Virus record (IMG/VR): IMGVR_UViG_2541047916_000004 | Direction: 5' to 3' (one strand) | Source of the DNA: a virus | Taxonomy: Duplodnaviria > Heunggongvirae > Uroviricota > Caudoviricetes | Length of the DNA: 31,226 bases | Shown here: positions 1 to 31,226 of the stretch, piece after piece | Layout of the letters: every line of letters starts with the position of its first letter | Numbering within the stretch: the first letter of the stretch is position 1 | The notes under the pieces: model-generated | Told to the model about the DNA's origin: nothing | Seen by the model: the letters and a program-made list of their open reading frames with translations, nothing else | The model's database searches: none | Translations under genes and position numbers: made by a program

Positions 1-1131
1 TCAAATGACCAGTTTTTTCCATTCCTTACCGCGTGCGTCGTTGTAAATATCGGTCATTTTTTGATTCGAATGGCCTAGCAAAATTTTGGTATCAACCCCC
101 TGCTCTCTGAACAATCGCTCTGATAAAGATCTCTGCTCATGGAAAGAGGGAGGGGTGCCATTAGCACGCCAGTTGTAATCCACAGAATCCCGGGCTTTTT
201 TAAATGCAACGGTTAATGTTGCTGGCTTAACCATCCCGCCGCGCTTAGCTGTCCCTTTCGCGTGATGGTGGTGCAATAGCCACGGACTAAGAATGCAATC
301 GCGGCAGGATGACACCACATCATCCAGGGTGAGATTTAATTTATCGCAACGCAGAGCCAGAGGGATGGCAATCCGGGTTCCTGTTTTTTGCTGTTCGACA
401 TGAAGATAACCATCCCGGATATCCGAAAATTGCATTTTGCAAATATCTGAAAGGCGCTGGCCTGTCATCAGTGCCAGCAGCATACCGCGCTGTAAAAAGT
501 AACCATCCTTTTCCGCTGCGTTATAAATCATCATCCACTCATCAAAAGTCAGTCGCTGTCTTGATATCCGCACCTGCGGTTTTTTTGCCGATTCTGCAGG
601 GTTAAAGCCTGGCGGGACATCGCCCGTTTGCTGAGCTTCCCGGAAAACATCGATCAGTACTTTCCTGAAAATTTGTCCCATTCTGTTATGTCCTCTGGCC
701 TTGTACTCTTCCAGTACTGATACCACATCTTTTACGGTTATGGCATCTAACGGTCTGGTGCCAAAACGTTCATCAAATACCCTGAGAGGAGCTGCTTTCT
801 GTTTCAGCGTGTTGAGTTTGATCTCGCCGTTTTCATATCTTTCCTGTTGAATTTTTCTGTAATTATTCAGAAAAATGGTAACGGTTGATGAACCGCCGGT
901 ATCACTAATAATTTTCTCCTGCAGACTGAGCATTTGTTCCATTTGCTGCCGGGCAAGACGGCTGTTCGCTTCTGCTGCAATAGTTTCTGCCAGTTTCTGG
1001 TCAATACTGCCGAGACCGTGATTTTTGCCTGTTATGGGATGCCTGTAACGCCAGTAAACTTTGTTATTTCTTTTGTCAAAATACGGAGATAATCCCGGAA
1101 CATCGGTTTTATATTTTCGCGGGCGCGCCAT
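1..1131 (-). CDS. int: Phage integrase, tyrosine recombinase family
   Basis: 376-aa ORF ending ...LLGHSNQKMTDIYNDARGKEW, typical of the C-terminal catalytic region of lambdoid integrases; start overlaps the upstream small xis-like ORF; stop codon sits at the window edge. Confidence 0.9.
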   Translation of the reverse strand: MARPRKYKTDVPGLSPYFDKRNNKVYWRYRHPITGKNHGLGSIDQKLAETIAAEANSRLARQQMEQMLSLQEKIISDTGGSSTVTIFLNNYRKIQQERYENGEIKLNTLKQKAAPLRVFDERFGTRPLDAITVKDVVSVLEEYKARGHNRMGQIFRKVLIDVFREAQQTGDVPPGFNPAESAKKPQVRISRQRLTFDEWMMIYNAAEKDGYFLQRGMLLALMTGQRLSDICKMQFSDIRDGYLHVEQQKTGTRIAIPLALRCDKLNLTLDDVVSSCRDCILSPWLLHHHHAKGTAKRGGMVKPATLTVAFKKARDSVDYNWRANGTPPSFHEQRSLSERLFREQGVDTKILLGHSNQKMTDIYNDARGKEWKKLVI

Positions 1132-1357
1132 CTTCCAGTATCCTCTTCAAAGCAGGGTGATCTGTGGCGATCACCTCCGGCTTGTTTACCATTCCGACAA
1201 AGCGAGCTTGCGGATCCACTCGCCAGCGTCTTCCAACTTTTTTGGGGAGAGGAAATATCATTCCGGCTTTAGCGTATTTACTTAACGTACTCGGAGTAGG
1301 GACCGGTTCACTGAATTCCTCTTTTGCCCACTCAGTGAGCAGAATAAGTCTTGCCAT
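1109..1357 (-). CDS. xis: Excisionase-like DNA-binding protein
   Basis: 82-aa basic ORF directly upstream of and overlapping int by 23 nt, the classic xis-int arrangement; assignment by position and size, not by a recognised motif. Confidence 0.65.
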   Translation of the reverse strand: MARLILLTEWAKEEFSEPVPTPSTLSKYAKAGMIFPLPKKVGRRWRVDPQARFVGMVNKPEVIATDHPALKRILEDGAPAKI

Positions 1358-1421
1358 GGGCGTCGTTCGCTAATCATGGTCGCCGCCACTATAGCTGGTG
1401 GGCAACGACCGGGGTTGAACA

Positions 1422-3893
1422 TTAAAAATCAGCCTGACTCGGGATCAGTTTTTGCCAGATAACTGAAACGTATTTTGCCTGGTAACGGGCGTCATCAAGT
1501 GCATTATGGCGCTCACCTTCGAATGGAATAGCCGTTCTGGCATCGAAGTCTATGGCTTTCCCCAGCTCAACGATTGTGCGTACATCGCGATCGTTGTAGT
1601 AACGCCACGGGCAGGGGATCCCCTGCCGTTCGTATGAACGGCGCAAAATCGTGTTGTCGAAGTTGGCTCCATTTCCCCAAACCTGAACAAAAAATTCACC
1701 GGAGTTTTCGTCGATAAATTCCCGCAATTGTAACAGTGCATCATCTAACGGGATTTCATCGGTCATAATGGCAGATTGCGCTTCGCGTGATTGCTTAAGC
1801 CACCATTTAATGGTGTCCCGATCAATGACTCCGCCAGCAGTTTCCAGATCGATAGTCTTACTAAATTCCGGTCCCATATCTCCGGTTTGCGGATCGAAAA
1901 ATATTGCACCTATTGAGATGATCGGGGCATCAGGATTTTTTCCCATGGTTTCAAGGTCGATCATTAGATGGTCACACGTCCTGCTGGTGGATGTGATTTC
2001 GTGATGACCGTTCACCTTAATTGAGCGATCTGCCGTCTCGCCAGTTTCATTATCGCTATCGTGATGCTGATTGCCGCCAGTGTTCTCCTTGTGTGGATGT
2101 TCAGCGCCTTCCATTTCCTCCGGATCATCTTCCTGAACTTCAACCTGATACTCTTCATCGAATGTTTCCTGGTATGTTGCGTCGCCCATCACCGCGCCAC
2201 AATCAGGGCAGTTGCCGCCGCCGGTCTGACCGCAGGCGGTGCAGACTTTTTCCACTTCCTGTTGCGCCACTGGTTCAGGCTGTTTCGTTTCTGGCTCGTT
2301 TTGTAACGCATTTGGGCTGTTTTGTTCCGCTTTTTGGTAGTTCCGTTCCGATTCATGCTGGTTCTGGTTCACAGAATCGCGGGTCTGGATCCCCTTAACC
2401 CATTTCGGATCATTCGGGTCACTAATCCCTTCAACAAATTCACCACGTGATGCAGCAAGCAACTTATCGGCGTCAGGCTGGCTGATATTGGCTGCCTGCA
2501 TAATTTTGTTTACTTCGTCAGCGGTAACTTTTATCGGCTCTGGTTGTTCTGAATCTTCAGCGGTATCTACATTTTGCGGTAAGCCCGTGTATGTGCCATT
2601 TTTTCGGGCAAAATATTCTTCTTTTGTGATTTCAGTGGCGCCAGCAGCCAGTGCCTTATCCAGACCAGAAAGTTTGTTTGCGCGACCGCATTTTTCTCCG
2701 TCCTTATCTGCGAAGAGGAAATAGAACGGCCCCTCACGCTCTACAGATGGTTCAGCTTCCGGCGCGGTTTCATTTTTTGGGATATCAGATACCTCAGTTT
2801 CCACTGCATCAGTTTGTGTTTCTGATGACTGGAGAACATCAACAGTGCCCAGGTCTGTTTCTTCATTCTCAAACACGCCCTTTGTCGTCAGGTATTCGCA
2901 GATATATTTGTTCAGTGCTATGGGATCTTTGTGAATGTCGATCGGACGCTCACGGACAAGGCCAAAAATAGTTTGGCGGTCGTAGCGAAGGGCATCAGGC
3001 TGTTTGCGCATTGATGCCGAGATACGCTTCCAGTCTTCGCGGTCGTTGTCGATAACTTCATTTTTTGCCCAGCGATGGATGCTGCCGTCAATGTTTCCGG
3101 CATCCACATCACCAGGCCAGAGAGCGTAGGCCAGTTCGTCATCCAGTGTTTTCCATGTCTGCTTGTATTCGCGATGAATGGCAGCAATGACCGGGCTGAT
3201 TTTTCCTGTTGAATTTTCACTGTGCTGTTGATTGGTTCTGGCGCGGGCGAGATCAATAACAGACGTGTATTTTCCGGTTTCCTTACGTTCACCTTCGCGA
3301 CGTTTTTTCCAGATGCGCATCTCTGCCTGAATTTCGGGCCATTTGGCACCAGGCTTACATTTATGCTTAACCCACCCGATGGCATGCAGCTTAAGCTCCG
3401 GATACATGGCGTTAACTTCTGGCATTTTCATCAACGCTTCAACGATATGTCCGTCGAATGTTGCCATGTCTTCCTGCAACAATTCCTGTGCGCTAATAAC
3501 CATATCAACGGTGATGTTTTCACATGTGTCGAACTTAACCATGACAGCGTTCTGTACTTCAGGGGCCAGCTTGTCAAAAGTGACGTTCATCGGATCGGAT
3601 TCAGTCTCAACCGGGACAAAGGAAGCAGACTCCTCATCCCAGCGGTTTTCCTGCATATATTCAGCATCCCAGGAATCGAGGGCAGGGCGGGGTATGCCGG
3701 GTTTATCCTCACAGACAATAAATTTATAAGCGCAGTCCTGAGCTGCAGGGAATTGCTCCAGAAATTGCCAATGAAATTTTGCGCGTGCGCGACGCTCATC
3801 ACCAGCTTCAATGGCAGTGGCCACCGCAACAGCGCTATCTTCTTTTATGGCCTGTTCATCAGGAATAGCAGCGCAAATAAAGACCTTACTCAT
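1422..3893 (-). CDS. Large phage exonuclease with C-terminal DnaQ-like DEDDh 3'-5' exonuclease domain
   Basis: 823-aa ORF; C-terminal 200 aa carry Exo I (MIDLETMG), Exo II (VWGNGANFDNT) and Exo III (HNALDDARYQ) motifs; acidic N-terminal region contains a CTACG...CPDCG zinc-ribbon-like motif. Confidence 0.75.
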   Translation of the reverse strand: MSKVFICAAIPDEQAIKEDSAVAVATAIEAGDERRARAKFHWQFLEQFPAAQDCAYKFIVCEDKPGIPRPALDSWDAEYMQENRWDEESASFVPVETESDPMNVTFDKLAPEVQNAVMVKFDTCENITVDMVISAQELLQEDMATFDGHIVEALMKMPEVNAMYPELKLHAIGWVKHKCKPGAKWPEIQAEMRIWKKRREGERKETGKYTSVIDLARARTNQQHSENSTGKISPVIAAIHREYKQTWKTLDDELAYALWPGDVDAGNIDGSIHRWAKNEVIDNDREDWKRISASMRKQPDALRYDRQTIFGLVRERPIDIHKDPIALNKYICEYLTTKGVFENEETDLGTVDVLQSSETQTDAVETEVSDIPKNETAPEAEPSVEREGPFYFLFADKDGEKCGRANKLSGLDKALAAGATEITKEEYFARKNGTYTGLPQNVDTAEDSEQPEPIKVTADEVNKIMQAANISQPDADKLLAASRGEFVEGISDPNDPKWVKGIQTRDSVNQNQHESERNYQKAEQNSPNALQNEPETKQPEPVAQQEVEKVCTACGQTGGGNCPDCGAVMGDATYQETFDEEYQVEVQEDDPEEMEGAEHPHKENTGGNQHHDSDNETGETADRSIKVNGHHEITSTSRTCDHLMIDLETMGKNPDAPIISIGAIFFDPQTGDMGPEFSKTIDLETAGGVIDRDTIKWWLKQSREAQSAIMTDEIPLDDALLQLREFIDENSGEFFVQVWGNGANFDNTILRRSYERQGIPCPWRYYNDRDVRTIVELGKAIDFDARTAIPFEGERHNALDDARYQAKYVSVIWQKLIPSQADF

Positions 3894-3988
3894 TTTGTTT
3901 TAACCTCATTACAGATTTCAGGGTGAACGAATCCCTGCCATTGCTGGCATTTTTAATCCGTTGGTATGGTGTTAATATGGCTGGAGGG

Positions 3989-4177
3989 TTATCCAGCCGG
4001 TGTTTCGTTATTCAGGTACAGCGATACTTTTTTTAGCGGGAGGCATTCACCAGAAATTTTTTGCTCGTCTCTTGCCTGGAGGCAGGATTCTTTACTTGCA
4101 TAAATTCCGGTAATCACATTCTGTGATTCACCCGTTATAAGAAAAACCGTCATCATCAGTGCAAATGCTGAAGTCAT
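3989..4177 (-). CDS. Hypothetical small protein with N-terminal hydrophobic signal/TM segment
   Basis: 62-aa ORF in an AT-rich stretch; start ATG overlaps stop of the upstream 62-aa ORF (ATGA), suggesting translational coupling; N-terminus MTSAFALMMTVFLITG is hydrophobic. Confidence 0.45.
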   Translation of the reverse strand: MTSAFALMMTVFLITGESQNVITGIYASKESCLQARDEQKISGECLPLKKVSLYLNNETPAG

Positions 4178-4362
4178 TGACGTTCTCCGAAAATACCAAG
4201 TTCAAGAAGAGCAATTCGGGAAAGTATGGAATTATCATTGAGCAGATAAGGCTCATATTTCCTCATATTAATGGCATCTTCAGTAAACTCCCGGTTACTG
4301 AGCAGAACACCAATATCAAAACAACCTTCAGACGTATTAACGTTTGGTAATAACGTTTCCAT
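4174..4362 (-). CDS. Hypothetical small protein
   Basis: 62-aa ORF, AT-rich, coupled by ATGA overlap to the downstream ORF; no recognisable motif. Confidence 0.45.
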   Translation of the reverse strand: METLLPNVNTSEGCFDIGVLLSNREFTEDAINMRKYEPYLLNDNSILSRIALLELGIFGERQ

Positions 4363-4933
4363 TATCGCGTCCTCAACAATGAATTTTGTGATGCAGTGCC
4401 TGGTGCCTCCAGGTGACGTTAACCAGTTAACAATTAACTCCGGGTTAGTTGATGCTCGTTACGCCCGTAAAATACCGCCTTACTGCTTTAACTGTTCCGC
4501 GTGCGCATAGCCGCATTCACCGCATCACAAAATTCACTTTAAAAAGGGCGGCAGAGCAGTCACGGAGTAAAACTGATACCGCCAAATGTCACCAGAAAAT
4601 TGATAACAGAGGGCGTTGTAGCGGGGTTGTCACTTAAGCGTATGGTCAACCTGACAACCCGGTGCATTTTCTGGAGCAATGGAGGAAACCCCAGCCATAC
4701 TTACCGCCGCGCCATTTCGCGGAGTGCCACAACCGGAAGCGCACGGTCGAACTAAATTTAACGACACCGTACAGAGAGACCAATTTCGCCGTGCGCTTTC
4801 GCGTTATGCCCTGACTTTTCAGGGACATATCCTTTCAGTAAGCTGTCAGTGCCGGATGCTCACCCGTGTCCGGCGCACGCACTCCACCTGACCCGTGGAG
4901 AACTCCTTAATTACCAACCCTCAGGAGGGTGAA

Positions 4934-5212
4934 ATGGATAAAAAGCAAATTGAGGCCCTGCAATCTATTATTGAAGAACAAGATGAAGCTATCAGGATTC
5001 TTTCATATCGCACTGATATGATACTAAATATGCTTTCTGCATTAACGGCTGCGCTTGGTGGTACAAAAACAAACGTATACCGCGAAGTTGTTATTCAACA
5101 GATAGATAAATTTGAAAAAACCATACCAGGTATTAATGCTCATCTTGCAGAACAAGAGAAAGACCATGCTCTTATGGCAATTTCTTCAGTAGCTCTCCCG
5201 AAAGTTGAGTAG
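4934..5212 (+). CDS. Hypothetical protein, predicted coiled coil
   Basis: ATG preceded by GGAGGG Shine-Dalgarno 6 nt upstream; 92 aa (MDKKQIEALQSIIEEQDEAIRIL...); AT-rich codon usage distinct from neighbours; opposite orientation to the surrounding leftward operon. Confidence 0.5.
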   Translation: MDKKQIEALQSIIEEQDEAIRILSYRTDMILNMLSALTAALGGTKTNVYREVVIQQIDKFEKTIPGINAHLAEQEKDHALMAISSVALPKVE

Positions 5213-5585
5213 TTTTAATTGTTGTTTTGAAATAATCACTGCTTTCACATTTGAGTGATTTCATGGCAATCCAAATGCGGGCCTCTGTGCCTGCATTTGG
5301 TTCCAGTTGCTGTAGACGTTTTGCGTCTTCCAAAAGTAAGGCGATAATGTGTTTCAGCTTCTCATCATTTGCTTGATTCTTGTTTTCAGGCGAATTCTGT
5401 CCGCCGAATAGGCGCTTCTCTTCATACAGACCTATAAAGGCACGACGCACGTTACCGGATATAGTATCGATGGTTTCCTTTTCTACGGTACTCAGGTCAA
5501 GAGTCGCCAGTTGAGAGCGAACCACATTCGATGCCATTTCCTGGAATGGTACTGGTAAATCTTTAAATTCCATCGTCAACCTCAT
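5172..5585 (-). CDS. Hypothetical protein
   Basis: 137-aa ORF; start overlaps stop of upstream 77-aa ORF by 1 nt (TGATG); 3' end overlaps the convergent + strand ORF by 41 bp. Confidence 0.5.
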   Translation of the reverse strand: MRLTMEFKDLPVPFQEMASNVVRSQLATLDLSTVEKETIDTISGNVRRAFIGLYEEKRLFGGQNSPENKNQANDEKLKHIIALLLEDAKRLQQLEPNAGTEARIWIAMKSLKCESSDYFKTTIKTTQLSGELLKKLP

Positions 5586-5818
5586 CAGTCAGTGTTTCTG
5601 GTTAACCAGCGACGCGCGCCAGCTTCAGTTTTAAACGTTTTGCTTCTGGTATACGTCATCGCGGTGAACGTACCGTCCTGGTTGGGGAACACGCCACATA
5701 CCAGAGATTCGCTGTTGCCAAGATCGATAGTATCCATGCTGACCTCATTTCCCCTTAACGCCGGGGTAGCGGAACAAAAACCTGCTGCATAGTTATTAAA
5801 GTTGAACCCTGCCGTCAT
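5585..5818 (-). CDS. Hypothetical protein
   Basis: 77-aa ORF, first gene leftward of the repressor and its downstream operator-like palindromes. Confidence 0.5.
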   Translation of the reverse strand: MTAGFNFNNYAAGFCSATPALRGNEVSMDTIDLGNSESLVCGVFPNQDGTFTAMTYTRSKTFKTEAGARRWLTRNTD

Positions 5819-5923
5819 GTTCTTACGCCTCGGGCTGGCTACTTAACCCCTGACCACTGCCTGGTAACTCGAAGTATTGCCCTGCATTCTGTGGGGCGGG
5901 GTGGGTTGGTATGAAAAGAAGGA

Positions 5924-5960
5924 TACCCATAGGTATTTAAAAAGTAAATACCCATGGGTA
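5924..5960. promoter_or_regulatory. OL-like operator cluster: two TACC-N4-GGTA palindromes
   Basis: TACCCATAGGTA (5924-5935) and TACCCATGGGTA (5949-5960) downstream of the repressor gene and upstream of the leftward genes; same consensus as the sites in the divergent region at 6443-6493. Confidence 0.45.
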
Positions 5961-6002
5961 AATTTTTGCGGTGTCTTAACTGGTGACTAGTTGTTTGGTG
6001 AG

Positions 6003-6422
6003 CTATGATGCGTTTTGTGCTTTCTTTTTACGGATTTCTTCGTAGATCATATTGTAATACTGTTTTTTCTCTTCAAGAGTTTTTAATAATTTATCCGCTT
6101 CACTTTCTGGCAGTTCGTCTAAGAGATCTAAAAAAATACGTTGTCGTGGCGTTAGAACCCTTGTTTCATAACTGGAGGCTGTGTTCGTTGATGATGAAAC
6201 GATACCATCCATCCATCCCCGGGGTAACCCAAAGGACTCTTCGATAATCTCCACCATATCATCAGCGATCCGTTTTTTTCCCTTTTTCCCCTCTGGGTAC
6301 AACATTCTTGATACATAAGAAGGCTCGCGCCCGATCTTTCTGGCCACGTTAACCGCTTTACCATCGCATTTCTCATCACGAATTTTGATGAGTTGCTGTC
6401 GTCTAAATTCATATTTGTCCAT
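6003..6422 (-). CDS. Putative CI-like prophage repressor (HTH)
   Basis: 139-aa ORF divergent from a Cro-like gene; segment AVNVARKIGREPSYVSRML resembles an HTH; flanked on both sides by palindromic operator-like sites. Confidence 0.6.
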   Translation of the reverse strand: MDKYEFRRQQLIKIRDEKCDGKAVNVARKIGREPSYVSRMLYPEGKKGKKRIADDMVEIIEESFGLPRGWMDGIVSSSTNTASSYETRVLTPRQRIFLDLLDELPESEADKLLKTLEEKKQYYNMIYEEIRKKKAQNAS

Positions 6423-6442
6423 AGGTAAATAATAGATGCGAT

Positions 6443-6497
6443 TACCGCAAGGTAAACAACCTGTGGGTATTGACTTTTGTTTACCTGTGGGTATTCT
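6443..6497. promoter_or_regulatory. OR-like operator/promoter region
   Basis: TACCGCAAGGTA (6443-6454), partial AACCTGTGGGTA (6459-6470) and TACCTGTGGGTA (6482-6493); candidate rightward promoter TTGACT (6470-6475), 16-nt spacer, TATTCT (6492-6497), ahead of the Cro-like gene at 6523. Confidence 0.5.
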
Positions 6498-6522
6498 TTG
6501 CTGTGTTTACTAAGGAGTAGCT

Positions 6523-6804
6523 ATGGAAGAATTAAGAATATTTCTCAATTCTCTTTCGTCAGATGAACAGCGTATGTTTGCATGCGAGTGTGGTACCAGC
6601 ATCGGTTATCTAAGAAAGGCATTGAGTAAAGGTCAAGTGTTAGGGGCATCGTTATGTGTCCTTATTGAGCGAGCCAGTAATGGTGAAGTTACACGTCAGC
6701 AACTAAGGCCTTTTGATTGGATGAATATTTGGCCCGAGCTGGAAGATACCAAAACGTTAACACAACCACTTTCTAGGAGCTTGATTCATGAAAATCAAGC
6801 ATGA
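6523..6804 (+). CDS. Cro-like HTH regulator (YdaS-like)
   Basis: 93-aa ORF divergent from the repressor; MFACECGTSIGYLRKALSKGQ is HTH-like; first gene of the rightward operon; resembles the Rac-type ydaS architecture. Confidence 0.65.
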   Translation: MEELRIFLNSLSSDEQRMFACECGTSIGYLRKALSKGQVLGASLCVLIERASNGEVTRQQLRPFDWMNIWPELEDTKTLTQPLSRSLIHENQA

Positions 6805-7213
6805 ACACATCCGCATGGCGATGAATGCCTGGGCGCGTCCTGATGGCGAAAAAGTTCCAGCAGCTGGAATAACCCAGGCTTATTTTGAGTTGGGTATGAC
6901 GTTCCCGGAACTGTATGACGACAGCCATCCGGAAGCCCTGGCTCGCAATACCCAGAAAATTTTCCGCTGGGTAGAGAAAGACACCCCTGATGCTGTTGAA
7001 AAAATGCAGGCTCTGTTACCGGCGATCGAAAAGGCGATGCCGCCTTTGCTGGTGGCCCGTATGCGCAGCCACAGTTCTGAATATTACCGTGAGATCGTCG
7101 AACGGAGGGATCGGCTGGTGAAGGATGTCGATGATTTTGTTGCGTCAGCGGTTGTTTTGTATGACCAGATGAATCGCGGCGGCCCGGCAGGGAATGCTGT
7201 GGTGATGCACTAA
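6788..7213 (+). CDS. YdaT-like (CII-like) regulator
   Basis: 141-aa ORF overlapping the Cro-like gene by 17 nt; position and size match the ydaS-ydaT pair of Rac-type prophages. Confidence 0.6.
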   Translation: MKIKHEHIRMAMNAWARPDGEKVPAAGITQAYFELGMTFPELYDDSHPEALARNTQKIFRWVEKDTPDAVEKMQALLPAIEKAMPPLLVARMRSHSSEYYREIVERRDRLVKDVDDFVASAVVLYDQMNRGGPAGNAVVMH

Positions 7214-7235
7214 AAGCGCGGTGTTCGGGGGTTTT

Positions 7236-8198
7236 ATGAGCAGCAAGCTTCATGGTCTTGTCTGGGAAGGGTGCGCCTTCACCGGCATGATCTTATCCAG
7301 GGTGGCGGTTATGGCCCGTCTTGCAGACTACAGCAATGACGAGGGCGTGTCATGGCCTGCCATTGAAACTATCCGGCGTCAGATCGGTGCAAGAAGTGAA
7401 TCCACAGTGAAATCGGCTATTGCAGAACTGGCGAAAGAGGGCTGGCTGACGAAGGAAGAGCGTAAGGTCGGTGGGCGTAATGTAAGCAATATCTATCGGC
7501 TTAATGTGGAAAAACTCGAAGCAGCTGCGGCGGCGGCGCGTGAGTCATATAAACCGAAAAGAAAAATTAGCCCGGCAAAAAATGACCCGTTAACAGTTGA
7601 CCCGTCAAATATTGACCCCTCAACGGTTGACCCGTCAAATTTTGATGGATCAACTGTTGATAAAAAACTGCCGATTAGGGGGGCGATGATTGACCCCGAT
7701 CCGTCAGTATTAAAACCTGATCCGTCAGATAAAAGATCTTCTTGTCCGGACGCTTCGCAACCGGACCCGCAGACGGCTGAACAGGATTTTTTAACCCGAC
7801 ACCCTGACGCGGTTGTGTTCAGTGCGAAAAAACGCCAGTGGGGAAGTCAGGAAGATTTGGTGTGCGCACAGTGGATCTGGGGACGAATCGTGAGTCTTTA
7901 CGAGCAGGCGGCCAGCTATGATGGCGAGATCACTAGACCGAAAGAACCCAACTGGACAGCATGGGCCAATGACGTTCGCACAATGCGGATGCTGGATGGC
8001 AGAACTCACAGACAAATTTGTGAAATGTTTGGGCGTCTCCAGCGGGATTCGTTCTGGGTAAAAAACATCATGAGTCCGGCAAAACTCCGGGAAAAATGGG
8101 ATGAACTGGTTATCCGCCTGGGGCGTTCGCCTGCGCAGCGTTGCGTGAATCACATTTCTGAACCGGACACTGAAATACCGCCGGGATTCAGGGGGTGA
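7236..8198 (+). CDS. Replication initiator, lambda O-like (replisome organiser)
   Basis: About 320 aa (ATG 7236; alternative GTG 7221); N-terminal HTH-like segment; gene body contains DNA iterons encoding DPSNIDPSTVDPSNFDGSTVD; followed directly by a DnaC-like loader gene. Confidence 0.7.
   Translation: MSSKLHGLVWEGCAFTGMILSRVAVMARLADYSNDEGVSWPAIETIRRQIGARSESTVKSAIAELAKEGWLTKEERKVGGRNVSNIYRLNVEKLEAAAAAARESYKPKRKISPAKNDPLTVDPSNIDPSTVDPSNFDGSTVDKKLPIRGAMIDPDPSVLKPDPSDKRSSCPDASQPDPQTAEQDFLTRHPDAVVFSAKKRQWGSQEDLVCAQWIWGRIVSLYEQAASYDGEITRPKEPNWTAWANDVRTMRMLDGRTHRQICEMFGRLQRDSFWVKNIMSPAKLREKWDELVIRLGRSPAQRCVNHISEPDTEIPPGFRG
7583..7730. repeat. Iteron array (putative phage replication origin) inside the O-like gene
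   Basis: Direct repeats TGACCCGT / TTGACCCGTCAAAT (7597-7610 and 7627-7640) / TTGACCCCTCAAC / TTGATGGATCAACT, then an A-rich tract and two GATCCGTCAG repeats (7698-7707, 7720-7729). Confidence 0.5.
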
Positions 8199-8204
8199 CG
8201 TGTC

Positions 8205-8951
8205 ATGAAAAACATTGCGGCAGTTGGGGTTCTTGAACGTATTCGCAGACTTGCACCACAGGGGTCGGTTCCACCGTACCGGACGGTGGAGGAGTGGCGG
8301 GAATGGCAACTTGCTGAAGGACGAAAACGCAGCGAGGAGATTAACCGCCAGAATCGCCAGTTGCGGGTGGAAAAAATCCTGAATCGTTCGGGCATCCAGC
8401 CTCTGCACAGCAAATGCTCGTTTGCAAATTATCAGGTGCAGAACGACGGGCAAAAATACGCGCTGAGCCAGGCCAAATCCATAGCTGACGAACTGATGAC
8501 CGGGTGCACGAATTTTGTGTTCAGCGGTAAAACCGGCACCGGGAAAAATCACCTTGCAGCGGCGATGGGCAACCGGCTGATGGTGAAGGGGCGCAGCGTG
8601 ATTATCGTCACCGTGTCTGACGTCATGAGCGTGTTGCATGACAGCTACGACAACGGCAAATCCGGGGAAAAATTTTTACAGGAGCTTTGCGGGGTTGATT
8701 TGCTGGTCCTGGATGAAATAGGCGTTCAGCGGGAGACGAAAAACGAGCAGGTGGTATTGCACCAGATAATTGATCGCCGGACAGCATCACTGTGCAGTGT
8801 CGGGATGTTAACAAACCTGAATCATGCCGCAATGAGTACGCTTCTTGGTGAGAGGATTATGGACCGCATGACCATGAACGGTGGTCGATGGGTGACGTTT
8901 AACTGGGATAGCTGGCGTCCAAATGTCAGCAATATGAGGGTTGTGAAGTAA
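8205..8951 (+). CDS. DnaC-like helicase loader (AAA+ ATPase)
   Basis: 248-aa ORF with Walker A GKTGTGKNHLAAA and Walker B-like LLVLDEIG; immediately downstream of the O-like gene. Confidence 0.85.
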   Translation: MKNIAAVGVLERIRRLAPQGSVPPYRTVEEWREWQLAEGRKRSEEINRQNRQLRVEKILNRSGIQPLHSKCSFANYQVQNDGQKYALSQAKSIADELMTGCTNFVFSGKTGTGKNHLAAAMGNRLMVKGRSVIIVTVSDVMSVLHDSYDNGKSGEKFLQELCGVDLLVLDEIGVQRETKNEQVVLHQIIDRRTASLCSVGMLTNLNHAAMSTLLGERIMDRMTMNGGRWVTFNWDSWRPNVSNMRVVK

Positions 8952-8972
8952 TTTTGTCCGGAGGAAATTTTA

Positions 8973-9743
8973 ATGGAAACCGTATCTGACGCACTGAAAG
9001 CACTGAAAAAAGCCTCTTCACATGTGGTGGCAGCTCGCCTTGGAATCAGTCGTGAAGAGGCTGTCAACGAGCTGTGGGAACTCAAAAGAAAAGGCGTCGT
9101 TGATAAAACTGGTCACACCTGGTTTCTGGCTGGCGAAGGTGAATCCCGGGTAACCGAAGAGCGGCCAGTAAAATCTGAAGCACAGGATATGCTGACCGGG
9201 GAGGTCGAACAAAAAGTTACCGCAGACATGATGATTGAGTTTATCGGTCAGGATGGGGCTAAAACGTGTGAGGAACTGGCGGGTAAGTTCGGTGTCAGTA
9301 CTCGCAAGGTTGCTTCCACGCTGGCGGTGGTAACCGCAACGGGGCGGCTGGCACGCGTTAATCAGAACGGTAAATTTCGTTACTGCATGCCGGGCGATAA
9401 TTTACCAGCAGAGCCGAAAGCCGCGCTGGTAACGGAAAGTGATGGTAAGGCCTTTCCTCAGCCAGCAGGTGCTGCGTTACCAGTCCGGGAAGCCGCAACA
9501 CAGGAAGAAATTAAAACAGAAACTGTGGCGGACATTGTGCAGCCGTTGCCATCGTTTACCGAAACGCAAGCAGATGAGCTGATTTTTCCGTCCCTTCGCA
9601 GGGCAAACCTGGCGCTGCGCAGGGCGAAAAGTGATGTTCAGAAGTGGGAGCGAGTCTGCGCCGCGCTGCGGGAGCTGAACAAGCACCGGGATATTGTTCG
9701 ACAGATTACTGATTCTTCCCGCCGTGTTGTATCGGAAAAGTGA
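8973..9743 (+). CDS. Hypothetical protein with two winged-helix-like repeats
   Basis: 256-aa ORF with GGAGG RBS; two internally similar segments (AARLGISREEAVNELWELKRKGVVD and CEELAGKFGVSTRKVASTLAVVTATGRLARV). Confidence 0.55.
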   Translation: METVSDALKALKKASSHVVAARLGISREEAVNELWELKRKGVVDKTGHTWFLAGEGESRVTEERPVKSEAQDMLTGEVEQKVTADMMIEFIGQDGAKTCEELAGKFGVSTRKVASTLAVVTATGRLARVNQNGKFRYCMPGDNLPAEPKAALVTESDGKAFPQPAGAALPVREAATQEEIKTETVADIVQPLPSFTETQADELIFPSLRRANLALRRAKSDVQKWERVCAALRELNKHRDIVRQITDSSRRVVSEK

Positions 9744-9758
9744 TTGCCGGAGGCGCTT

Positions 9759-10184
9759 ATGGCAAAAGTATTTACACAAGAAGAGCGGGAAAAAATTAAA
9801 GGGCAGGTTGTTGAACTTGTACGTCTGAGCGGTCGCGAGACGTTGCGGCAACTGGAAGCCAGGACAGGTGCGACAAGATATCTGATGAGTGTTCTCGCCA
9901 GAGAGCTGGTTGCCAGTGGCGATGTATACAACTCTGGTTACGGGTTATTCCCGTCTGAACAGGCGCGTAAGGACTGGCAAAATGCTCGCAAAAAACTCTC
10001 AAGGGCAAAGGTGAAGAAACCTGCAGTGGTTGATCCGGACCTTATCTGGTCGTTACCAGACGGCGAAATACGCCGCTACGACAGGCGCCTGAATATAATC
10101 TGTCGCGAGTGCCGGAAGAGCGAAGCTATGCAGCGTGTACTGGCATTTTATCAAGGAAATGTTAGGTATTTTAGACGTTACTAG
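9759..10184 (+). CDS. Hypothetical protein (winged-helix-like N-terminus)
   Basis: ATG at 9759 preceded by GGAGG; about 141 aa; N-terminal segment resembles the repeats in the upstream protein. Confidence 0.5.
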   Translation: MAKVFTQEEREKIKGQVVELVRLSGRETLRQLEARTGATRYLMSVLARELVASGDVYNSGYGLFPSEQARKDWQNARKKLSRAKVKKPAVVDPDLIWSLPDGEIRRYDRRLNIICRECRKSEAMQRVLAFYQGNVRYFRRY

Positions 10185-10337
10185 ATTAAAGAGCATTAGT
10201 TCAGATGTGAATTGACATTTTCATGGCGCAGGGTAGAGCCAGCGTGGTTGTCCGCTTTGCGTCAAAACCAGATATTACCAGATTTAGACATATATTCCCG
10301 ATAGACCTGCTCTGATGCTACACTCTGTGCTATTTTC

Positions 10338-11024
10338 ATGACCCCAATAAAAATATTTATGACTATTGCTGATTTCAAACGGCCTAAATTGGAGCTCCCA
10401 AACGGGGCAAACAAACTACTACTGCACTCTTGCTGTGCTCCATGTTCCGGTGAAGTGATGGAGGCGCTTCAGGCCTCGGGAATCGACTACACCATCTTTT
10501 TCTACAACCCGAACATTCATCCTCAGAAAGAGTATTTAATTCGTAAGGATGAAAATATTCGCTTTGCTGAACAACACGGCGTGCCGTTTATCGATGCTGA
10601 TTACGACACCGACAACTGGTTTGAACGTGCCAAAGGAATGGAATGGGAGCCTGAGAGGGGGATCCGTTGTACCATGTGTTTTGACATGCGTTTTGAGCGG
10701 ACAGCGTTGTACGCTGCTGAAAATGGTTTCAGTGTGATCAGCAGTTCACTGGGCATTTCACGCTGGAAAAATATGCAGCAGGTTAACGAGTGTGGGCGGC
10801 GAGCTGTTGCGCATTATCCGGGTATGGTGTACTGGGATTATAACTGGCGCAAGCAGGGCGGCTCGTCCCGTATGATTGAAATCAGCAAGCGCGAAAAATT
10901 CTATCAGCAGGAATATTGTGGCTGTGTGTATTCTCTGCGCGATACCAATCTACACCGCAAATCTCAGGGACGCCCTCTTATCAAAATTGGCCAACTCCAC
11001 TACGGAAAAGAAGAGAAGGAGTGA
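10338..11024 (+). CDS. queH: QueH-like (DUF208) putative epoxyqueuosine reductase
   Basis: 228-aa ORF with N-terminal [11 protein letters not shown] and C-terminal YCGCVYS cysteine motifs characteristic of QueH/DUF208 Fe-S proteins; assigned from motif recollection, not a search. Confidence 0.7.
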
Positions 11025-11261
11025 TTTTATGGATCACCTTTCTGATTGATTTCATATTGGCGAGGTGACGTGAGTTAAGTAGAATGGCTGCGGGTGCTTG
11101 AGGCTATCTGTCTCAGGCATGAACACTGAAAGGCAGATAGAGAAAAGCCCCAGTTAACATTTCGCGTCCTGCAAGACGCTTAACATTAATCTGAGGCCCA
11201 ATCTATGTCTCACAAATGTAGGTTAGCCTCTTACGTGCCGAAAGGCAAGGGGAAGCAGGCT

Positions 11262-11417
11262 ATGAAGCAGCAAAAGGCGATGTTAATCGCCCTGATCGTC
11301 ATCTGTTTAACCGTCATAGTGACGGCACTGGTAACGAGGAAAGACCTCTGCGAGGTACGACTCCGAACCGGCCAGACGGAGGTCGCTGTCTTCACAGCTT
11401 ACGAACCTGAGGAGTAA
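11262..11417 (+). CDS. hok: Hok/Gef family type I toxin
   Basis: 51-aa peptide MKQQKAMLIALIVICLTVIVTALVTRKDLCEVRLRTGQTEVAVFTAYEPEE, near-identical to Hok/RelF-family toxins; the longer in-frame ORF from 11205 is probably an artefactual extension. Confidence 0.85.
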   Translation: MKQQKAMLIALIVICLTVIVTALVTRKDLCEVRLRTGQTEVAVFTAYEPEE

Positions 11418-11485
11418 GAGACCTGGCGGGGGAGAAATCCCTCGCCACCTCTGATGTGTCAGGCATCCTCAACGCACCCGCACTT

Positions 11486-11513
11486 AACCCGCTTCGGCGG
11501 GTTTTGTTTTTTT
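11486..11513 (+). terminator. Rho-independent terminator downstream of hok
   Basis: ACCCGC-TTCG-GCGGGT stem-loop followed by a T-run (TTTTGTTTTTTT). Confidence 0.55.
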
Positions 11514-11584
11514 CTGGCATTCTGGTTTACAATTCGCACGTCAGCCTGAACACCTGACACCTGCTGCGCCAGCAGAGAAAACAG

Positions 11585-11857
11585 ATGGCGCACAAAACCA
11601 AATTTCACAATTCTGATACCGACCTTGCCATCCGGCATGGGCGGCGTTCACACGCATTTAAAACCGACTGGTACCAACACCCACCATGTACTGAAGAACA
11701 GGCCGAATGGCTAATTCATAACTACCGCAGACGCGGATACGAGATTAAGAAAGCCCTCAGCCTCGATTATCGTCACTGGATAATCTCCGTCAGGCTTCCT
11801 TACTCTGAACGCCCACCGCGTCCGTCCCGCACATTCCAGCAACGCATCTGGAGGTAA
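11585..11857 (+). CDS. Hypothetical protein
   Basis: 90-aa ORF whose TAA stop lies inside the GGAGG RBS of the next gene (translational coupling). Confidence 0.45.
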   Translation: MAHKTKFHNSDTDLAIRHGRRSHAFKTDWYQHPPCTEEQAEWLIHNYRRRGYEIKKALSLDYRHWIISVRLPYSERPPRPSRTFQQRIWR

Positions 11858-11858
11858 C

Positions 11859-12914
11859 GTGCGGGTATTACTTCGACCTGTTCTGGTACCGGAACTCGGG
11901 CTGGTGATCGTTAAGCCGGGCCGTGAATCCATGCCGGTATTCCACAATACCCGGGTACTGGTGGAGCCGGAACCGAAAAGCATGCGTAATCTGCCGTCCG
12001 GGGTCGTTCCTGCCGTTCGCCAGCCGCTGGCGGAGGATAAATCATTACTGCCATTTTTCAGCGACGAACGAGTGATTCGTGCTGCTGGTGGCGCTGGCGC
12101 ATTGTCTGACTGGTTACTGCGCCATGTTAAATCCTGCCAGTGGCCACACGGCGATTATCACCACAGTGAAACCGTCATTCACCGTTATGGTACCGGCGCA
12201 ATGGTGTTGTGCTGGCACTGCGACAACCAGCTGCGCGACCAGACCTCCGAATCACTCGGGCAACTTGCTCACCAAAACCTGTCTGCATGGATGATTGACG
12301 TCATACGCCATGCAATGAATGGCTCGCAGGAACGGGAATTATCGCTGGCTGAATTATCCTGGTGGGCGGTCCGCAATCAGGTGGCGGACGCGCTACCGGA
12401 AGCGGTATTACGTCGTTCGCTGGGGTTGCGTGCGGAAAAAATCCGCTCAATGTACCGTGAAAGCGACATCGTACCGGGAGAGCAGACCGCCACCAGCATA
12501 CTGAAGCAGCGCACAAAAAATCTTGCGCCGCTGCCTCACGCCCACCAGCAAAACCCGCCACAGGAAAAGACGGTGGTCAGCATTGCCGTTGATCCGGAGT
12601 CACCGGCTCAGTATCTCCAGCGCCAGAAATCACAACGGGAAGAGATGCCTGTATACACGCGTTGGGTAAAAACGCAGAAATGCATGACGTGTGGCAATCA
12701 GGCAGATGATCCGCATCACATCATTGGTCATGGACTGGGAGGGATGGGAACAAAGGCTGATGATTTGTTTGTTATTCCGCTGTGCCGTAAATGCCATAGC
12801 GAACTACACGCCGGGGTAAAAGATTTTGAAGAAAAACACGGCAGCCAGCTGTTGTTGCTGATTCGTTTTTTAATGCACGCGAGAAATTCGGGTGTTCTGA
12901 AGTGGAAAGCATAA
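11859..12914 (+). CDS. DUF968-like protein with C-terminal HNH-like Cys/His motif
   Basis: GTG start with GGAGG 4 nt upstream; 351 aa; C-terminus CMTCG...DPHHIIGHG...LCRKCHSELH resembles an HNH/zinc-binding nuclease fold; sits directly upstream of rusA. Confidence 0.6.
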   Translation: MRVLLRPVLVPELGLVIVKPGRESMPVFHNTRVLVEPEPKSMRNLPSGVVPAVRQPLAEDKSLLPFFSDERVIRAAGGAGALSDWLLRHVKSCQWPHGDYHHSETVIHRYGTGAMVLCWHCDNQLRDQTSESLGQLAHQNLSAWMIDVIRHAMNGSQERELSLAELSWWAVRNQVADALPEAVLRRSLGLRAEKIRSMYRESDIVPGEQTATSILKQRTKNLAPLPHAHQQNPPQEKTVVSIAVDPESPAQYLQRQKSQREEMPVYTRWVKTQKCMTCGNQADDPHHIIGHGLGGMGTKADDLFVIPLCRKCHSELHAGVKDFEEKHGSQLLLLIRFLMHARNSGVLKWKA

Positions 12915-13280
12915 ATGACTGAACGCATAGAATTTGTTTTGCCTTACCCGCCAACGGTGAACACTTACTGGCGACGTCGTGGCAGCACATATTTTGTATC
13001 AAAAGTCGGTGAGCGTTATCGCCGTGATGTGGCGCTTATTGTTCGCCAGCAGCAACTGAAATTAAACCTGTCCGGAAGGCCGGCAATAGAAATTATTGCA
13101 GAGCCACCGGATAAGCGCCGTCGTGACCTGGACAATATCCTGAAGGCACCACTGGATGTACTGACGCATGCGGGGCTGCTCATAGACGACGAGCAGTTTG
13201 ATGAAATTAATATTGTGCGCGGTCAGCTTGTTCCTGGTGGGCGGTTGGGGATAAAAATCACAGAACTGGAGTACGCATGA
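12915..13280 (+). CDS. rusA: RusA Holliday-junction resolvase
   Basis: 121-aa ORF with the RusA-family pattern (YWRRRG... PPDKRRRDLDNILKAPLDVLTHAGLLIDDEQ...GGRLGIKITELE). Confidence 0.9.
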   Translation: MTERIEFVLPYPPTVNTYWRRRGSTYFVSKVGERYRRDVALIVRQQQLKLNLSGRPAIEIIAEPPDKRRRDLDNILKAPLDVLTHAGLLIDDEQFDEINIVRGQLVPGGRLGIKITELEYA

Positions 13281-13966
13281 ATAACCAGTATTTACAGTTT
13301 GTTCGTGAGCAACTCATGATTGCCACCGCCGATTTGAGTGGATCAACAAAAGGGCAGCTTGAGGCCTGGCAGGAGAATGCCATGTTTGATACAGGGCGTT
13401 ACAGGCGTAAAAAAATCCGGTACCGCGATGAAGTGACTGGAAAAATGATAACGCGGGATAATCCACCAATCCCGGGAAAGCAATCGCTGGCGAAGGGGGT
13501 GTCAATTCCTCTCGTCAGTCCGGTTGAGTTTTCGACATCATCGTGGCGGCGGGCTGTTCTGTCTCTTGAAGAACATCATAAAGCCTGGTTGTTGTGGTGT
13601 TACAGCGGGAGTATTTGTTGGGAATATCAGATCGCGATAACGCAGTGGGTGTGGAATGAATTTAAAACCCGGTACGGCACCAGAAAAATTGCAGGGAAAA
13701 CGCAGGAGCGCGTGAAGAAGTTGATCTGGCTGGCGGCACAGGATGTCAGAGGATGGATTACCGGGTGTGAGGTCTACCAGAGACAGGAGCTTGCCAGACT
13801 GTGTGGAGTTAAGCCTGATAACTGGAGCCATAATTATGCGAACTACTGGCGTGAGATGTGCGATATTTTTAAGAGTCTCGATAGAGAATCTGTGATTTGC
13901 ACCGTGAAAATAAGAGCGCAACAAAAAGCGACTTTTTCACGACGAGATATTGCAAAAGTCAATTAA
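13277..13966 (+). CDS. Q: Late-gene antiterminator Q-like protein
   Basis: 229-aa ORF coupled to rusA by ATGA overlap; conserved lambdoid position just upstream of a terminator and the late region; contains Cys/His-rich segment. Confidence 0.65.
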   Translation: MNNQYLQFVREQLMIATADLSGSTKGQLEAWQENAMFDTGRYRRKKIRYRDEVTGKMITRDNPPIPGKQSLAKGVSIPLVSPVEFSTSSWRRAVLSLEEHHKAWLLWCYSGSICWEYQIAITQWVWNEFKTRYGTRKIAGKTQERVKKLIWLAAQDVRGWITGCEVYQRQELARLCGVKPDNWSHNYANYWREMCDIFKSLDRESVICTVKIRAQQKATFSRRDIAKVN

Positions 13967-14033
13967 ATAGCGTACGCTTCGTATAAATCTGATATTTTGC
14001 CGATTTTGTACGCGATGGCAAAGTAAGAAAAAA

Positions 14034-14059
14034 AACTGCCGTCAGGCGGTTTTTTTTTA
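14034..14059 (+). terminator. Rho-independent terminator (tR'-like) just downstream of Q
   Basis: CTGCC-GTCA-GGCGG stem-loop followed by TTTTTTTTT. Confidence 0.55.
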
Positions 14060-14180
14060 TGCCCAAAATCGCGTCAGTACAGTAAACACGCTGGTGGTTG
14101 CGAATACGGGTCTTTCAGCTTGCTGGCTTTTTCGACAAGAGTTATTGGTATGTCACGTTAACCGGAAAAAGGAAAAAGAC

Positions 14181-14378
14181 ATGCTAAAACAGCAGGATAT
14201 GACAGAAACCGCCAGAGTGGTGTTTAATGAATTAAGCGTTACCGAACCGGCGACAGTCGGGGAGATAGCGCAGAATACTTACCTTTCACGCGAACGCTGC
14301 CAGTTAATACTGACCCAGCTGGTTATGGCGGGTCTGGCAGACTATCAGTTCGGTTGTTACAGACGCCTTCAGTCCTGA
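14181..14378 (+). CDS. Hypothetical small protein
   Basis: 66 aa from ATG 14181 (AAGGAAAAAG upstream); stop lies within a downstream hairpin/T-run; bracketed by two terminators. Confidence 0.4.
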   Translation: MLKQQDMTETARVVFNELSVTEPATVGEIAQNTYLSRERCQLILTQLVMAGLADYQFGCYRRLQS

Positions 14379-14392
14379 AGGCTTTTTTATTT
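14364..14392 (+). terminator. Rho-independent terminator
   Basis: GCCTTCAG-TC-CTGAAGGC perfect inverted repeat followed by TTTTTTATTT. Confidence 0.5.
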
Positions 14393-14528
14393 GTGGTAAA
14401 TGGGCGGCTGGTGGGTGTTAGGGGCACCCACCAGCCATCTGCTCATGCGTTGGGTTCACAAGCAAACCTCAGGCCCACTGCTTTGCGCAAAAGCAGAATG
14501 AGCCTATCAGAGACAGGCTTAATGATCC

Positions 14529-15578
14529 ATGCTTAATACTGTAAAAATATCCAGTTGTGAGTTAATCAACGCCGACTGCCTGGAATTTATCCGGTCGTTA
14601 CCCGAAAATTCTGTTGACCTGATAGTCACGGACCCGCCGTACTTTAAAGTGAAGCCTGAGGGCTGGGATAACCAGTGGAAGGGCGACGATGATTACCTGA
14701 AGTGGCTGGACCAGTGTCTGGCGCAGTTCTGGCGGGTGCTGAAACCTGTCGGAAGTCTTTACCTGTTCTGTGGTCATCGCCTGGCATCTGATATCGAAAT
14801 CATGATGCGTGAACGCTTCAGTGTGCTGAACCATATTATCTGGGCGAAGCCGTCCGGACGCTGGAACGGATGCAACAAGGAAAGCCTGCGGGCGTATTTC
14901 CCCGCCACAGAGCGCATTCTGTTCGCGGAACATTATCAGGGGCCGTATCGTCCGAAAGATGCCGGGTATGCGGCGAAGGGCAGTGCACTGAAACAGCATG
15001 TGATGGCCCCGCTGATTTCTTACTTTCGTGATGCGCGCGCTGCCCTGGGGATAACGGCAAAACAGATTGCAGATGCCACAGGAAAGAAAAACATGGTGTC
15101 GCACTGGTTCAGTGCCAGTCAGTGGCAGCTACCGAACGAAAGCGATTATCTGAAATTACAGTCGCTGTTTGCCCGGGTGGCAGAAGAGAAACATCAGCGC
15201 GGTGAACTGGAAAAGCCCCACCACCAGCTGGTGGATACGTATACGTCACTGAACCGGCAGTATGTGGAGCTGCAGAGTGAATATAAGCATCTGCGGCGGT
15301 ATTTTGGTGTGACGGCGCAGGTGCCGTACACGGATGTGTGGACACATAAACCGGTGCAGTTCTATCCCGGGAAACATCCGTGCGAAAAACCGGCAGAAAT
15401 GCTGCAGCAGATAATCAGCGCAAGCAGTCGTCCGGGTGACCTGGTTGCAGATTTTTTTATGGGCTCAGGTTCAACGGTAAAAGCGGCACTGGCGCTTGGG
15501 CGTCGTGCGATTGGCGTTGAACTGGAGACCGGACGTTTTGAGCAGACAGTCAGGGAAGTTCAGGATTTAATCGTTTGA
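14529..15578 (+). CDS. Orphan DNA methyltransferase (beta-class N6-adenine or N4-cytosine)
   Basis: 349-aa ORF; DPPY catalytic motif near the N-terminus (LIVTDPPYF) and FxGxG AdoMet motif near the C-terminus (DFFMGSGST); no adjacent restriction endonuclease ORF. Confidence 0.85.
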   Translation: MLNTVKISSCELINADCLEFIRSLPENSVDLIVTDPPYFKVKPEGWDNQWKGDDDYLKWLDQCLAQFWRVLKPVGSLYLFCGHRLASDIEIMMRERFSVLNHIIWAKPSGRWNGCNKESLRAYFPATERILFAEHYQGPYRPKDAGYAAKGSALKQHVMAPLISYFRDARAALGITAKQIADATGKKNMVSHWFSASQWQLPNESDYLKLQSLFARVAEEKHQRGELEKPHHQLVDTYTSLNRQYVELQSEYKHLRRYFGVTAQVPYTDVWTHKPVQFYPGKHPCEKPAEMLQQIISASSRPGDLVADFFMGSGSTVKAALALGRRAIGVELETGRFEQTVREVQDLIV

Positions 15579-15627
15579 AACGGATGAGATTGCAGAATTA
15601 ATTACGCACCATTATTATTCTGCTCCC

Positions 15628-15703
15628 GGCCCTTTAGCTCAGTGGTGAGAGCGAGCGACTCATAATCGCCAGGTCGCTGGTTCAAATCCAGCAAGGGCCA
15701 CCA
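15628..15703 (+). tRNA. tRNA-Ile2-like (anticodon CAU; ileX/ileZ-type)
   Basis: 76 nt cloverleaf: acceptor GGCCCTT/AAGGGCC, D-arm AGCTCAGTGGTGAGAGC, anticodon loop CTCATAA, T-loop TTCAAAT, ACCA tail; closely resembles E. coli ileX. Confidence 0.85.
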
Positions 15704-15710
15704 TCACATA

Positions 15711-15787
15711 CCGCCATTAGCTCATCAGGAAAGAGCGCCAGCTTTCGAAGCTGGTTGCGCGGAGTTCGGGTCCCCGAAGGCGGTCCA
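15711..15787 (+). tRNA. tRNA-Arg(UCG)-like, possibly degenerate
   Basis: D-arm GCTC...GAGC and anticodon stem-loop CCAGC-TTTCGAA-GCTGG are clean; acceptor stem has one mismatch and the T-arm is non-canonical (loop TTCGGGT, mismatched stem). Confidence 0.45.
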
Positions 15788-15800
15788 TTATCTGTATCCT

Positions 15801-15877
15801 GCGTTGTTAGCTCAGCCGGACAGAGCAATTGCCTTCTAAGCAATCGGTCACTGGTTCGAATCCAGTACAACGCGCCA
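15801..15877 (+). tRNA. tRNA-Arg (anticodon UCU)
   Basis: 77 nt: acceptor GCGTTGT/ACAACGC, D-arm GCTC...GAGC, anticodon stem-loop ATTGC-CTTCTAA-GCAAT, T-arm ACTGG-TTCGAAT-CCAGT, GCCA tail. Confidence 0.85.
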
Positions 15878-15892
15878 CACTTATTTTCCCTG

Positions 15893-15918
15893 GCTCGCTT
15901 TTGCGGGCTTTTTTTAAA
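15893..15918 (+). terminator. Possible terminator after the tRNA cluster
   Basis: GGCTCGC-TTTT-GCGGGCT imperfect hairpin (G-U wobbles) followed by TTTTTTT. Confidence 0.35.
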
Positions 15919-15920
15919 TG

Positions 15921-16142
15921 TCTCACAATTCAGGCGGTTGACTGTTGTCTGGTTTGCGGGGAGTTTGTTAAAAGAAACTGGCATGGTGAATCCCCCTGTG
16001 CGGAGGGGCAATCAGCGAGTAGGTATATGGGATAATCGCGGATTCAGGTGCTGGTACTGAATTCACCGGGAGGCACCCGGCACCATGCAATGGCACATAG
16101 CGCCACTCTCCAGCCCCTCTCCGGAGGGGCTTTTCTGTGCCG
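15921..16142 (+). repeat. Copy A of a tandem paralogous hairpin-rich element (candidate sRNA unit)
   Basis: Shares with copy B the blocks CTCACAATTCAG..GTTGAC, GCATGGTGAATCCCCCTG(T/A)GCGGAGGGGC, GGTATA..ATAATC, TGAA(T/C)TCACCGGGAGGCACCCGGCACCATG and AGCCCCTCTCCGGAGGGGCTTT (terminator-like hairpin plus T-run); sequence between blocks differs. Confidence 0.45.
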
Positions 16143-16324
16143 GATACATCACAGTTTCTGGAACCTTAGGTACTACAGTATCAGTCAGGGTGCTATATTT
16201 TCAGATGTGATGAAAGCCTGTCAGCAGGCAGGGCGTATCGGAAATGACCCAGTAGAGAAAACGTTGACTCAGATACCGGTGCTGAGTTACCGGGAAACCG
16301 GCATCACATGACCGCTATCCTTCC

Positions 16325-16352
16325 AGGCCCATCCGCTCCGGTGGGCCTTTTT
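16325..16352 (+). terminator. Rho-independent terminator-like hairpin between the two repeat copies
   Basis: AGGCCCA-TCCGCTCCGG-TGGGCCT followed by TTTTT. Confidence 0.45.
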
Positions 16353-16390
16353 ACTGCAGAAAACAGGTTCCCCGTTAAATGCTATGTTGC

Positions 16391-16625
16391 TCACAATTCA
16401 GTAAGTTGACAGTTGCCTGTCAGACTGGGCATTTGTTAAAAAAATTTCGCATGGTGAATCCCCCTGAGCGGAGGGGCGACTGGTGACGGTATAATCTCTG
16501 ATTATCAAAACGAGAATGACGCGGGTTTAGTGGCACCGGGTTGAACTCACCGGGAGGCACCCGGCACCATGTGCATGATGATACAGATACGCGGCTTTAG
16601 CCCCTCTCCGGAGGGGCTTTCTTAT
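16391..16625 (+). repeat. Copy B of the tandem paralogous element (candidate sRNA unit)
   Basis: Same conserved blocks as copy A in the same order, including a perfect TATAAT (GGTATAATC) and the terminal GCCCCTC-TCCG-GAGGGGC hairpin followed by TTTCTT. Confidence 0.45.
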
Positions 16626-16629
16626 GGAC

Positions 16630-16658
16630 AAAAAAAGCCCGCGCTGGGAGACGCGGGC
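16630..16658 (-). terminator. Rho-independent terminator readable on the minus strand
   Basis: Minus strand reads GCCCGCG-TCTCCCA-GCGCGGGC followed by TTTTTTT (plus-strand A-run 16630-16636); lies back-to-back with the plus-strand terminator of copy B. Confidence 0.4.
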
Positions 16659-16851
16659 GGCAAGGAATAAACAATAAAACGTGAAGTAATATTTCAGCTG
16701 GCGAATAATACCCCATAGTAATCACTCTGCGCAACTGCGCGGTCTTTTTCGAATTGCGGGCTGTAGTCTCCCTTCTGCCATTGTCCTGTAACTTCCGGAC
16801 TTCAGCCTGCTCCTTATCTGACTCACAACATTATCCCGCCCGGGAGGATTC

Positions 16852-18705
16852 ATGGCATTTAAACACTATGACGTGGTCAGGGCGGCATCGCCGTCAGACC
16901 TTGCGAAACGACTGACACAAAAACTGAAGGAGGGCTGGCAGCCGTTTGGTAGTCCGGTGGCCATAACCCCTTATACCCTGATGCAGGCGATTGCAGCAGA
17001 AGGTGATGTGGTCGTCAGTGGTGCAACTGAGCCGGAGTGGTACTACGTCATCGTACTGGCCGGGCAATCCAATGCCATGGCTTACGGTGAAGGGCTTCCG
17101 CTTCCGGATTCATACGATGCGCCCCATCCGCGCATTAAGCAACTGGCCCGTCGTAACACAGTGACTCCCGGTGGTGAAGTATGCGTATTTAACGACATCA
17201 TTCCTGCTGACCATTGTCTGCATGATGTTCAGGATATGAGTACGATTAACCATCCCCGGGCTGACCTGAGCAAAGGGCAGTACGGCTGTGTCGGACAGGG
17301 CTTACATATTGCCAAAAAACTGCTTCCGTATATCCCTAATAATGCGGGGATCCTGCTGGTACCATGCTGTCGTGGTGGTTCGGCATTCACCCAGGGCACG
17401 GAGGGGACATTCAGCGAGTCCACGGGAGCCAGTCAGGATTCGGCTCGCTGGGGAGTGGGTAAGCCGTTATATCAGGATCTGCTTTTCCGCACGAAGGCAG
17501 CATTGCAGAAAAACCCGAAAAACGTTTTGCTGGCGATATGCTGGATGCAGGGGGAATTCGATATGACGAATGCCAGTTACGCCCAGCAGCCAGCAGCATT
17601 TCTTGCAATGGTACAGCAGTTCCGTGCTGACCTTGCCGGGCTGGCGGCGCAGTGTCACGGTGGAAGTCCGGCATCAGTCCCCTGGATTTGTGGCGACACG
17701 ACATACGCGTGGAAACAAGAACACGGTACGCAATATGAAGTGGTATATGGTGCATATAAAGGTAAAGAATCCCAGCAGATTTATTTTGTTCCCTTTATGA
17801 CCGATGGTAGCGGAGTTAATACACCGACAAACAACCCGTCAGAAGATCCTGATATTGCCGGGTCTGGTTATTACGGTTCGGCATCCCGAACGAACAAAAA
17901 CTGGGTATCATCAAATCGCCCGACGCATTTCAGCTCATGGGCGCGTCGTGGCATTATTCCCGATCGTATGGCAACTGCTATTCTGAACGTAGCCGGTCGC
18001 ACCTTAGCCTTCATTAGTGGTAAGGCACCGGAAATCAAACCCTCGCCCGGCGGCGACACGCCATCGGGGCCGTCTGAAGATGCATCCATACGCACAATCT
18101 CCCTGTTGCCGACAGCCGGAGACGCTGCTGCGCAGGGCTGGAGCATTAAGAATGGCGGAATTCAGTTGTCAGATGGTGTATTTAAGATCACCAAGCAGAG
18201 CAATAAAGCCTGGTCCCTGACGCGCCCGGTGGATGACGCAGTCTCCCTGCTGACACGGGGTGGCAGACTGAGCTGTAAGTTTCGACTGTCAGGCGCACTG
18301 ACCAACAACCAGTTCGGTCTGGGAATTTATCTGTATACCGATGTAGCGTTACCTGACGTCGTGGCGATGACCGGGACTGGTAACCCGTTCCTGATGTCGT
18401 TCTTCACCCAGACCACAGACGGCAAACTGAATCTGATGCATCACAAGAAAGCAGGAAACACAAAGTTGGGCGAGTTCGGGAATTACAGTAACGACTGGCA
18501 GACGCTGGAGCTGGTGTTCACCGCCGGCAGTGCCACGGTTACTCCGAAACTGAATGGAGTGGCTGGCCCGGCATTCCAGGTCATAAAAGACAGTCTGACA
18601 CTGGGGCTGAATGCGCTGACGCTGACGGATATTACCAAAAATGCAGCGTATGGCGTTGAGATAGAAAGTCTGGTGCTGGAGATAAATGCACCGGCATCAT
18701 CATAA
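16852..18705 (+). CDS. nanS: NanS-p-like prophage sialate O-acetylesterase (N-terminal DUF1737-like region plus SGNH-type esterase)
   Basis: 617-aa ORF with GGGAGG RBS; N-terminus MAFKHYDVVRAASPSDLAKRL... and esterase-like core (VLAGQSNAMAYGEG); occupies the position just downstream of stx in Shiga-toxin phages. Confidence 0.8.
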   Translation: MAFKHYDVVRAASPSDLAKRLTQKLKEGWQPFGSPVAITPYTLMQAIAAEGDVVVSGATEPEWYYVIVLAGQSNAMAYGEGLPLPDSYDAPHPRIKQLARRNTVTPGGEVCVFNDIIPADHCLHDVQDMSTINHPRADLSKGQYGCVGQGLHIAKKLLPYIPNNAGILLVPCCRGGSAFTQGTEGTFSESTGASQDSARWGVGKPLYQDLLFRTKAALQKNPKNVLLAICWMQGEFDMTNASYAQQPAAFLAMVQQFRADLAGLAAQCHGGSPASVPWICGDTTYAWKQEHGTQYEVVYGAYKGKESQQIYFVPFMTDGSGVNTPTNNPSEDPDIAGSGYYGSASRTNKNWVSSNRPTHFSSWARRGIIPDRMATAILNVAGRTLAFISGKAPEIKPSPGGDTPSGPSEDASIRTISLLPTAGDAAAQGWSIKNGGIQLSDGVFKITKQSNKAWSLTRPVDDAVSLLTRGGRLSCKFRLSGALTNNQFGLGIYLYTDVALPDVVAMTGTGNPFLMSFFTQTTDGKLNLMHHKKAGNTKLGEFGNYSNDWQTLELVFTAGSATVTPKLNGVAGPAFQVIKDSLTLGLNALTLTDITKNAAYGVEIESLVLEINAPASS

Positions 18706-18790
18706 AAAGTGAGCCAGCCAAATGGAAGGTATCGTTAAACTCACCGGTAGTGTCAGTGGGTCGTCTGAGACGCCTGCATGAGTTATCAGA

Positions 18791-18820
18791 GCCATCAGTA
18801 CTTAACTGGTGGCTTTTTTT
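18791..18820 (+). terminator. Rho-independent terminator after nanS-p
   Basis: GCCATCAG-TACTTAA-CTGGTGGC (one G-U wobble) followed by TTTTTTT. Confidence 0.5.
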
Positions 18821-18855
18821 ATTGTTGTCAGCTTCCGGATAACGGGAGACGGGGT

Positions 18856-19071
18856 ATGTACCAGATGGAAAAAATCACAACAGGTGTGTCATACACCACG
18901 TCAGCGGTGGGAACGGGCTACTGGTTCCTGCAGTTGCTGGACAGGGTTTCCCCGTCTCAGTGGGCGGCAATAGGCGTGCTGGGGAGTCTGCTGTTTGGGC
19001 TGCTGACATATCTGACTAACCTGTATTTCAAAATCAGAGAGGACCGTCGTAAGGCGGCACGGGGAGAGTAA
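18856..19071 (+). CDS. S: Pinholin, phage 21 S21-like (dual-start holin/antiholin)
   Basis: 71-aa [74 protein letters not shown], closely resembling the S21 pinholin; Met1 and Met4 give the dual-start motif; upstream part of the longer ORF from 18778 is discarded. Confidence 0.85.
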
Positions 19072-19075
19072 TTCA

Positions 19076-19420
19076 ATGACTCAAAACTATGAACTGATTG
19101 TGAAAGGGATCCGCAATTTTGAGAATAAAGTTACGGTAACTTTAGCGTTACGGGACAAAAAACGCTTTGACGGTGAAATTTTTGACCTGGACATCTCGCT
19201 GGACCGTGTTGAAGGTGCCGCGCTGGAGTTTTATGAGGCAGCAGCCAGAAGGAGCATCAGACAGGTCTTCCTGGATGTTGCTGCCGGGTTATGTGAAGGG
19301 GATGAGCAGTCGCCGGAAAAGCGCCCCGTAATTTTAGAGGCGCAGGATGTGTTGATAACCTACAGAGGAAAACTACCGGGAATAATTACGGGTTCTCTGA
19401 AGAGTCCGCCGAAATGGTAA
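19076..19420 (+). CDS. Hypothetical protein inserted between holin and endolysin
   Basis: 114-aa ORF starting 4 nt after the holin stop, with GGGAGAG RBS; no recognisable motif. Confidence 0.55.
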   Translation: MTQNYELIVKGIRNFENKVTVTLALRDKKRFDGEIFDLDISLDRVEGAALEFYEAAARRSIRQVFLDVAAGLCEGDEQSPEKRPVILEAQDVLITYRGKLPGIITGSLKSPPKW

Positions 19421-19658
19421 TTTTACCAGCATATTTTTCATCCAGTAATACAGCAAGCCGCCTGAAAGAGTCTTGTTGTTCCTGAGACCATTTGGGATTG
19501 CATGATTCAAACTGGATTGATGCCAGCGTTGATTGCATCTGTTCCCTTGGAATTGAGAATGCCAGATATGAGAAGGCGACGGTAAGGGTATTCACGTCTT
19601 CCCGAAGCCTGGAAATGCTGTCGAGCAACTCCTGTAGAGAAATGGTGTTATTGTCCAT
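19386..19658 (-). CDS. Hypothetical protein, antisense to the lysis operon
   Basis: 90-aa ORF with GAGGA RBS 7 nt upstream of ATG on the minus strand; 3' end overlaps the convergent 114-aa gene by 35 bp; relatively AT-rich. Confidence 0.5.
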   Translation of the reverse strand: MDNNTISLQELLDSISRLREDVNTLTVAFSYLAFSIPREQMQSTLASIQFESCNPKWSQEQQDSFRRLAVLLDEKYAGKITISADSSENP

Positions 19659-19763
19659 AAATAATCCTCATGATTGTATTGACCTGTTAGCAGCCTGAGG
19701 CAACAGGCTGGAACTGATAAACATATCCAGGGCTCAGAAACCGATAAATCCTGATAAATATCC

Positions 19764-20297
19764 ATGAACGCAAAAATCAGATACGGCCTGTCGGCTGCCG
19801 TTCTGGCGCTGATTGCCGCTGGTGCGCCTGCGCCTGACATTCTCGACCAGTTTCTGGATGAAAAGGAAGGTAACCACACCACGGCATACCGTGATGGCGC
19901 GGGTATCTGGACCATCTGCCGCGGTGCCATCCTGGTGGATGGCAAACCTGTCGTTCCGGGCATGAAGTTGTCGAAGGAAAAATGCGACCGGGTTAACGCC
20001 ATTGAGCGTGATAAGGCGCTGGCATGGGTGGAGAAAAACATCAAAGTGCCATTGAGCGAACCCCAGAAAGCGGGGATCGCGTCATTCTGTCCGTACAACA
20101 TTGGTCCCGGTAAGTGTTTCCCGTCGACGTTTTATAAACGAATTAATGCAGGTGATCGCAGGGGAGCGTGTGAGGCGATTCGCTGGTGGATTAAGGACGG
20201 TGGCAGAGACTGCCGTATTCGTTCAAACAACTGCTACGGTCAGGTATCCCGTCGTGACCAGGAGAGCGCGCTGGCGTGCTGGGGTATCGACAGATAA
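19764..20297 (+). CDS. R: SAR endolysin (T4-lysozyme-like, GH24)
   Basis: 177-aa ORF; N-terminal signal-anchor-release segment LSAAVLALIAAGAPAP; catalytic region EGNHTTAYRDGAGIWTICRG; functional partner of an S21-type pinholin. Confidence 0.9.
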   Translation: MNAKIRYGLSAAVLALIAAGAPAPDILDQFLDEKEGNHTTAYRDGAGIWTICRGAILVDGKPVVPGMKLSKEKCDRVNAIERDKALAWVEKNIKVPLSEPQKAGIASFCPYNIGPGKCFPSTFYKRINAGDRRGACEAIRWWIKDGGRDCRIRSNNCYGQVSRRDQESALACWGIDR

Positions 20298-20388
20298 GCA
20301 GAATATTTTGCTGAAAAATGCGGTTTGCTTACACGGACGGATAACACGAAATCCTGCGAACTGACAAAAACTAAGTGAATAAAAGTAA

Positions 20389-20427
20389 AAACCCCGTTTG
20401 TTGGCAGCAAGCGGGGTTTTGTTTTTA
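20389..20427 (+). terminator. Strong rho-independent terminator downstream of the endolysin
   Basis: CCCCGTTTG-TTGGCAG-CAAGCGGGG (9-bp stem with one G-U) followed by TTTTGTTTTT. Confidence 0.6.
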
Positions 20428-20491
20428 TGGCAGTAAGCTATGGGAGGCTGCCTTGATTGATTTTAGCAAACTGATTAGGGAGTTGCGACTC

Positions 20492-20587
20492 ATGATTAGT
20501 CAATTACCAAACTGGAAATTTTTGCTGGTCTGGAGCATCCCTTTTTTATGGGTAGTATCCCAGTTAATTGTGGCAATTAAGGGGTAG
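20492..20587 (+). CDS. Small hydrophobic peptide 1 (31 aa)
   Basis: ATG preceded by AGGGAG; MISQLPNWKFLLVWSIPFLWVVSQLIVAIKG, a single predicted TM segment; below the 60-aa ORF-track cutoff as a stand-alone gene. Confidence 0.35.
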   Translation: MISQLPNWKFLLVWSIPFLWVVSQLIVAIKG

Positions 20588-20589
20588 CT

Positions 20590-20721
20590 ATGTCAGACAA
20601 ACTCATAACGCCGGCAAAGGTCCTGTGTGTGATTGTCGGTATTTCATTTTCACTAATGCTGGTTGCTCTTTTTCTGTCCCTCGCCTGGGTGATGTTGTCT
20701 TCGTCGGGGCTGCTGGGGTGA
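20590..20721 (+). CDS. Small hydrophobic peptide 2 (43 aa)
   Basis: ATG preceded by AAGGGG with 5-nt spacer; MSDKLITPAKVLCVIVGISFSLMLVALFLSLAWVMLSSSGLLG; starts 2 nt after the peptide 1 stop. Confidence 0.4.
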   Translation: MSDKLITPAKVLCVIVGISFSLMLVALFLSLAWVMLSSSGLLG

Positions 20722-20840
20722 CAGTGACTGATGACATCAGCAGAGCGCTGGCTTTTGCTATTAAGTGGGTGGCTGTTGGTATTGCTGTGTCTCCGATGCT
20801 GTATGGGCTGGCAAAACTGGTCATTGCGCTGAAATCGTGA
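20718..20840 (+). CDS. Small hydrophobic peptide 3 (about 40 aa, GTG start)
   Basis: GTG overlapping the peptide 2 stop (GTGA); ...SRALAFAIKWVAVGIAVSPMLYGLAKLVIALKS; start codon choice uncertain. Confidence 0.3.
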   Translation: MTVTDDISRALAFAIKWVAVGIAVSPMLYGLAKLVIALKS

Positions 20841-20851
20841 ACTTTAAAAAG

Positions 20852-20938
20852 ATGAGTGCTGAACTTATTCGGGCAATGGCATTTGCCATTCGTATTGTGG
20901 CCATTGCTGTTCTGGTCTGGGCAATCCGTTGGTGGTGA
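20852..20938 (+). CDS. Small hydrophobic peptide 4 (28 aa)
   Basis: [28 protein letters not shown]; shares the motif A(L/M)AFAI(K/R) with peptide 3; stop is 1 nt before the Rz start; weak RBS. Confidence 0.3.
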
Positions 20939-20939
20939 T

Positions 20940-21434
20940 ATGAACCGTGTTCTGTGTGTGGTGATTATTGTCATGCTGGTAGCCTGTGGTGTGCTTAGTC
21001 TGGGGCTGAATCATTACCGCGATAACGCCATCACCTACAAAGCGCAGCGCGATAAAAAAGTCAGTGAGCTGAAACTGGCGAATGCCACTATTACTGACAT
21101 GCAGCAGCGCCAGCGAGATGTCGCTGCGCTTGATGCCAGATACACGAAGGAATTAGCCGATGCGAGAGCTGAAAATGAAACTCTGCGCGCTGATGTTGCC
21201 GCTGGTCGTAAGCGCCTGCGGGTCAACGCCACCTGCCCCGGTACCGTGCGTGAAGCCACCGGCACCTCCAGCGTGGATAATGCAACCGGCCCCCGACTGG
21301 CAGACACCGCTGAACGGGATTATTTCATCCTCAGAGAACGGTTGATGACAATGCAGAAGCAGCTGGAAGGGGCGCAGGAATATATCCGCACTCAGTGCAC
21401 TAAGCTGGCTTTTTATTATCCGGAGGATACATGA
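20940..21434 (+). CDS. Rz: Rz i-spanin
   Basis: 164 aa from ATG 20940: N-terminal TM ([18 protein letters not shown]) then a coiled-coil periplasmic domain; contains an embedded Rz1 ORF in another frame. Confidence 0.85.
21175..21345 (+). CDS. Rz1: Rz1 o-spanin lipoprotein (embedded in Rz)
   Basis: [15 protein letters not shown] lipobox signal followed by a proline-rich mature region ([16 protein letters not shown]); fully nested in a different frame within Rz. Confidence 0.8.
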
Positions 21435-21655
21435 AGAAATTACGGGTAACCGTAGAACCTTTTCAGGGAACAATTCCGTTCCGTATTTTGCAGCGTGGTC
21501 GTGTTCTTGTTGAAGGTTCGTTCAGTGGTAAATGTACGCAATTACACTCCCGGACCTTTCAGGTGAATGCCACGAATGAAGAGCTAACCGTGGAGTGTAC
21601 GATGAATGCCGCTAAATGCCGCATGGTATCCGCTGCATTACAACCAGTGTGTTGA
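21431..21655 (+). CDS. Hypothetical protein
   Basis: 74-aa ORF whose ATG overlaps the Rz stop (ATGA). Confidence 0.45.
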
Positions 21656-21853
21656 GCGACCTTATTATCCATGCGCGGTATTGTCGCCGTATTCCTGCAT
21701 TAACAGAGACCGCAGCCCGACAGGGAGACTCCTCTGCGCGAGTGTGCGGGGATAATCAAAAACGATACACACCGGGGTTTACCGCGTTAACGGAGCGCGG
21801 CGTTGTCCCCTCATAGTCGCCTGTCCGGTGCGATGGTGGAAGAAACCGAACGT

Positions 21854-22054
21854 TCATTTCTCGTTATTTGTCATGCTGGCCGGGCGCAGATGCGTTGCAT
21901 CTGTTGCCAGCCTTCTCCTGCAGGCTTCAATAACCCACGCTGAAAAGTTACCGGACCCTTTATGCTCAAGGGCGATGTTGATCTGTTCAATTATGTGATT
22001 GGGGAAACGGATATTGCGGGTTGTGGTTCTGCGGGTCCGGTTTTTCGATGACAT
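21854..22054 (-). CDS. Ribbon-helix-helix-like small DNA-binding protein
   Basis: 66 aa from the internal ATG at 22054 with AAGGA RBS 9 nt upstream; NIRFPNHIIEQINIALEHKGSGNFSAWVIEACRRRL resembles an RHH fold; the longer upstream extension is discarded. Confidence 0.5.
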   Translation of the reverse strand: MSSKNRTRRTTTRNIRFPNHIIEQINIALEHKGSGNFSAWVIEACRRRLATDATHLRPASMTNNEK

Positions 22055-22095
22055 ATTTATTTCCTTTACTGATTGCCATATGACGGGGATTTTAC

Positions 22096-22461
22096 ATGGC
22101 TGAGCTTCGTACACTCCAGAGCAGAATCAAAACACTGAATACCCGACGGGTGAATATTCTGAAGGGGGAGCAGCGTCGTGTCAGTGGCAGTGCACGTGTT
22201 TCCCTCAAGCGTCATATCTGGCTGAGGGACGCCGGGCAGTGCTGTATCTGTGGTCGTGTGGTTGACCTCTGTGACAGTGAACTCGATCACCGAATTGCAC
22301 TTCAGTTCGGTGGTGGTAATGAGGAGACGAATCTTTGGACGCTCTGTGCCGAATGCCATCGACAAAAGTCTGCTCGTGAAGCGGCGAGTGGTATGCCGGA
22401 CCCGACGCTGCCGGAGGTGTCCGGAGGTAGTGGCAGAGAGGACGACATCATCGGACTGTAA
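22096..22461 (+). CDS. HNH endonuclease (terminase-associated)
   Basis: 121-aa ORF with CCICG...DHRIALQFGG...N...CAECH motif; located just upstream of the packaging site and terminase genes. Confidence 0.85.
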   Translation: MAELRTLQSRIKTLNTRRVNILKGEQRRVSGSARVSLKRHIWLRDAGQCCICGRVVDLCDSELDHRIALQFGGGNEETNLWTLCAECHRQKSAREAASGMPDPTLPEVSGGSGREDDIIGL

Positions 22462-22552
22462 CCCAACCCGGGGGGGTATCATCCGGCGTAAAAAACGATC
22501 GCTTTGGACACCGCGCCCCCTCTCACGCAGAGAAAAAATTCCCGTTTCAGGG

Positions 22553-22679
22553 CAGTTAACATGTTAACTGGCTGCCCGGGCATTTTTGCGGTTTTTATCT
22601 TTATTATTCAGTTTGTTGTGCGGAAAAAATGTTAACAGGCTTTTTCAGCAAATGTTAACCAGGCAGCAGTTAACATTTG
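22553..22679. repeat. GTTAAC-containing palindrome/repeat cluster, candidate packaging recognition site
   Basis: Perfect 18-bp palindrome CAGTTAACATGTTAACTG (22553-22570) plus AATGTTAACAGG, AATGTTAACCAGG and CAGTTAACATTTG within 130 bp, immediately upstream of terS. Confidence 0.4.
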
Positions 22680-22750
22680 CGGCATGAGACGCCGGGAAAA
22701 ATGGGCTGAACCATACCCGGCTGAGTGCGTTCTGGACCCGGGAGGAGGCT

Positions 22751-23314
22751 GTGCTGACAACGCAAAAACGAAAATTTGCGCTGGCGCTCATGTCCGGGAA
22801 AAACAAAACAGCGTCAGCCATTGCCGCCGGTTATTCGGCGAAGACCGCCAGGGTTAAAGGCTCGCAGCTGGCAAAAGATCCGGAGGTGCTTGCGTTTATA
22901 GCCCGTAAACAATGCGAGACGGTGGAGGTGGATGAGGTTCCTGTTTACCGGCAGAAAAAATCAGAGCAGGAGGATAAACCCCGTCGCCGTGAGGCGGCTG
23001 CAATACCACAGCCGGACGAAAACAATCCGGAGATGCCACCGTCCGCGGTGATGTCTCCTGGTATTGAATATATGGAGGATGGTCTTCCCGATCCGGTGAA
23101 AGCCATGGGGCGGATCCTGGTGGAAAACCTCTGCATTGATCCGAAACTGGCACTGGATGCGGCCTGGCGTCTGGCGCAGTTCACGCACCATAAAAAAGGG
23201 GATACCGGGAAAAAATCGGCAAAAGGTGATGCCGCGAAAAAAGCGGCTAACCGTTTTGCGGTGCCACCGCCACCCCGACTGGTGGTGAATAACGATAATG
23301 AGGGCAACGGATGA
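22751..23314 (+). CDS. terS: Terminase small subunit
   Basis: 187-aa ORF, GTG start after GGAGGAGG; N-terminal HTH-like region (KTASAIAAGYSAKTARVKGSQL); coupled by ATGA to terL. Confidence 0.8.
   Translation: MLTTQKRKFALALMSGKNKTASAIAAGYSAKTARVKGSQLAKDPEVLAFIARKQCETVEVDEVPVYRQKKSEQEDKPRRREAAAIPQPDENNPEMPPSAVMSPGIEYMEDGLPDPVKAMGRILVENLCIDPKLALDAAWRLAQFTHHKKGDTGKKSAKGDAAKKAANRFAVPPPPRLVVNNDNEGNG

Positions 23315-31226: not shown

Follow-up and report, generated by a model that had tools for sequence, protein, structure and literature searches.

A coupled gene pair of a lambdoid prophage is a diverged form of the dicB-ydfD segment of the dicBF operon

Introduction

The closest described system to the locus analysed here is the dicBF operon of the Qin prophage of Escherichia coli K-12. 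There, a polycistronic ydfABC-dicFB-ydfD message is transcribed from the promoter dicBp, which is repressed by DicA, and DicF is produced through the processing of this transcript by the RNases III and E (PMC10448788). The order of the genes in K-12 is dicA, ydfA, ydfB, ydfC, dicF, dicB, ydfD, ydfE (an exonuclease remnant) and intQ, with ydfA coding for a DUF1391 protein.

The DicB protein of K-12 binds MinC, and the complex reaches the septum via ZipA and depolymerises the FtsZ ring; furthermore, this MinC-dependent activity of DicB also inhibits ManYZ, which leads to around 100-fold resistance to lambda and to other ManYZ-dependent phages (PMC6832061). Its N-terminus (roughly residues 1-14) is essential, with L5 being critical and K2 replaceable, while the last 8 residues are dispensable and C-terminal deletions of 12-20 residues weaken the protein (PMC4967827). 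Moreover, DicB has a potent toxicity of its own (PMC4967827, PMC10448788).

The protein encoded by the next gene, YdfD, lyses K-12 cells on induction, in such a way that lysis requires ongoing division (PMC8835842, PMC11430063). This lysis is blocked by the co-expression of DicB (PMC8835842, citing Masuda 2016; PMC11430063), and equally by SulA, a protein unrelated to DicB (PMC8835842). K-12 YdfD was reported to bind IspG, and over-expression of ispG, or HMBPP, rescued the cells. A fusion of the protein was soluble and could be purified, residues 1-28 are able to bind IspG, a cytoplasmic enzyme, cysteine mutants still bind it, and lysis needs an intact N-terminus; the IspG mechanism comes from pull-down, FRET and rescue data of one laboratory, without enzyme kinetics (PMC8835842).

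Here, we analysed a pair of small overlapping genes in a virus sequence. A preliminary description of this DNA had suggested that the pair could be a toxin/immunity or an exclusion module.

Results

The window, i.e., the whole stretch of DNA that was analysed, comprises 31,226 nucleotides of the IMG/VR record IMGVR_UViG_2541047916_000004 (Caudoviricetes). The preliminary description had noticed in it two 62-aa ORFs on the minus strand, coupled by an ATGA overlap, in an AT-rich stretch just upstream of a large exonuclease gene, and the three observations were borne out. The ORFs, of 62 codons each, are found at 4174..4362 (-) and 3989..4177 (-), and a 95-nt spacer separates them from the downstream exonuclease ORF (1422..3893, minus strand). 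The G+C content of the pair is 39.8%, versus 51.6% for the window, and less than 1% of the 374-nt windows show a lower value. The features of the region are the following:

6523..6804, cro-like ORF, divergent from the repressor gene
6003..6422, minus strand, immunity-region gene for a DicA/CI-like repressor, located upstream of the operon (position and orientation as K-12 dicA)
5585..5818, minus strand, ydfA-like DUF1391 gene, promoter-proximal in the leftward (dicBF) operon (PF07151, 93 bits)
4546..4597, minus strand, dicF, DicF sRNA with its terminator hairpin (Rfam RF00039)
4363..4545, minus strand, untranslated dicF-dicB spacer with the Shine-Dalgarno site of dicB (comparison with K-12)
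4174..4362, minus strand, dicB, 62-aa cell-division inhibition protein, diverged "W-type" allele (PF05358, NF049927)
4174..4177, minus strand, ATGA stop/start overlap from dicB to the ydfD-family gene (read from the sequence)
3989..4177, minus strand, ydfD-family gene, DUF1482 protein of 62 aa that is homologous to the Qin lysis protein YdfD of K-12 (PF07358, phrog_1092)
1422..3893, minus strand, exonuclease gene, here full-length, which corresponds in K-12 to the pseudogene ydfE (PF16473, RefSeq "exonuclease")

The small RNA gene dicF lies 184 nt upstream of dicB on the same strand, and it matches the full Rfam model (1-52) with 77 bits, the gathering score being 48. A hit of STnc100 in the spacer between dicF and dicB reached 27.7 bits, short of the gathering score (47), and was rejected as a member of that family. 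A Shine-Dalgarno-like GAGGA is located 7 nt 5' of the start of dicB, and a second one, GGAG, 7 nt 5' of the start of the ydfD-family gene and within the 3' end of dicB. Upstream of the operon, the repressor ORF shows a weak match to the NCBIfam DicA model (24.5 bits, below the cut-off), and the ydfA-like gene occupies a position equivalent to that of K-12 ydfA. Downstream of the pair, the product of the exonuclease gene (823 aa) matches the Rv2179c-like 3'-5' exonuclease domain PF16473 through its residues 642-813, with 226 bits, and xis and int come next. When an intrinsic terminator was looked for after ydfD, the hairpin detected (3978-3999) overlaps the stop codon and has no U-tract on the minus strand, so that termination at this point is unsupported. 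Along with these genes, the prophage retains int, xis and exo, an immunity region, replication genes, Q and a holin-endolysin cassette.

The identity of the upstream gene was established by its matches to the DicB families, with 125.5 bits for Pfam PF05358 (cut-off 27; full length, 1-62 of 62 residues) and 114.2 bits for NCBIfam NF049927 (cut-off 100). The protein is identical to RefSeq WP_000449175.1, annotated as "cell division inhibition protein DicB", and shares 63% identity with K-12 DicB. Nearly all of its homologues belong to Escherichia, and a few to Salmonella and Citrobacter. Residues 1-14 of the protein are METLLPNVNTSEGC and those of K-12 are MKTLLPNVNTSEGC, the sole difference being K2E, and L5 is invariant across 20 variant sequences. 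Because this segment is conserved save for K2E, and L5 does not vary, division inhibition is very likely retained in the W-type protein, by analogy with K-12. Residues 32-62 show 48% identity to K-12 at the DNA level, and since this part is diverged and C-terminal deletions weaken K-12 DicB, the potency or the partner specificity of the W-type protein may differ from those of its K-12 homologue. No sequence relative of DicB was found in the PDB, and the AlphaFold2 model of the protein was of low confidence (pLDDT 62, pTM 0.35) and was discarded.

The downstream gene encodes a DUF1482 protein, as shown by its matches to PF07358 (54 bits, cut-off 25, 1-57 of 57) and to phrog_1092 (115 bits). The protein is identical to RefSeq WP_000199473.1, annotated as "DUF1482 family protein", and 44% identical to K-12 YdfD over its full length. 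It fits the length of the family (around 62-67 aa) and keeps all the family-invariant residues, namely L7, G16, C32, Q39, C45, P47 and P60-A61. The properties of K-12 YdfD would be carried over to this 44%-identical homologue by analogy, all those invariant residues being kept. DUF1482, which also includes YebW of K-12, is a narrow family, with 30 clusters at 50% identity in a search of 1.84 billion representatives, and a scan with one degenerate DUF1482 pattern gave a single locus among the GTDB species representatives (E. ruysiae, with a K-type pair). Both protein families of the pair are recognised in PHROGs, with the label "unknown function".

The preliminary description had stated that motif evidence was absent for this pair. 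This reflects no more than a reading made without tools, as both ORFs match curated families (PF05358 and PF07358), and with E values of 6e-37 and 1.5e-14 these matches rule out chance ORFs for the two genes.

The same description had read the N-terminus of the downstream protein as signal or transmembrane-like. Its hydrophobic character stands, as the protein opens with a run of 16 uncharged, mostly hydrophobic residues (MTSAFALMMTVFLITG), but its reading as a signal is not supported. The protein could in principle be exported or anchored to the membrane through an N-terminal Sec signal or a transmembrane anchor, with its two cysteines forming a periplasmic disulfide, and act on the envelope like a membrane-embedded single-gene lysis or exclusion protein rather than on IspG. 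Apart from the run itself, such a possibility agrees with the small residue G16 that follows it, a potential -1 cleavage position with I14 at -3, with the invariance of C32 and C45 across the DUF1482 family, and with the need of an intact N-terminus for lysis in K-12 (PMC8835842). The 19-residue Kyte-Doolittle maximum of K-12 YdfD, 2.00, also fits with it. However, in the window protein this maximum is 1.31 (0.98-2.00 in the family), under the mean of more than 1.6 over around 19 consecutive residues that was taken as the transmembrane criterion. Moreover, none of the 18 DUF1482 members compared (the window protein and 17 others) has K or R within its first six residues, and the hydrophobic run spans 9-17 residues, with Q, H, G, S or C breaking it up in several of them. 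A core of 9-17 residues is compatible with a signal peptide, and the I-T-G before E17 makes a possible but weak -3/-1 site.

A structural model points in the same direction. The AlphaFold2 prediction of the YdfD homologue, built from a 15-sequence alignment, has a mean pLDDT of 80.5, with the blocks of residues 1-50 at 81-92, and corresponds to a compact beta-beta-alpha-beta domain, in which residues 5-12 would form the first strand (pLDDT >80), paired in a hairpin with residues 18-26, with a helix next (29-39) and a third strand after it (44-47). Also against export are the results with K-12 YdfD, purified as a soluble fusion, with residues 1-28 binding the cytoplasmic IspG and with cysteine mutants that keep their binding (PMC8835842). 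Altogether, we consider the export or anchoring of the protein unlikely; the N-terminal segment is predicted to be a strand buried within a small globular domain, which we judge more likely than a signal or transmembrane role. This globular-fold reading bears on the presumed mode of action of YdfD. A sequence search of the PDB gave no DUF1482 relative, and the comparison of the model with PDB structures by Foldseek yielded no hit with E < 1, for which reason a weak likeness to small phage inhibitors (e.g., p56) was set aside.

In the comparison with K-12 at the DNA level, identity is mosaic along the segment from dicF to the exonuclease gene:

dicF, 98%
spacer, 5' part (4486-4545), 93%
spacer, variable patch (4441-4485, 45 nt), 40%
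spacer, 3' part and Shine-Dalgarno site before dicB, 99%
dicB, codons 1-31, 88%
dicB, codons 32-62, 48%
ydfD, 54%
spacer between ydfD and the exonuclease gene, distal part (3957-3988), 31%
same spacer, part immediately upstream of the exonuclease gene (3894-3956), 86%

From this mosaic pattern, the cassette exchanged with respect to K-12 is the second half of dicB plus the whole ydfD.

The conservation of the pair was analysed in an IMG/VR survey of 160 loci, retrieved with either DicB type, 158 of which were evaluable. An intact pair with its ATGA junction was detected in 146 of these 158 loci, and the exact W-type pair of the window in 31 loci. In the other 12 (~8%), ydfD was frameshifted, truncated or start-less, and such a proportion of damaged genes indicates that selection on ydfD is not absolute. 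In the 146 loci, W-type DicB always goes with W-type YdfD and K-type with K-type. This matching is not absolute either, judging from the loci L248-L250, in which a K-type DicB precedes a chimeric YdfD of 67 aa, W-like in its N-terminal half. The matching of types was considered as a sign of direct interaction and rejected, given that the two genes overlap and that the chimeras of L248-L250 exist. Among complete E. coli genomes, the homologous locus was found in 4628 of 5426 (~85%), and the W-type arrangement, at a query coverage of at least 80%, in 1017 of 5426, roughly a fifth.

The picture is different in other genera. Lambdoid phages of Klebsiella carry DUF1482 in the same slot of the leftward operon, upstream of exonuclease/recombination genes, and ATGA-coupled to a small ORF, but in 80 of 80 loci this partner is a 37-aa basic ORF (phrog_22279) that is unrelated to DicB. 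In a Citrobacter phage, the partner of DUF1482 is a 66-aa ORF (phrog_3722), also unrelated to DicB. Thus, the pairing of DicB and DUF1482 is conserved within Escherichia but is not obligate across genera, and from the loci compared the pair is a unit within Escherichia and not outside. For the preliminary description, conservation of the pair as a unit in related prophages was a point on which its proposal depended; this was found within Escherichia (the 146 loci with an intact pair), whereas the Klebsiella and Citrobacter phages use other partners. Since the DUF1482 genes of these other genera keep the ATGA coupling to differing small genes, the comparison hints that the conserved requirement could be coupled expression and not DicB itself.

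Discussion

The data presented here support, with a probability that we estimate at around 0.9, that the pair is made of dicB and a ydfD-family gene and is the distal protein-coding part of a dicBF operon, which would be the leftward early operon, under repressor control, of a lambdoid prophage integrated next to ompW. The identity of the genes, the anatomy of the operon, the conservation of the coupled pair and the mosaic structure of the alleles were directly observed in this work, while we infer each biochemical step from K-12 experiments on homologues with 63% and 44% identity. Such a transfer would be strong for DicB, whose critical 14 N-terminal residues are conserved, and weaker for the YdfD homologue.

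According to this analogy, relief of the prophage repressor would lead to a single polycistronic transcript that covers the ydfA-like genes, dicF, dicB and ydfD and runs towards exo-xis-int. DicF would be excised from this transcript to repress the translation of ftsZ, and DicB, translated from its own Shine-Dalgarno site, would bind MinC, in such a way that the DicB-MinC complex, recruited to the septum through ZipA, would dismantle the FtsZ ring and division would halt. This MinC-dependent activity would also inhibit ManYZ and thereby block the entry of DNA from lambda-like superinfecting phages. The ydfD-family gene would be translated in step with dicB by means of the ATGA overlap and the internal Shine-Dalgarno site, and its product would lyse dividing cells, like its K-12 homologue, for which the binding and inhibition of IspG (MEP isoprenoid pathway) have been reported. 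The DicB produced at the same time would restrain this lysis, since lysis needs ongoing division. The protection by DicB would be indirect, via division arrest, because the unrelated SulA equally blocks the lysis by YdfD.

The pair is already known, as RefSeq annotates identical proteins and the homologous pair of K-12 has been studied experimentally; in GenBank phage records it is likewise annotated as DicB and DUF1482/YdfD. It has little weight as a discovery, as the dicB-ydfD segment of this operon is textbook material. The preliminary description had counted assignment to a known phage function as evidence against its proposal, and the assignment is to DicB and the DUF1482/YdfD family. On the other hand, the published experiments on DicB and YdfD were all performed with the K-12 allele, and the W-type, which includes that of EHEC-type prophages, differs from it over half of DicB and over most of YdfD.

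A bolder reading of this divergence is that the replaced cassette (residues 32-62 of DicB and the whole YdfD homologue) could represent a matched functional unit in a variant form of different specificity, whose halves would have co-diverged by acting together, either directly or on a shared host partner, and in which the "membrane" N-terminus of DUF1482 would be the core strand of a soluble beta-beta-alpha-beta inhibitor domain. If this were true, the targets or the potency of the window pair could differ from those of the K-12 pair. We regard this proposal as speculative and rather improbable.

The guess of a toxin/immunity or exclusion module was right in part, given that in K-12 YdfD is a lysis toxin restrained by DicB and that DicB excludes ManYZ-dependent phages. 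It falls short in that the protection is indirect and also exerted by SulA, DicB is toxic by itself, and the pairing is not obligate across genera. In its strict form, it would mean a true two-component module, with a cytoplasmic partner that binds directly to a toxin with a hydrophobic N-terminus and neutralises it. The ATGA coupling would allow the co-ordinated synthesis of both proteins, and the co-expression of DicB abolishes the lysis by YdfD in K-12 (PMC8835842, PMC11430063). The types of the C-terminal part of DicB and of YdfD are matched in 146 loci, and the swapped cassette is exactly the C-terminal half of DicB plus ydfD. However, SulA suppresses the lysis equally well (PMC8835842), which argues for division arrest and not for binding, and a potent toxin such as DicB (PMC4967827, PMC10448788) does not fit the role of an immunity protein. 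The matching of types is a trivial consequence of overlap and adjacency and is broken by the chimeras of L248-L250; DUF1482 has other, unrelated small ORFs as its coupled partners in Klebsiella (80 of 80 loci) and in Citrobacter phages; and K-12 carries a solitary DUF1482 gene, yebW. In addition, neither protein matched the PADLOC models of defence systems. For these reasons, a direct toxin/immunity module appears very unlikely. It is hardly credible that either ORF, or both, is a remnant in decay that serves no function in the window prophage at present, in spite of the damage to ydfD in 12 of 158 related loci and of the presence of the operon in cryptic prophages of many strains (PMC5069750), as both ORFs are full length with intact starts, Shine-Dalgarno motifs and family-invariant residues, the identical protein pair recurs in 31 loci, and the prophage around the pair has kept its int, xis and exo genes as well as Q, replication genes and the immunity region.

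With the pair taken as dicB plus a ydfD-family gene, its nearest counterpart among characterised systems is that of K-12 Qin (b1575-b1576). Both loci share the order dicF, dicB, ydfD, exonuclease and integrase, the 4-nt ATGA overlap (dicB 5610-5798 and ydfD 5795-5986 in locus L001 of K-12) and the protein lengths (62 and 62/63 aa). They differ in that ydfE and intQ are pseudogenes in Qin, whereas the window has an intact 823-aa exonuclease gene, xis and int, in such a way that, from its gene content, the window prophage looks much more complete than Qin. The arrangement dicF, dicB, 4-nt overlap, ydfD, exonuclease, xis and int is also that of phage Tritos. A prophage of E. coli AR_0013 is likewise next to ompW and carries the W-type pair with 99.9% DNA identity and identical proteins, the window being colinear with it at >99.5% identity over the first 20 kb. 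In EHEC O26/O157-like strains, the lambdoid prophages of the PPompW type and the Stx2a phages (e.g., LC567818-LC567841) have the same ompW site, operon and W-type pair, with 91% DNA identity in the case of the PPompW phages. They show no difference of substance from the window, the PPompW YdfD-like proteins being 84% identical to that of the window.

Farther from the window, Klebsiella and Citrobacter phages (e.g., MK416013) share with it the conserved residues of DUF1482, the slot and the ATGA coupling, and differ in that they have no dicF and that the upstream partner is not DicB. YebW of K-12 has the same conserved residues, but its gene is solitary and outside a prophage. As for function, YdfD has been framed together with the single-gene lysis proteins E of phiX174, A2 of Qbeta and Lys of M, all of them small, able to lyse growing cells and blocking the supply of cell-wall precursors (PMC8835842). 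There is no homology between these proteins and YdfD, and its reported target, IspG, is different. The YdfD homologue is not the main lysis system of this tailed temperate phage, because the phage also carries a holin-endolysin cassette.

Regarding DicB, its functional counterparts are Kil of lambda and KilR of Rac, to which it is not known to be related in sequence. Kil is active on FtsZ/ZipA independently of MinC, which DicB requires. Nevertheless, Kil and KilR are small division inhibitors encoded in a repressor-controlled leftward early operon near recombination genes, a niche like that of DicB.

The dicB-DUF1482 Pair in Related Loci

The coupled pair formed by dicB and the ydfD-family (DUF1482) gene shifts between distinct upstream contexts, since in the E. 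coli prophages L248-L250 a Phage_ASH/pRha gene lies 5' of it, 11 nt away from the dicB-DUF1482-exonuclease (exo) segment, and no dicF was found ahead of that segment. In Klebsiella lambdoid phages, DicB itself is replaced as the partner of DUF1482 by a 37-aa basic ORF (MNDFARKPARQQAVRLSPLSAFIRRVCYMLAQKGDPS; phrog_22279), joined to it by an ATGA overlap. This ORF was coupled to DUF1482 in 80 of the 80 Klebsiella loci (L168-L247), and in some Klebsiella loci it has an extended form of 73 aa.

L003 (Klebsiella lambdoid phage), 3391..3504: 37-aa basic ORF, phrog_22279
L248-L250, 1451..2305: 284-aa Phage_ASH/pRha protein, directly 5' of dicB-DUF1482-exo

Around 8% of the related IMG/VR loci (L006-L165) showed a damaged ydfD next to an intact dicB, the damage consisting either of frameshifts, in such a way that products of 30-59 aa are left, or of the loss of the ATG, by which the ATGA becomes ATAA or GTGA. 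Two database proteins (P0203 and P0205) carry the DicB and DUF1482 domains on a single chain, a form that apparently arose from a frameshift fusion at the dicB-ydfD overlap.

Surroundings of the Pair

Two ORFs lie between the ydfA-like gene and dicF, and two inverted repeats were located near the operon:

4895..5212, plus strand: 105-aa ORF, phrog_18692 (E = 1e-62; family function unknown)
5172..5585, minus strand: 137-aa ORF, phrog_1363
3978..3999: hairpin overlapping the ydfD-family stop codon, G+C-rich stem of 7-8 bp
5924..5960, minus strand: long palindrome (stem of 16 bp, T-run behind it) in the interval that separates the ydfA-like gene from the gene for the DicA-like repressor

The 105-aa ORF is oriented opposite to the surrounding leftward dicBF-type operon, converges with the 137-aa ORF with an overlap of 41 nt, and lies in a patch of 38% G+C; it looks like a moron-style insertion in the interval between the ydfA-like gene and dicF. 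The palindrome occupies the position expected for dicBp with its operators or, alternatively, for a terminator behind the repressor gene. The hairpin at the ydfD stop codon was ruled out as an intrinsic terminator because no U-tract follows it on the coding strand, and in the comparison of the window with K-12 it was not conserved. For the 131-nt spacer between ydfD and exo, folding was better than for shuffled versions (z = -3.1).

RNA Elements and Other Prophage Cargo

Searches against Rfam, together with the tRNA genes, gave the following features:

4330..4548, minus strand: sub-threshold STnc100 match, dicF-dicB spacer
11092..11267, plus strand: sok antitoxin RNA (120 bits)
15628..15877, plus strand: cluster of three tRNAs, anticodons CAT, TCG (Arg) and TCT (Arg)
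15952..16142, plus strand: STnc100 sRNA copy
16420..16629, plus strand: STnc100 sRNA copy

Both plus-strand STnc100 copies are strong (136 and 160 bits), and they sit between the tRNA cluster, directly 5', and the gene for a 617-aa esterase, 3'. The dicF-dicB spacer reached 27.7 bits, below the threshold of 47. The CACCUGGAGGCACCAGGCAC core common to this spacer and the STnc100 copies, taken with the matches themselves, suggests that an RNA element is repeated in the early-left and late regions of the prophage.

The tRNA cluster is located 3' of two genes, one for a DNA methyltransferase and one for the antiterminator Q, and its CAT-anticodon member is named tRNA-Ile in RefSeq. The sok RNA is the marker, within the prophage, of a type I toxin-antitoxin locus of the hok/sok kind (hokD-like).

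Compared with the ompW prophage of E. coli AR_0013, the window is colinear over about 20 kb at >99.5% identity, and from around position 20000, near the lysis genes, both are wholly divergent, with an IS3 fragment and a group II intron on the AR_0013 side.

Follow-up and report, generated by a model that had tools for sequence, protein, structure and literature searches.

The early-left arm beside the immunity region is among the most studied parts of lambdoid phages. In phage λ, rexAB lies between cI and OL and is co-transcribed with the repressor, and the SieB ORF (34482–35036, plus strand) abuts N (35037–35438, minus strand) just left of PL/OL. Proteins of the SieB family carry a PF14163 domain with N-terminal membrane segments. 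The Rac-like phage vB_EcoS-666R9 has sieB on the plus strand, converging on a DUF1391 gene. Antisense RNAs of the OOP, sar and sas type are made from constitutive promoters. In P22, sieB and esc are accompanied by the antisense RNA sas (PMC7067206). N-type antiterminators have an arginine-rich N-terminal motif, are encoded by the first PL gene and go with a nut (boxA/boxB) site. The dicBF operon of the K-12 prophage Qin has been described, including the toxicity of DicF and DicB upon its induction (PMC5069750). K-12 Qin also holds part of the element analysed here.

The region of interest, positions 4934–5818, lies within a 31,226-nucleotide stretch of viral DNA (IMG/VR record IMGVR_UViG_2541047916_000004), all of which is referred to as the window. 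An earlier note had read the region as a single AT-rich block of three genes next to the repressor, acquired as cargo and possibly serving superinfection exclusion or abortive infection. That three-gene cassette, as first framed, is mostly ordinary and partly mistaken. Instead, two transcription units of opposite orientation appear to meet here, within the early-left arm of an E. coli lambdoid prophage of the Qin/dicBF type that is integrated at ompW. We consider the explanation as a whole, with the accessory plus-strand unit and the working proposed for it, to be probable though well short of certain.

The minus-strand early-left operon

The region contains three ORFs, at 4934–5212 on the plus strand (92 aa) and at 5172–5585 (137 aa) and 5585–5818 (77 aa) on the minus strand. 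All three frames exist as first listed, but the two on the minus strand are probably over-extended. The RefSeq starts give proteins of 50 aa (ATG at 5737) and 133 aa (ATG at 5573), and GAGG is found 5–6 nt upstream of both internal ATGs. DUF1391 (PF07151, 93 bits) covers only residues 29–75 of the 77-aa ORF, K-12 ydfA has no in-frame ATG upstream, and homologues of the 133-aa protein begin at MEFKDLP. With the RefSeq starts, the 1-nt overlap by which the two genes had been said to be coupled becomes an 11-nt spacer.

The first gene of the early-left operon (5585–5737, minus strand) is a homologue of ydfA, with 91% DNA identity to the K-12 gene. Its structure-database match to a head decoration protein was rejected as being at chance level (E = 0.37), and such a chance match probably explains the label ‘head-DNA stabilization protein D’ in some phage records. 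The second gene (5172–5573, minus strand) encodes a mosaic protein, with a conserved MEFKDLP N-module of about 55 aa followed by a LKHIIALLLEDAKRLQQLEPNAGTEARIWIA module, and its last 13 codons are the antisense of the 3′ end of the plus-strand gene. In phages phiES15, pAEv1818 and Stx phage 75/02 the second module stands alone as an early-left gene, in first or second place behind the repressor gene. The 133-aa protein has 259 homologues, all of them unnamed, and no PDB match, and its AlphaFold model is poor (pLDDT 59). The LKHIIALLLED module, which we take to resemble λ CIII loosely, was considered as a CIII analogue and discarded, having no Pfam match and only an unconvincing likeness to HK022 CIII.

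Downstream of these two genes, a long conserved untranslated stretch (4598–4850, minus strand; 86% identical to K-12 Qin) leads from the cassette to the DicF small RNA (4546–4597, minus strand; Rfam RF00039, 77 bits). It is followed by dicB (4174–4362, minus strand; Pfam DicB, 125 bits), a DUF1482/YdfD-like gene (3989–4177, minus strand; Pfam DUF1482, 54 bits) and an exonuclease gene. The PL/OL-like region (5920–5960, minus strand) contains a PL-like promoter with a −35 TTTACT (5948–5943), a 17-nt spacer and a −10 TATCCT (5925–5920), with a PWM score of 8.6 and the same layout as PR. Two operators of sequence ACCYRTGGGTA (5924–5934 and 5949–5960) overlap this promoter. The operator motif has five matches in the window against 0.06 expected, all on the PL side or the PR side (6459–6493), so that operators lie on both sides of the repressor gene (6003–6422, minus strand). 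The repressor, of 139 aa, is assigned to PHROG 5736 (‘transcriptional regulator’); its likeness to DicA is confined to the C-terminal region, where the NCBIfam DicA match (E = 1.9e-5) falls under the cut-off.

Since ydfA and the 133-aa gene lie directly downstream of the operator-covered PL, they should be repressed in a lysogen. They should thus be early lytic genes of the type of Qin ydfABC-dicF-dicB (PMC5069750), and not, as had been proposed, cargo expressed in the lysogen. The minus-strand pair occupies the position of λ N, not that of rexAB. The earlier statement that no N-like antiterminator is recognisable stands: none of the three proteins has an antiterminator match in Pfam, PHROG or NCBIfam, and the minus-strand proteins are not basic (pI 6.1 and 6.6). 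The rexAB position is empty, the interval between the repressor stop (6003) and the operators (5924–5960) measuring 3 nt to about 40 nt and containing no ORF, and no match to RexA or RexB was found in Pfam or PADLOC. What survives of the proposed rexAB/sieB-equivalent position is the sieB slot, in which the plus-strand gene is placed as sieB is in λ and vB_EcoS-666R9.

The GC content of 4920–5605 is 40.8%, against a window mean of 51.6%, which puts it in the lowest 0.6% of equal-sized windows. This segment stands in place of Qin ydfB/ydfC, to which no similarity was found, and the flanks on both sides show 86–91% DNA identity to K-12 Qin. Its limits are the leader described below on the left and the conserved N-module of the minus-strand 133-aa gene on the right. 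The 92-aa gene has 37.3% GC and ydfA 50%. The repressor gene (40.7%), cro (41.1%) and the dicB region (39.8%) are as AT-rich as the segment, and the contrast with the phage ‘backbone’ is therefore weaker than the earlier note stated. The GC check proposed there thus revealed a compositional difference for 4920–5605, but nothing special relative to these neighbours. The description as acquired cargo fits the 92-aa gene, which is low in GC and swappable, but not ydfA, which is backbone shared with K-12 Qin.

These results bear directly on the reading in which all three ORFs form one acquired exclusion or abortive-infection module, expressed in the lysogen from a rexAB/sieB-like position. It would account for the low GC of 4920–5605, for the location next to the immunity region with the plus-strand gene in a sieB-like slot, and for the lack of an assigned function for any of the three proteins. 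Synteny has already largely refuted it, however, and we regard it as very improbable. The conserved ydfA gene is present in Rac-type phages as well as in K-12 Qin, the minus-strand genes lie directly behind the operator-covered PL and should be silent in the lysogen, the interval from repressor to OL is empty, and no defence family is matched. Moreover, the genes recombine independently across loci and belong to two opposed units, not to one block.

The plus-strand gene, its promoter and its leader

The plus-strand gene (4934–5212) has the strong ribosome-binding site described before, AGGAGG at 4923–4928, which ends 5 nt ahead of the ATG at 4934. Its ORF is under purifying selection, with a dN/dS of 0.08–0.25 at a dS of 0.67–0.89, and is therefore truly coding. 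The 92-aa product (family A, PHROG 18692) has homologues down to 40% identity; 22 matches came from a k-mer-seeded search and 15 from scanning 1.84 billion proteins with HMMER, none of them named, and no match was found among 50,697 phage genomes. AlphaFold models the protein as a three-helix bundle (pLDDT 78) with no obvious long coiled coil, in disagreement with the coiled coil first suggested. The protein is acidic, has a GRAVY of −0.10 and lacks a membrane segment.

Searches for relatives of defined function gave no significant PDB sequence match, nothing significant with Foldseek against PDB and BFVD, and no Pfam hit at E ≤ 0.1, including SieB (PF14163), on which true SieB proteins score 103–108 bits. 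When the three proteins and nine other cargo or partner types were compared with PADLOC-DB, no match was obtained (the best E values, 0.014–0.055, were spurious). None of the three proteins matched an exclusion or abortive-infection family in PADLOC, Pfam, NCBIfam, PDB or Foldseek, and the search of NCBIfam for toxin or antitoxin domains yielded only a sub-threshold RelB-like match (15.6 bits against a cut-off of 50). The proposed homology and structure checks thus gave no named function for the 92-aa protein, and placed the minus-strand genes in an ordinary early-left operon. Known defence, exclusion and toxin families are matched by none of the cargo and partner proteins, so that it is position that suggests an exclusion role, and both expression in the lysogen and exclusion activity of the 92-aa gene are deduced from position only.

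The 92-aa gene was found in 127 of 5,426 complete E. coli genomes, and ydfA-like DNA in 4,220. It was seen in four element contexts, each time close to the immunity region. The gene moves independently, being found beside a LexA-type repressor, beside an integrase and beside an unrelated 214-aa partner. Each of the 92-aa gene and the 133-aa type is found without the other, so that there is no obligate co-occurrence. The convergent 3′ overlap of the 92-aa and 137-aa ORFs (5172–5212) is 41 bp long, as the earlier note had it, and the same length was found in loci of Salmonella and in a homologue of 45% identity. Antisense interplay of the convergent genes is plausible; that the overlap is a designed regulatory feature is unproven, and this idea was rejected. 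The cargo stop codon marks the exact limit of homology between loci, and an incoming minus-strand gene must therefore end in cargo antisense, within 8, 13 or 24 codons according to frame. No intrinsic terminator follows 5212 in the window; hairpin-plus-T-run terminators follow the 92-aa homologue in locus L012 and a different cargo, I, in locus L090.

The predicted σ70 promoter of the plus unit (4816–4844, plus strand) comprises a −35 TTTTCA (4816–4821), a 17-nt spacer and a −10 TAAGCT (4839–4844), with a predicted start at about 4851. It is the best PWM match upstream of the gene, and its score of 6.2 is ordinary, the best score within 336 nt averaging 6.4. In nearly all of 139 related loci, a −10-like hexamer (TAAACT, TAAGCT, GATAAT, TATTAT or TAAAAT) is located 5–11 nt, mostly 7 nt, before CCGGAT, and the spacing is kept even where the upstream DNA is non-homologous. 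The literature searched yielded no transcript, start site or protein product for the plus promoter, and the supplement of a K-12 small-RNA survey has no entry at the coordinates predicted for the plus-strand RNA, opposite ydfC.

The leader that precedes the 92-aa gene is about 83 nt long and contains three hairpins. The first, H1 (4851–4874, plus strand; GCCGGAUGCUCACCCGUGUCCGGC), is present in all 139 loci and is nearly invariant, loop included; seven of its nine pairs never vary, most of its sequence having been fixed by the scan pattern itself. The U·G and G·U wobbles of H1 pair only in the plus-strand RNA, a limited indication of strand given that one outer pair favours the other strand. 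The stem of H2 (4882–4900, plus strand; CUCCAC-cugaccc-GUGGAG) is exchanged in other loci for the unrelated complementary pairs GACCACACG/CGUGUUGGUC and UUCCCAAC/GUUGGGAA, and its pair 35–51 occurs as AU (11), UA (9) and CG (1). In H3 (4903–4928, plus strand), an anti-SD CUCCU (4903–4907) pairs with the AGGAG (4923–4927) of the Shine-Dalgarno sequence AGGAGG. Compensatory changes are seen here too, CUCCU/AGGAG alternating with CUCCAUU/AAUGGAG, and pairs 59–80 (AU 15, UA 8) and 61–78 (UA 11, AU 8) are replaced in the same way. Across the leader, 88.9% of cells are paired, compared with 30–44% when the structure is slid, and the covariation is 0.145 against 0.041, a value that was reached in none of 500 shuffles. 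No Rfam family matches the element. It was also compared with the HK022 put-like antiterminator RNAs, a candidate that was rejected: no likeness to the PL–nun interval was visible by eye, Rfam gave no match, and the opposite strand is indicated.

The 92-aa protein might alternatively be a regulatory or lytic-cycle factor of the phage, for example one acting on the lysis-lysogeny decision or on host processes during induction, and not the product of a gene that benefits the lysogen; the antisense placement would then only time its expression. The position near the immunity region in four element contexts is consistent with this, as are the predicted form of the protein, a small helical bundle of acidic character, as is typical of modulators that bind proteins, and the conditional translation implied by a hairpin that sequesters the SD. 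Against a core role, the gene is absent from the 50,697 phage genomes, unrelated ORFs or no ORF at all freely take its place, and it runs counter to the lytic operon, as accessory loci typically do (PMC7067206). We therefore judge this reading decidedly unlikely.

Exchange of small genes behind the leader

Many prophages of Escherichia and Salmonella share the conserved promoter and leader, while the ORF that follows can be exchanged. Among the 139 loci with H1, which are mostly redundant Escherichia prophages and so do not represent independent events, 63 have an SD and a start codon at a fixed distance; they encode 37 distinct proteins of at least 10 unrelated families, all of 57–105 aa and from single genes. 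The other 76 loci, K-12 Qin among them, retain the −10 hexamer, H1 and H2 with no ORF. The STEC PPompW prophages, inserted at the same ompW site, have a different cargo gene in the same slot. A scan for H1 in a collection with one genome per species found seven loci, nearly all in Escherichia or Shigella, indicating a narrow distribution. Our literature search found no description of a small-gene slot with a shared promoter and a structured leader.

That 76 of the 139 loci keep promoter and leader without an ORF suggests that the RNA may matter more than the protein. In one rival explanation, the promoter and leader act mainly as RNA, forming a cis-antisense or interference guard against leaky PL transcription before dicF/dicB (or kil), and the ORFs are passengers. 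TAAACT is kept at the same distance in 68 of 75 ORF-less loci, H1 is invariant, its loop included, as expected of a specifically recognised RNA or DNA element, and the unit faces PL from a site upstream of DicF in the PL direction, in an operon whose DicF and DicB products are toxic on induction (PMC5069750). On the other hand, the cargo ORFs are under selection and have a well-placed SD, which implies that the proteins matter too; the loci without cargo show no sign of a short RNA terminated after H2, and none was listed in the K-12 supplement. This explanation, which partly overlaps the one we favour, is a real possibility although we would not call it probable.

In another rival explanation, the 92-aa protein and the variable C-terminus of the 133-aa protein would be a cognate pair, for instance an effector made in the lysogen and an escape or immunity factor made early in lytic growth, like sieB/esc, or a toxin-antitoxin-like pair; the 3′ overlap would couple their expression. 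Several cargo families do occur exclusively with one C-terminal type of the MEFKDLP protein (B with T3 in 7 of 8 cases, C with T1 in 11 of 11, D with T4/T9 in 5 of 5, G with T6 in 2 of 2), the 3′ ends abut or overlap by 0–71 nt in nearly all cases, family A keeps its 41-bp overlap down to 45% identity, and P22 provides the precedent of sieB/esc with sas in the same slot (PMC7067206). Linkage between two homology arms would, however, yield the same association, and the 41-bp overlap, with one of three frames and repetition in two or three lineages, is not significant. The partner type of the window, T2, is also combined with cargoes E, F′ and I and with disrupted cargo, and phages without the 92-aa gene have its module as an early-left gene. 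Family A itself has an unrelated 214-aa partner in locus L011 and no partner in L008, L012 and L013/14. A cognate pair is thus unlikely.

We favour the explanation in which the plus unit is a moron, an accessory gene complete in itself, and fills the slot occupied by sieB in λ and Rac-type phages. To the observed anatomy, conservation, covariation, ORF selection and modular exchange we would add the following working, in which promoter activity, expression in the lysogen, RNA interplay and cargo function are deduced. While PL is repressed in the lysogen, the promoter of the plus unit would fire and give the leader RNA and a modestly translated cargo protein useful to the lysogen, its benefit, judged by position, being most likely interference with incoming phages. 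Plus-strand transcription would in turn restrain read-through from a leaky PL into dicF and dicB, which are toxic. On derepression of PL, convergent transcription and a full-length antisense RNA would switch the cargo off.

A broader and rather doubtful extension is that, in lambdoid prophages related to the dicBF, Rac and Stx types, promoter and leader make the sieB slot an ‘expression dock’ through which tiny anti-phage or exclusion proteins, the 92-aa protein among them, rotate in lysogens. Self-immunity would come from the prophage's own PL transcript, since this is perfectly antisense to both leader and cargo and would silence both on induction. Were this true, the loci would amount to a new hotspot of miniature defence genes with a new regulatory RNA family, K-12 Qin included. 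If the plus promoter and leader are active at all, the dicBF operon has an antisense transcript that had gone unrecognised, and they would expose a hotspot in which at least 10 families of 57–105-aa proteins are swapped behind one leader. Genes of such size escape defence-island searches, and the shared leader offers a handle for finding more. Even if the proteins have nothing to do with defence, the SD-sequestering leader is a candidate new RNA family supported by covariation.

Comparison with known systems

The gene order and strand logic are common to this locus and the Qin dicBF operon (dicA / ydfA-ydfB-ydfC-dicF-dicB-ydfD), with ydfA nearest the promoter and a divergent cro-like gene next to the repressor gene. 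Where Qin has ydfB and ydfC, the window has the 133-aa mosaic gene and the antisense 92-aa gene, and the repressor N-terminus and the operators also differ. Of the plus unit, K-12 Qin retains the promoter and the hairpins H1 and H2, with no ORF following.

Like sieB of λ, P22 and Rac, the 92-aa gene is embedded in opposite orientation in the early-left operon and is convergent with the first gene or genes behind PL. The 3′ junctions range from 0 nt for λ sieB/N and 4 nt for the Rac-like sieB/DUF1391 pair to 41 nt here. Both genes are low-GC accessory genes for which antisense control is possible, but SieB and the 92-aa protein have no relation in sequence or fold, and the Rac-like sieB lacks the three-hairpin leader.

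The slot resembles the morons and hotspots of phages such as P2 and P4 (PMC9122126) in being variable between conserved flanks, with unrelated alternatives, deviant composition, and presence or absence among close relatives. Of the features expected of a moron, deviant composition and presence/absence are found, but a terminator of its own is not seen in the window. Unlike the described hotspots, the cargo is very small and has no known defence match, a common promoter and structured leader provide the RBS, and the slot is antisense inside an early lytic operon. Finally, the unit resembles the cis-antisense RNAs λ OOP (against cII), P22 sar and sas in that a short structured transcript would oppose a transcript of the early lytic genes close to the immunity region. 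It differs from them in carrying an ORF in about half of the loci, and its target would be the early-left operon upstream of dicF and dicB.

Prophage layout and the minus-strand operon

The block at 4934-5818 is 100% identical to the chromosome of E. coli strain AR_0013, where the element is a prophage adjoining ompW. To its right lies the gene for a 139-aa repressor (6003-6422, minus strand), followed by a YdaS-type cro-like gene (6523-6804, plus strand) with an accompanying YdaT-like gene. To its left, beyond a long untranslated stretch, are the DicF small RNA (4546-4597, minus strand; Rfam, 77 bits), dicB (4174-4362, minus strand), a DUF1482/YdfD-like gene and the gene for an 823-aa exonuclease. 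Judged by sequence comparison, this is the architecture of the K-12 Qin dicBF operon, dicA / ydfA-ydfB-ydfC-dicF-dicB-ydfD. BLAST alignment with K-12 Qin gave 86% identity from dicB to 4919 and 91% over ydfA (5606-5775), and no match to 4920-5605; this segment therefore replaces ydfB/ydfC. Among complete E. coli genomes, ydfA-like DNA was present in 4,220 of 5,426 and the 92-aa gene in 127. The block is thus not the single unit described in the earlier note, as ydfA is shared with Qin and 4920-5605 substitutes for ydfB/ydfC. Its minus-strand part is an operon of known kind in which two genes have been replaced.

All three ORFs of the earlier note were confirmed, as were the strong ribosome site of the 92-aa ORF (AGGAGG, 5 nt upstream of the ATG at 4934) and its convergent 41-bp 3′ overlap with the minus-strand gene (5172-5212). 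The minus-strand ORFs, given there as 77 and 137 aa, probably start too far upstream. RefSeq places the starts at ATG 5737 (ydfA, 50 aa) and ATG 5573 (133 aa), and both internal ATGs have GAGG 5-6 nt upstream. The Pfam DUF1391 match is restricted to residues 29-75 of the 77-aa ORF, no in-frame ATG lies upstream of K-12 ydfA, and homologues of the second protein start at MEFKDLP. With the shorter starts the claimed 1-nt coupling overlap therefore becomes an 11-nt spacer. The AT-richness claimed for the block is real over 4920-5605: this segment has 40.8% GC, where the whole window averages 51.6%, and ranks within the lowest 0.6% of windows of its size; the 92-aa gene has 37.3%. The enrichment is localised, however: ydfA has 50% GC, and an AT content as high as that of the block is also seen in the repressor, cro and dicB regions.

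The motif ACCYRTGGGTA has five matches in the window (0.06 expected), all at 5924-5960 and 6459-6493. At both sites two copies flank a promoter of like design, TTGACT-16-TATTCT at PR and TTTACT-17-TATCCT at the PL-like promoter (5948-5920, minus strand). The PL operators are conserved. The repressor resembles DicA only in its C-terminal 50 residues (NCBIfam, E = 1.9e-5) and has no Pfam helix-turn-helix match; it appears to be a DicA-like protein whose DNA-binding N-terminus differs and which has an operator of its own, ACCYRTGGGTA. Directly behind the PL-like promoter come ydfA and then the 133-aa gene. They are therefore early lytic genes, expected to be silent in the lysogen, rather than the lysogen-expressed cargo previously proposed. 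Nor does the proposed rexAB-equivalent location apply to them. In lambda, rexAB lies between cI and OL; here the repressor-OL interval is empty, and the minus-strand genes match the position of lambda N. None of the block's proteins resembles an antiterminator in Pfam, PHROG or NCBIfam, in agreement with the earlier note, which recognised no N here.

Immediately ahead of the ydfA start, 38 nt (5775-5738, minus strand), TCCGCTACCCCGGCGTTAAGGGGAAATGAGGTCAGC, are conserved in DNA sequence between otherwise differing PL leaders, including that of K-12, and contain a small hairpin (CCCC...GGGG) beside the ribosome site. In ON470583, ON470614 and other phage records ydfA/DUF1391 genes are labelled 'head-DNA stabilization protein D', probably a mis-annotation since the label seems based on chance-level similarity (E = 0.37, PDB 1td0). 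Elsewhere in the prophage, a weak STnc100 match lies between dicB and DicF (4385-4534, minus strand; 27.5 bits, below the gathering score of 47), and two full STnc100 copies (15952-16142 and 16420-16629) lie just downstream of three tRNA genes (15628-15874, plus strand), presumably within the late-regulatory region. A hok/sok-type toxin-antitoxin locus, where RefSeq annotates hokD, is indicated by a match to sok antisense RNA (11092-11267, plus strand; Rfam, 120 bits). The epoxyqueuosine reductase QueH annotated by RefSeq at about 10360-11025 (plus strand; 11460-12125 in locus L001) is unusual cargo adjoining the replication region.

The 92-aa gene and its leader

Comparison with Salmonella prophage homologues (71-81% identity) gave dN/dS of 0.08-0.25 at dS 0.67-0.89 for the 92-aa gene, and the ratio was also low in the part without an overlapping gene. 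The ORF is therefore under selection and a real gene. Only 15 relatives, as low as 40% in identity, came out of a full HMMER scan, and a tblastn search of 50,697 sequenced phage genomes did not find the gene. Structure prediction gives a three-helix bundle (pLDDT 78). Nothing in PDB or BFVD matched it significantly, and no Pfam, PADLOC or NCBIfam family scored above threshold.

The stretch of about 85 nt in front of the gene is conserved, even in K-12, where the gene is absent. Using hairpin 1, CCGGATNCNNANCNGTGTCCGGCGCA, as anchor, IMG/VR and a species-genome collection were searched; together with loci fetched earlier, the matches make up 139 loci, a redundant set confined to Escherichia, Shigella and Salmonella. 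In all but one, a -10-like hexamer (TAAACT, TAAGCT, GATAAT, TATTAT or TAAAAT, some with a TG extension) lies 5-11 nt, mostly 7, upstream of CCGGAT, and it is kept even where the upstream DNA is non-homologous. The hexamer predicts that a plus-strand RNA begins at hairpin 1, near 4851; the score of the predicted promoter in the window itself is unremarkable.

Three plus-strand hairpins follow. H1 (4851-4874), also the scan anchor, is near-invariant; the stem of H2 (4882-4900) is swapped elsewhere for unrelated complementary sequences; and in H3, CUCCU (4903-4907) pairs with AGGAG of the ribosome site, as CUCCAUU does with AAUGGAG in other loci. In 23 distinct leaders, 88.9% of cells were able to pair, versus 30-44% with partners slid. 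The covariation score was 0.145 versus 0.041 for shuffled leaders, with none of 500 shuffles as high, and H2 and H3 both show double changes. The U.G and G.U pairs of H1 and the single U.G changes of H2 allow pairing in the plus-strand RNA only. The leader matched no Rfam family.

At 63 of the 139 loci the element is followed, at a fixed distance, by a Shine-Dalgarno sequence with a start codon. The ORFs are 57-105 aa long and represent ten or more unrelated families, including PHROGs 18692, 4987, 4274, 10133, 8894, 7249, 10348 and 20080; a 91-aa family is distantly related to the 92-aa protein (28% identity). STEC PPompW prophages at the same ompW site carry another cargo gene behind the same leader. 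Families E and J (L070, L104) are marginally GhoS-like: in this slot, including pAEv1818 (3241-3522), 94-101-aa proteins barely reach Pfam GhoS (21.2 bits, cut-off 21), GhoS being a type V antitoxin endoribonuclease. The other 76 loci, K-12 Qin included, keep the element without an ORF. In K-12 Qin (L002, about 2520-2600) and many prophages, TAAACT, H1 and H2 lie opposite the ydfC 3′ end, from which an antisense RNA missing from the annotation is predicted for the dicBF operon of K-12. A 42-nt, 88%-identical copy of the hairpin-1 element occurs outside the dicBF context in Stx2a phages, such as P13374 from the O104:H4 outbreak strain (2501-2542, between ead/Ea22-like and a hypothetical gene), and likewise in related Stx phages.

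Convergent genes and segment exchange

The 133-aa protein, whose AlphaFold model is poor (pLDDT 59), is a mosaic. Its conserved N-module of about 55 aa, MEFKDLP..., is joined to ten or more different C-terminal parts, and its second module, LKHIIALLLEDAKRLQQLEPNAGTEARIWIA, stands alone as a gene in Cronobacter phage phiES15, pAEv1818 and Shigella Stx phage 75/02, where it is the first or the second gene beyond the repressor gene. The 92-aa gene moves independently of its neighbours. In the same slot in Salmonella it faces a 71-aa partner with the same 41-bp overlap, and at L011 an unrelated 214-aa partner, also with 41 bp; elsewhere it adjoins a LexA-type repressor and has its own hairpin-plus-T-run terminator (L012), adjoins an integrase (L013/14) or is a truncated remnant (L008).

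Homology between loci stops exactly at the cargo stop codon. Any gene that comes in from the right on the minus strand is therefore bound to end in cargo antisense, within 8, 13 or 24 codons according to its reading frame. Most simply read, the swapped segment spans roughly 4937-5413 and is framed by two homology arms: on the left the leader, on the right the N-module, as shown by matches that start at 5414. A cognate cargo/partner relationship, as with sieB/esc, is possible but not needed. Several cargo families occur exclusively with one C-terminal type of MEFKDLP protein, their 3′ ends abutting or overlapping by 0-71 nt, yet the window's partner type is also found with three other cargo families, and the 92-aa gene with an unrelated partner or none.

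The comparisons show two opposed units, conserved PL operators, a selected ORF, a conserved and covarying leader, and modular exchange. The most likely working of the locus would be as follows. In the lysogen the repressor would silence PL, and the plus promoter would yield leader RNA and the cargo protein, its translation tempered by H3. On induction, convergent PL transcription and the perfectly complementary RNA would silence the cargo. Plus-strand transcription could also hinder leaky PL transcripts before dicF and dicB, which are toxic upon expression (PMC5069750).

Comparison with sieB

In the literature searched we found no description of a shared promoter and Shine-Dalgarno-sequestering three-hairpin leader that goes with many unrelated mini-ORFs and is kept ORF-less in K-12-type prophages. 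The slot itself is known. In lambda, the SieB ORF (34482-35036, plus strand; Pfam SieB, 103 bits) borders directly on N (35037-35438, minus strand), a junction immediately left of PL/OL, and in the Rac-like phage vB_EcoS-666R9 sieB (plus strand) lies between kil and a DUF1391 gene, which it overlaps by 4 nt. Position and orientation are the same for the 92-aa gene. The sieB-equivalent location proposed in the earlier note is therefore right for this gene, although its protein is not itself a SieB. As a moron, the 92-aa gene occupies a slot already known, for which sieB is the precedent for exclusion, and its position suggests that the protein may have an exclusion or other lysogen-benefit role. 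The placing of accessory genes antisense to lytic operons also has precedent (PMC7067206).

Follow-up and report, generated by a model that had tools for sequence, protein, structure and literature searches.

The repressor gene of an E. coli lambdoid prophage is flanked by five copies of a short palindrome that most probably make up the left and right operators (OL and OR) of a bistable switch controlling immunity in the manner of lambda; we put the probability of this reading at about 0.85. Scanning the whole window (the 31,226-bp stretch of DNA analysed here) for TACCNNNNGGTA (TACC-N4-GGTA, a 12-bp palindrome) gave four exact matches, at 5924, 5949, 6443 and 6482, where the first-pass annotation of this DNA had placed four full sites. 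They cluster within 570 bp around a single gene, that of the 139-aa repressor; the mean in shuffled sequences was 0.14 exact matches, and none of 100 shuffles reached four. The partial fifth site claimed in that annotation does exist, with one mismatch, although it had been drawn one base off, at 6459-6470 instead of 6458-6469; on the repressor strand it reads TACCCACAGGTT. At the one-mismatch level there are 15 matches in the window where 6.3 are expected, five of which are the proposed operator sites at OL and OR; the other ten are scattered across the window. The repressor ORF, the divergent Cro-like ORF of 93 aa and the rightward promoter with its 16-nt spacer are likewise present as described. 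The three OR sites lie at -71, -47 and -32 relative to the repressor ATG, and the two OL sites are 25 bp apart, centre to centre (Table 1).

Table 1. Features of the immunity region, in window coordinates.
Feature	Position	Strand	Evidence and context
Immunity cassette (OL, repressor gene, OR, cro-like gene)	5908-6782	.	mosaic breakpoints on both sides
Proposed PL -10 hexamer, TATCCT	5920-5925	-	read from sequence; 2-bp overlap with left OL site
OL site 1, TACCCATAGGTA	5924-5935	.	exact match; covers spacer and -10 of proposed PL
Proposed PL -35 hexamer, TTTACT	5943-5948	-	read from sequence; 17-nt spacer to -10
OL site 2, TACCCATGGGTA	5949-5960	.	exact match; adjoins proposed PL -35 on its upstream side
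Repressor gene, 139 aa	6003-6422	-	ORF; phrog_5736, E 6e-70
PRM-like -10 hexamer, TATTAT	6429-6434	-	promoter scan; ends 6 nt before repressor ATG
OR proximal site (OR3-like), TACCGCAAGGTA	6443-6454	.	exact match; overlaps PRM -35 and spacer
PRM-like -35 hexamer, TTTACC	6451-6456	-	promoter scan; holds TACC half-site of OR proximal site
OR middle site (OR2-like), AACCTGTGGGTA	6458-6469	.	one mismatch; adjoins PR -35
PR -35 hexamer, TTGACT	6470-6475	+	promoter scan
OR distal site (OR1-like), TACCTGTGGGTA	6482-6493	.	exact match; covers PR spacer, overlaps -10
PR -10 hexamer, TATTCT	6492-6497	+	promoter scan
Cro-like gene, 93 aa, YdaS-like helix-turn-helix	6523-6804	+	phrog_35
YdaT (CII-equivalent) operator, TTGATTCATGAAAATCAA	6781-6798	.	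zero-mismatch match to TTGATT-N6-AATCAA
ydaT-like gene, CII functional equivalent	6788-7213	+	PF06254, 37.8 bits vs cutoff 21; phrog_163

Absence of the palindromes from prophages with the same repressor had been named as evidence against the proposal; we found the opposite, as the sites are kept where the N-terminal domain of the repressor is identical. In 80 IMG/VR prophage contigs encoding this identical domain, the three OR sites are kept in 80/80. The distal site is exact in 79 of the 80, the middle site carries one mismatch in every contig, and the proximal site has one mismatch in 31; the OL pair is exact in 78 of 79. Variable columns make up 3 of 24 in the half-sites, 8 of 12 in N4 and 9 of 44 elsewhere, and variants from E. 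coli show the same bias, with variation falling on N4 rather than on the half-sites.

The arrangement extends well beyond close relatives. The comparison covered 40 loci of other genera (Enterobacterales, Aeromonas, Neisseria, Burkholderiales and Xanthomonas); in about 35 of them, sites occur near -72, -47 and -32, counted from the ATG, together with a downstream pair, whose spacing is 25-26 bp in 31 related loci. Among these loci the central 4 bp vary freely while the half-sites are conserved. Each OR position has its own character: the distal site, at -71 to -73, is exact in 36/38 relatives and has N4 = YRYR in 32/38; the middle site shows exactly one mismatch in 27/34, which invariably falls within its final two bases, and has N4 = YRYR in 29/34; and the proximal site, at -32 or -33, is exact in 26/36, with N4 = YRYR in 6/36.

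These data bear on the objection that the cluster arose by chance, or that the palindrome is a generic repeat with no regulatory role. Short palindromes are common, and the ten scattered one-mismatch matches might seem to fit such a view. Four exact matches against an expected 0.14, positions fixed relative to the repressor ATG in about 35 loci from other genera and in the 80 contigs, and the concentration of variation in N4 all speak against it; the comparative data refute this reading, to which we assign a negligible probability.

The 139-aa repressor is predicted to have an XRE-like helix-turn-helix in residues ~1-74, then a disordered linker and, at the C-terminus, a helical hairpin resembling that of DicA. 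In the AlphaFold2 model (pLDDT 86), the N-terminal helices span residues 3-18, 23-30, 34-40 and 54-63, and residues 92-137 form two helices; the predicted recognition helix is PSYVSRM. Foldseek aligns the N-terminal domain with XRE-type domains such as C.Esp1396I (target TM-score 0.71, rmsd 2.7, 74 columns). Pfam assigned the protein to no family, with no HTH model reaching E 0.01, and a sequence search against solved structures returned nothing significant. We dismissed as noise the best structure matches, ADAR Z-alpha domains at E about 0.08. The top Foldseek match, the SPC32H Rep-Ant repressor (5d50, E 1.7e-3), superposes with an rmsd of 10-17 A, too loose for kinship, and is kept as a lead only. 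By BLASTP, a C-terminal stretch of 46 aa shares 33% identity with DicA, and the tail matches NF007257 at E 1.9e-5 (24.5 bits, against a cutoff of 101); the N-terminal domains of the two proteins do not align. There is no PF00717 match, and thus no recognised S24 peptidase domain, in the 139-aa protein, whereas relatives of 220-242 aa that share its N-terminal domain do carry PF00717.

The N-terminal 74 aa constitute a module, which we call 'MDKYE' after its motif, MDKYE..RR..L...GKA..AR.I.REPSYVSRMLYPEGKKGKKRIADDM..IE..F.LPRGWMDG, present here as judged by the phrog_5736 match and by alignments. It occurs in hundreds of prophage repressors, and its family comprises 620 clusters at 50% identity (E <= 1e-3). 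The module corresponds to phrog_5736 together with the N-termini of many prophage repressors of the LexA family. We found no paper with the TACC-N4-GGTA motif, in several notations, or with the six actual site sequences, and papers that mention mEp043, a phage with the same module, do not treat its operators; the module and its operator sequence seem to be previously undescribed, though widespread in proteobacterial prophages.

Comparison of relatives also provides the main support for the earlier proposal that the palindromes are operators of the repressor. The cI protein of mEp043 shares 65% identity with the window repressor in its first 86 aa, and the REPSYVSRMLY helix is the same in both; the phage has three OR sites with the same 15- and 25-bp spacings, and its OL sites are a pair separated by 25 bp. 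Canonical sites are missing from relatives in which the recognition helix is changed (L023, L038, L042). In phage Tritos the flanks and the C-terminal tail are those of the window, but the DNA-binding domain and cro are different, and its operators are GTAC-type repeats in the corresponding places. Judged from these sequence comparisons, the case that the sites are operators of the repressor's DNA-binding domain is strong.

Alternatively, the Cro-like (YdaS-like) protein might be the sole reader of the palindromes, with some other target for the 139-aa protein. The Cro family stands divergent beside the repressor in 31 of the 40 related loci. Its association with the sites is thus about as close as that of the repressor domain, and sequence comparison by itself does not completely distinguish binding by the repressor from binding by Cro; the Cro proteins of the window and mEp043 are, moreover, 73% identical. 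Four Klebsiella loci (L004, L007, L008 and L010), however, have the repressor domain and keep the sites at -73, at -33 and downstream, and we found neither a Cro homologue nor a divergent ORF in them. Loss of the sites also tracks changes in the recognition helix of the repressor. To our knowledge, the repressor and Cro use common operators in every lambdoid switch that has been studied, lambda among them. In CP-933P, too, the repressor and a Cro-type protein share operators (PMC8630535). Together these points make it very improbable that the Cro-like protein alone reads the sites; it probably shares the repressor's operators, and most likely acts through the same five sites.

In the switch that we propose, one repressor dimer would occupy each 12-bp palindrome, with the recognition helix PSYVSRM contacting the TACC and GGTA half-sites. 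The central 4 bp, which alternate pyrimidine and purine in the strong sites, would probably be read indirectly. Repressor on the distal site would mask the spacer and -10 of PR; the middle site, apparently imperfect by design, lies 24 bp from the distal one and adjoins the -35, so that the two would jointly silence the transcript of the cro-like, ydaT-like and replication genes. We infer an order of occupancy among the sites, and their geometry suggests cooperative binding.

A leftward PRM-like promoter also lies inside OR, and is absent from the first-pass annotation. The middle site is centred at -41.5 relative to the predicted PRM start, and from this position the repressor would be able to activate PRM. 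Lambda CI activates PRM from the same position, at OR2. Occupation of the proximal site, over the PRM -35, would then bring about negative autoregulation. The PRM -10 ends so close to the repressor ATG (6 nt) that the mRNA is probably leaderless. A -10-like hexamer 5-8 nt before the repressor ATG is found in 29/42 loci of the family, and a Shine-Dalgarno-like sequence ahead of the ATG in only 6/42. The promoter elements are conserved along with the sites: ATTTACC, the PRM -35 region, is conserved throughout the repressor family, TCAA (the complement of the PR -35) is near-invariant beside the middle site, at 28-33 of 34 relatives per position, and ATTT flanks the middle site as well.

At OL, the pair of sites would bracket the -35 and -10 of a promoter, PL, and in this way keep the ydfA-dicF-dicB-exonuclease operon off. 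PL is a tentative candidate, read from the sequence; the promoter scan did not call it because its combined match, 8/12, falls below the threshold. The relatives have TTGA immediately after their upstream OL site (T in 31/31, T in 26/31, G in 25/31 and A in 24/31 at positions +13 to +16) and a TAnnnT pattern after the downstream one, where position +16 is T in 31/31. With sites over divergent PR and PRM and a second cluster over the putative PL, the regulatory architecture appears to be of the lambda type.

The same pair could mainly or additionally serve as an intrinsic terminator of the repressor transcript. Its two near-identical palindromes, 25 bp apart, fold as a single 16-bp RNA hairpin (-22.2 kcal/mol, z-score -6.15) followed by a U-rich tail, UCCUUCUUUU, 42 nt after the repressor stop codon; a terminator scan reports a match at 5960-5924 on the minus strand, and the Klebsiella loci and a few others in which OL directly follows the gene have T-rich tails too. 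The hairpin is, however, a by-product of having two copies of an extended palindrome. In relatives its energy ranges from -6 to -18 kcal/mol and its tail from 1 to 8 T, and in many loci the pair lies 400-2100 bp past the repressor stop codon with other genes in between. What is conserved at OL is instead the promoter context, TTGA and TAnnnT, and a terminator role leaves the OR sites unexplained. We therefore consider the terminator reading of the pair doubtful, and take OL to be an operator for which termination is plausible as a secondary function in this phage.

The cassette lies between mosaic breakpoints. Similarity to phage Tritos (92%) ends at about 5907 and restarts at 6783, and in a near-identical DNA search the isolated phages in the collection matched the flanks only; none carries this cassette. 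The Cro-like protein, named 'transcriptional regulator' or 'YdaS family helix-turn-helix protein' in RefSeq, matches PF15943 at E 9e-6 (25.8 bits, below the gathering cutoff of 30), and its family shares the motif MxELRxYLNSLS...CGTSIGYLRKA. An exact YdaT operator lies where the cro-like gene meets the ydaT-like gene, a motif whose sequence and position were defined by footprinting for YdaT of CP-933P (PMC9986795).

Among known switches, we compared the computed geometry of the window first with the established features of lambda (see also PMC8630535). In both systems PR and PRM diverge, three operators separate the repressor gene from cro, the two PR-side sites are 24 bp apart, the site beside the PRM -35 has its centre near -42, PL lies under another operator cluster beyond the end of the repressor gene (in the window, a proposed PL), and the repressor mRNA from PRM is leaderless (in the window, probably so). 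They differ in that the window has 12-bp sites, lambda 17-bp sites; the spacing from the middle to the proximal site is merely 15 bp; OL has two sites in the window and three in lambda; the repressor has 139 aa and lacks the S24 self-cleavage domain of lambda CI; and the role of CII is held by a YdaT-type protein.

The window resembles CP-933P of E. coli O157:H7: there, too, a short repressor with no recognisable S24 peptidase occupies the cI position, its neighbours are a YdaS-like Cro and a CII of the YdaT type, and the TTGATT-N6-AATCAA operator is at the cro/ydaT junction. In the PaaR2/YdaS/YdaT switch of CP-933P, OR, OL, PRM, PR and PL have been tested experimentally, and the operators are 18-bp repeats with the half-site GTTTAGTAA (PMC8630535). 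Unlike PaaR2, the window repressor has a different DNA-binding domain, and its gene is not followed by the paaA2-parE2 toxin-antitoxin genes. The neighbourhood is also that of DicA/DicC in Qin, with the repressor between a ydfA-ydfB-ydfC-dicF-dicB side and a cro side, and two operator-like repeats flank a promoter between the repressor gene and ydfA in Qin as well. DicA and the Gifsy repressors GfoR and GtgR are likewise proteins of about 135-139 aa in the cI position with no S24 domain (PMC3121763). By its length, position and ydfA-dicB-type neighbours, the window repressor fits this class of short, non-cleavable prophage repressors (about 135-150 aa).

With mEp043 the window shares the DNA-binding module, the operator motif and the number and spacing of the sites at OR and OL. 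The mEp043 cI protein, however, has 228 aa and belongs to a family with a C-terminal S24 peptidase (PF00717), so it is presumably SOS-cleavable, whereas the window protein has the DicA-like tail. The operators resemble those of phage 434 in being short palindromes with conserved outer bases and four unconserved central bases of biased character. The 434 repressor contacts the outer operator bases and senses the central ones by indirect readout. The two repressors have no sequence relationship, and for the window's sites a role of the central bases is suggested by conservation.

Given that a DicA-like hairpin replaces the S24 peptidase domain, induction by RecA-stimulated self-cleavage is unlikely; if the prophage is induced at all, an antirepressor or another route would be needed. 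Gifsy-type repressors are inactivated by a LexA-controlled antirepressor encoded beside a dinI homologue (PMC3121763). No such dinI-antirepressor module was found in the window, which is part of the prophage: its scanned ORFs include no dinI-like or antirepressor family, there is no exact match to the LexA box CTGT-N8-ACAG, and one-mismatch matches are at chance level. Nor is an antirepressor annotated at the tail-side end of a same-module prophage in strain 203740. An antirepressor might also act in trans.

A more far-reaching reading, which we hold tentatively and at less than even odds, is that the module, its TACC-N4-GGTA operators and the partner Cro form an ancient portable immunity cassette of beta- and gamma-proteobacterial phages, repeatedly joined to interchangeable 'induction' domains, and that the non-cleavable form is homo-immune with cleavable phages. 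The tails in question are several types of S24 peptidase, DicA-like hairpins and others. Homo-immunity with SOS-cleavable phages such as mEp043 would follow from the identical recognition helix and half-sites of the two forms. If this is true, a resident 139-aa repressor would be a dominant, SOS-proof repressor that blocks superinfection by mEp043-type phages and also the induction of co-resident prophages of the cleavable type, and fine adjustment of immunity specificity would take place in the highly variable central 4 bp.

The system is ordinary in kind, a new and well-defined example of a lambdoid switch that is otherwise textbook, and the conceptual gain is therefore modest. What it provides is a promoter map and a definition of the operators, both concrete enough to test, for an immunity type whose repressor RefSeq annotates only as 'hypothetical protein', and an operator consensus that can now be assigned by homology to prophage repressors with the same module in many genera. 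One specificity module with either a cleavable or a non-cleavable C-terminus also bears on how induction is coordinated or blocked in polylysogens, and this control matters for the spread of phage-borne virulence genes. Among complete E. coli genomes, about 15% (~1 in 7) have this immunity type, including O157:H7, O145, O111 and CFT073.

The window contains four exact matches to the palindrome TACC-N4-GGTA, compared with a mean of 0.14 in 100 dinucleotide-preserving shuffles, none of which reached four. All four lie around the repressor gene where the first-pass annotation had placed them, so that sites are found on both sides of the 139-aa ORF: a pair downstream (OL) and three in the divergent intergenic region (OR), the latter at -71, -47 and -32 from the repressor ATG. 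The fifth, partial site claimed at 6459-6470 does exist, with one mismatch, but it lies one base further to the left. Matches with one mismatch number 15 in the window (6.3 expected); five of these are the sites under discussion and the remaining ten are dispersed. A consensus promoter scan recovered the same rightward promoter, PR, that had been proposed from the sequence, together with a leftward, PRM-like one that the first-pass annotation does not list.

Features of the window, with strand and basis or remark
Feature	Position	Strand	Remark
Integrase	1-1131	-	
Large exonuclease	left side of repressor region		
ydfD-like ORF	3989-4177	-	PL operon
dicB-like ORF	4174-4362	-	PL operon
DicF sRNA	4546-4597	-	PL operon
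ydfA-like gene	left of repressor		
OL site	5924-5935	palindrome	exact
OL site	5949-5960	palindrome	exact
Proposed PL	TTTACT 5948-5943, 17-nt spacer, TATCCT 5925-5920	-	window equivalents of family TTGA/TAnnnT
Repressor ORF	6003-6422	-	139 aa
PRM-like promoter	TTTACC 6456-6451, 16 nt, TATTAT 6434-6429	-	consensus promoter scan
OR proximal site	6443-6454	palindrome	exact
OR middle site	6458-6469		AACCTGTGGGTA, one mismatch
OR distal site	6482-6493	palindrome	exact
PR	TTGACT 6470-6475, 16 nt, TATTCT 6492-6497	+	consensus promoter scan
Cro-like ORF	starts 6523	+	93 aa, divergent
QueH-like epoxyqueuosine reductase	10338-11024	+	cargo/accessory
hok/sok locus	11092-11267	+	cargo/accessory
Three tRNAs (Met, Arg-TCG, Arg-TCT)	15628-15877	+	downstream of Q-like antiterminator and methyltransferase
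STnc100 sRNA, two copies	15952-16629	+	

We compared the 80 best IMG/VR matches, all of which encode a 139-aa protein whose N-terminal domain is identical. The OR layout is kept in all 80: 79 have an exact distal site, every contig has a single mismatch in the middle site, and the proximal site splits into 49 exact copies and 31 with one mismatch. Of 79 contigs, 78 have an exact OL pair, and its spacing is always 25 bp. Thus the palindromes are not missing from prophages with the same repressor, which the first-pass annotation had named as grounds for refutation, and the comparative evidence supports the earlier proposal that they are its OL-like and OR-like operators. Together with the shuffling statistics, this conservation rules out chance clustering of the sites.

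The mismatched proximal allele, a common one, has TACT on the plus strand and hence AGTA on the repressor strand. Those 31 viral contigs carry it, as does CFT073 (locus L002, 6564-6575), and it would weaken negative autoregulation of the leftward repressor promoter, PRM. We also measured polymorphism in the E. coli population over the 80 bp that precede the repressor ATG in the same contigs (L049-L128; window 6423-6502). Half-site columns are variable at 3/24 positions (mean heterozygosity 0.022), N4 columns at 8/12 (0.116) and other columns at 9/44 (0.012). The N4 is about ten times as polymorphic as the adjoining non-operator DNA, and mostly still alternates pyrimidine and purine; this variation may tune affinity or immunity. 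In aligned diverged E. coli copies, variation again falls in N4 and the half-sites are kept.

The same arrangement extends well beyond this repressor. In about 35 of 40 related loci, from Enterobacterales, Aeromonas, Neisseria, Burkholderiales, Xanthomonas and others, sites lie at -73, -48 and -33 relative to the repressor ATG, and a pair is present downstream; half-sites are almost invariant and N4 varies freely. The cI of phage mEp043 (65% identity over 86 aa) has an identical recognition helix, with three sites between cI and cro (spacings 15 and 25 bp) and two more downstream, 25 bp apart. Conversely, we found no canonical sites in three related loci where the recognition helix differs: L023 (SYVNRIFY), L038 (ASISHMLY) and L042 (ATISHLLL). 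Phage Tritos matches the window in the left flank up to ~5907, in the right flank from 6783 onward and in the repressor C-terminal tail, but has a different DNA-binding domain, and GTAC-type repeats replace TACC/GGTA at the corresponding places. The OL sites thus fall within the exchangeable immunity cassette, ~5908-6782. Overall, this is an unusually clean comparative footprint.

Because a Cro homologue is divergently encoded in 31 of the 40 loci, Cro probably shares the operator sites. That Cro alone binds them is unlikely: site loss follows changes in the repressor recognition helix, and four Klebsiella loci (L004, L007, L008, L010) carry the repressor module and sites without a Cro homologue, which ties the sites to the repressor module. 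In these Klebsiella loci (~2925-3000, 3900-3970) the relative is a 233-aa S24-fused protein with sites at -73, -33 and downstream, lacking the middle site and a divergent cro; it may act on its own as an SOS-cleavable autoregulator and not form a phage switch. L038 and L042, from Advenella, encode distant 119-aa relatives and have, in place of TACC-N4-GGTA, a longer inverted repeat ~60-40 bp before the ATG at 3001 (ATACCGC-N8-GCGGTAT in L038, the weaker ACCGT-N8-ACGGT in L042), alike in half-site and different in spacing.

A Pfam search assigned the 139-aa repressor to no family, and PHROGs places it in phrog_5736, 'transcriptional regulator'. The AlphaFold2 model (pLDDT 86) has three parts: an N-terminal domain of four helices (3-18, 23-30, 34-40, 54-63), a disordered linker (77-87) and a C-terminal helical hairpin (92-103, 106-137). 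In Foldseek the N-terminal domain resembles XRE-type HTH domains (controller proteins, HigA, phage repressors), and this alignment identifies the HTH as AVNVARKI / PSYVSRM. Between helices 3 and 4, residues 41-53 (window ~6264-6302, minus strand) form a strongly conserved basic loop, LYPEGKKGKKRIA; unusually long for an XRE-type fold, it might touch the operator centre or flanks. Database searches recover the first 74 residues as a widespread module that makes up 620 clusters at 50% identity. In most relatives it belongs to a LexA-family protein of 220-242 aa with an S24 peptidase domain; in others it is joined to short helical tails like the one here or to different extensions. Over its last 46 residues the repressor shares 33% identity with the tail of DicA, the repressor of the Qin prophage, and this part closely resembles the tail of the 139-aa Tritos 'CI'. 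The repressor is thus domain-shuffled: its recognition module is a common one, joined to a DicA-like tail that is not a peptidase. It resembles DicA only in that tail, and it falls outside the S24/LexA family because the defining S24 domain is absent. For the recognition module or its operator we found no publication among open-access papers and preprints, no Pfam model and no structure.

Geometry and conservation suggest how OR could work. Written for the repressor strand, the consensus of the family is TTACC-N4-GGTAA, ~9 nt, TCAA-TACC-N4-GGTT-ATT-TACC-N4-GGTAA, followed by ~10 nt, a -10-like hexamer, 6-7 nt and the ATG. The near-invariant TCAA would be the complement of the PR -35 and ATTTACC the PRM -35. 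The distal site would then span the spacer and -10 of PR, with the middle site adjoining the PR -35 directly upstream of the PRM -35 and the proximal site overlapping the PRM -35. If PRM transcription began 7 nt past the -10, on the A of the repressor ATG (6422), the centre of the middle site would fall at -41.5; lambda CI at OR2 activates PRM from this same position. In 33/34 loci the last two bases of the middle site deviate from the palindrome (exactly one mismatch in 27/34), suggesting cooperative filling from the distal site, 24 bp away. Alternating YRYR centres are frequent in the strong sites, distal (32/38) and middle (29/34), and seldom seen in the proximal one (6/36), which suggests that affinity is graded by indirect readout. 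The TATTAT hexamer ends 6 nt ahead of the repressor ATG (6422-6434, minus strand), a layout shared by 29/42 family loci; a Shine-Dalgarno-like sequence precedes the gene in just 6/42 and is absent upstream of the window ATG, so the repressor mRNA is probably leaderless, as are those of lambda cI and paaR2 (PMC8630535).

At OL, relatives have TTGA directly after the upstream site, and the downstream site overlaps TAnnnT. The corresponding promoter in the window, PL, would be weak and face the ydfA-dicF-dicB-exonuclease operon. In this phage the OL pair may additionally terminate the PRM transcript: the two palindromes fold, with their A/T flanks, into a single 16-bp RNA hairpin (5924-5960, minus strand; -22.2 kcal/mol, z -6.15) with a U-rich tail, UCCUUCUUUU, to ~5914, 42 nt beyond the repressor stop codon. 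However, these terminator features are not kept in most relatives, whereas the promoter context is.

Overall, sequence comparison indicates a functionally lambda-type switch, an architecture that in itself will not surprise a specialist. Among characterised systems the closest analogue is the PaaR2/YdaS/YdaT switch of CP-933P, for which OR, OL, PRM, PR and PL have been demonstrated (PMC8630535). Its operators differ, being 18-bp repeats with half-site GTTTAGTAA rather than TACC-N4-GGTA, but the YdaT module is common to both. The exact TTGATT-N6-AATCAA, the experimentally defined YdaT operator of CP-933P (PMC9986795), occurs here as TTGATTCATGAAAATCAA at 6781-6798, at the cro-like/ydaT-like junction and in the same position as CP-933P OM, which implies a putative second input to the repressor gene, PRE-like and under YdaT control. 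Without an S24 domain, RecA-stimulated self-cleavage is not expected; short DicA/Gifsy-type repressors have a known alternative in a LexA-controlled antirepressor (PMC3121763), and within the window we found neither a LexA box nor a dinI-antirepressor module. The coupling of one recognition module to different induction domains raises the possibility of cross-immunity.

As a whole, the window corresponds to the early and middle regions of an E. coli lambdoid prophage. To the right of the repressor lie genes for a YdaS-like Cro, a YdaT-type CII equivalent, an O-like replication protein and a DnaC-like loader, and further right a Ren-like protein, RusA, a Q-like antiterminator and a methyltransferase. 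The gene neighbourhood, like the repressor tail, resembles that of DicA in Qin, where DicF, dicB-like and ydfD-like genes also lie in the PL operon; with these genes there, PL derepression would inhibit cell division. The dicB-like and ydfD-like assignments come from translations read by eye and comparison with annotated CFT073 and Tritos loci. All isolated phages in the phage collection lack the 651-bp immunity segment and match the window only in the flanks. Among 5,426 complete E. coli genomes, 822 contain at least 80% of the segment, mostly with an identity of 99% or higher; O157:H7, O145, O111 and CFT073 are among these, and the repressor is annotated there as 'hypothetical protein'. A 105-aa ORF on the plus strand (4895-5212; phrog_18692, unknown function) is oriented opposite to the early leftward operon and extends into the end of a 137-aa ORF on the minus strand (5172-5585).

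Follow-up and report, generated by a model that had tools for sequence, protein, structure and literature searches.

The window analysed here, a stretch of 31,226 nucleotides from a virus record (Caudoviricetes; IMGVR_UViG_2541047916_000004), raises a question at positions 8973-10184: what are two consecutive proteins that seem to be assembled from the same small winged-helix-like unit, and what could they do for the phage that encodes them? The initial annotation, which drew on the sequence alone, described two helix-turn-helix (HTH)-like segments in a 256-aa protein (here P1) and a third in the 141-aa protein that follows it (P2), and read the arrangement as the duplication of a DNA-binding module of unknown role. 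Its view of the role understated what the catalogues hold: P1 belongs to DUF1627 (YdaW), and P2 to DUF977 (LygF; PHROG 142, 'Ren-like exclusion protein').

P1 and P2 close the early operon

Both genes lie on the plus strand, as do all features given below, and together span exactly the interval first proposed. The P1 coding sequence, for a YdaW-family, DUF1627 domain-containing protein (RefSeq WP_000450998.1), runs from 8973 to 9743 and ends in a TGA stop (9741-9743); that of P2, a DUF977 family, LygF or Ren-like protein (RefSeq WP_001151165.1), runs from 9759 to 10184. A mechanical ORF call opens P2 at a TTG (9744) to give 146 aa; RefSeq instead starts the protein at the ATG at 9759, and the sequence carries a Shine-Dalgarno GGAGG (9749-9753) 5 nt 5' of that ATG. 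At the DNA level both genes match, with 100% identity, those of a lambdoid prophage integrated at ompW, for which the RefSeq names are "DUF1627 domain-containing protein" (P1) and "DUF977 family protein" (P2).

The placement downstream of replication genes also proved right, with an O-like gene (7221-8198) and a DnaC-like gene (8205-8951) preceding the pair, the latter directly 5' of P1. The operon reads ydaS-like, ydaT-like, O-like initiator, DnaC-like loader, P1, P2, and a scan of the plus strand from 6000 to 11500, which takes in the whole operon, detected no terminator-like site. P1 and P2 are the tail of the early rightward operon of Rac-like lambdoid prophages.

The two ORFs share a reading frame and are one TGA plus 15 nt apart, and a metagenome protein (P0002, 403 aa) is their exact fusion, with the TGA changed to GGA. 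Readthrough of the TGA into a 403-aa protein with three winged helices could on this evidence yield the functional product, a reading that we regard as almost certainly wrong. P2 carries a GGAGG and an ATG of its own, the fusion is one sequence on one contig, and start offsets of 0, 1 and 2 all occur in the 12 phage records that carry both genes (five in frame, seven out); a further 12 records carry each gene alone. Programmed readthrough, or a fused gene, was therefore rejected on the variable frame, the separate ribosome-binding site and the solo occurrence.

Family assignment and domain architecture

P1 matched Pfam PF07789 (DUF1627) at 328 bits (cutoff 28.1), with all 155 profile positions aligned to its residues 91-245, and PHROG 630 at E 9e-133. 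BLASTP aligned residues 1-154 with E. coli K-12 YdaW at 55% identity (E 4e-55); past residue 154, at the point of decay in the cryptic Rac prophage, the alignment diverges. P1 is the intact, full-length form of K-12 YdaW (b1361, Rac prophage). The Pfam model begins at P1 residue 91 and so omits the first winged helix, leaving the tandem architecture unrecorded.

AlphaFold2 modelled the same H-(b)-H-H-b-b topology three times, twice in P1 and once in P2, so that all three HTH-like segments originally described are now confident winged-helix models, with block pLDDT of 91-97 throughout. The first, WH1 (P1 residues 1-55; 8973-9137), lies outside the Pfam model and has helices at residues 4-11, 16-23 and 27-40 and strands at 43-46 and 49-52 (pLDDT 95-97 in 10-residue blocks). 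It is neutral to acidic, with a family mean charge of -2.2, and is the best-conserved part of the P1 family (mean pairwise identity 48%). A variable linker that is predicted to be disordered (residues 56-82; 9138-9218; pLDDT below 50 for residues 58-73; mean pairwise identity 14%) leads to WH2 (residues 83-140; 9219-9392), which has helices at 84-94, 99-106 and 110-123 and strands at 127-131 and 134-138 (block pLDDT 94-97). WH2 is basic (family mean charge +4.0; mean pairwise identity 35%) and resembles the winged helix of lambda Ren: it matches PHROG 142 (E 3e-6) and PHROG 1687 (E 1.4e-7), two families that lambda Ren also matched.

The description of the two proteins as built from repeated segments holds for their winged-helix modules, but each protein also has a module that is not part of the repeat. 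In P1 this consists of basic C-terminal helices that follow a long, acidic linker predicted to be disordered (residues 141-205; 9393-9587; pLDDT below 50 for residues 154-185; family mean charge -6.6; mean pairwise identity 19%). The C-terminal module itself (residues 206-256; 9588-9740) was modelled as helices at 208-237 and 239-255 (block pLDDT 81-94), has a family mean charge of +6.0 and a mean pairwise identity of 29%, and contains a motif around R216 that is conserved in the family alignment; it is possibly an oligomerisation or partner-binding region. In P2 the corresponding element is the C-terminal motif of lambda Ren.

P2 matched Pfam PF06163 (DUF977) at 97.4 bits (cutoff 22.1; profile positions 1-133 of 134) and PHROG 142, 'Ren-like exclusion protein', at E 5.3e-46 (positions 1-113 of 116), the profile to which lambda Ren itself aligned at E 1.6e-41 (positions 11-110 of 116). 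Its winged helix (residues 7-65; 9777-9953), supported by AlphaFold2 and Foldseek, has helices at 7-24, 29-36 and 40-53 and strands at 57-59 and 62-64 (block pLDDT 91-94); the peptide singled out in the initial annotation, RETLRQLEARTGATRYLMSVLARELVASG, corresponds to residues 26-54, helices 2-3 of this model. The Ren motif, YDRRLNIICRECRKSEAMQRVLAFYQG (residues 107-133; 10077-10157), forms nearly invariant columns in family alignments and aligned by BLASTP with lambda Ren residues 73-92 at 60% identity over 20 residues (E 5e-7). Comparison of the P2 family with Ren by hhalign gave a probability of 93.5% (P 2.3e-7) over 86 columns that take in the winged helix as well as the C-terminal motif. 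Judged by these alignments, P2 is homologous to Ren of phage lambda, in an elongated form. The identity and architecture of P1 and P2 as given here are, in our view, very nearly certain.

Relatedness of the winged helices

The inference of duplication required that the three modules be more than instances of a common fold. In single-sequence Smith-Waterman comparisons, P1 residues 79-145 aligned significantly with P2 residues 1-75 (z = 4.5; 0 of 2000 shuffles), and P1 residues 1-65 did not align significantly with either other segment against shuffles. The kinship of WH1 is visible by family profiles and structure models only. Profile-profile comparison of family sub-alignments related WH1 to WH2 (P = 4.9e-7, probability 92%, 47 columns in register), WH2 to the P2 winged helix (P = 6.8e-7, probability 92%) and WH1 to the P2 winged helix (P = 2.8e-3), against P = 0.04-0.28 for controls using the C-terminal segments. 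Self-alignment of the whole P1 family profile, in which segment boundaries were not preset, yielded WH1-WH2 as its sole off-diagonal match (P = 5.2e-6, 63 columns; next P = 0.34), so the internal repeat is significant; between the whole P1 and P2 family profiles, the best match was again that of WH2 with the P2 winged helix (P = 7.2e-5).

The modules are thus detectably related, and to that extent the duplication reading stands; a recent or specific duplication does not. Identity in the profile alignments is 10-11% for WH1 with WH2 and 16-18% for WH2 with the P2 winged helix, and the similarity of the winged helices to one another is no greater than that to generic winged-helix families, among them HTH_Crp_2, PafC, FeoC and MarR-type PHROGs. 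Their outside PHROG matches also differ (2440 and 633 for WH1; 1687 and 142 for WH2). On the low identity and these differing matches we rejected a recent duplication, whether intragenic or tandem; the kinship of the three winged helices is old and lies within the phage winged-helix superfamily.

Structural neighbours

Foldseek searches of the PDB with P1 and P2 returned no matches outside winged-helix proteins; examples are FeoC, an ArsR-like regulator and MarR, with rmsd values of 0.9 A (58 residues), 1.2 A (55) and 1.6 A (54), respectively. The winged helix of P2 matched those of MarR, GntR, Rpa2, AraR and MntR, and WH2 gave weak PDB profile matches to ArsR, Zalpha and AspA winged helices. 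The top Foldseek matches of P1 were tandem winged-helix proteins, namely ScpB, the SelB C-terminal domains, ESCRT-II subunits and DDRGK1/UFL1 (E 3e-4 to 3e-3). Winged helices of these families are mostly binders of protein or RNA, and not operator readers. Their likeness to P1 is one of fold only, at 11-20% identity and with an rmsd of 9-15 A over both domains, a value this large because the domain orientation of the P1 model is undefined. In addition, the winged helices of P1 are joined by the disordered linker of ~27 residues instead of being packed against each other, and common descent with the tandem proteins is not supported.

Individual P1 domains superimpose well on Zalpha domains, compact winged helices of three helices (ADAR1, ZBP1, PKZ and poxvirus E3; rmsd 0.8-1.6 A over 51-60 residues), with weak profile matches (E 0.004-0.6). 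In a hand alignment of the family consensus with the ADAR1 Zalpha sequence, the Z-DNA-contacting helix-3 Asn and Tyr are replaced in WH2 by Ser and Val/Met, and WH1 keeps only the Zalpha wing Trp (W50, invariant). Since neither helix-3 contact residue is kept in this alignment, a Zalpha (Z-DNA-binding) identity for P1 was rejected.

The remaining neighbours invite the reading that P1 and P2 are sequence-specific transcription regulators, in which each winged helix would read an operator, P1 would dimerise via its C-terminal helices, and the proteins would tune early or late prophage genes or genes of the host. The winged helix is the commonest DNA-binding domain of bacterial transcription factors, the structural and profile neighbours include MarR, ArsR, GntR, MntR and Crp-type proteins, and helix 3 of WH2 starts with a conserved basic R-K-x-A-S in a domain with a basic wing and a charge of +4.0. 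YdaW, with a MarR-type box, has been listed as a predicted E. coli transcription factor whose function is unknown (PMC9308461), and a regulatory role has been proposed for the DUF977 HTH winged helix in fusions with Fic proteins (PMC2686095). However, every regulator-family score fell under its curated cut-off (HTH_Crp_2, 21-24 against 27; MarR_2, 13 against 27; FeoC, 18 against 21; PafC, 20 against 32; an NCBIfam ArsR/SmtB subfamily model, 16 against 55; MntR, 20 against 153), including the sub-threshold match of WH1 to HTH_Crp_2 (E 4e-5). WH1, the best-conserved domain, has a neutral to acidic character that is atypical for a DNA-reading head, and no regulatory activity is known for lambda Ren, the nearest relative that has been characterised. 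Nor did we find convincing operator-like or iteron-like repeats or palindromes within or beside the two genes; the sole strong repeat array of the region is an origin-like set of 15-nt TTGACCC iterons inside the O-like gene. We therefore consider regulation of this kind unlikely, and the DNA binding by the P1 and P2 winged helices that the initial annotation supposed is unproven.

Occurrence among prophages

P1-like sequences occur in 51% and P2-like sequences in 74% of complete E. coli genomes. Among 36 phage records with either gene, both were present in 12, and each alone in 12 more. The genes are thus separable modules, found together or singly, and with co-occurrence in only 12 of the 36 records nothing shows that P1 and P2 act jointly. 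In mEp460 and PPompW phages the gene lies directly after the replication genes, and where phages lack P1, it is the P2 homologue that comes next after the replication gene. The distant relatives examined (26-42% identity), which belong to YdaS/YdaT-type prophages, carry DUF1627 or DUF977 alone just 3' of a lambda-P-like or DnaC-like loader, DUF977 directly after it and DUF1627 one small ORF away. Chimeric family members also exist (DUF1376-DUF1627, YdaT-DUF1627, YdaT-DUF977 and Zn-ribbon-DUF977). We rejected these as informative domain architectures and read them as fusions through prophage decay.

Such a position could suit replication-accessory proteins that bind the origin, the O-like or DnaC-like protein or host DnaB, and modulate initiation or a switch in replication mode. 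Both genes sit at or near the 3' end of DnaC-like, lambda-P-like and primosomal modules, ScpB and Rpa2, replication or chromosome proteins with tandem winged helices, are among the fold matches, and one source gives the role of ren as likely DNA replication. The genes are nevertheless dispensable, as one or both are absent from many lambdoid phages whose replication genes are the same, and one distant DUF1627 gene adjoins an exonuclease VIII gene, far upstream of a P2-type GPA replication gene. A replication function seems to us distinctly improbable.

A possible role in counter-defence

Our best guess, held with moderate-to-low confidence, is that P1 and P2 may be accessory or counter-defence adaptors of the early operon. 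Its basis is that Ren acts against Rex exclusion and that ydaW came out of a screen as blocking a retron toxin. Toothman and Herskowitz reportedly found in 1980 that ren mutants of lambda are sensitive to exclusion by Rex. A two-hybrid assay showed interaction between Ren and the Rex proteins (bioRxiv 10.1101/2021.04.19.439022), and an overexpression screen places ydaW among the prophage genes that block RcaT, the toxin of retron-Sen2 (bioRxiv 10.1101/2020.06.22.160242); this blocker result is one match in one preprint screen, concerns the truncated protein with two winged helices, and is not necessarily among the 11 re-validated blockers. The distant DUF1627 gene that adjoins the exonuclease VIII gene is flanked on its other side by a Dam-type methylase gene, and as exonuclease VIII and Dam-type methylases are classes of retron trigger (bioRxiv 10.1101/2020.06.22.160242), we counted this arrangement for counter-defence.

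In such a mechanism, P1 and P2 would be non-essential proteins encoded in the slot held by ren in lambda, and would be made early, alongside the replication proteins. Their winged-helix modules would be adaptors that bind a partner, either protein or nucleic acid, and the proteins would protect phage replication or lytic growth from exclusion of the abortive-infection type; they would not be classical operator-binding repressors. The acidic WH1 fits protein binding better than DNA reading, while the basic WH2 and C-terminal helices of P1 fit nucleic-acid binding, and hence also a transcription-factor or replication role. A search with PADLOC defence models gave P1 only weak matches to the winged-helix part of CARF and Csa3 (E 8e-4 and 1.6e-3) and gave P2 none; membership of a known defence system was rejected, the matches being to generic winged helices only.

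Winged-helix adaptors that shield the phage from exclusion systems are, as a mechanism taken whole, a tentative proposal with a fair way to go before it could be called probable. The fuller explanation, of catalogued accessory genes with ancient winged helices and an adaptor or counter-defence mechanism, comes close to an even prospect. In a bolder form, DUF1627/YdaW and DUF977/Ren-like proteins would make up a widespread counter-defence class, founded on a Ren-like winged helix in the post-replication slot, that directly neutralises abortive-infection effectors, for instance RexAB-like systems or retron toxins of the RcaT kind; WH1 and the C-terminal modules might then confer target specificity, and the basic WH2 might mimic or bind nucleic acid. 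We think this version doubtful.

Significance and comparison with known systems

P1 and P2 are very common, catalogued E. coli prophage genes, and the observation that drew attention to them, though correct, is an ordinary finding. It is minor as a discovery because the families, the DUF977 fold and the Ren-like label already exist. Its practical value lies in annotation, both genes still standing under DUF labels: DUF1627 proteins can be described as tandem winged-helix proteins whose N-terminal domain Pfam misses, and DUF977 proteins as elongated homologues of lambda Ren. For two genes that are among the commonest uncharacterised ones of prophages, the analysis also offers a hypothesis open to test, namely that they act against exclusion or abortive-infection systems.

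K-12 YdaW resembles P1 in its position after a ydaV-type DnaC-like gene, but is truncated after about residue 151 and has neither the acidic linker nor the C-terminal helices. P2 is a typical member of Pfam DUF977/LygF, known from the Salmonella Enteritidis Sdf region and from E. coli phages, and its orthologue is annotated LygF in phage records. DUF977 was given a winged-helix fold in 2009 with HHpred and COMPASS (PMC2686095); the Fic-fused DUF977 domains of that study have a different architecture from P2. A literature search on Ren-like proteins returned almost entirely unrelated 'REn' or 'REN' papers, and a Foldseek search of viral predicted structures (BFVD), aimed at finding lambda Ren by its fold, gave generic winged-helix matches only (E >= 0.006).

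The closest parallel is lambda Ren. Ren and P2 have in common an N-terminal winged helix and a C-terminal motif N-x-x-x-x-E-C-R-x-S-x-x-M-x-R-V-L-A. They differ in length (141 aa for P2, 96 aa for Ren), P2 having, between its winged helix and its motif, ~45 extra residues that form a helix and a low-confidence segment, and Ren, unlike P2, gives no match to Pfam DUF977 at E <= 1. The ren gene is transcribed from pR with cro-cII-O-P (PMC3640518). In the lambda order O-P-ren it comes immediately after P, just as P2 follows the replication genes here, and the post-replication-gene slot of lambda ren is one that both P1 and P2 share.

Genes and genomic context

The first gene (window 8973-9743, +) encodes the 256-aa protein P1, and the second, ending at 10184 (+), encodes P2. 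A mechanical ORF call starts P2 at TTG 9744 (146 aa), whereas the RefSeq CDS starts at ATG 9759 and gives 141 aa, in agreement with the initial annotation; a GGAGG lies 5' of this ATG at 9749-9753 (+). One TGA and 15 nt separate the P1 ORF from the P2 ATG. Many complete E. coli chromosomes, such as that of O7:K1 CE10, match the 1212-bp stretch carrying both genes at 100% identity; there it lies within a lambdoid prophage integrated beside ompW and RefSeq labels P1 "DUF1627 domain-containing protein" (WP_000450998.1) and P2 "DUF977 family protein" (WP_001151165.1). Gene order runs from integrase, excisionase, a frameshifted gene annotated with a 3'-5' exoribonuclease domain, dicB and the repressor region, through a YdaS-like regulator, a YdaT-like protein, an O-like initiator (HTH_36; PHROG 391) and a DnaC-like loader (IstB/PHROG 50), to P1 and P2, followed by QueH, hokD, DUF968, RusA and Q. 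The + strand from 6000 to 11500 yielded no terminator-like site, which suggests, if weakly, that P1 and P2 belong to an early rightward operon, the simplest placement for them.

Several neighboring features merit description. The O-like gene (7221-8198) carries, at window 7562-7660, an array of roughly five or six 15-nt repeats with TTGACCC(G/C)TC. The array overlaps a 33-nt imperfect inverted repeat, encodes a repetitive DPSNIDPSTVDPSNFDGSTVD peptide and looks like the prophage replication origin, its iterons lying in the initiator gene itself, the arrangement seen in lambda O. Directly 3' of P2, across a 153-nt gap, lies the gene for QueH (epoxyqueuosine reductase, PF02677, E 1e-65; 10338-11024, +), an unusual early-region cargo gene related to tRNA or DNA modification. 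Between it and the DUF968 gene is a Hok/Gef-family type I toxin ORF (11205-11417, +), within which RefSeq places hokD as a shorter nested CDS (11262-11417); HOK_GEF genes recur near the DUF1627 or DUF977 genes of distant relatives (loci L008 and L010). Downstream of a DNA methyltransferase gene are three prophage tRNA genes (15628-15877, +), called by ARAGORN as tRNA-Met(CAT), tRNA-Arg(TCG) and tRNA-Arg(TCT); RefSeq calls the first tRNA-Ile, presumably on the reading that its CAT anticodon carries the lysidine modification.

P1 and P2 contain three winged-helix domains

The initial annotation described two HTH-like segments in P1 and a third in P2, and attributed them to duplication of a small DNA-binding module. 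In single-sequence Smith-Waterman comparisons with 2000 shuffles, the sole significant pair was P1 79-145 with P2 1-75 (z = 4.5, 0/2000 shuffles), and P1 1-65 was not significantly similar to either other segment. With a natural P1-P2 fusion protein as query, HMMER was run exhaustively against 1.84 billion cluster representatives and returned a small family of 246 representatives at E <= 1e-3. From the matches we built an alignment of P1-like proteins (27 full-length sequences, with identity as low as 24%) and aligned P2-like proteins as well. Profile-profile comparison of sub-alignments paired the first and second domains of P1, WH1 and WH2 (P = 4.9e-7, probability 92%, 47 columns in register), WH2 with the P2 domain, P2-WH (P = 6.8e-7, probability 92%), and WH1 with P2-WH (P = 2.8e-3); control comparisons with C-terminal regions gave P = 0.04-0.28. 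When the whole P1 profile was aligned with itself, with no pre-chosen boundaries, WH1-WH2 was the sole off-diagonal match (P = 5.2e-6, 63 columns including the wing; next match, P = 0.34), and the best alignment between the P1 and P2 families was WH2 with P2-WH (P = 7.2e-5).

AlphaFold2 modelled winged helices at P1 residues 1-55 and 83-140 (10-residue block pLDDT 94-97), joined by a disordered linker and followed by a disordered segment of ~65 residues and C-terminal helices at 208-255. In the P2 model, residues 7-64 form a single winged helix (block pLDDT 91-94) and residues 67-86 a helix, and the C-terminus is of lower confidence. Foldseek searches of the PDB returned only winged-helix proteins: tandem forms (ScpB, SelB, ESCRT-II, DDRGK1) and single domains (Zalpha, FeoC, MarR, ArsR) for P1, and MarR, GntR, Rpa2-WH, AraR and MntR for P2. 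The profile comparisons and models thus confirm the three segments, with the expected folds and a significant internal repeat in P1. In the P1 model, WH1, WH2 or both superpose on Zalpha domains at 0.8-1.6 Å; identity as Zalpha was excluded, because the helix 3 Asn/Tyr pair that contacts Z-DNA is not conserved in a hand alignment. The wing Trp of WH1 (W50; domain at window 8973-9137) is invariant in 27/27 aligned family members.

The duplication claim fared less well. The three domains share 10-18% identity in profile alignments, and their mutual comparisons are no more significant than those with generic HTH families (HTH_Crp_2, PafC, FeoC, MarR-type PHROGs). By sequence, they would be duplicates only in a remote sense and need not be each other's closest relatives. 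The initial observation holds, and the reading placed on it stands in part.

P1 belongs to DUF1627/YdaW and P2 to the family of lambda Ren

Pfam DUF1627 matches P1 with 328 bits (cutoff 28.1) and PHROG 630 matches it end to end, which makes it a DUF1627/YdaW member. The Pfam model spans only residues 91-245, leaving WH1 outside. YdaW of E. coli K-12, a truncated Rac prophage relative, is 55% identical to P1 over residues 1-154; the C-terminal remainder of YdaW shows no relationship to P1, a result of Rac prophage decay at that site. Across the P1 family, mean pairwise identity is 48% in WH1, 35% in WH2, 29% in the C-terminal module and 14-19% in the linkers, and mean charge is -2.2 in WH1, +4.0 in WH2, -6.6 in linker 2 and +6.0 in the C-terminal helices. 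Chimeric ORFs from the representative search (P0245, P0251, P0269, P0246) join YdaT, DUF1376 (YdaU-like) or a Zn-ribbon to DUF1627/DUF977 parts; they probably arose by deletion during prophage decay, not as true architectures.

P2 matches Pfam DUF977 (97 bits) and PHROG 142, "Ren-like exclusion protein" (E 5e-46). Lambda Ren (from J02459) matches PHROG 142 too (E 1.6e-41), and sequence matches place P2 in both DUF977/LygF and the PHROG holding Ren. DUF977 has been described as a winged helix at times fused to Fic (Kinch et al. 2009, PMC2686095). Ren and the P2 family align end to end in hhalign (probability 93.5%, P 2.3e-7, 86 columns), with a common C-terminal motif, NLVFKECRQSAAMKRVLAVY in Ren and NIICRECRKSEAMQRVLAFY in P2 (60% identity, E 5e-7). 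WH2 also matches PHROG 142 (E 3e-6) and PHROG 1687 (E 1.4e-7), both matched by Ren, and by these matches is the closest of the domains to the Ren winged helix; WH1 matches PHROGs 2440 and 633, the latter weakly matched by Ren. By these shared matches, all three domains fall among loosely clustered winged-helix families of phages.

The two genes are independent of each other

Within the phage collection, P1 and P2 homologues each occur in 24 records and together in only 12, in all of which P1 precedes P2 with < 50 nt between. The 12 P1-only records comprise 11 of PPompW type and one Actinobacillus phage record; the 12 P2-only records include mEp460, HannyBb and Tritos. Among distant relatives (26-42% identity) in YdaS/YdaT-type prophages, a lambda-P-like or DnaC-like loader gene is closely followed by one gene or the other alone: directly by DUF977, or by DUF1627 after one small ORF. 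Of 5426 complete E. coli genomes, 2767 contain P1-like DNA, at as many as 9 sites in a single genome, and 4040 contain P2-like DNA. The genes are not a unit. Here the two ORFs share one frame with a single TGA between (window 9741-9761), and P0002, a 403-aa protein from one metagenome contig, is an exact P1-P2 fusion in which GGA replaces the TGA. Among phage records the frame offset may be 0, 1 or 2, so the in-frame arrangement is not conserved and stop-codon readthrough was rejected.

Possible functions

A published list of predicted but uncharacterised E. coli transcription factors includes YdaW (PMC9308461), and in a preprint overexpression screen ydaW, encoding the truncated two-winged-helix K-12 protein, scored among the prophage genes blocking the retron-Sen2 toxin RcaT (10.1101/2020.06.22.160242). 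The same preprint reports exonuclease VIII and Dam-type methylase functions as retron-Sen2 triggers. At locus L006 (3026-7573, Logan SRR19225728 contig), a DUF1627 homologue with 26% identity in the family alignment lies between genes of both classes, a placement that may be coincidence. A two-hybrid assay detected interaction between Ren and Rex proteins, and pR drives ren transcription (10.1101/2021.04.19.439022).

Together with the placement of both genes behind the replication genes, their presence or absence as separate modules and the acidic WH1, these published leads make us favor, tentatively, P1 and P2 as early accessory or counter-exclusion adaptors that would bind a protein or nucleic-acid partner. 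Sensitivity to Rex exclusion was reportedly seen in lambda ren mutants by Toothman and Herskowitz in 1980. PADLOC assigned neither P1 nor P2 to a defence system. An ordinary operator-binding regulator would fit the basic WH2; matches to regulator families (MarR, ArsR, Crp, FeoC) all scored under their curated thresholds and no operator-like repeats were found flanking the two genes, and we consider this role less likely. Slightly less probable again is a replication accessory factor, encoded just after the initiator and loader genes.

Comparison with known systems

Both families are already catalogued, and the winged-helix fold of DUF977 and the Ren-like label were known before. To this we add the N-terminal winged helix left out of the Pfam DUF1627 model, the YdaW architecture of tandem winged helices, acidic linker and basic helix, the independence of DUF1627 and DUF977 genes, and an explicit Ren-DUF977 alignment; these are annotation refinements and no new kind of system. 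The lambda ren gene has the corresponding placement, right behind the replication genes (J02459; PMC3640518). P2 exceeds Ren in length by ~45 residues, which lie between its winged helix and C-terminal motif.

Follow-up and report, generated by a model that had tools for sequence, protein, structure and literature searches.

The last step of queuosine (Q) synthesis, the reduction of epoxyqueuosine (oQ) to Q, is catalyzed by two enzymes that belong to unrelated protein families. Escherichia coli harbors the full Q pathway (PMC5372724) and uses the cobalamin-dependent enzyme QueG; the oQ-to-Q step of this species was shown to be cobamide-dependent (PMC4646009, citing Frey 1988). Growth of E. coli was unaffected by deletion of queG (PMC11841063). 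The second enzyme, QueH, was described as a non-orthologous replacement of QueG (PMC5372724) and, in contrast to the latter, does not require cobalamin, thus representing the cobamide-independent alternative (PMC6461909). Structures of QueH are available for the Thermotoga maritima enzyme (PDB 7lc5, 7lc7, 9deu), which features an adenine-nucleotide alpha-hydrolase-like fold; the PDB also includes its C9S and D13N mutants.

Accessory genes of lambdoid prophages, such as morons and genes of the nin region, represent the second system to be considered. Their variable slot lies downstream of the replication genes and upstream of the antiterminator gene Q, and their distribution among related prophages is patchy. 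[quoted passage not shown] Literature searches combining QueH or epoxyqueuosine reductase with prophage returned incidental mentions only, and no discussion of a phage-borne QueH was found among them. Likewise, a literature search for the protein accession WP_000150294 returned no paper.

The prophage-encoded queH gene described here resembles both systems. Its product shares six cysteines in the same places and the fold with T. maritima QueH, and differs from the latter by a cysteine at the position of Asp13 and by being carried on a prophage instead of the core chromosome. Similar to lambdoid accessory genes, it is patchily present in the variable slot upstream of gene Q, where other accessory cargo, i.e., hok/sok or a KwaB-like gene pair, flanks it.

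Genomic Context of the Prophage-Encoded queH Gene

The window, i.e., the whole stretch of 31,226 nucleotides analyzed in this study (IMG/VR record IMGVR_UViG_2541047916_000004), shows, at positions 1–20426, an identity of 99.8% to a prophage that is integrated beside ompW in E. coli CE10. The source element is a Rac/Qin-type lambdoid prophage carrying queH in its early rightward region. Based on transferred PGAP annotation and Pfam matches, its left part comprises genes for an integrase, an excisionase, an 823-aa exonuclease, dicB with DicF, a repressor and YdaS-like and YdaT-like proteins. These are followed by an HTH_36 replication-type gene (7221–8198), an IstB/DnaC-like ATPase gene (8205–8951), DUF1627, DUF977 and queH. 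The right part consists of sok/hokD, DUF968, RusA, the antiterminator gene Q (13277–13966), a DNA methylase gene, three tRNA genes, a SASA esterase gene and genes for lysis and head formation. Hence, queH lies between DUF977 and sok/hokD, after the replication-type genes and before DUF968, RusA and Q, which confirms the nin-equivalent placement proposed in a preceding sequence-only reading of this DNA.

Directly downstream of queH, a complete hok/sok type I toxin-antitoxin module was observed, composed of sok (11092–11267, Rfam, 120 bits) and hokD (11262–11417), followed by an intrinsic-terminator-like hairpin (11486–11503), all on the plus strand. A weak isrK-like match of 27 bits, which is below the cutoff, was located at 11426–11507. 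Several further features of the prophage were also recorded. The 823-aa exonuclease gene (1422–3893, minus strand) encodes a C-terminal Rv2179c-like 3'-5' exoribonuclease domain (226 bits) and is intact in the window, whereas it is frameshifted according to the annotation of the CE10 prophage. In the leftward early region, the antisense sRNA DicF (Rfam RF00039, 77 bits) was found at 4546–4597 on the minus strand, with dicB beside it in the PGAP annotation of CE10. Downstream of Q, an N6/N4 DNA methyltransferase gene (PF01555, 152 bits; 14529–15578, plus strand) precedes the tRNA cluster and appears as an orphan, since no restriction partner was seen. Moreover, the interval from the tRNA cluster to the SASA/NanS-like esterase gene contains two copies of the sRNA family STnc100 (136 and 160 bits; 15952–16142 and 16420–16629, plus strand). 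The head genes are immediately followed by an IS21-type pair on the minus strand, which encodes an IstB-like ATPase (28009–28764) and a transposase (28761–30260) whose C-terminal domain is of the Mu-transposase type. The prophage copy carrying this IS21 insertion is probably defective.

Assignment of the Prophage Protein to the QueH Family

The proposal that the open reading frame encodes a QueH-like enzyme was evaluated by profile, residue and fold comparisons. The Pfam profile PF02677 (QueH/DUF208) matched with 221.5 bits (E = 1.1e-65; cutoff 23.5) and was covered from position 1 to 174 of 175, that is, over its full length. HMMER aligned the T. maritima QueH structure 7lc5 to residues 27–203 (E = 8e-22) at approximately 30% identity. 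No family was matched in an NCBIfam scan of the protein.

Based on the alignment to 7lc5 and the residue numbering of the 221-aa protein, the CCAPC motif (residues 25–29, with C25, C26 and C29) is encoded at 10431..10445 and the CGC motif (residues 187–189, with C187 and C189) at 10917..10925, so that both motifs named in the sequence-only reading were located. A third motif of the CxxC type, CTMC (residues 104–107, with C104 and C107), is encoded at 10668..10679; all three lie on the plus strand. The residues C25, C26, C104, C107, C187 and C189 align with C9, C10, C87, C90, C169 and C171 of the T. maritima enzyme. These six family cysteines (CC, CxxC and CxC), whose counterparts hold the metal center of the solved enzyme, are invariant across an alignment of 38 homologous sequences, including those of the CTMC and CGC motifs. 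Li et al. are said to have described in 2021 that the cysteines of T. maritima QueH are split between a [4Fe-4S] cluster and a single iron.

The seventh motif cysteine, C29, occupies the position of T. maritima Asp13 (D13). The CCAPC motif was present in 120 of 120 close homologues and, in an exhaustive HMMER search, in 103 of 118 motif-bearing family representatives, with CCAPD in three. The idea that CCAPC marks a subfamily divergent from the CCAPD-bearing T. maritima enzyme was rejected because cysteine is the majority state. A C-terminal tail of about 25 residues (HRKSQGR...IG..YG) is common to the QueH proteins of Enterobacterales and distinguishes the prophage protein from the T. maritima enzyme.

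The AlphaFold2 (AF2) model computed with 38 homologues reached a pLDDT of 79.5 and a pTM of 0.80. Its best five PDB matches were the five T. maritima QueH entries (including 7lc5, 7lc7 and 9d86), showing TM scores of 0.83–0.87 (normalized to the target) and rmsd values of 2.5–2.9 Å. Other tRNA enzymes with an alpha-hydrolase fold scored far lower; the next matches, TilS, TtuA and LarE, were more than six orders of magnitude weaker. According to sequence, key residues and modeled fold, the prophage protein is a full-length QueH with predicted catalytic activity. Profile, solved structure, fold and genomic context thus agree with the initial view of a QueH-like enzyme carried as accessory cargo of the prophage.

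Gene Start and Annotation of queH

The longest open reading frame at this locus extends from 10338 to 11024 on the plus strand (228 aa). PGAP annotation transferred from the CE10 prophage places the start at 10359 instead, predicting a protein of 221 aa. The ATG at 10359 is the same in all five prophage and phage alleles and matches the start of chromosomal homologues in the alignment, whereas the ATG at 10338 is replaced by ATT in the EcPF15 allele. The start of queH was therefore reassigned to 10359, and the coding sequence (10359..11024, plus strand, 221 aa plus stop) is identical to RefSeq WP_000150294.1. Accordingly, the seven extra codons of the longest frame (10338..10358, plus strand) probably represent a 5' leader rather than coding sequence.

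RefSeq lists WP_000150294.1 as "epoxyqueuosine reductase QueH", a multispecies Enterobacteriaceae entry found on at least 1,000 contigs, i.e., public annotation already gives the correct name to the prophage gene. Regarding phage resources, the PHROG family phrog_3217 bears the label 'unknown function', and its profile match begins at residue 41 of the 228-aa frame. This position lies past the CCAPC motif and coincides with an ATG at window position 10458, after GGTGAAGTG. The late onset of the match suggests that queH is often called too short by phage pipelines, and the QueH version in phage databases seems to be truncated, unnamed and devoid of the CCAPC motif.

Chromosomal Relatives and Probable Origin of the Gene

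Chromosomal queH genes whose products are 79–90% identical to the prophage copy were found in Citrobacter koseri, Klebsiella, Cronobacter, Erwinia, Providencia, Photorhabdus and others. The nearest relatives are those of the C. koseri/Klebsiella/E. albertii cluster (90% identity), followed by Erwinia (86%), Providencia (84%) and Photorhabdus (79%). These proteins correspond to the prophage QueH in length, motifs and start region. In contrast to the prophage copy, the chromosomal genes are located among housekeeping genes: no phage genes were nearby in Providencia, where queH lies beside tmcA and purC, in Photorhabdus, or at the locus of the C. koseri/Klebsiella cluster beside LysR and acetyltransferase genes. 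Compared to the nearest chromosomal copy, the prophage gene showed a dN of only 0.056; synonymous sites were saturated, indicating that the capture was not recent.

The gene queG was detected in 5426 of 5426 complete E. coli genomes. QueG homologues were also found in Photorhabdus, Rahnella, Pantoea and Morganella; Photorhabdus and Rahnella are genera with chromosomal queH, some species of which also hold queG. Possession of both enzymes is therefore not unusual in Enterobacterales. The statement that enterobacteria normally use QueG applies to E. coli, but in many Enterobacterales a queH gene resides on the chromosome. In E. coli lysogens both enzymes are always present, sharing the predicted reaction and the substrate tRNAs.

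Distribution, Cassette Behavior and Selection

Of the 5,426 complete E. coli genomes, 1,032 contained the queH segment (approximately 19%), a number that fell to 995 when a tighter query was applied. Among the carriers, 706–707 showed at least 99% identity, and the records listed name the product 'epoxyqueuosine reductase QueH'. In IMG/VR, at least 80 viral contigs encode the identical QueH protein, and no added diversity was observed among 80 loci. Among isolated phages, a megablast search retrieved only Escherichia phage HannyBb, in which queH (annotated as 'hypothetical protein') occupies the same slot as in the window, preceded by the replication genes and followed by a hok/mok gene. Matches obtained by tblastn consisted largely of short contigs from the gut that lack annotation and of oversized 'phage' records resembling bacterial sequence.

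Presence of queH varies at a fixed slot, and its neighbors differ between prophages (loci L010–L013). The upstream neighbor is DUF977, a remnant methyltransferase gene or a small hypothetical gene, and hokD, a KwaB-like pair or DUF1971 is situated downstream. Furthermore, many genomes possess DUF977 or hokD but lack queH, and queH occurs without hokD in several prophages. Based on these differing neighbors and on the independent occurrence of DUF977 and hokD, queH behaves as a small mobile cassette within an accessory slot. In E. coli DA33137 (NZ_CP029579.1, L013, 5993–7632), hokD is replaced right after queH by a two-gene unit including a gene annotated as 'Kiwa anti-phage protein KwaB-like', which marks the slot as a hotspot of accessory and defense cargo.

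Comparison of five prophage and phage alleles of queH revealed dS values of up to 0.45 and dN values of at most 0.023, corresponding to dN/dS ratios of 0.04–0.09. The seven motif cysteines are kept in five of five alleles; C145, a position that also varies in the family alignment, is the sole cysteine to differ between alleles. The low ratios at this synonymous divergence indicate that purifying selection has acted on QueH during its residence in phages and speak against a dead passenger.

Upstream Region and Predicted Transcription of queH

A non-coding gap upstream of the gene, with room for a promoter of its own, had been pointed out in the sequence-only reading, and it was found to span 10185–10358 (174 nt, 40% GC). 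Homology to the alleles of HannyBb, SC487 and DA33137 starts near 10240 despite differing upstream genes, suggesting that the segment 10240..10358 (plus strand) is the upstream part of the cassette and travels with queH between prophages. In the most divergent allele, EcPF15, the 5' homology begins a few bases upstream of TGcTACACT. This sequence (10316..10324, plus strand), located 35 nt before the start codon, is a candidate extended -10 element; four of five alleles retain it, and the DA33137 allele reads TGcCACACT instead. In a 90%-identical chromosomal homologue, TGCTAAAAT is found at the place aligned with it.

A sigma-70 consensus scan based on hexamer pairs found no plus-strand promoter within 10185–10358 and did not report TGcTACACT. 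Rfam searches at the gathering threshold over the whole window and with a permissive E-value over 10100–11600 yielded no riboswitch, including preQ1, and no family in the gap; near queH (10100–11600), only the downstream sok was obtained. Whereas classical morons feature their own promoter and terminator, no plus-strand consensus promoter or terminator brackets queH, which instead has the largely conserved TGcTACACT 35 nt upstream. A promoter of its own with this putative extended -10 element is a reasonable inference.

A pR-like site was identified by consensus scan at 6470–6497, and the terminator scan of the plus strand found none between this site and the hairpin at 11486–11503, past hokD. 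The default route of queH expression would therefore be read-through from the early rightward operon. Most likely, the gene would be transcribed mainly by such read-through upon induction, and in the lysogen a weak promoter belonging to the gene itself may contribute additional expression.

tRNA Genes and Codon Usage of the Prophage

A cluster of three tRNA genes is located at 15628–15877 on the plus strand and comprises an Ile2-type tRNA (CAU), Arg (UCG) and Arg (UCU). The CAU-anticodon tRNA was called Met by ARAGORN and Ile of the lysidine type by PGAP. The tRNA genes lie 4.6 kb from queH in the late region past Q, and none of them represents a queuosine substrate. The suggestion that queH and the phage tRNAs jointly adjust host translation therefore retains a thematic connection only.

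The codon usage of the phage genes was also analyzed, in view of a possible preference for Q-decoded codons. The fraction of NAU was 0.56 in early genes and 0.54 in late genes versus 0.53 in a K-12 sample, and the NAY share was 13.7–14.5% in phage genes versus 14.5%. Hence, no NAU/NAC bias relative to the K-12 sample and no sign of a special dependence on Q decoding was found in phage codon usage.

Proposed Function and Alternative Explanations

The best explanation, to which a probability of roughly 85% is assigned, is that this is a true queH gene which was acquired from the chromosome of another Enterobacterales member and whose product would convert oQ to Q on host tRNA without cobalamin. 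The prophage QueH would accordingly act as a cobalamin-independent iron-sulfur enzyme at position 34 of the host tRNA-Tyr, tRNA-His, tRNA-Asn and tRNA-Asp. Following its proposed capture, the cassette (approximately 10240–11024) would now circulate in E. coli within lambdoid prophages of the Rac/Qin type, where it occupies the variable slot that follows DUF977. Since QueG is always present and needs cobalamin, and since E. coli does not synthesize cobalamin de novo, the prophage QueH most plausibly provides a B12-independent route. By analogy, it would free the last step of Q synthesis from the B12 supply in the way that MetE backs up MetH. Observations on phage-infected Shewanella (bioRxiv 10.64898/2026.03.05.709803) indicate that oQ-to-Q conversion can become limiting and subject to regulation in the course of infection. 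The benefit of such a backup enzyme may be small, as queG mutants show little phenotype. Activity of the enzyme on oQ-tRNA, its time of expression and a benefit to the lysogen or the phage were inferred from the features described above.

A more far-reaching version, in which queH is a lysogenic-conversion gene with a weak promoter of its own that uncouples Q maturation from cobalamin in about one fifth of E. coli strains, is considered doubtful.

DNA modification, defense or counter-defense and neutral hitch-hiking all rank far lower than the function in tRNA-Q maturation. The Q-bearing tRNAs are precisely those cleaved by colicin E5-type nucleases, and it is conceivable that queH participates in conflicts between phage and host or between phages, acting in counter-defense or superinfection exclusion through the Q/oQ state of the four tRNAs with GUN anticodons. 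This might occur by altered susceptibility to anticodon nucleases or by a Q-dependent stress response of the host. The variable content of the slot, with sok/hokD in the window and the KwaB-like Kiwa pair in E. coli DA33137, would be compatible with such a role. Moreover, phage infection of Shewanella increased Q and decreased oQ by induction of queG, and Q promoted phage resistance (bioRxiv 10.64898/2026.03.05.709803). However, PADLOC assigned no family to QueH at E<=0.01 in a scan of QueH and four neighbors, no partner gene is conserved across the queH alleles, and the protein is nearly unchanged from the chromosomal housekeeping QueH, giving no sign of a new function. A role in conflict was thus regarded as improbable.

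Even lower probability was attributed to queH being a functionless passenger that hitch-hikes with the adjoining hok/sok addiction module. The redundancy with queG in every E. coli genome, the occurrence of queH in only about 19% of these genomes and the IS21 insertion in a possibly defective prophage would be expected for such a passenger, but strong purifying selection across alleles up to the dS of 0.45, with the motif cysteines retained throughout, speaks against it. In addition, queH is present without hokD in several prophages and also resides in HannyBb, a viable isolated temperate phage. Least probable of all appears a function of QueH in 7-deazaguanine modification of phage DNA (Dpd-like or dPreQ/dG+ type) instead of tRNA. 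Phages do use the preQ0 branch for modification of their own DNA (PMC6884629), and queH is located in the phage early region; QueH, however, acts after QueA on an epoxide known only in tRNA, and Hutinet et al. found no QueA, QueG or QueH in the DNA-modifying viruses analyzed (PMC6884629). As previously noted for this DNA, a DpdA/Tgt-like transglycosylase partner is missing from the window, and FolE, QueC, QueD, QueE and QueF were also absent from the 20 open reading frames scanned with Pfam and from the PGAP annotation of the CE10 prophage. The identity of 79–90% to chromosomal QueH proteins in housekeeping contexts likewise contradicts a role in DNA modification.

Significance of Prophage-Encoded QueH

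The prophage queH is an ordinary and slightly under-discussed phage cargo, and its product is an unremarkable QueH family member that implies no new mechanism. An enzyme specific for Q maturation of tRNA represents ordinary cargo in lambdoid prophages of E. coli, being present in approximately 19% of complete genomes and maintained under purifying selection. Its identification as QueH also offers a cleaner annotation for the PHROG family phrog_3217.

If the predicted activity holds true, the locus would provide a simple case of a prophage that frees a host tRNA modification from vitamin B12. Phages are well known to bring tRNAs; if queH indeed acts in lysogenic conversion, phages would tune host tRNA modification directly, beyond importing tRNAs. 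In that case, NAU/NAC decoding, stress or virulence traits or phage yield could change in B12-poor niches such as urine, blood and the competitive gut.

Follow-up and report, generated by a model that had tools for sequence, protein, structure and literature searches.

Within the 31,226-nucleotide stretch of viral DNA analysed here (the window) is a compact cassette, all on the plus strand, in which a DNA methyltransferase gene is preceded by a small open reading frame, two terminators and a structured leader. On its 5′ side is the gene for a 229-residue Q antiterminator (13277–13966; Pfam PF06323 Phage_antiter_Q, E 1.4e-83), as the first-pass annotation had placed it; in the CE10 copy, which is ~99.8–99.9% identical, RefSeq names the product 'bacteriophage antitermination protein Q'. 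Just 3′ of Q, ~40–70 nt before the first terminator, is a putative late promoter pR′ (GTCAAT, 18-nt spacer, TATAAA; 13958–13987), placed by eye only. Intrinsic terminator 1 (14027–14058) is tR′-like, a symmetric hairpin of A-run, GC stem and U-run. It is followed by a conserved block (TTGCTG-N17-TATTGG..ATGTCAC; 14120–14156), possibly a weak promoter or operator, by the gene for a 65-residue stand-alone winged-helix protein (14181–14378), and by a hairpin with terminator 2 (14365–14391), whose loop contains the stop codon of the small gene. The next ~145 nt (14386–14528) make up a 5′ leader of the methylase transcript, its structured fold supported by covariation, and the 349-residue beta-class methyltransferase, of the M.EcoGI/M.EcoGII N6-adenine type, occupies 14529–15578.

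Closing the conserved cassette are three tRNA genes (15628–15877; ARAGORN and Rfam), one with a CAT anticodon, annotated ileZ/tRNA-Ile in relatives, and the others Arg-TCG and Arg-TCT; lysis and terminase genes are present 3′ of them. Two copies of STnc100 (Rfam) occupy the slot of stx, the toxin genes being absent there. The region is best explained as the promoter-proximal portion of a lambdoid prophage late operon. The host element is probably a defective lambdoid prophage, integrated beside ompW. In the window's prophage copy an IS21 insertion adjoins a truncated portal ORF, and this copy may therefore never finish a lytic cycle.

The methylase matches the Pfam family N6_N4_Mtase (PF01555, E 2.7e-44) over residues 29–340 and the PADLOC profile MTase_II (E 4e-167). 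DPPY (residues 35–38; 14631–14642) stands ahead of FMGSG (residues 310–314; 15456–15470), giving the beta-class motif order recognized in the first pass. Aligned end to end with M.EcoGII, using the sequence printed in Table S1 of PMC11551740, 330 of 350 positions are identical (~94%), and some of the ~20 substitutions may be errors in reading the supplementary PDF; M.EcoGI and M.EcoGII themselves differ at 16 of 349 positions (PMC5778455). M.EcoGII deposits m6A non-specifically on both DNA and RNA and is active without a partner (PMC5778455). By homology, the window's enzyme is an M.EcoGI/M.EcoGII orthologue, predicted to methylate adenine at N6 in DNA and RNA in any sequence context; of the two chemistries first allowed for, N6-adenine is thus retained through the orthologue, as a non-specific activity, and N4-cytosine is dropped. 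Because such an enzyme has no sequence specificity, the methylome is expected to be diffuse m6A, with no motif. The RNA activity leaves room for a target other than DNA. As an enzyme the methylase is already known, not new; the M.EcoGI/M.EcoGII family has been characterized and is on commercial sale.

No restriction endonuclease was found in the window in the CE10 RefSeq annotation, in Pfam scans that included the divergent right end, or with PADLOC, and the description of the methylase as an orphan holds. Its neighbours are Q, the 65-residue winged-helix protein and tRNAs, not the components of a Type II restriction–modification system. M.EcoGII-type enzymes are silent in the lysogen, and their constitutive expression yields slow-growing, unstable clones; heavy methylation of DNA by M.EcoGII lowers its transformation of E. 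coli by 4–5 orders of magnitude (PMC5778455). Complete methylation may therefore be costly, and would lay the phage open to m6A-dependent restriction. The earlier suggestion of an anti-restriction role is backed by published work on the near-identical M.EcoGI and M.EcoGII (PMC5778455), and the epigenetic regulator offered beside it is unsupported, given that enzymes of this type are silent in lysogens.

Terminator 1 (A8-CUGCCG-UCAG-CGGCGG...U9) has a folding energy of −17.2 kcal/mol (z = −5.97 relative to shuffles). Of 63 related loci, 59 have a counterpart 100–190 nt 5′ of the small ORF, in each case as a hairpin with a U-run, the stem sequences differing among loci. A sub-threshold Rfam match to STnc370 (14023–14099) corresponds to this terminator and lies outside the leader. 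Terminator 2 has a perfect stem of 7 bp (14365–14382), followed by TTTTTTATT, with T at 8 of the 9 positions 3′ of the stem, and overlaps the TGA stop codon of the small ORF (dG −10.5, z = −3.80); the small gene is thus bracketed by two terminators, as first described. The second hairpin is kept in 52 of 65 loci, and a U-run (≥5 of 9 positions) follows it in only 18 of the 65, so gating by a double terminator is lineage-specific. Across 12500–17000, terminator-like sites are over-represented (17, against 4.8 ± 2.4 expected).

A promoter scan from Q to the methylase did not find a consensus-grade promoter, nor did it call the putative pR′, the placement of which fits the lambdoid pR′/tR′ layout (PMC7547250). 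When the predicted short pR′–tR′ transcript was compared with HnrS, a published prophage sRNA, the searched main text of the HnrS paper yielded neither a sequence nor a position relative to Q. The block at 14120–14156, kept from Escherichia to Xenorhabdus as CTTGCTG-N17-TAYMTG..GTCAC, has promoter-like spacing and lies 30–60 nt before the start of the small gene, with only 6 of 12 positions agreeing with the sigma-70 consensus. Judged by eye it fits poorly as a sigma-54, sigma-E or extended −10 promoter, and these readings were discarded; no dyad-symmetric operator conserved across genera was seen. Such a promoter-like element could allow Q-independent transcription of the small gene at least.

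The small ORF, present where first annotated with a length of 66 residues, encodes 65 (66 codons including the stop) and has an AGGA Shine–Dalgarno sequence 7–8 nt before its start; a 94-residue alternative would begin at an upstream GTG, and RefSeq and most database entries have the 65-residue form. RefSeq names the product 'TrmB family transcriptional regulator', the Pfam TrmB match is weak (E 0.0024, under the Pfam cut-off), PHROGs assigns it to phrog_331, a family of unknown function, and searches of NCBIfam and PADLOC gave no match. An AlphaFold2 model (pLDDT 89.5) has an H-H-H-β-β topology, and its structural matches are generic winged-helix folds only (E ~1e-3), the RNA-binding winged helices of SelB among them; owing to this generality, assignment of a specific function from the fold was abandoned. 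The protein is acidic (pI ~5.1); across most lineages the pI is 4.5–6.5, acidic to neutral. The helix that is conserved best (CQLILTQLVMAGL) is hydrophobic, neither polar nor basic. On sequence evidence (dN/dS 0–0.39) the gene is under purifying selection. Of 78 GTDB loci (Enterobacterales), 62 have it 5′ of the methylase, as do 109 of 113 viral contigs, a synteny tight enough to argue that the two proteins are functionally linked; at 13 loci the methylase and leader are kept and the small gene is absent. As a conserved partner of the methylase, the small gene appears to be undescribed.

The leader abuts the methylase start codon, which has no Shine–Dalgarno sequence, and its conservation exceeds that of the protein. 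Covariation supports a fold composed of a three-way junction and two hairpins, with helices Pa (14401–14405 with 14473–14477), P1 (14406–14417 with 14425–14436), P2 (14438–14447 with 14457–14466), P3 (14478–14484 with 14490–14496) and P4 (14499–14505 with 14515–14521). P1, a perfect hairpin with a 12-bp stem (14406–14436; dG −31.8 including flanks), is the largest of three hairpins and, having no U-run, is not a terminator. From the raw MAFFT alignment RNAalifold returned Pa, the outer portion of P1 and otherwise only a few isolated pairs; the full model was set by hand and its pairs then counted. In this model 84.5% of cells are paired, against at most 41% when it is slid, and double changes occur at 15 pairs, the observed values being reached by 0 of 500 shuffles. 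The long-range helix Pa has a double change in one locus (L011), one P2 pair is distributed as CG:21, AU:9, UA:7 and UG:4, and the G·U wobbles are consistent with the plus strand only.

With a covariance model, each locus yields exactly one leader, whose 3′ end is at the methylase ATG, and in 114 of 118 viral contigs with the P1 motif the methylase starts 130–132 nt downstream. The leader has no match in Rfam 15 at the gathering score; at E ≤ 10 there are only sub-threshold matches to P26, MEG8_1 and mir-2008, mostly over P1. It therefore has no Rfam family, and appears to be undescribed. A possible further helix between GAUCA in the P2 loop and UGAUC before the AUG, which would sequester the start region, is paired in 96.9% of cells, with zero double changes; one position has single changes that are uncompensated. 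A hammerhead was considered from the GAAA and CUGAUC motifs and dropped, since neither their order nor their stems agree with one. The leader most likely sets translation of the methylase or processing of its mRNA. As its 5′ segment UGGGC can pair either with a local GCUCA (14442–14446), lengthening P1, or with a distal GCCCA, closing the three-way junction, the leader could be a bistable switch. We tentatively suggest that it may be a cis-regulatory RNA, so far undescribed, that is specific to methylases of the M.EcoGII type, a bistable element that would license translation of a toxic enzyme only when conditions are right. Candidate triggers could include a ligand such as SAM or SAH, the 65-residue partner, RNase III processing, and the folding kinetics imposed by Q-modified transcription.

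Taken together, the methylase is probably a Q-gated late gene that methylates progeny phage DNA and thereby evades restriction. Judging from the anatomy of the locus and the behaviour of its orthologues, the gene would be off in the lysogen, and kept off because such an enzyme harms the host. Transcripts from a constitutive pR′ would end at the tR′-like terminator (14027–14058), and any read-through, or transcripts from a weak small-gene promoter, would meet the second terminator (14365–14391). Upon induction, Q would render RNA polymerase resistant to terminators, and the small gene, methylase, tRNAs, and lysis and structural genes would then be co-transcribed. The methylase would modify replicating phage DNA ahead of packaging, the same role as has been proposed for M.EcoGII (PMC5778455), and progeny would be shielded from the many restriction systems that adenine methylation blocks. 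Further control may come from two conserved companions, the acidic winged-helix protein and the leader. The pR′/tR′/Q logic is established in lambdoid and Stx phages (PMC7547250), and the dependence on Q antitermination that the first-pass annotation proposed is plausible here, given the terminator before the cassette at nearly all related loci, the scan's failure to find a consensus-grade promoter between Q and the methylase, and the silence of orthologues in lysogens.

Other readings concern mainly the small protein. Its winged-helix fold, a weak TrmB-, IclR- or MarR-type resemblance, its tight synteny with the methylase and the conserved non-coding block 5′ of its gene, a candidate operator, would suit a C-protein-like transcription factor that switches or times methylase transcription through the cassette DNA. 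We regard this as unlikely: most lineages have an acidic to neutral form of the protein, its most conserved helix is hydrophobic, the methylase and leader occur without it at 13 loci, no dyad-symmetric operator conserved across genera is seen, and it is a winged helix rather than the Xre helix–turn–helix of C proteins. Nor is it required for the activity of M.EcoGII, which also weighs against the earlier idea that it regulates the methylase. An acidic winged helix with a hydrophobic face is suited to protein–protein contact, and the protein might act on protein or RNA, as an inhibitor or antidote of the methylase, as a specificity subunit (for example, towards RNA) or, in the manner of Com on Mu mom, as a translation activator binding the leader. 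Consistent with such roles are the methylation of RNA by M.EcoGII, the methylase start that lies behind a structured leader and has no Shine–Dalgarno sequence, the SelB RNA-binding domains among the fold matches, and an MT-A70 methyltransferase of a Stx phage that is redirected to 16S rRNA by the small winged-helix protein encoded upstream of it, in a 1:1 complex (PMC10810198). This is nevertheless rather unlikely, as M.EcoGII needs no partner for full, non-specific activity, the leader is kept at loci lacking the small gene, and the fold matches are generic, at E ~1e-3.

The small gene might instead be an independent 'moron', expressed in the lysogen from its own promoter, directed at the host and unrelated to the methylase, as the terminators on both of its sides in the window and the promoter-like spacing of the upstream block would allow. 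From Escherichia to Xenorhabdus the placement of the small gene and its distance from the methylase are conserved, though the flanks, including the type of Q, vary, and the downstream hairpin is a true terminator in a minority of lineages only, which together make this quite improbable. Conservation of the leader, for its part, might reflect an element acting as DNA (a palindromic protein-binding or recombination site) or a leader peptide: P1 forms a perfect inverted repeat, a recombination breakpoint lies just 3′ of it in four viral contigs, and an ATG at 14400 opens a short ORF (MGGWWV...) with two Trp codons. Against the DNA element, the covariation includes long-range pairs that are not palindromic, and the many G·U pairs would be A·C mismatches on the opposite strand. 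The peptide was rejected, as in most genera the mini-ORF is closed by a stop after 7 codons, it lacks a Shine–Dalgarno sequence, and its peptide is altered by the compensatory changes. We consider either origin of the conservation very unlikely.

Overall, the methylase is a known enzyme whose regulation is unexplored. M.EcoGII serves as a tool for chromatin and protein–DNA footprinting and as a broad phage counter-defence, both of which have been published. Among 5,426 complete E. coli genomes the cassette was found in no fewer than 2,004, and a single genome can have as many as 8 copies; judged from these sequences it is a frequent E. coli prophage module, and the enzyme itself is ordinary. 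The question is how as many as 8 copies of a genome-wide adenine methylase stay silent and how the phage times their expression, for which the locus offers three conserved handles: the upstream terminator, the co-inherited winged-helix protein and the covariation-backed leader with no Rfam family. If the leader is indeed a bistable switch, the small protein and leader would jointly form a safety catch on a non-specific methylase.

The closest known enzymes, M.EcoGI and M.EcoGII, come from prophages of E. coli O104:H4 C227-11 (Murray et al. 2018, PMC5778455), and share with the window's enzyme a length of 349 residues, the beta-class motif order and a lambdoid prophage setting. The family is described as very large among E. 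coli prophages, with phage 1720a-02 named (PMC5778455); that phage is 94.9% identical in nucleotide sequence to the window's cassette. The small gene, terminators and leader go unmentioned in PMC5778455, where the word 'upstream' has zero occurrences. A parallel for the gene pair is M.EcoPA8orf6770P and PNB-2 of Stx phage PA8, in which a 1:1 complex changes substrate preference (Gong et al. 2023, PMC10810198). There too a small winged-helix gene lies just 5′ of a methyltransferase gene, with a terminator before the pair; the PA8 enzyme, however, is of the MT-A70 type (DPPW), is encoded in another region of the phage, and the proteins are not homologous to those of the window, so PMC10810198 was rejected as a description of the window's pair.

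Among Stx2 phages, phiP27 (L23–L24) and Stx2a_WGPS2 (gp28–gp29) contain relatives of the cassette with 87–94% nucleotide identity, in the same order of terminator, 65-residue ORF, hairpin, leader, methylase and tRNAs. There the cassette opens the late region, 5′ of stxAB, and the methylase is followed by ileZ-argN-argO (ileZ and argO only in phiP27). Compared with the window, they have a different type of Q gene and different DNA in the Q-to-cassette interval, homology beginning at the first terminator. In these phages the cassette separates Q from the Shiga toxin genes, and whatever influences transcription or RNA processing through it is also on the route to toxin expression.

The layout also recalls com-mom of phage Mu. 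Com, a 62-residue protein encoded immediately 5′ of the cytotoxic adenine-modifying enzyme Mom, is a zinc-finger RNA-binding protein that binds mom RNA and permits its translation; mom is a late, anti-restriction gene whose translation is controlled through mRNA structure, and Mom is not a methyltransferase. The likeness is an analogy of layout only, with no sequence relationship, and the window's small protein, unlike the zinc-finger Com, is a winged helix with two cysteines only.

With lambdoid late control, as in the 6S RNA of lambda and the StxS of Stx phages (PMC7547250), the window shares a Q gene, a strong terminator within ~100 nt and late genes beyond it, and a short terminated pR′–tR′ transcript of ~65 nt is predicted. 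It differs in that the promoter and Q-binding site here are guesses from sequence, in that its Q belongs to the PF06323 family, and in the extra terminator and structured leader that precede the first large late gene.

Downstream of the Q antiterminator gene (13277–13966, + strand; PF06323, E = 1.4e-83) and a 60-nt spacer on the same strand is a strong symmetric hairpin followed by a U-run (terminator 1, 14027–14058, +; dG −17.2, z −5.97). Beyond it lies an ORF of 65 aa preceded by a good Shine-Dalgarno sequence (14181–14378, +), and over the stop codon of this ORF is a perfect 7-bp hairpin followed by TTTTTTATT (terminator 2, 14365–14391, +; dG −10.5, z −3.80). A non-coding stretch of 137 nt (+) then precedes a methyltransferase ORF of 349 aa (14529–15578, +; PF01555, E = 2.7e-44), and three tRNA genes (15628–15877, +) complete the cassette. 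Both terminators fold far more strongly than shuffled controls, and the region is enriched in terminator-like sites (17 found, against 4.8 ± 2.4 expected); a third perfect hairpin between the small ORF and the methylase (14406–14436) is much larger and is not a terminator. The first-pass annotation, which had described a beta-class methyltransferase lacking a restriction partner and preceded by a small gene between two terminators, is right about the anatomy and, for the most part, about what it means. The bracketing holds, with the small ORF encoding 65 rather than 66 residues, and the motif order is that of the beta class, with DPPY (residues 35–38) before FMGSG (310–314). Neither annotation nor searches show a restriction endonuclease anywhere in the window, so the methylase is an orphan.

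Compared end to end with M.EcoGII (sequence from Supplementary Table S1 of PMC11551740), the methylase is identical at 330 of 350 positions, and a few of the differences look like reading errors in the PDF text of that table. M.EcoGI and M.EcoGII, of 349 aa each and differing at 16 positions, derive from prophages of E. coli O104:H4 and methylate N6 of adenine in every sequence context, taking DNA, whether double- or single-stranded, and RNA as substrates and acting as single proteins (PMC5778455). This methylation blocks many restriction enzymes; constitutive expression slows cell growth, and the enzymes are not expressed in the native lysogen (PMC5778455). Homology thus settles the predicted type of the window methylase as N6-adenine, not N4-cytosine, and, for a relative of M.EcoGII, a methylome would show diffuse m6A without a motif. 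The family is described as very large among E. coli prophages, with phage 1720a-02 named as a carrier (PMC5778455); this phage shares 94.9% nucleotide identity with the cassette of the window. The methylase family is therefore already characterised and very common, and by that measure ordinary.

Directly before the methylase start is a structured leader of ~145 nt (14386–14528), whose nucleotide sequence is conserved in Enterobacteriaceae, Erwiniaceae, Providencia and Morganella. It is more conserved than the methylase protein (62–80% identity) and is kept in 13 loci without the small ORF. In a secondary-structure model built by hand, the long-range helix Pa (UGGGC/GCCCA) encloses hairpins P1 and P2, forming a three-way junction, and is followed by hairpins P3 and P4, the latter ending 7 nt from the AUG in the window and 9 nt from it in most relatives. 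Across 46 sequences, standard pairs occupy 84.5% of cells, compared with no more than 41% after shifting the partners by 1–3 columns. Changes on both sides are seen at 15 pairs, and the observed values were reached by 0 of 500 column shuffles, counts that are supportive rather than proof, the sequences being related and the structure derived from the same sequences. One P2 pair occurs as CG in 21 sequences, AU in 9, UA in 7 and UG in 4; Pa is invariant except for one double change in Mixta mediterraneensis (TGAGC...GCTCA). Owing to the frequent G·U pairs, which are A·C on the other strand, the constraint is placed on the + strand RNA.

A covariance model made from the leader alignment gives exactly one strong match in each locus, and its end always falls at the methylase ATG; matches in Photorhabdus are only weak, and Xenorhabdus has essentially none. 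The leader matches no family in Rfam 15, even at E ≤ 10. Among viral contigs with the 21-nt P1 motif, the methylase starts 130–132 nt downstream in 114 of the 118 that could be assessed. The remaining four (IMG/VR contigs L100, L138, L164 and L183) are recombinants keeping only P1, after which come AT-rich DNA and an unrelated 237-aa ORF, with no methylase, which places a recombination breakpoint right after P1. In the leader's place, many Xenorhabdus loci (among L048–L081) have a GC-rich P1-like hairpin and then a U-run, about 60–110 nt upstream of the methylase start (for example, GGCGGGTA..TACCTGCC TTTTAT), which looks like a terminator directly upstream of the methylase.

UGGGC of Pa (14401–14405) has a second possible partner, GCUCA (14442–14446), just after P1. 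The resulting helix extends P1 and competes with P2; it is intact in 98.9% of cells, with all changes preserving pairing. Pairing with GCUCA and with the distal GCCCA (14473–14477) is kept in essentially all 46 sequences, and as one of these alternatives competes with P2, the leader may be a bistable, two-state RNA. There is no recognisable Shine-Dalgarno sequence at the methylase start. As a working hypothesis, the leader would act as a translational or processing control element for the toxic methylase gene, in which P1 and its extension, a duplex of ~19 bp, would be a plausible substrate for RNase III.

Terminator arrangement was compared over 80 loci encoding methylase relatives (62–100% identity), spanning Escherichia to Xenorhabdus, Photorhabdus, Providencia and Morganella. 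Of the 63 loci that could be assessed, 59 have a terminator-like hairpin (at least 5 T in 9) 100–190 nt ahead of the small ORF, with unrelated stems; likewise, terminator 1 in three aligned phages shares the hairpin and U-run with differing stem sequences. The hairpin over the small-ORF stop is kept in 52 of 65 loci, and only 18 of the 65, the E. coli type among them, have a real U-run after it. From Q to the methylase, a promoter scan of the + strand called nothing of consensus grade. Since the orthologues are also published as silent, the most economical reading is that the methylase would be a late gene dependent on Q, lying behind two terminators, of which one is universal and the other lineage-specific. 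TATAAA at 13982–13987, placed by eye and with a poor −35, could be pR', in which case the terminated transcript would be ~65 nt (13990–14058, +) and would resemble the short RNAs made from pR' in lambdoid and Stx phages (PMC7547250). Its predicted size and position are also similar to those of the published prophage sRNAs StxS and HnrS (66 nt). Terminator 1 is itself symmetric (A8/T9) and coincides with a sub-threshold match to STnc370 on the minus strand. Closer to the small ORF, 25–60 nt upstream, is a block (14120–14156, +; CTTGCTG-N17-TAYMTG..GTCAC) conserved from Escherichia to Xenorhabdus, with promoter-like spacing and a sigma-70 consensus match of only 6/12. It could be an operator, or a promoter serving only the small gene and either weak or dependent on a factor; as a promoter, it would turn the small gene into a moron-like unit bracketed by terminators.

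The 65-aa ORF is a real gene, as judged by its low dN/dS (dN 0 and dS 0.24 against phiP27; 0.07–0.39 against distant relatives, where estimable). Its family is narrow (335 clusters, all Enterobacterales-like) and falls in phrog_331, a PHROGs family of unknown function. In 62 of the 78 GTDB loci that could be assessed, a homologue (down to 38% identity) is encoded 150–350 nt before the methylase and on its strand, and the same holds for 109 of 113 viral contigs; the cassette's neighbours, including the type of Q, vary. The confident AlphaFold model (pLDDT 89.5) comprises three helices and a β-hairpin wing, for which Foldseek returned only generic winged-helix domains at E of about 1e-3 (IclR and MarR N-terminal domains, an O-methyltransferase dimerisation domain and SelB). 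RefSeq labels the protein a 'TrmB family transcriptional regulator' on a sub-threshold match (18.1 bits, cut-off 25.6). Owing to the generic fold matches, the acidic or neutral character in most lineages (pI 4.5–6.5) and the hydrophobic nature of its most conserved helix, CQLILTQLVMAGL, a classical DNA-binding regulator is less likely than this label suggests. Catalysis does not require the small protein, since M.EcoGII works alone (PMC5778455). A role as partner or inhibitor of the methylase is an attractive lead by analogy with PNB-2, a small winged-helix protein that binds 1:1 to a different Stx-phage methyltransferase and redirects it to 16S rRNA (PMC10810198).

Full-text searches returned no literature linking EcoGII with antitermination, a riboswitch or a late operon. 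The literature searched does not describe the terminator conserved upstream, the acidic winged-helix protein that is co-inherited or, most notably, the structured leader, and the locus is a reasonable entry point into how prophages silence a genome-wide adenine methylase and time its expression.

A lambdoid prophage integrated next to ompW, present in E. coli O7:K1 CE10 and many other strains, matches positions 1–20426 at 99.8% identity; its genes run int, xis, exo, dicB/DicF, immunity and replication genes, hokD, DUF968, rusA, Q, the cassette, tRNAs, SASA esterase, holin, lysozyme and Rz. After 20426 the window departs from the CE10 prophage, and its right end holds genes for terminase and a capsid protease along with a truncated portal ORF (27185–27949, +), next to which sits an element of the IS21 family (IstB-like ATPase and Mu-transposase-like IstA; 28009–30260, −), so this copy is probably defective. 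Two RNAs typical of Qin/Rac-like defective prophages are present: DicF sRNA (4546–4597, −; 77 bits) and, at a hokD locus, the sok antitoxin RNA (11092–11267, +; 120 bits). An ORF in the nin-like region (10338–11024, +) is named epoxyqueuosine reductase QueH by RefSeq in the identical CE10 prophage, a tRNA-modification enzyme and unusual cargo beside hokD/sok.

The cassette segment is present in 2,004 of 5,426 complete E. coli genomes (query of 521 bases over the small ORF, leader and methylase start; coverage of at least 80%), with up to 8 copies per genome, and the exact proteins sit in 90%-identity clusters of 5,932 and 1,869 members. Between the tRNAs and the SASA esterase gene are two full-length copies of the STnc100 sRNA (15952–16142 and 16420–16629, +; RF02076, 136 and 160 bits), each with a terminator-like hairpin at its end. 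In Stx2a_WGPS2 the same cassette (small ORF, methylase and ileZ-argN-argO) opens the late region, immediately before stxAB, and the layout in phiP27 matches except that ileZ and argO are its only tRNA genes. Homology between the window prophage and the Stx phages starts at the first terminator, and the slot occupied by stxA/stxB in related Stx2 phages holds the two STnc100 copies instead.

Follow-up and report, generated by a model that had tools for sequence, protein, structure and literature searches.

Does a late region laid out like that of a Shiga toxin (Stx)-converting phage, but free of the toxin genes, belong to a phage that has lost or exchanged its toxin, or to a toxin-free relative in which other genes occupy the toxin site? 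The question is raised by the window analyzed here, a stretch of 31,226 nucleotides of Caudoviricetes DNA (IMG/VR record IMGVR_UViG_2541047916_000004). The whole region is very probably the “moron” zone in the late operon of a lambdoid Escherichia coli prophage without toxin genes, which has in common with Stx-converting phages the methylase, the ileZ/argN/argO-type tRNAs, the toxin slot, the STnc100 gene, nanS-p, and the P21-type lysis cassette, and in which two small RNA (sRNA) genes, termed here units A and X, take the slot as alternative cargo ahead of a third, unit B. Such a toxin-free module is real but ordinary and already known, the same arrangement having been sequenced in hundreds of genomes. 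Two extra genes of the STnc100 family fill the slot, and the sole new detail, a minor one, is that a diverged third unit, X, has escaped annotation.

Gene order of the late region

The prophage extends from an integrase (1–1131) through to structural genes and is of a type frequent among extraintestinal E. coli lineages. The order proposed in an initial annotation, in which a Q-like gene is followed by terminators, a methylase, tRNAs with the anticodons CAU, UCG, and UCU, a NanS-p-like esterase, and a pinholin/SAR-endolysin/Rz cassette, was borne out by Pfam, ARAGORN, and a terminator scan. The interval assigned to it, 15628–18705, contains the tRNAs through the esterase, whereas Q, the methylase, and the lysis cassette fall outside. 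Likewise, the proposed match to the late region of Stx phages holds from the methylase through the lysis modules but not for the Q gene, the allele of which is not that of the Stx phages compared; homology to Stx2a phages begins only at 14032.

The Q-type late antiterminator (229 aa; 13277..13966, plus strand; PF06323, E 1.4e-83) found no relative in a PDB sequence search, which returned one noise match only. The terminator scan and the sequence place a terminator-like hairpin (14038–14050) with a T9 run just 3′ of Q, 72 bp downstream (14038..14059, plus strand), and this element probably represents tR′ of the late promoter. Q, this terminator, and the lysis cassette are the parts of a lambdoid late operon seen here; a sigma-70 scan of 13900–16900 yielded no plus-strand promoter, neither PR′ nor one for any sRNA unit, and identified neither PR′ nor the Q-utilization site. 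Further downstream on the plus strand are a small conserved phage ORF of 65 aa (14181..14378; phrog_331), which is a 198-nt hypothetical protein gene in E. coli CE10, another terminator-like hairpin from the scan (14365–14382), and an N6/N4 DNA methyltransferase gene (14529..15578; PF01555, E 2.7e-44) that is common to Stx2 phages.

Three plus-strand tRNA genes follow. The CAU gene (15628–15703; Rfam, 72.5 bits) is of the Ile2 type, called Met by ARAGORN and tRNA-Ile by PGAP on the identical CE10 gene, and it precedes tRNA-Arg(UCG) (15711–15787; ARAGORN; Rfam, 42.9 bits) and tRNA-Arg(UCU) (15801–15877; ARAGORN; Rfam, 70.1 bits). Both the anticodons and their order upstream of the slot are those of the Stx-phage tRNA cluster and equal the tRNA-Met/Arg/Arg annotated before stx2 in the Stx2a phage Stx2_95 (LC567838). 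The genes correspond to ileZ-argN-argO, as named in phage 933W, the CAU gene being the ileZ equivalent. A plus-strand terminator found by the scan (15892..15919) comes after tRNA-Arg(UCU).

The sialate O-acetylesterase (617 aa; 16852..18705, plus strand) consists of DUF1737 (residues 3–50), SASA (66–262), and DUF6645 (467–577), which agrees with the NanS-p architecture of a SASA catalytic domain between prophage-specific N-terminal (DUF1737) and C-terminal domains (PMC10462455); its enzyme activity is predicted. In CE10 it bears the annotation SASA family carbohydrate esterase and in Stx phages the name yjhS, and nanS-p is present in Stx as well as non-Stx prophages (PMC10462455). The plus-strand lysis cassette begins with a P21-type class II holin of the pinholin type (18856..19071; PF04971, E 2.3e-32), assigned with the help of the dual-start motif MYQM and the CE10 annotation. 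The phage lysozyme gene after it (19764..20297; PF00959) encodes a Gly/Ala-rich N-terminal segment, translated as YGLSAAVLALIAAGAPAP, and an E-x8-D-x5-T motif, so that the protein is probably a SAR endolysin; the S21-family holin and the lysozyme together make up a phage 21-type pair, in which SAR behavior is predicted. The Rz spanin gene (20856..21434; PF03245, E 7e-51) carries an embedded Rz1 (21160–21345; PF06085, E 1.7e-21).

Position of the toxin slot

Alignment with Stx phages, proposed as a check in the initial annotation, demonstrated that the tRNA–nanS interval is syntenic with the stx locus, with flanks 90–95% identical. The identity to Stx2_95 is 93.9% over 14032–15919, the stretch that includes the methylase, and 91.5% over 16391–16900, and the synteny is therefore a matter of homology, not chance. 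The annotated order in Stx2_95 is methylase, tRNA-Met/Arg/Arg, stx2A, stx2B, and yjhS (nanS-p), with STnc100 located 3′ of stx2B. Together with the flank identity, this annotation shows that the late-region synteny of Stx-converting phages, namely methylase and tRNAs, slot, STnc100, nanS-p, and lysis genes, is present in the window.

The breakpoints relative to stxAB could be located to the base. On the left, the last homologous base is 15919, which lies 41 bp beyond tRNA-Arg(UCU) and corresponds to a point 50 bp ahead of stx2A. This base, the end of the tRNA-Arg(UCU) terminator, is by alignment the left edge of the toxin slot. On the right, homology to Stx2_95 restarts at 16391, 46 bp after stx2B; the Stx1 phage H-19B (AF034975) becomes homologous again from this very base, which there lies 54 bp beyond stx1B. 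The site of the Stx cassette thus runs from the terminator of the last tRNA to the head of a conserved sRNA gene. The slot in the window (15920–16390) holds 471 bp, consisting of the two head-to-tail STnc100/PasD-family units A and X, and base composition gave no anomaly that would set it apart.

The absence of an AB5 toxin ORF, noted initially, was upheld: a tblastn search of the whole window with Stx1A, Stx1B, Stx2A, and Stx2B returned nothing at E < 1, and the only blastn matches of the stx1 and stx2 cassettes were to the sRNA unit located behind stxB. The stxA-stxB operon that would make this an Stx-converting phage is accordingly missing from the late region.

The sRNA units in and beside the slot

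Between tRNA-Arg(UCU) and the esterase gene lies a 974-bp non-coding interval (15878–16851). The “structured elements” that had been suggested to take the place of the toxin genes are STnc100-family sRNA genes (Rfam RF02076), three of which stand head-to-tail on the plus strand with lengths of 223, 248, and 239 bp. Unit A (15920..16142) has an Rfam match at 15952–16142 (136.3 bits) and a terminator at 16112–16131; unit X (16143..16390) has a weak match at 16181–16354 (30.1 bits, E 2.3e-4) and a terminator at 16325–16348; and unit B (16391..16629) has a match at 16420–16629 (160.4 bits) and a terminator at 16599–16618. A conserved head motif, TTAAATG..CTCACAATTCAG, is found at the start of every unit and at every junction. 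Units A and X do lie in the slot as suggested, but unit B is, by alignment, part of the scaffold rather than replacement cargo, because an orthologous copy follows both stx2B and stx1B.

To count as STnc100, a unit must reach the gathering score of 47 bits with the covariance model. Units A and B exceed it, match the full-length model (1–206), and are canonical STnc100 genes, with E-values of 1e-31 to 1e-38 for the strong matches in the interval, whereas X resembles the family but is no member by the curated cut-off. X scores below that threshold and may be a copy in decay. Nevertheless, X aligns with the family from end to end, and its closing helix and one inner helix are preserved by compensatory changes, with double changes in 15 of 36 predicted pairs. 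It occurs, as two alleles with no RefSeq annotation beneath it, in 673 of the 5426 complete E. coli genomes.

Two reports, by Zhu et al. (bioRxiv 10.64898/2026.05.13.724894) and by Pearl Mizrahi et al. (PMC8550237), place PasD/STnc100 directly 5′ of a prophage sialate esterase gene and describe it as associated with Hfq, and in EPEC PasD is a discrete Hfq-associated transcript in vivo (PMC8550237). STnc100 sits 75 nt downstream of the stx2 operon and was detected by RT-PCR in STEC vesicles (PMC12370729). The loci described in the two reports and the present units are alike in comprising a structured sRNA of ~200 nt with a 3′ terminator directly before a prophage sialate esterase gene, and in the link of the family to Stx-like phages. 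The window differs in having three tandem units, and such arrays were not found described in the accessible text of Zhu, Shabalina, and Storz (2026). X is neither a canonical STnc100 nor the PasD of phage 2B8 (NC_049952): the locus upstream of the esterase gene in that phage, which scores 38.3 bits to STnc100 and served as a proxy for PasD1/2 of E2348/69, is 35% identical to X and 48–50% identical to A and B.

The spacer between unit B and nanS-p (16630..16851) is conserved, being 95.7% identical to those of Stx2_95 and phage vB_EcoP_phi296, and the terminator scan found in it a weak plus-strand hairpin (16727–16742) and a strong minus-strand terminator (16658–16637). The latter is placed and oriented like AgvB in PPyecE_EH1910, where an AgvB match lies at the place equivalent to this spacer. 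An AgvB/AsxR anti-sRNA on the minus strand 3′ of unit B was considered and rejected, as 15560–16900 gave no RF02702 or RF02703 match at E ≤ 1. Pairing of an STnc100 hairpin with the nanS-p ribosome-binding site was set aside as a mechanism, since PPyecE_EH1910 shows a weaker form of it and the segment of the sRNA that would pair already forms part of a hairpin.

Contents of the slot in other phages and genomes

The view of the site as a cargo hotspot proved well founded, with six states of the slot among the fetched loci: stx2AB (Stx2_95), stx1AB, only a 35-bp spacer (phi296), two sRNA units (the window and PhiR5_2), a toxin-antitoxin pair with a TerB-like gene (PPyecE_EH1910), and the sRNA triplet flanked by DUF3927 and IraM genes (locus L008). 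A search of the phage collection with the joined left and right flanks returned mostly tRNA matches from unrelated phages, and the ~10 informative matches listed were all Stx phages with ~1.36–1.73 kb of extra sequence; it was replaced by three junction-specific searches. The junction of the tRNAs with unit A is found in 1040 of 5426 complete E. coli genomes, a count that may overlap with that of the phi296-type junction, as the unit of phi296 has an A-like head, and the junction of the tRNAs with stx2A is found in 599 of 5426. The exact 1.4-kb configuration recurs in 341 of 5426, and in 275 genomes the match extends over 80% or more of 25 kb of the window. In sequenced E. coli, toxin-free states of the slot are at least as frequent as the toxin-bearing state. 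These frequencies and the base-level position of the cassette are of help when stx-negative “Stx-like” prophages are interpreted in genome surveillance and when the movement of toxin cassettes between phages is traced.

Among named relatives, Stx2_95 shares the methylase, the three tRNAs with their terminator, the STnc100 unit, the spacer, nanS-p, and the P21-type holin/endolysin/Rz genes, at 85–96% nucleotide identity, but carries stx2AB (~1.33 kb; positions 3389–4723 of locus L001) in place of the 471 bp of units A and X, a different Q, and additional ORFs between nanS-p and the holin gene. H-19B has an STnc100-type unit after stx1B and P21-type S, R, and Rz genes; unlike the window, it contains stx1AB and lacks the methylase and tRNAs before the toxin, Q lying directly upstream of stx1. 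The stx-negative phi296 (Traversvirus tv86) has tRNA-Met/Arg/Arg, NanS, and no toxin, but only one STnc100 unit, a mosaic with A-like head and 3′ end and B-like middle, behind the 35-bp spacer that follows the tRNA terminator. Phages TL-2011a and PPwrbA gave hits at matching coordinates and may have this empty-slot form as well. Prophages of E. coli CE10 (at ompW), APEC O18, ATCC 11775, and many ST131-like strains are 99.8–100% identical over the tRNA/A-X-B/nanS-p stretch, although packaging and structural modules and IS insertions vary among these genomes. PhiR5_2 (PV340546) has A-X-B before a CP-933V-type esterase gene and is co-linear with the window (77% over 15911–16900), but its upstream part is without the methylase and the three tRNAs and its early genes are different. 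The triplet recurs in PhiR5_2 and in E. coli 51008369SK1, accompanied there by different Q genes and different neighbors.

Origin of the array

One alternative is that the prophage descends from an Stx phage whose stxAB was deleted or replaced, the sRNA units now standing in the gap. The breakpoints at the edges of the stx cassette and the similarity of the flanks to Stx2a phages would suit this history, and repeated loss after acquisition is one explanation of toxin-free sRNA-esterase loci considered by Zhu et al. (bioRxiv 10.64898/2026.05.13.724894). We nevertheless consider it unlikely, given that neither nucleotide nor protein remnants of stx were detected, that both junctions are clean module boundaries also used by the empty-site phage phi296, that the array is present as a unit in unrelated backgrounds, and that the nearest Stx phages are only ~91–93% identical, while all relatives with 99.8–99.9% identity have the same A-X-B array. 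Because there is neither an stx remnant nor a near-identical toxin-bearing sibling among the sequences found, nothing points to a recent exchange. Of the two options in the initial annotation, that of a toxin-free relative is thus sustained by a syntenic interval with no toxin gene in the window, and that of exchanged toxin cargo finds no support.

If the scaffold STnc100 unit had recently been duplicated in tandem where it stands, with no acquired cargo, this would also explain three head-to-tail units of similar length with a common head motif. Such an origin is very unlikely, since A and B share only 68% identity, X shares ~50% with either, and unit A (15963–16090) is closer to the single STnc100 allele of PPyecE_EH1910 (91.5%) than to its neighbor B. 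Moreover, the triplet is kept as a triplet in PhiR5_2 and at locus L008, where the X alleles are 86% identical, and any duplication must therefore be old and precede the spread of the module. That the interval codes for small proteins rather than RNAs is hardly credible, for although ORFs of 41–109 aa overlap it and PGAP marks in CE10 a partial pseudogene (“hypothetical protein”) on the strand opposite unit A, the ORFs have no Pfam match below E 0.05 and overlap the tRNAs and one another, and the interval gives strong Rfam matches with base pairs kept by compensatory change.

Returning to the reading of A-X-B as alternative cargo to stx, the array probably arose by recombination between the conserved unit heads of different phages, and it would now travel as a module that bears no scar of stx loss. 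The mosaic unit of phi296 speaks for recombination between units, and the recurrence of the triplet beside other Q genes speaks for its mobility.

Possible functions of the units

In the lysogen, the tRNAs and sRNA units would be made as short transcripts, each separately terminated, and by analogy with PasD the sRNAs might be Hfq-dependent trans regulators. Inspection of the unit heads by eye disclosed no convincing −35/−10 pair. As the sigma-70 scan gave no plus-strand promoter, it is from their terminators and family membership that the three units are predicted to be transcribed independently. After induction, Q-modified RNA polymerase starting from PR′ would pass through all these terminators, and the read-through would then express nanS-p and the pinholin, SAR-endolysin, and spanin genes.

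A bolder possibility, which we put forward tentatively and consider rather doubtful, is that A-X-B is a conserved and mobile three-gene sRNA “moron” rivaling stxAB for the slot, with X as a functional, undescribed third branch of STnc100/PasD. If so, X (16143–16390) would act on a set of targets of its own in lysogens of extraintestinal E. coli, and as a corollary the head motif TTAAATG..CTCACAATTCAG would be the recombination joint at which stx and other cargo enter and leave. X would in any case be of interest to those studying Pas/STnc100 sRNAs, while the overall picture is unchanged by it. More speculatively, the closed multi-helix units and their terminators, situated just 5′ of nanS-p, may act in cis on the read-through rather than in trans.

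Synteny of the tRNA-to-nanS-p interval with the stx locus

The late region of the prophage proceeds from a Q antiterminator (13277-13966; PF06323) through an N6/N4 DNA methylase (14529-15578; ORF listing and Pfam) and three tRNAs detected by ARAGORN, a CAU tRNA (15628-15703), Arg-UCG (15711-15787), and Arg-UCU (15801-15877), to a 617-aa esterase with DUF1737, SASA, and DUF6645 domains (nanS-p; 16852-18705), followed by lysis genes for which Pfam indicated a P21-type holin (PF04971), a DUF1327/YdfR protein, a phage lysozyme (19764-20297), and Rz with Rz1 embedded. The ORF listing, ARAGORN, and Pfam therefore bear out the gene order described in the initial annotation, and its reading of the CAU tRNA as Ile2 agrees with the PGAP label, tRNA-Ile, of the identical gene in E. 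coli CE10. The stretch separating Q from the methylase has terminator-like hairpins at 14038-14050 and 14365-14382, and 13 such hairpins were found in a terminator scan of 13900-16900, against 3.5 expected from shuffles. The dual start MYQM in the holin sequence, together with the Gly/Ala-rich N-terminal segment and the E-x8-D-x5-T motif in the lysozyme translation, fit the phage-21 pinholin/SAR-endolysin type, and the lysozyme would be expected to show SAR behavior.

An 8.3-kb stretch of this region matched 487 phage records, chiefly Stx1- and Stx2-converting phages. The annotated order in the Stx2a phage Stx2_95 is methylase, tRNA-Met/Arg/Arg, stx2A, stx2B, yjhS (nanS-p), holin, endolysin, and endopeptidase. 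On the left flank, 15500-15919 of the window aligned with 2968-3388 of the Stx2_95 locus at 90% identity, and the homology, which spans the terminator after tRNA-Arg(UCU), ends 50 bp short of the stx2A start codon. On the right flank, 16391-16900 aligned with 4724-5237 of the same locus at 91.5% identity, beginning 46 bp past the stx2B stop codon; homology with the Stx1 phage H-19B restarts at base 16391 too, 54 bp past stx1B. Between the last sRNA unit and the start of nanS-p lies a spacer that shares 95.7% identity with those of Stx2_95 and phage vB_EcoP_phi296 (phi296). These flank alignments and the breakpoints at 15919 and 16391 demonstrate synteny between the stx locus and the interval from the tRNAs to nanS-p, and the slot corresponding to stxAB is 15920-16390. 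When Stx2A/B from Stx2_95 and Stx1A/B from H-19B were used as queries, no tblastn match with E<1 was obtained anywhere in the window, while the sole nucleotide-level match of the stx cassettes was the sRNA unit located after stxB. The mechanical ORFs in 15878-16851 had no Pfam support. The searches with Stx proteins and stx cassettes thus found no toxin A or B coding sequence in the window, in accordance with the initial view of a scaffold free of toxin genes.

Three sRNA units between the tRNAs and nanS-p

The interval consists of three units arranged head-to-tail, A (15920-16142; 223 bp), X (16143-16390; 248 bp), and B (16391-16629; 239 bp). Units A and B belong to the STnc100 family (RF02076): both gave full-length Rfam matches, with 136 bits for A (15952-16142) and 160 bits for B (16420-16629). 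The match in X, at 16181-16354, is likewise full-length but sub-threshold (30 bits, E 2.3e-4). The head motif CTCACAATTCAG, in some version, opens every unit, preceded by TTAAATG at the heads of A and B, and each unit is closed by its own intrinsic terminator. Unit X shows ~50% identity with A and B and 35% with the phage 2B8 PasD locus, whose own STnc100 score is low (38 bits), and X can be aligned end-to-end with canonical units in a ten-sequence alignment. In the consensus fold, the long-range closing helix (AUGUGAUG/CAUCACAU in X versus GCAUGGUG/CACCAUGC in canonical units) and an inner helix are retained in X through two-sided changes, with double changes in 15 of the 36 predicted pairs, and the centroid fold of X alone gives the same architecture.

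The copy 3′ of stxB in Stx phages is orthologous to unit B, and one report places STnc100 75 nt beyond the 3′ end of the stx2 operon (PMC12370729). Because unit B also follows stxB in Stx phages, only A and X constitute the cargo of the slot. Of the two earlier proposals, that of a toxin-free relative is borne out. As for an exchange of toxin cargo for structured elements, A and X lie in the slot and B outside it, and a recent exchange is argued against, as discussed below.

Two further observations concern these units. A partial “hypothetical protein” pseudogene annotated by PGAP in CE10 and many other genomes lies antisense to unit A (15971-16096, minus strand; 16472-16597 in the CE10 locus) and is probably a mis-annotated sRNA gene. 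A conserved segment of the STnc100 5′ hairpin, UGAAUCCCCCUGNGCGG (15987-16003 and 16455-16471), is 82% complementary to the nanS-p ribosome-binding site and start codon, CCGCCCGGGAGGAUUCA (16836-16852), which may be due to chance; the pairing is weaker in PPyecE_EH1910, as judged by eye.

Contents of the slot and their frequency

The phage phi296 (Traversvirus tv86), in which the three tRNAs are followed by a 35-bp spacer, a single STnc100 unit, and NanS, is an empty-site form of the slot. PPyecE_EH1910 carries a toxin-antitoxin pair together with a TerB-like gene and then STnc100 with convergent AgvB. In E. coli 51008369SK1 (locus L008, 2373-4263), a different Q, one tRNA-Ile, and a DUF3927 gene precede A-X-B, followed by the anti-adapter gene iraM and a truncated esterase; this triplet in a different prophage represents one more cargo state of the region. 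A-X-B likewise exists in phage PhiR5_2, and its occurrence in the window, PhiR5_2, and 51008369SK1 indicates that the triplet is a conserved module of several backgrounds. With stx2, stx1, empty, A-X, and other contents at the matching position, the site is indeed the cargo hotspot that had been supposed.

The toxin-free configuration is common among 5426 complete E. coli genomes. With the requirement of one matching place at a query cover of 80% or more, the whole 1401-bp stretch 15500-16900 was found in 341 genomes, the tRNA-to-unit-A junction in 1040, the tRNA-to-stx2A junction in 599, and the phi296-type junction in 705, a count that may overlap that of the A-type. Any match to unit X was found in 673 genomes (671 at query cover of at least 80%), with two alleles, one of at least 99% identity in 345 genomes and the other of ~85% in 327, and the matches listed show no annotated feature at the position of X. 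Among the 341 genomes are APEC O18 and the neonatal-meningitis strain CE10, whose prophage is at ompW. Unit X is present at 100% identity in ATCC 11775, the E. coli type strain. A 25-kb portion of the window is covered to 80% or more in 275 genomes.

Origin of the slot contents

The single unit of phi296 (4005-4250 of its locus) is a mosaic that resembles A at its head and 3′ end (80-100%) and B in its middle (92-100%), which indicates that unit alleles have recombined. As far as sequence comparison suggests, the arrangement fits old, modular recombination at unit heads, with which both a lineage that never had stx and a long-past loss of stx would be compatible. A recent swap of the toxin for sRNAs is argued against because tblastn and blastn with stx queries found no stx remnant in the window, the closest Stx phages are ~91-93% identical over the 8.3-kb stretch, and all 99.8-99.9% identical relatives among the 5426 genomes possess A-X-B. 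Recent in-place duplication is likewise argued against, as A and B are only 68% identical and A is 91.5% identical to the single PPyecE_EH1910 allele over 15963-16090.

Possible function and relation to published work

Earlier reports describe PasD as a prophage sRNA with Hfq-dependent stability and RIL-seq targets (PMC8550237) and assign PasD and STnc100, directly 5′ of the prophage sialate esterase, a common ancestry (bioRxiv 10.64898/2026.05.13.724894). NanS-p enzymes de-O-acetylate Neu5,9Ac2 and are present in Stx and non-Stx prophages alike (PMC8065619, PMC10462455), and late-region morons can bear their own promoters and terminators (PMC8065619). In a lysogen, A, X, and B might act in trans as short terminated RNAs, and upon induction, Q-modified polymerase would pass the tR′-like, tRNA, and three sRNA terminators, such that nanS-p and the lysis genes would be expressed after read-through. 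This transcription model is the weakest step because a sigma-70 scan of the plus strand over 13900-16900 found no promoter.

The scaffold, the stx position, nanS-p in non-Stx prophages, and STnc100/PasD 5′ of the esterase are all published, and the exact sequence recurs across hundreds of genomes in RefSeq; the finding, though real, is an ordinary one. In the passages of the related literature consulted, two points are not described: that the right junctions of both stx1 and stx2 coincide to the base with the STnc100 unit head, and that the A-X-B triplet is conserved and has a diverged unit lacking annotation in its middle. Both are modest additions.

Other features of the prophage

A strong intrinsic terminator on the minus strand (16658-16637) directly follows unit B, in the position and orientation of AgvB in PPyecE_EH1910 (4947-5008 of its locus). 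The surrounding stretch, 16630-16720, is 95.7% conserved in Stx2_95 and phi296, and its minus strand could hold a convergent gene resembling an anti-sRNA; Rfam gave no match there at threshold, and the sole sub-threshold one, to OmrA-B, was weak (E 0.034). The nanS-p/holin intergenic region (18706-18855) contains a hairpin followed by a T7 run (~18789-18822) and is 99.4% identical in PPyecE_EH1910 and CE10; comparison with the corresponding stretch of phage 2B8 found no match. Zhu et al. locate PasA/PasC in this intergenic position (bioRxiv 10.64898/2026.05.13.724894).

Among the lysis genes, a conserved 90-aa ORF (19386-19658, minus strand; phrog_2411, unknown function), a hypothetical protein in the CE10 annotation, is antisense to its neighbors, the YdfR-like gene on one side and the endolysin gene on the other. 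Three small ORFs that overlap in part and have similar hydrophobic C-terminal segments are located between the endolysin and Rz (20375-20938), a stretch of strongly negative AT skew; their PHROG matches (phrog_6632, 3246, 1115, and 4493) are to families of unknown function. An IS21-family element (28009-30260, minus strand) is situated amid phage structural genes and encodes an IstB ATPase (PF01695) along with a transposase of 499 aa that ends in a Mu-transposase C-terminal domain. The early region encodes DicF antisense RNA (4546-4597, minus strand) and sok antitoxin RNA of a hok/sok-type module (11092-11267, plus strand), and the prophage starts with a lambda-type integrase (1-1131, minus strand).

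Follow-up and report, generated by a model that had tools for sequence, protein, structure and literature searches.

A probable 'sRNA dyad' locus with three tandem STnc100-family genes between the tRNA genes and nanS-p of a lambdoid prophage

The window, that is the whole stretch of viral DNA that was analysed (31,226 nucleotides), contains a gap of about 0.97 kb between prophage tRNA genes and nanS-p which is densely packed with regulatory RNA genes. Its placement directly after the tRNA cluster and before nanS-p is as given in a first-pass annotation made from the sequence. Genes for a Q antiterminator, a methyltransferase and the tRNAs lie upstream, and genes for a SASA esterase, a holin and a lysozyme downstream, which places the locus in a lambdoid prophage late region, as is typical of STnc100 genes. 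The layout recurs in the prophages Sp4, Sp5 and Sp17 of E. coli O157 Sakai. The site had been called the position at which Shiga-toxin phages carry stxAB; Stx phages carry stxAB together with one such unit (in Sakai Sp5 an STnc100 unit directly follows stx2B). The RefSeq record of the CE10 locus annotates none of the four RNA genes (0/4). The features are:

15628-15877: tRNA(CAT)/Arg/Arg genes, upstream of the repeat locus
15922-16009 and 16390-16477: 88-nt repeat block, 80% identical
15923-15933, plus strand: conserved upstream box TCACAATTCAG of unit A, with an exact copy at 16391-16401 and the variant TCACAGTTTC at 16149-16158
15945-15973, plus strand: candidate promoter P2 of unit A (TTGTCT 15945-15950, 17 nt, TTAAAA 15968-15973)
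15952-16142, plus strand: unit A, STnc100-family sRNA gene (Rfam 136.3 bits, R1 183 bits)
16058-16087 and 16542-16571: 30-nt repeat block, 97% identical
16112-16133 and 16599-16620: 22-nt terminator block, 100% identical
16112-16137, plus strand: intrinsic terminator of unit A from the terminator scan (stem 16112-16131, then TTTTCT)
16190-16357, plus strand: unit M, divergent third member (closing helix AUGUGAUG/CAUCACAU, three internal hairpins, terminator 16325-16348)
16191-16199, plus strand: extended -10-like box TGcTATATT of unit M, identical in the M variant of phage PhiR5_2 (86% identical)
16380-16401, plus strand: possible upstream promoter P1 of unit B (TGcTATGTT 16380-16388, then the TCACAATTCAG box 16391-16401)
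16413-16441, plus strand: candidate promoter P2 of unit B (TTGCCT 16413-16418, 17 nt, TTAAAA 16436-16441)
16420-16629, plus strand: unit B, STnc100-family sRNA gene (Rfam 160.4 bits, R1 174.6 bits; terminator stem 16599-16618)
16630-16698, minus strand: convergent sRNA gene, putative dyad partner, from the terminator scan (terminator 16658-16637, U-run to 16630)
16705-16734, minus strand: promoter-like elements of the minus-strand sRNA (TTGCGC 16734-16729, 18 nt, TATTAT 16710-16705), kept in PhiR5_2
16852-18705: nanS-p, SASA esterase, downstream of the repeat locus

The repeat search recovered three blocks, in identical order in copies A and B, which lie 468-487 nt apart from start to start, in agreement with the repeated element with shared, ordered blocks described in the first-pass annotation. 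Every hairpin named there was also found in the sequence. The CCCCC-N6-GGGGG hairpin corresponds to helix 2 and the CCGGG-AGGCA-CCCGG hairpin to helix 5 of the family fold, and GCCCCTC-TCCG-GAGGGGC with its T-run was identified as an intrinsic terminator by the terminator scan, in which 10 terminator-like sites were found compared with 1.8 expected from shuffles. The count of two copies had to be revised, since the third, divergent unit M fills part of the spacer of about 250 nt between them. The 'perfect TATAAT' of copy B is present at 16490-16495, but it sits in a variable, non-conserved internal loop of the RNA with no conserved promoter position, and was rejected as a promoter.

Units A and B both matched the Rfam family STnc100 (RF02076, curated gathering score 47 bits) over its full length, 1-206 (E 3.5e-30 and 2.3e-36, respectively). 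They are thus copies of an already catalogued prophage sRNA gene, known in E. coli O157 as EcOnc05, EcOnc06 and EcOnc27 (sRNA103), with which they share the fold, the sequence blocks and the prophage site, which follows the tRNA/stx 'moron' slot and precedes nanS-p. The window differs from O157 in having three tandem units rather than one, in a unit B with its own 3' variable stretch and in a unit M too divergent for the Rfam threshold. With 30.1 bits (E 5e-5), M falls short of membership as Rfam defines it and counts as a structural relative. The covariance model R1, which was built without M, gave it 33 bits (E 1.5e-6); M was detected by covariance models only and was not found by a sequence-only profile. 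In a short-pattern scan of genome contigs with GCATGGTGAATCCNCC, the matches listed (80) were chance matches in unrelated bacteria, with 0 profile matches. The 5' leader of the units was also considered as a DicF-like module ('dicF plus spacer') and rejected, local alignment scores being no better than those of shuffles; Rfam DicF had no match in the region.

One fold is kept over 30 diverse members, each <93% identical. In their alignment 97.2% of the cells are paired and both-side, compensatory changes occur at 15/37 pairs, including changes in helices 6 and 7 of the terminator region; 0/500 shuffles were as high and slid controls were 37-48% paired. Folded singly, A, M and B share one layout, consisting of a closing helix, internal hairpins and a terminator. 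This covariation, together with the Rfam matches, supports the earlier interpretation of the repeats as paralogous sRNA units under structural selection. The accompanying statement that the late regions of EHEC prophages encode regulatory sRNAs also proved correct, as EcOnc05 of O157 Sakai gives an Hfq-bound RNA. Between the window and PhiR5_2 the scaffold is kept and the internal loop and 3' stretch are exchanged wholesale, unit B of PhiR5_2 bearing an A-type 3' stretch.

Unit A has 100% identity with the EcOnc05 locus of Sakai Sp4 from TCTCACAATTC through GGAGGGGCTTT, and the published EcOnc05 northern probe is exactly complementary to positions 16010-16044 of the window. The EcOnc05 RNA was Hfq-crosslinked, passed CRAC in 5/5 data sets and gave a northern signal of ~222 nt, and EcOnc27, the copy after stx2B, was Hfq-dependent (Tree et al. 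2014). In EDL933, 11 STnc100 copies are transcribed, one of them northern-confirmed. By analogy with these identical or related genes, the units of the window would be expressed and bound by Hfq. The U-tails of A (UUUUCU) and B (UUUCUU) are short, interrupted and weaker than typical Hfq-binding tails. Unit B resembles EcOnc27 of the Stx2 phage Sp5 in its 5' half, as judged by alignment.

Upstream of the units, TTGYCT and TTTGTTAAAA are conserved among family members. The TTGAC box, earlier regarded as promoter-like, is probably not a -35 element and was rejected as such, since its distance from the conserved TTAAAA is 24-25 nt and PhiR5_2 does not keep it, in contrast to TTGYCT 17 nt before TTAAAA. 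From P2 of unit A, transcription is predicted to start at ~15980, at the base of the closing helix. Most of 61 distinct regions upstream of family members retain the TCACAATTCAG box, which is also conserved between the window and PhiR5_2. It represents either the 5' leader of a long RNA form (~222 nt) or a site of control at the DNA level. A start near this box, and not P2, would account for the EcOnc05 and EcOnc27 bands on northern blots (222-247 nt), whereas EcOnc06 (177 nt) fits P2 better. A start at P1 of unit B would yield an RNA of ~228 nt, in line with the larger sizes. The 5' end of PasD, a related RNA, starts at the equivalent CGCATGG, as estimated from RNA-seq coverage.

Unit M, in the middle of the row of three, is a previously unannotated, divergent copy of the family. 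It was found in 673/5426 complete E. coli genomes (about 12%) and directly after an A-type unit in every locus sampled; among the matches listed, no gene annotation lay beneath the M-only matches. Its helices carry compensatory changes relative to A, B and PasD, and also between its own two variants. These are 86% identical overall and keep every helix, and about 100 central nucleotides are nearly invariant. Hairpin 1 is GCCUG(UCAG)CAGGC in one variant and CUGCC(GGAA)GGCGG in the other, and the terminator has been reshaped, with an indel of 4 nt. Together with the minus-strand partner, M brings to at least two the RNA genes that escape threshold-based Rfam annotation.

The minus-strand element has 29/30 identity with the EPEC RIL-seq sRNA E2348C_1409.E2348C_1408.IGR, occupies a position homologous to the Hfq peak EcOnc08 of Sakai Sp4 and has an MFE z of -3.0. 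It is conserved in PhiR5_2, with changes mostly in the terminator loop. The published EcOnc08/21/42 probe overlaps the promoter-like stretch at 16705-16734 (28/31), so that in Sakai a longer transcript also crosses it, and the element may form the 3' portion of an antisense RNA that extends further. A weak similarity to OmrA/B (25.2 bits, E 0.038, threshold 40) was treated as chance.

With this convergent gene closing it, the locus, which lies between the late promoter and the lysis genes, matches the published arrangement of an 'sRNA dyad'. In the dyads EcOnc27/AsxR, EcOnc06/AgvB and EcOnc05/EcOnc08 (Tree et al. 2014), as in the window, a forward STnc100-type gene faces a minus-strand sRNA, with back-to-back terminators at the same site. 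The window differs in that its forward member is triplicated and its partner is of the EcOnc08 / EPEC-IGR type, rather than of the AsxR/AgvB anti-sRNA type of 51-60 nt. AgvB and AsxR (RF02702, RF02703) had no Rfam match in 15500-17000 at E up to 10, their published sequences had no BLAST match in the window, and their conserved 3' region of ~42 nt (…GUAUCUCAUGC…UUGCCCGAACCCAYUCGGGC) is not present in the minus-strand element.

The same 5' scaffold, consisting of the closing helix, a GAAUCC hairpin, a middle hairpin and a GGGAGGC hairpin, is found in PasD1 and PasD2 of EPEC E2348/69 (EcOnc13 in Sakai), which, like the array of the window, sit directly upstream of a sialate esterase gene. R1 gave 49.5-49.8 bits for both, the common part being the 5' scaffold only, and common ancestry of PasD and STnc100 has already been proposed (Zhu, Shabalina and Storz, bioRxiv 2026). 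PasD1 and PasD2 are Hfq-dependent, have RIL-seq targets and carry an inferred seed, UGUGAG, in a 3' single-stranded stretch. This seed belongs to another, longer 3' domain with its own terminator, and neither is found in A, M or B; PasD2 gave no BLAST match in the window, and in the alignment the 3' domain had no counterpart in the three units. PasD copies are reported to be dispersed and not tandem. A search for PasA or PasC between nanS-p and the holin gene gave no BLAST match. OmrA/OmrB, PrrF1/PrrF2 and the Qrr set are likewise neighbouring paralogous sRNA genes, conserved in part and divergent in part. They are, however, chromosomal core genes with the seed as the common part, whereas in the window the structural scaffold is common, the putative seed differs and the copy number varies between prophages. 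Related prophages have arrays of 1-4 units, and Sakai Sp4 has the body of A joined to the tail of B at the identical 22-nt terminator.

Given the family membership, fold, array and array variability observed in this analysis, the gap is interpreted as an 'sRNA dyad' locus of three head-to-tail STnc100-family genes (A, M and B) and one convergent minus-strand sRNA gene. A probability of about 0.8 is assigned to this reading as a whole, including trans-acting, Hfq-bound RNAs and recombination of the array. Each forward unit would give an RNA of ~150-230 nt with a common scaffold, in which an 8-bp closing helix encloses three or four hairpins; a single-stranded stretch specific to each unit (15-27 nt, at 16088-16111 in A, 16310-16324 in M and 16572-16598 in B) and a Rho-independent terminator would follow. 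In the lysogen, putative sigma-70 promoters belonging to the units themselves most likely drive their transcription, and the RNAs most likely bind Hfq and base-pair in trans with host or prophage RNAs, a mechanism that is inferred, as are the promoters and the position of the seed. As the inferred seed of PasD lies in the variable stretch before the terminator, that stretch probably sets the choice of target, in which case the three units would have different targets. The array would grow, shrink and swap modules through recombination, with the conserved blocks of scaffold and terminator as the sites of exchange. The effects of EcOnc27/sRNA103 reported for fimZ and espA are indirect only, and no STnc100 member has a validated target in the literature.

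That only A and B are functional, M being a pseudogene decaying after duplication, would agree with its Rfam score below 47 and with a similarity to the rest of the family that a sequence-only profile does not detect. It is considered unlikely, because M comes with a good terminator and a box of the extended -10 type, persists in 673 genomes, and keeps all helices in both variants, even where hairpin 1 has been swapped and the terminator rebuilt. The near-invariant ~100 nt of M also speak against a still less probable reading, in which the units act mainly in cis and the RNAs are by-products. Here a stack of terminators would insulate nanS-p and the lysis genes by blocking lysogen transcription from the tRNA genes and the late promoter, to be read through by Q-modified polymerase after induction. 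Three plus-strand terminators do stand in a row (16112-16131, 16325-16348 and 16599-16618), the last back to back with the minus-strand terminator, and the site is flanked by the Q gene / late promoter on one side and the holin gene on the other. However, whereas ~30 nt suffice for a terminator, compensatory changes preserve 130 nt of scaffold upstream of it, and homologous RNAs are Hfq-bound with RIL-seq partners. The terminator-stack and sRNA roles are compatible rather than exclusive.

Less probable than either is that the units are dual-function or coding genes for small peptides, for example from the 87-aa ORF at 16048-16311 or from short ORFs after GGGA near 16030, despite ribosome footprints seen on some of the STnc100 copies of EDL933, with coverage ratios of up to 3.2, a listed Shine-Dalgarno sequence of those copies, 'tatgggata', that occurs in copy A, and hypothetical ORFs annotated at the locus in RefSeq and phage records. 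The five ORFs had no Pfam family (best E 0.054, far below the cut-off), which also led to rejection of a decayed protein gene, and they differ between copies, in keeping with the first-pass view that the region has no convincing coding ORF. Moreover, the family alignments contain 1- and 2-nt indels in hairpin loops, the variable stretches differ in length by other than multiples of three, and substitutions track base pairs and not codon positions.

For the preferred reading of the array as sRNA genes, a broader and more tentative extension, somewhat less than evenly balanced, is that the STnc100 fold is a reusable RNA chassis which prophages duplicate and recombine, and which includes the M subfamily and a terminator-less copy that makes up the dicF-dicB spacer of Qin-type prophages, K-12 included. 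If so, arrays of the A-M-B type would deliver several different seeds on one scaffold, and the scaffold would have a function of its own, such as a protein-binding or processing platform, common to the sRNAs and the dicB leader. The likeness to the dicF-dicB spacer would provide a K-12 system for study of the scaffold, and arrays with swapped variable stretches are a natural experiment for seed finding. Pathogenic E. coli are rich in members of the STnc100/EcOnc family, with 11 copies in EDL933; the family adjoins stx2 and has a statistical link to clinical outcome (PMC12711010).

The two hairpin-rich copies A and B, which the first-pass annotation had read as paralogous small-RNA transcription units of a family it could not name, were examined by repeat search and by scanning the whole window against Rfam 15. 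The copies were real repeats, with three blocks in the same order in both, 468-487 nt apart (88 nt at 80 % identity, 30 nt at 97 % and 22 nt at 100 %). All three hairpins listed earlier are present, and the last of them scores as an intrinsic terminator in A and in B; terminator-like sites are enriched (10 observed versus 1.8 expected in shuffles). Both copies matched the family RF02076, "Gammaproteobacterial sRNA STnc100" (gathering score 47), at full length:

15952-16142, unit A, full-length RF02076 match, 136.3 bits, E 3.5e-30
16420-16629, unit B, full-length RF02076 match, 160.4 bits, E 2.3e-36

A covariance model built in this analysis (R1) from 27 family members with less than 93 % mutual identity gave 183 bits for A and 175 bits for B when the whole window was searched without filters.

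Hfq was crosslinked to RNA in O157:H7 Sakai by Tree et al. (2014, PMC4104026), who reported the orphan peaks EcOnc01-55. The locus in Sakai prophage Sp4 has 100 % identity with copy A from TCTCACAATTC through the terminator stem, and the published northern probe for EcOnc05, an RNA of ~222 nt that passed in 5/5 CRAC data sets (Tree et al. 2014, PMC4104026), is the exact complement of 16010-16044. The probe for EcOnc06 (Sp17, ~177 nt, PMC4104026) matches 16023-16053 at 31/31 positions. EcOnc27, which is sRNA103 in EDL933 and is the family copy located after stx2B in the Stx2 phage Sp5, ran at ~235 and 247 nt, the longer form being destabilised without Hfq. Copy A contains exact matches to the qPCR primers with which "STnc_100" was measured in vesicles of STEC, and EDL933 has 11 Rfam-annotated STnc100 copies, all transcribed, with northern confirmation for one. 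Since A is identical to the Sakai EcOnc05 locus and both copies are full-length RF02076 matches, the paralogous small-RNA reading was correct, the family being STnc100 (EcOnc05/06/27). A and B belong to a curated, experimentally observed family, and the finding is therefore rated as already known. Family membership, fold, array structure and array variability come from this analysis; expression and Hfq binding come from published work on EcOnc05, identical to copy A, on related copies such as EcOnc27 and on PasD. A third unit, a convergent partner, the plasticity of the array and the resemblance of the dicF-dicB spacer are modest extensions beyond the known family.

Related loci (at least 120) were retrieved from IMG/VR with a 20-base motif, family members were located with nhmmer, and 30 representatives with less than 93 % identity were aligned. 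In the RNAalifold consensus of these members 97.2 % of the cells were paired and 15 of 37 pairs had changed on both sides. Cells with changes on both sides numbered 58, versus 11.7 expected, none of 500 shuffles scored as high on any measure, and sliding the 3' partners by 1-3 columns lowered the paired cells to 37-48 %. The family fold is thus under selection, as had been suggested from the shared structural modules. Folded singly, A, B and the third unit again have this arrangement (MFE z-scores -2.2 to -2.9).

This third, divergent unit, M, occupies the apparent spacer between the two copies, and was detected both with Rfam at permissive thresholds and with R1. The Rfam STnc100 model matched 16181-16354 with 30.1 bits at these thresholds (E 5e-5 over 291 nt and 2.6e-4 over 1.5 kb), and R1, from whose training set M and PasD had both been left out, matched 16194-16355 with 33 bits (E 1.5e-6, whole window, no filters). 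A sequence-only profile made from the same set gave no match to M, so the resemblance of M to the family is structural. In the alignment M has the closing helix AUGUGAUG/CAUCACAU where A and B have GCAUGGUG/CACCAUGC, CUCAG/CUGAG in place of the middle hairpin UUCAG/CUGAA, and a shorter CCGG/CCGG in place of the CCGGG/CCCGG hairpin; the terminator of M consists of AGGCCCAUC…GGUGGGCCU followed by UUUUU. M also has:

16191-16199, extended -10-like box of M, TGcTATATT

In a set of 5426 complete E. coli genomes M is present in 673, the type strain being one of them. It occurs as two variants, with at least 99 % (345 records) and ~86 % (327 records) identity to the window. No gene is annotated at 39 of the 40 M-only matches listed, the remaining one, a partial match, being a hypothetical protein. 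Between the variants a central part of ~100 nt hardly differs, hairpin 1 is GCCUG(UCAG)CAGGC in one and CUGCC(GGAA)GGCGG in the other, and the terminator has been remade, with an indel of 4 nt. These differences are consistent with a functional RNA and not with decay of the copy.

From 5' to 3' a unit consists of the TCACAATTCAG box, TTGYCT/TTAAAA, a scaffold that would be the structural body common to the units, a unit-specific single-stranded stretch of 15-27 nt (CAAUGGCACAUAGCGCCACUCUCC in A, GACCGCUAUCCUUCC in M and UGCAUGAUGAUACAGAUACGCGGCUUU in B) and the terminator. The 5' elements are:

15923-15933 and 16391-16401, conserved box TCACAATTCAG, 5'-most part of the unit; variant at 16149-16158
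15945-15973 (A) and 16413-16441 (B), candidate promoter P2, TTGYCT, 17 nt, TTAAAA

P2 is plausible as a sigma-70 promoter, from which the RNA would begin at the base of the closing helix. The TTGAC box regarded earlier as promoter-like is probably not its -35, being 24-25 nt from TTAAAA and not kept in the comparison phage PhiR5_2, whereas TTGTCT is kept there. The estimate of the PasD 5' end from RNA-seq coverage agrees with P2, to which EcOnc06 at 177 nt is a rough fit; the EcOnc05/EcOnc27 forms of 222-247 nt require a start near the TCACAATTCAG box, just 5' of which lies a -10-like hexamer (TTAAAT in A, TGcTATGTT in B). Both candidate starts may be used.

Many E. coli strains, e.g. meningitis strain CE10 and APEC O18, have chromosomal prophages with 99.9 % identity to the region 15880-16860. 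The order in CE10 is RusA, antiterminator Q, a hypothetical gene, DNA methyltransferase, tRNA-Ile(CAT), tRNA-Arg, tRNA-Arg, a 0.97-kb gap, a SASA-family esterase (nanS-p), holin and lysozyme, and the locus is a lambdoid prophage late region. The gap is empty in RefSeq apart from one minus-strand pseudogene, labelled as a partial "hypothetical protein". ARAGORN found three tRNAs at 15628-15877, of which that at 15628-15703 (anticodon CAT) is called Met; the identical gene is tRNA-Ile in RefSeq (ileZ-type, presumably lysidine-modified), with which the earlier naming of an Ile/Arg cluster agrees.

PasD1 and PasD2 of EPEC are Hfq-dependent, northern-validated sRNAs with RIL-seq targets (Pearl Mizrahi et al. 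2021). PasD2 is directly upstream of the esterase gene and PasD1 directly upstream of the holin gene, so that both occupy the same late-region slot. They have the scaffold in common with the STnc100 units, as seen with R1 (49.5-49.8 bits) and in the alignment, but differ from A, M and B in having their own 3' domain, with the seed UGUGAG. According to Zhu, Shabalina and Storz (2026 preprint), PasD and STnc100 are of common ancestry, and the PasA and PasD copies are dispersed and not in tandem; the EcOnc names, dicF and dicB are not mentioned in that preprint.

The tandem arrays vary. In Sakai Sp4 the body of A is fused directly to the tail of B at the 22-nt terminator block identical in the two, and a single recombination between these blocks would interconvert the window array and the Sp4 form. 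Among the loci listed (at least 120 from IMG/VR plus reference loci, a motif-chosen and thus biased sample) there were 105 single units, 10 A-M-B and 6 A-M-A arrays, one A-Sp5 pair, one B-B pair and one four-unit array. This last array, the largest among the loci listed (L129, IMGVR_UViG_2861053794_000003, 2268-3368, minus strand), has four tandem STnc100-type units with R1 scores of 131, 114, 98 and 86 bits. Recombination also occurs between the 5' and 3' halves of units: one comparison locus (L195) has a B-type 5' half and an A-type 3' stretch, another (L138) has the reverse, and the 3' stretch of unit B of PhiR5_2 is A-like.

Judged from PasD and from Hfq-dependent sRNAs in general, the region that pairs with targets would be the single-stranded stretch just 5' of the terminator, and A, M and B would be three regulators acting in trans, with different targets, made in the lysogen. 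Once the prophage is induced, transcription by Q-modified polymerase would continue through the units. The units may also act in cis as a stack of terminators ahead of the lysis genes, a role that leaves the conserved scaffold unexplained; it is compatible with an sRNA role, and the two may coexist.

On the minus strand a terminator (16658-16637, U-run to 16630), 5 bases past the terminator tail of B, ends a conserved segment which coincides with the Hfq peak EcOnc08 in Sakai Sp4 and whose final 30 nt have 29/30 identity to the EPEC Hfq RIL-seq sRNA E2348C_1409.E2348C_1408.IGR. The segment is preceded by:

16734-16705, minus strand, promoter-like TTGCGC, 18 nt, TATTAT; predicted RNA ~68 nt

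The published EcOnc08/21/42 probe overlaps this promoter and detected ~271 nt (Tree et al. 2014, PMC4104026), so that in Sakai there is, in addition, a longer antisense RNA extending toward the nanS-p start. The forward/reverse pair in the window corresponds to the "dyad" of Tree et al. (PMC4104026) and a later review, present in at least 8 Sakai prophages. An AsxR/AgvB type was ruled out for the minus-strand partner, with no Rfam match at E up to 10 and no BLAST match.

A third instance of the CTCACAA box is found at 16822-16828 (+), with ATTATC at 16830-16835, ~25 nt before the start codon of nanS-p (ACTCACAACATTATCCCG), and is present in Sakai Sp4 and Sp5 too. A minus-strand promoter-like ATGCCA-17-GATAAT overlaps it, and the box may be the start of a long antisense RNA (EcOnc21-like) or a common control site. 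Between the minus-strand sRNA promoter, whose -35 it overlaps, and nanS-p there is a terminator-like hairpin (16727-16742, +; CTGCGCAACTGCGCGG, then TCTTTTT), kept in Sakai Sp4, Sp5 and Sp17. Another, AGCCATCAGTACTTAACTGGTGGC followed by TTTTTTT (18790-18820, +), is located after nanS-p and before the holin gene; in EPEC this slot is taken by PasA or PasC, encoded on the other strand, and no PasA match was found in this slot of the window.

On the minus strand R1 also matched 4545-4372 with 45.7 bits (E 1.6e-9), the spacer that separates DicF (4597-4546, Rfam 77 bits) from a dicB-like ORF (4362-4174); the Rfam STnc100 model scored 27.7 bits there (E 3e-4). The dicF-dicB spacer of K-12 Qin (L248, 936-1100) scored 54.2 bits with R1, above PasD. 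The closing helix GUGAUGYGGUG/CACUGCAUCAC is present, the hairpin ACCUGGAGGCACCAGG is compensatory to ACCGGGAGGCACCCGG, and the spacer folds like the STnc100/PasD scaffold but without a terminator; no mention of this resemblance was found in the papers examined. With this DicB-like ORF of 62 aa after the DicF sRNA (4546-4597, minus strand), the prophage carries a dicBF cell-division-inhibition module. A full-length match to the Rfam sok antitoxin at 11092-11267 (+, 120.5 bits) implies that the prophage also has a toxin-antitoxin locus of the hok/sok type.

Follow-up and report, generated by a model that had tools for sequence, protein, structure and literature searches.

A probable portable accessory pair, ydfR and a conserved antisense gene, between the holin and endolysin genes of a Stx-phage-like Escherichia coli prophage

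The closest described relatives of the locus analysed here, in which ydfR and an antisense gene of 90 codons (here A90) separate the holin gene S from the endolysin gene R, are found in E. coli prophages and in an Stx2-converting phage. Within the Qin prophage of E. coli K-12, ydfR presumably lies between the holin gene essQ and the lysozyme gene rrrQ. The K-12 protein (P76160) has the same N-terminal DUF1327 domain as the YdfR of our locus, with a DNA match at query positions 1–200, but it diverges after about residue 67 and so lacks the ...ITGSLKxP tail; ydfR matches of the K-12 type also have no antisense A90 underneath, unlike the locus described below. The Rac remnant of strain BL21 shows an identical four-gene order (essD, ydfR, a minus-strand gene for a 90-residue hypothetical protein, and rrrQ), including a 35-bp overlap of the two inner genes; the module lies at 1372287–1373725 of NZ_CP060121.1. 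Its A90 segment is 84% identical in DNA sequence to ours and belongs to another allele group, and the BL21 copy lies in a defective prophage without a late activator nearby, in contrast to the present one. Phage 86, which is Stx2-converting, resembles our locus in having a YdfR-family gene (gp05) right after S, then a small minus-strand gene (gp06), then R. However, gp05 encodes 268 residues, about 155 of them beyond the tail motif, and gp05 and gp06 do not overlap. The 104-residue gp06 product was considered as a relative of A90 and rejected, as no homology was found (hhalign probability 0.1%).

Two further groups of phage genes offer parallels. The bor and lom genes of phage lambda are small accessory genes placed within or next to late operons, with their own expression signals, an atypical base composition and expression in the lysogen; bor is antisense and adjoins the lysis genes, and both encode outer-membrane proteins with known phenotypes. 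A90 differs from these in that its predicted product is a soluble, acidic, helical protein and in that it has a co-inherited convergent partner. A bor gene adjoins the lysis genes in two of the loci compared here (L002 and L003). LydB of phage P1 and LysA, LysB and LysC of phage P2 are encoded between or beside holin and endolysin, as is the present pair, but no sequence or fold relation to the pair was found, and A90 and its partners also occur in tail and packaging clusters.

The stretch of DNA that was analysed (the window; 31,226 nucleotides) is a lambdoid, Stx-phage-like E. coli prophage without stx. Its gene order is Q, a methylase gene, tRNA genes, a nanS-p-like esterase gene and the lysis genes, then terminase and capsid genes. 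The features referred to below are as follows.

13277–13966: Q
15628–15877: tRNA genes Met/Arg/Arg
16852–18705: nanS-p-like esterase gene
18856–19071, plus strand: S, S21-type class II (pin)holin, 71 aa (Pfam PF04971, E = 9e-33; PHROG holin), stop codon at 19069–19071
19076–19420, plus strand: ydfR, 114-aa ORF, with GGGGAGAG upstream of it and 4 nt (TTCA) between the S stop and its start
19316–19420, plus strand: C-terminal tail of YdfR, residues 81–114 (...ITYRGKLPGIITGSLKSPPKW), a motif that also ends the convergent partners of A90-family genes elsewhere
19386–19420, both strands: 35-bp convergent overlap of the 3' ends of ydfR and A90
19386–19658, minus strand: A90 ("Ybl58"), 90-aa ORF, antisense to the late operon (phrog_2411, 1e-58)
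19412–19722: extra segment of about 311 bp that is absent, by alignment, from phages with the order S-ydfR-R (Stx2_EH2201, vB_EcoS-640R1)
19665–19669, minus strand: A90 Shine-Dalgarno sequence GAGGA, 6 nt ahead of the ATG
19686–19710, minus strand: leader stem-loop CAGCCUG-UUGCCU-CAGGCUG, its 3' arm running into the box GGCUGCUAAC
19720–19732, minus strand: candidate A90 promoter core, a CCCTGG box followed by a -10-like TATGTT (19725–19720), 8 nt before the leader box
19764–20297, plus strand: R, R21-like lysozyme (SAR-type endolysin; Pfam PF00959, E = 5.5e-24)

A first-pass annotation of this DNA had described the reading frames, their spacings, the 35-bp overlap, the GAGGA ribosome-binding site and the hairpin, and all of these were found in the sequence, the hairpin at 19691–19710. 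The flanking genes combine a class II holin of the phage 21 S family (PF04971) with a lysozyme-family endolysin (PF00959), the combination that defines an S21/R21 cassette. As read from the protein sequences, the holin has both Met1 and Met4, the dual-start pattern, and R has, by such reading alone, a SAR-type N-terminus (…GLSAAVLALIAAGAPAP…).

A90 matches phrog_2411 over its full length (positions 1–90 of 90, E = 1.1e-58). The exact protein sequence occurs on at least 1000 contigs and is recorded as "hypothetical protein" in RefSeq (WP_000369850.1) and as "Ybl58" in UniProt; no mention of "ybl58" was found in the literature. Homologues fall into 62 clusters, are 81–97 residues long, with identities down to 24–40%, and come from Escherichia, Shigella, Citrobacter, Klebsiella, Atlantibacter and Sodalis; the distant members P0065, P0067, P0073 and P0075 match phrog_2411 as well. 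Another "ybl58" (P0061), seemingly a 44%-identical relative, proved to be a copy with a frameshift whose N- and C-termini are unchanged. Against five independent alleles, A90 has a dN/dS of 0.11–0.30, counted over the 79 codons outside the ydfR overlap, and its last eight codons fall in sequence that is common to the ydfR of phages without A90. The frame is open in all homologues, including those down to 60% nucleotide identity, and among the alleles examined the ATG and an (A/G)AGGA(T/A) Shine-Dalgarno sequence are always intact. An AF2 model built with 20 sequences has three helices (residues 8–34, 38–52 and 59–77; pLDDT 76), and the composition is acidic, with 13 Asp/Glu versus 8 Arg/Lys in the sequence. 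The best hit of this fold in PDB and BFVD had an E-value of 0.57, so that nothing similar was identified, and searches of Pfam, NCBIfam, PADLOC and PDB sequences gave no usable match for A90; an NCBIfam Mip match of 13.7 bits was below the cutoff of 50.

A90 could in principle be an artefact of an antisense frame, not a gene, and its conserved features would then be those of the plus strand or of some non-coding element. In the plus-strand frame with the same wobble positions as A90, dN/dS is likewise low (0.15–0.29), and this frame forms a 68-aa ORF in the window (19492–19698). However, low dN/dS in a frame that shares wobble positions is a known artefact, and this plus-strand frame is broken by stops at varying places in five of the seven alleles examined. 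The minus-strand frame, on the other hand, stays open in every homologue to 24–40% protein identity across six genera, its start codon and Shine-Dalgarno sequence are kept, and the AF2 model of the 90-residue protein is confident. An artefact is therefore very improbable, and these comparisons identify A90 as a conserved protein-coding gene. Because the A90 protein sequence is under purifying selection, selection acts on more than the transcription of this strand.

The 114-residue product of the plus-strand gene belongs to the YdfR/DUF1327 family (Pfam PF07041, residues 1–111, E = 7.3e-43, 145.2 bits against a cutoff of 25) and also matches phrog_406 (4e-68). RefSeq annotates it as "YdfR family protein", and 318 homologue clusters carry the YdfR family name. 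Its AF2 model (pLDDT 65) consists of three strands and a long helix, followed by three short tail strands; the best PDB match of this pLDDT 65 model, to nucleic-acid-binding PUR-alpha repeats, was not significant (E = 0.05) and is taken as no more than a lead. In a 2026 study, YdfR of K-12 was found to interact with the N-terminal, catalytic half of RNase E, residues 1–72 being sufficient in BACTH, with pull-down and co-purification in agreement; RNA co-purifies with K-12 YdfR, and its overproduction changed few transcripts, a limited effect on the transcriptome (PMC13232886). The RNase E-interacting region (residues 1–72 in K-12 YdfR) is the domain shared with the YdfR of the window. The published data on K-12 YdfR point to its being cytoplasmic and binding the catalytic portion of RNase E, and possibly RNA as well.

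Outside E. coli, the phage-borne A90-family genes of Enterobacterales also have a convergent partner that overlaps their 3' end, with overlaps of 7–20 bp. The following arrangements were found.

Citrobacter: partner of 238 aa or 77 aa, convergent, 14-bp overlap, upstream of a lambda-S-type holin (PF05106) and a CHAP endolysin
Atlantibacter and a metagenome phage: partner of 71 aa or 60 aa, 7–15-bp overlap, between tail genes M and L
Klebsiella: partner of 66 aa, 20-bp overlap, upstream of the terminase genes
Another lineage: partner of 85 aa

The N-termini of the partners differ. In five of the six non-E. coli lineages the C-terminus is IKGx6I(T/F)G(S/D)LxxP, and the YdfR tail, which ends in ...YRGKLPGIITGSLKSPPKW, resembles this motif. 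When the YdfR alignment was compared with the partner-protein alignment by hhalign, columns 81–114 were matched with a probability of 72% (E = 3.5e-5), the tail homology at this probability being supported by about 31 columns only. The pairing of A90 with a YdfR-type tail is not obligatory, as there are genomes with ydfR only, solitary A90 paralogues, and one phage-borne partner (L097) without the tail motif. The solitary paralogues are chromosomal (in the order dinI-X-bssS, and in Sodalis), and about 73 IncF plasmids carry an A90 paralogue downstream of an AIDA-type autotransporter gene. In loci L007–L009, A90 is intact and ydfR is a stop-ridden pseudogene remnant. Comparison of these loci, where A90 has outlasted a decayed ydfR, indicates that A90 is kept for its own sake, and comparison of the phage-borne pairs that the A90/partner gene pair is mobile between different late-operon sites. 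ParDE and Rha are encoded downstream of R in the L007–L009 cassettes.

The upstream region of A90 was analysed in the same comparative way. The pattern CAGCCTG-N6-CAGGCTG occurs once in the window (19691–19710), where none is expected from shuffled sequences, and lies 32 nt upstream of the A90 ATG. Since the folding energy of the 59-nt leader is unremarkable (z = -1.4), the hairpin is meaningful solely through comparison with other loci. Upstream of the phage-borne A90-family genes compared, pairing is possible between a UCAGC(C/U) box and a GGCUGAU(U/A)A(A/C)C box located 17–27 nt ahead of the ATG, and non-E. coli modules have an inner hairpin between the two boxes. In six non-E. coli loci, 92.9% of the cells are paired and six of the eight inner-hairpin pairs show a compensatory change, values that none of 500 shuffles reached; sliding the partner columns of these six sequences collapses the pairing to 20–49%. 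Four G·U cells of the inner hairpin are found on the strand that is sense for A90. Coming from only six sequences, the covariation is supportive, not conclusive. By this comparison, the hairpin of the window is a collapsed form of the leader element UCAGCC ... inner hairpin ... GGCUGAUUAAC seen upstream of A90-family genes elsewhere. In L010 and L007, the two further E. coli alleles that were examined, the stem is shorter or mismatched. Rfam searches gave nothing relevant at E ≤ 1 in this region of the window and no hit above the gathering score in the six loci. A role of the hairpin as an intrinsic terminator was dismissed, as there is no T-run on either strand in the window.

A TAnnnT hexamer precedes the UCAGC box by 7–8 nt in nine of ten modules and by 4 nt in the tenth. 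Because the geometry of hexamer and leader fits, the A90 transcript may start at the stem, and we infer a start near 19712. The candidate promoter has no consensus -35 element, a simple promoter scan made no call at the TATGTT site, and the search for a terminator of the A90 transcript was negative. Two other promoter candidates were rejected: TTGCCT-19 nt-TACAAT, located inside and after the hairpin, would allow for a leader of only about 10 nt and lacks conservation beyond E. coli, and a minus-strand promoter-like site inside ydfR (19358–19331) is at chance level, with one such site found and 1.8 expected. As proposed earlier, late transcription cannot yield A90, which is antisense to it and has its own Shine-Dalgarno sequence, -10-like element and leader. 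The convergent overlapping partners of A90-family genes, their shared tail, the -10-like hexamer and the putative covarying leader hairpin are, as recognised through these alignments, new here.

Cassettes in which S and R are adjacent (e.g. Min27) show how the interval is built. There, the start of R follows the S stop by 4 nt, and R uses GGGGAGAG, which lies inside S. In the window, ydfR sits in this usual slot of R and uses the same GGGGAGAG; the upstream region of R differs, and R starts without a Shine-Dalgarno sequence in the present arrangement (…GATAAATATCCATG). The GC content is 0.478 in ydfR, 0.445 in A90 and 0.41 in the intergenic region, compared with 0.537 in S and 0.552 in R. That the two genes are an insertion relative to S21/R21 cassettes, as had been proposed, is confirmed by comparison with the S-R adjacent phages (754 bp) and fits the lower GC content, and the S-R interval is, by these alignments, a true polymorphic insertion site. 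The pair thus lies between genes that are adjacent in relatives, which applies to S and R and likewise to the cases between tail genes M and L, and its base composition is unlike that of its flanks (GC 0.41–0.48 versus 0.54–0.55). The term candidate moron is reasonable because of the insertion, the low GC content and A90's own Shine-Dalgarno sequence, -10-like element and leader.

Two separate gene insertions, which the earlier description of two inserted genes would allow, are unlikely, as the A90 family has a convergent partner with a YdfR-like tail in other genera and at other positions. In phages with the order S-ydfR-R, traces of the A90 segment persist at its two ends, which points to a probable loss of A90 from these phages, not a gain in the window; they also still have "ccctggatat" and some of the hairpin's 3' arm. 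Together with the pairs outside E. coli, the alignments suggest a joint arrival of the ydfR tail and A90, with subsequent loss of A90 from many phages.

The arrangement, which had been regarded as a departure from normally adjacent S21 and R21 genes, is not unusual. Among 5426 complete E. coli genomes, ydfR-like DNA is found at 8439 places in 4305 genomes, about as many places as the S21-type holin (8940); ydfR of the K-12 type is counted among these. The A90-specific segment is present in 1123 of the 5426 genomes (about 21%), and about three quarters of the ydfR-carrying genomes are without A90. There are two allele groups of the segment in E. coli, one at ≥99% identity (535 records) and one at 80–90% (589 records). 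The two-gene interval is present in about 1130 genomes, including BL21, annotated as "YdfR family protein" and "hypothetical protein", and the S-ydfR-A90-R geometry is identical across about 80 viral contigs. In an evenly spaced sample of 455 matching GenBank phage records, about half have S and R adjacent with an S-R span of 754 bp (Min27, VT1-Sakai, 933W-like Stx2a), about a fifth have S-ydfR-R with a span of 1149 bp, and a few have S, a long ydfR, an unrelated antisense gene and R (e.g. Stx2 phage 86). A90 was found in only three of 50,697 phage records (vB_EcoS-783R2, Chlobot and phiSTEC1575-Stx2k). The first-pass annotation had also considered that the two frames might be a conserved standard component of this cassette type with a known function; they are indeed a standard and conserved component, whereas the known function was not found. 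Papers on Stx-phage lysis cassettes yielded no discussion of the intervening genes.

The reading that we favour, with a probability of roughly 0.55, is that the S-R gap holds a portable two-gene moron pair that is not lysis machinery, with ydfR expressed late and A90 transcribed on its own, probably in the lysogen. By the comparisons above, the S-R gap is a cargo slot, holding a passenger module that is common, and does not serve to time lysis. The cargo-slot reading is supported by the many phages with S and R adjacent and by the selection on the A90 protein, and a lysis-specific role is disfavoured by the occurrence of the pair between tail genes M and L, in the packaging cluster and near an unrelated holin. 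In the proposed mechanism, ydfR, placed in the translational slot right behind the holin gene, would be made with the late genes. The A90 transcript would probably start about 8 nt past TATGTT and begin as a stem-loop. As A90 is oriented against the late operon, its production would be confined to periods without late transcription, namely to the lysogen or the early phase of infection. Q-antiterminated transcription from pR' would then meet A90 head-on and turn it off by transcriptional interference and antisense pairing, while turning YdfR on. The two genes would thus form a reciprocal pair, A90 being on in the lysogen and off late, and YdfR on late. A90 and YdfR may function together, the conserved tail of YdfR being what A90 acts on or acts through. 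The promoter, the expression in the lysogen, the protein–protein link and any phenotype of the pair are points at which we infer.

One alternative, also raised in the first-pass annotation, is a lysis-control module, in which YdfR or A90 regulates holin or endolysin, or in which convergent A90 transcription and antisense RNA over ydfR and S tune the S:R ratio and the timing of lysis. The module does lie exactly between S and R, R lacks the Shine-Dalgarno sequence that it uses in S-R adjacent cassettes, and an A90 transcript without a terminator would extend into ydfR and S as antisense RNA. Some small genes within lysis cassettes have a regulatory role, such as lydB of P1 and lysA, lysB and lysC of P2. 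However, the same pair is also found between tail genes M and L, upstream of terminase, and upstream of a lambda-S-type holin, i.e. beside an unrelated type of holin and endolysin, and A90 has paralogues outside phages. Purifying selection acts on the A90 protein sequence, many phages function with S and R adjacent, the holin has its own dual-start (Met1/Met4) pattern, and neither protein has a membrane segment. Control of lysis is thus disfavoured, and we regard it as unlikely. A second alternative, a two-component conflict system of the toxin-antitoxin, abortive-infection or defence-and-self-antidote kind, would have A90 act in the lysogen on superinfecting phages or a host target and the late, tail-bearing partner neutralise it, or the reverse. 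Such a role would be in line with the co-inheritance of convergent overlapping pairs over genera and insertion sites, with the conserved partner tail, and with the small, acidic, helical character read from the A90 sequence, which is typical of protein inhibitors. The same cassettes gather cargo of this kind (e.g. ParDE and Rha downstream of R in L007–L009), and A90 is common in resident prophages (21% of genomes) and rare in isolated phages (3 of 50,697). Against it, neither protein matches PADLOC (at E ≤ 1) or a toxin-antitoxin family in Pfam, the sole Pfam match being DUF1327, and no known toxin, antitoxin or defence family was identified; each partner often occurs without the other; and overproduction of K-12 YdfR has a limited effect on the transcriptome (PMC13232886), although K-12 YdfR is without the tail. 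A conflict system is possible, as is an RNase E-linked role of the pair, and we consider the former rather doubtful.

The accessory-pair reading guards against over-interpretation of the S-R gap in the annotation of Stx-like phages. An extension of it, which we put forward as speculative and improbable as a whole, is that the partners with a YdfR-type tail and A90 constitute a previously unrecognised family of portable convergent modules in Enterobacterales prophages. Such a module would combine a lysogen-expressed three-helix protein having a structured 5' leader with a late partner having a docking tail, and would switch between lysogeny and lytic growth, either as a defence or host-modulation factor with a late antidote or as an RNase E-linked pair. 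Should the pair turn out to act in conflict or regulation, the known systems of that kind would gain a prophage module that is small and very common; if not, it is an ordinary moron. The tail-bearing partner and the putatively covarying leader hairpin give a concrete handle on two "hypothetical" families, and roughly every fifth complete E. coli genome carries the S-ydfR-A90-R module, that of the widely used strain BL21 among them.

The start codon of the endolysin gene R in cassettes that contain ydfR is not preceded by a Shine-Dalgarno sequence (…CCTGATAAATATCCATG; window 19733–19766). Where the holin gene S and R adjoin, the ribosome-binding sequence of R is GGGGAGAG and lies within S; in the window, this same sequence is used by ydfR in place of R. 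The smaller features in and around the lysis cassette of the window are as follows.

Minor features of the window (coordinates, strand where assigned, description)
15628–16851, region with a cluster of tRNA genes, Met(CAT)/Arg(TCG)/Arg(TCT), preceded by Q and a gene for a DNA methylase
18788–18816, plus, terminator-like hairpin (stem of 12 pairs, then a T-run) in the esterase–holin gap
19331–19358, minus, promoter-like site TTATCA-16-TAAAAT inside ydfR, directed towards the holin gene
19492–19698, plus, 68-aa ORF antisense to the minus-strand gene A90, with which it has wobble positions in common
20388–20420, plus, strong terminator-like hairpin (stem of 15 pairs, then a T-run) in the R–Rz gap
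20590–20721, 43-aa hydrophobic ORF, an example of several small ones in the R–Rz gap
21854–22114, minus, small DUF3950 gene (86 aa) between Rz and the terminase genes

The plus-strand frame opposite A90 gives dN/dS values of 0.15–0.29, which are misleadingly low, and is interrupted by stop codons in most homologues; it therefore serves as a worked example of an antisense-frame artefact. The minus-strand promoter-like site inside ydfR is at chance level, with one found versus 1.8 expected in shuffled sequences. A90 is not the only gene of its orientation in this part of the window, since the DUF3950 gene, by its placement, is also antisense to the late operon.

The hairpin upstream of the holin gene is internal to the late transcription unit. 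The lysis cassette contains a second gap, of 643 bp, which separates R and Rz (20298–20939) and holds the hairpin at 20388–20420; its small hydrophobic ORFs carry the label 'hypothetical protein' in the annotation of phage vB_EcoS-783R2, and the R–Rz position is occupied by Ant, Rha or ParDE in other relatives. Further upstream, about 1 kb without a long ORF lies between the tRNA cluster and the nanS-p-like esterase gene. The Q–methylase–tRNA–esterase layout resembles that of Stx phages, whose toxin genes occupy this region; no stx-sized ORF is present in window region 15628–16851.

Variant cassettes were observed in other contigs. Three related Logan contigs (L007–L009) carry an intact A90 together with a pseudogene remnant of ydfR. 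Downstream of R (L007 845–2123) they have genes for the toxin-antitoxin pair ParD/ParE and for a Rha-type antirepressor. In an IMG/VR contig (L040), a second, partial S-ydfR-R-Rz copy directly adjoins the S-ydfR-A90-R module, about 240–1710 downstream of the A90 start; the lysis cassette may have been duplicated here, in tandem or by recombination.

Relatives of A90 also occur outside phages. A distant family member of 92 aa lies between dinI and bssS in a non-phage chromosomal locus (L102 3001–3279; also L103), with the end of rne, the RNase E gene, about 1.7 kb upstream and with no convergent partner in the locus. A paralogue of 89–92 aa, with 64% identity to A90, is found on approximately 73 E. 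coli plasmids, most of which are conjugative. On IncF plasmid NZ_CP076283.1 (L106), the paralogue spans 4989–5267, and locus L104 is a further case; the plasmid gene is flanked immediately upstream by an AIDA-type autotransporter gene and downstream by a gene for an AraC-type regulator.
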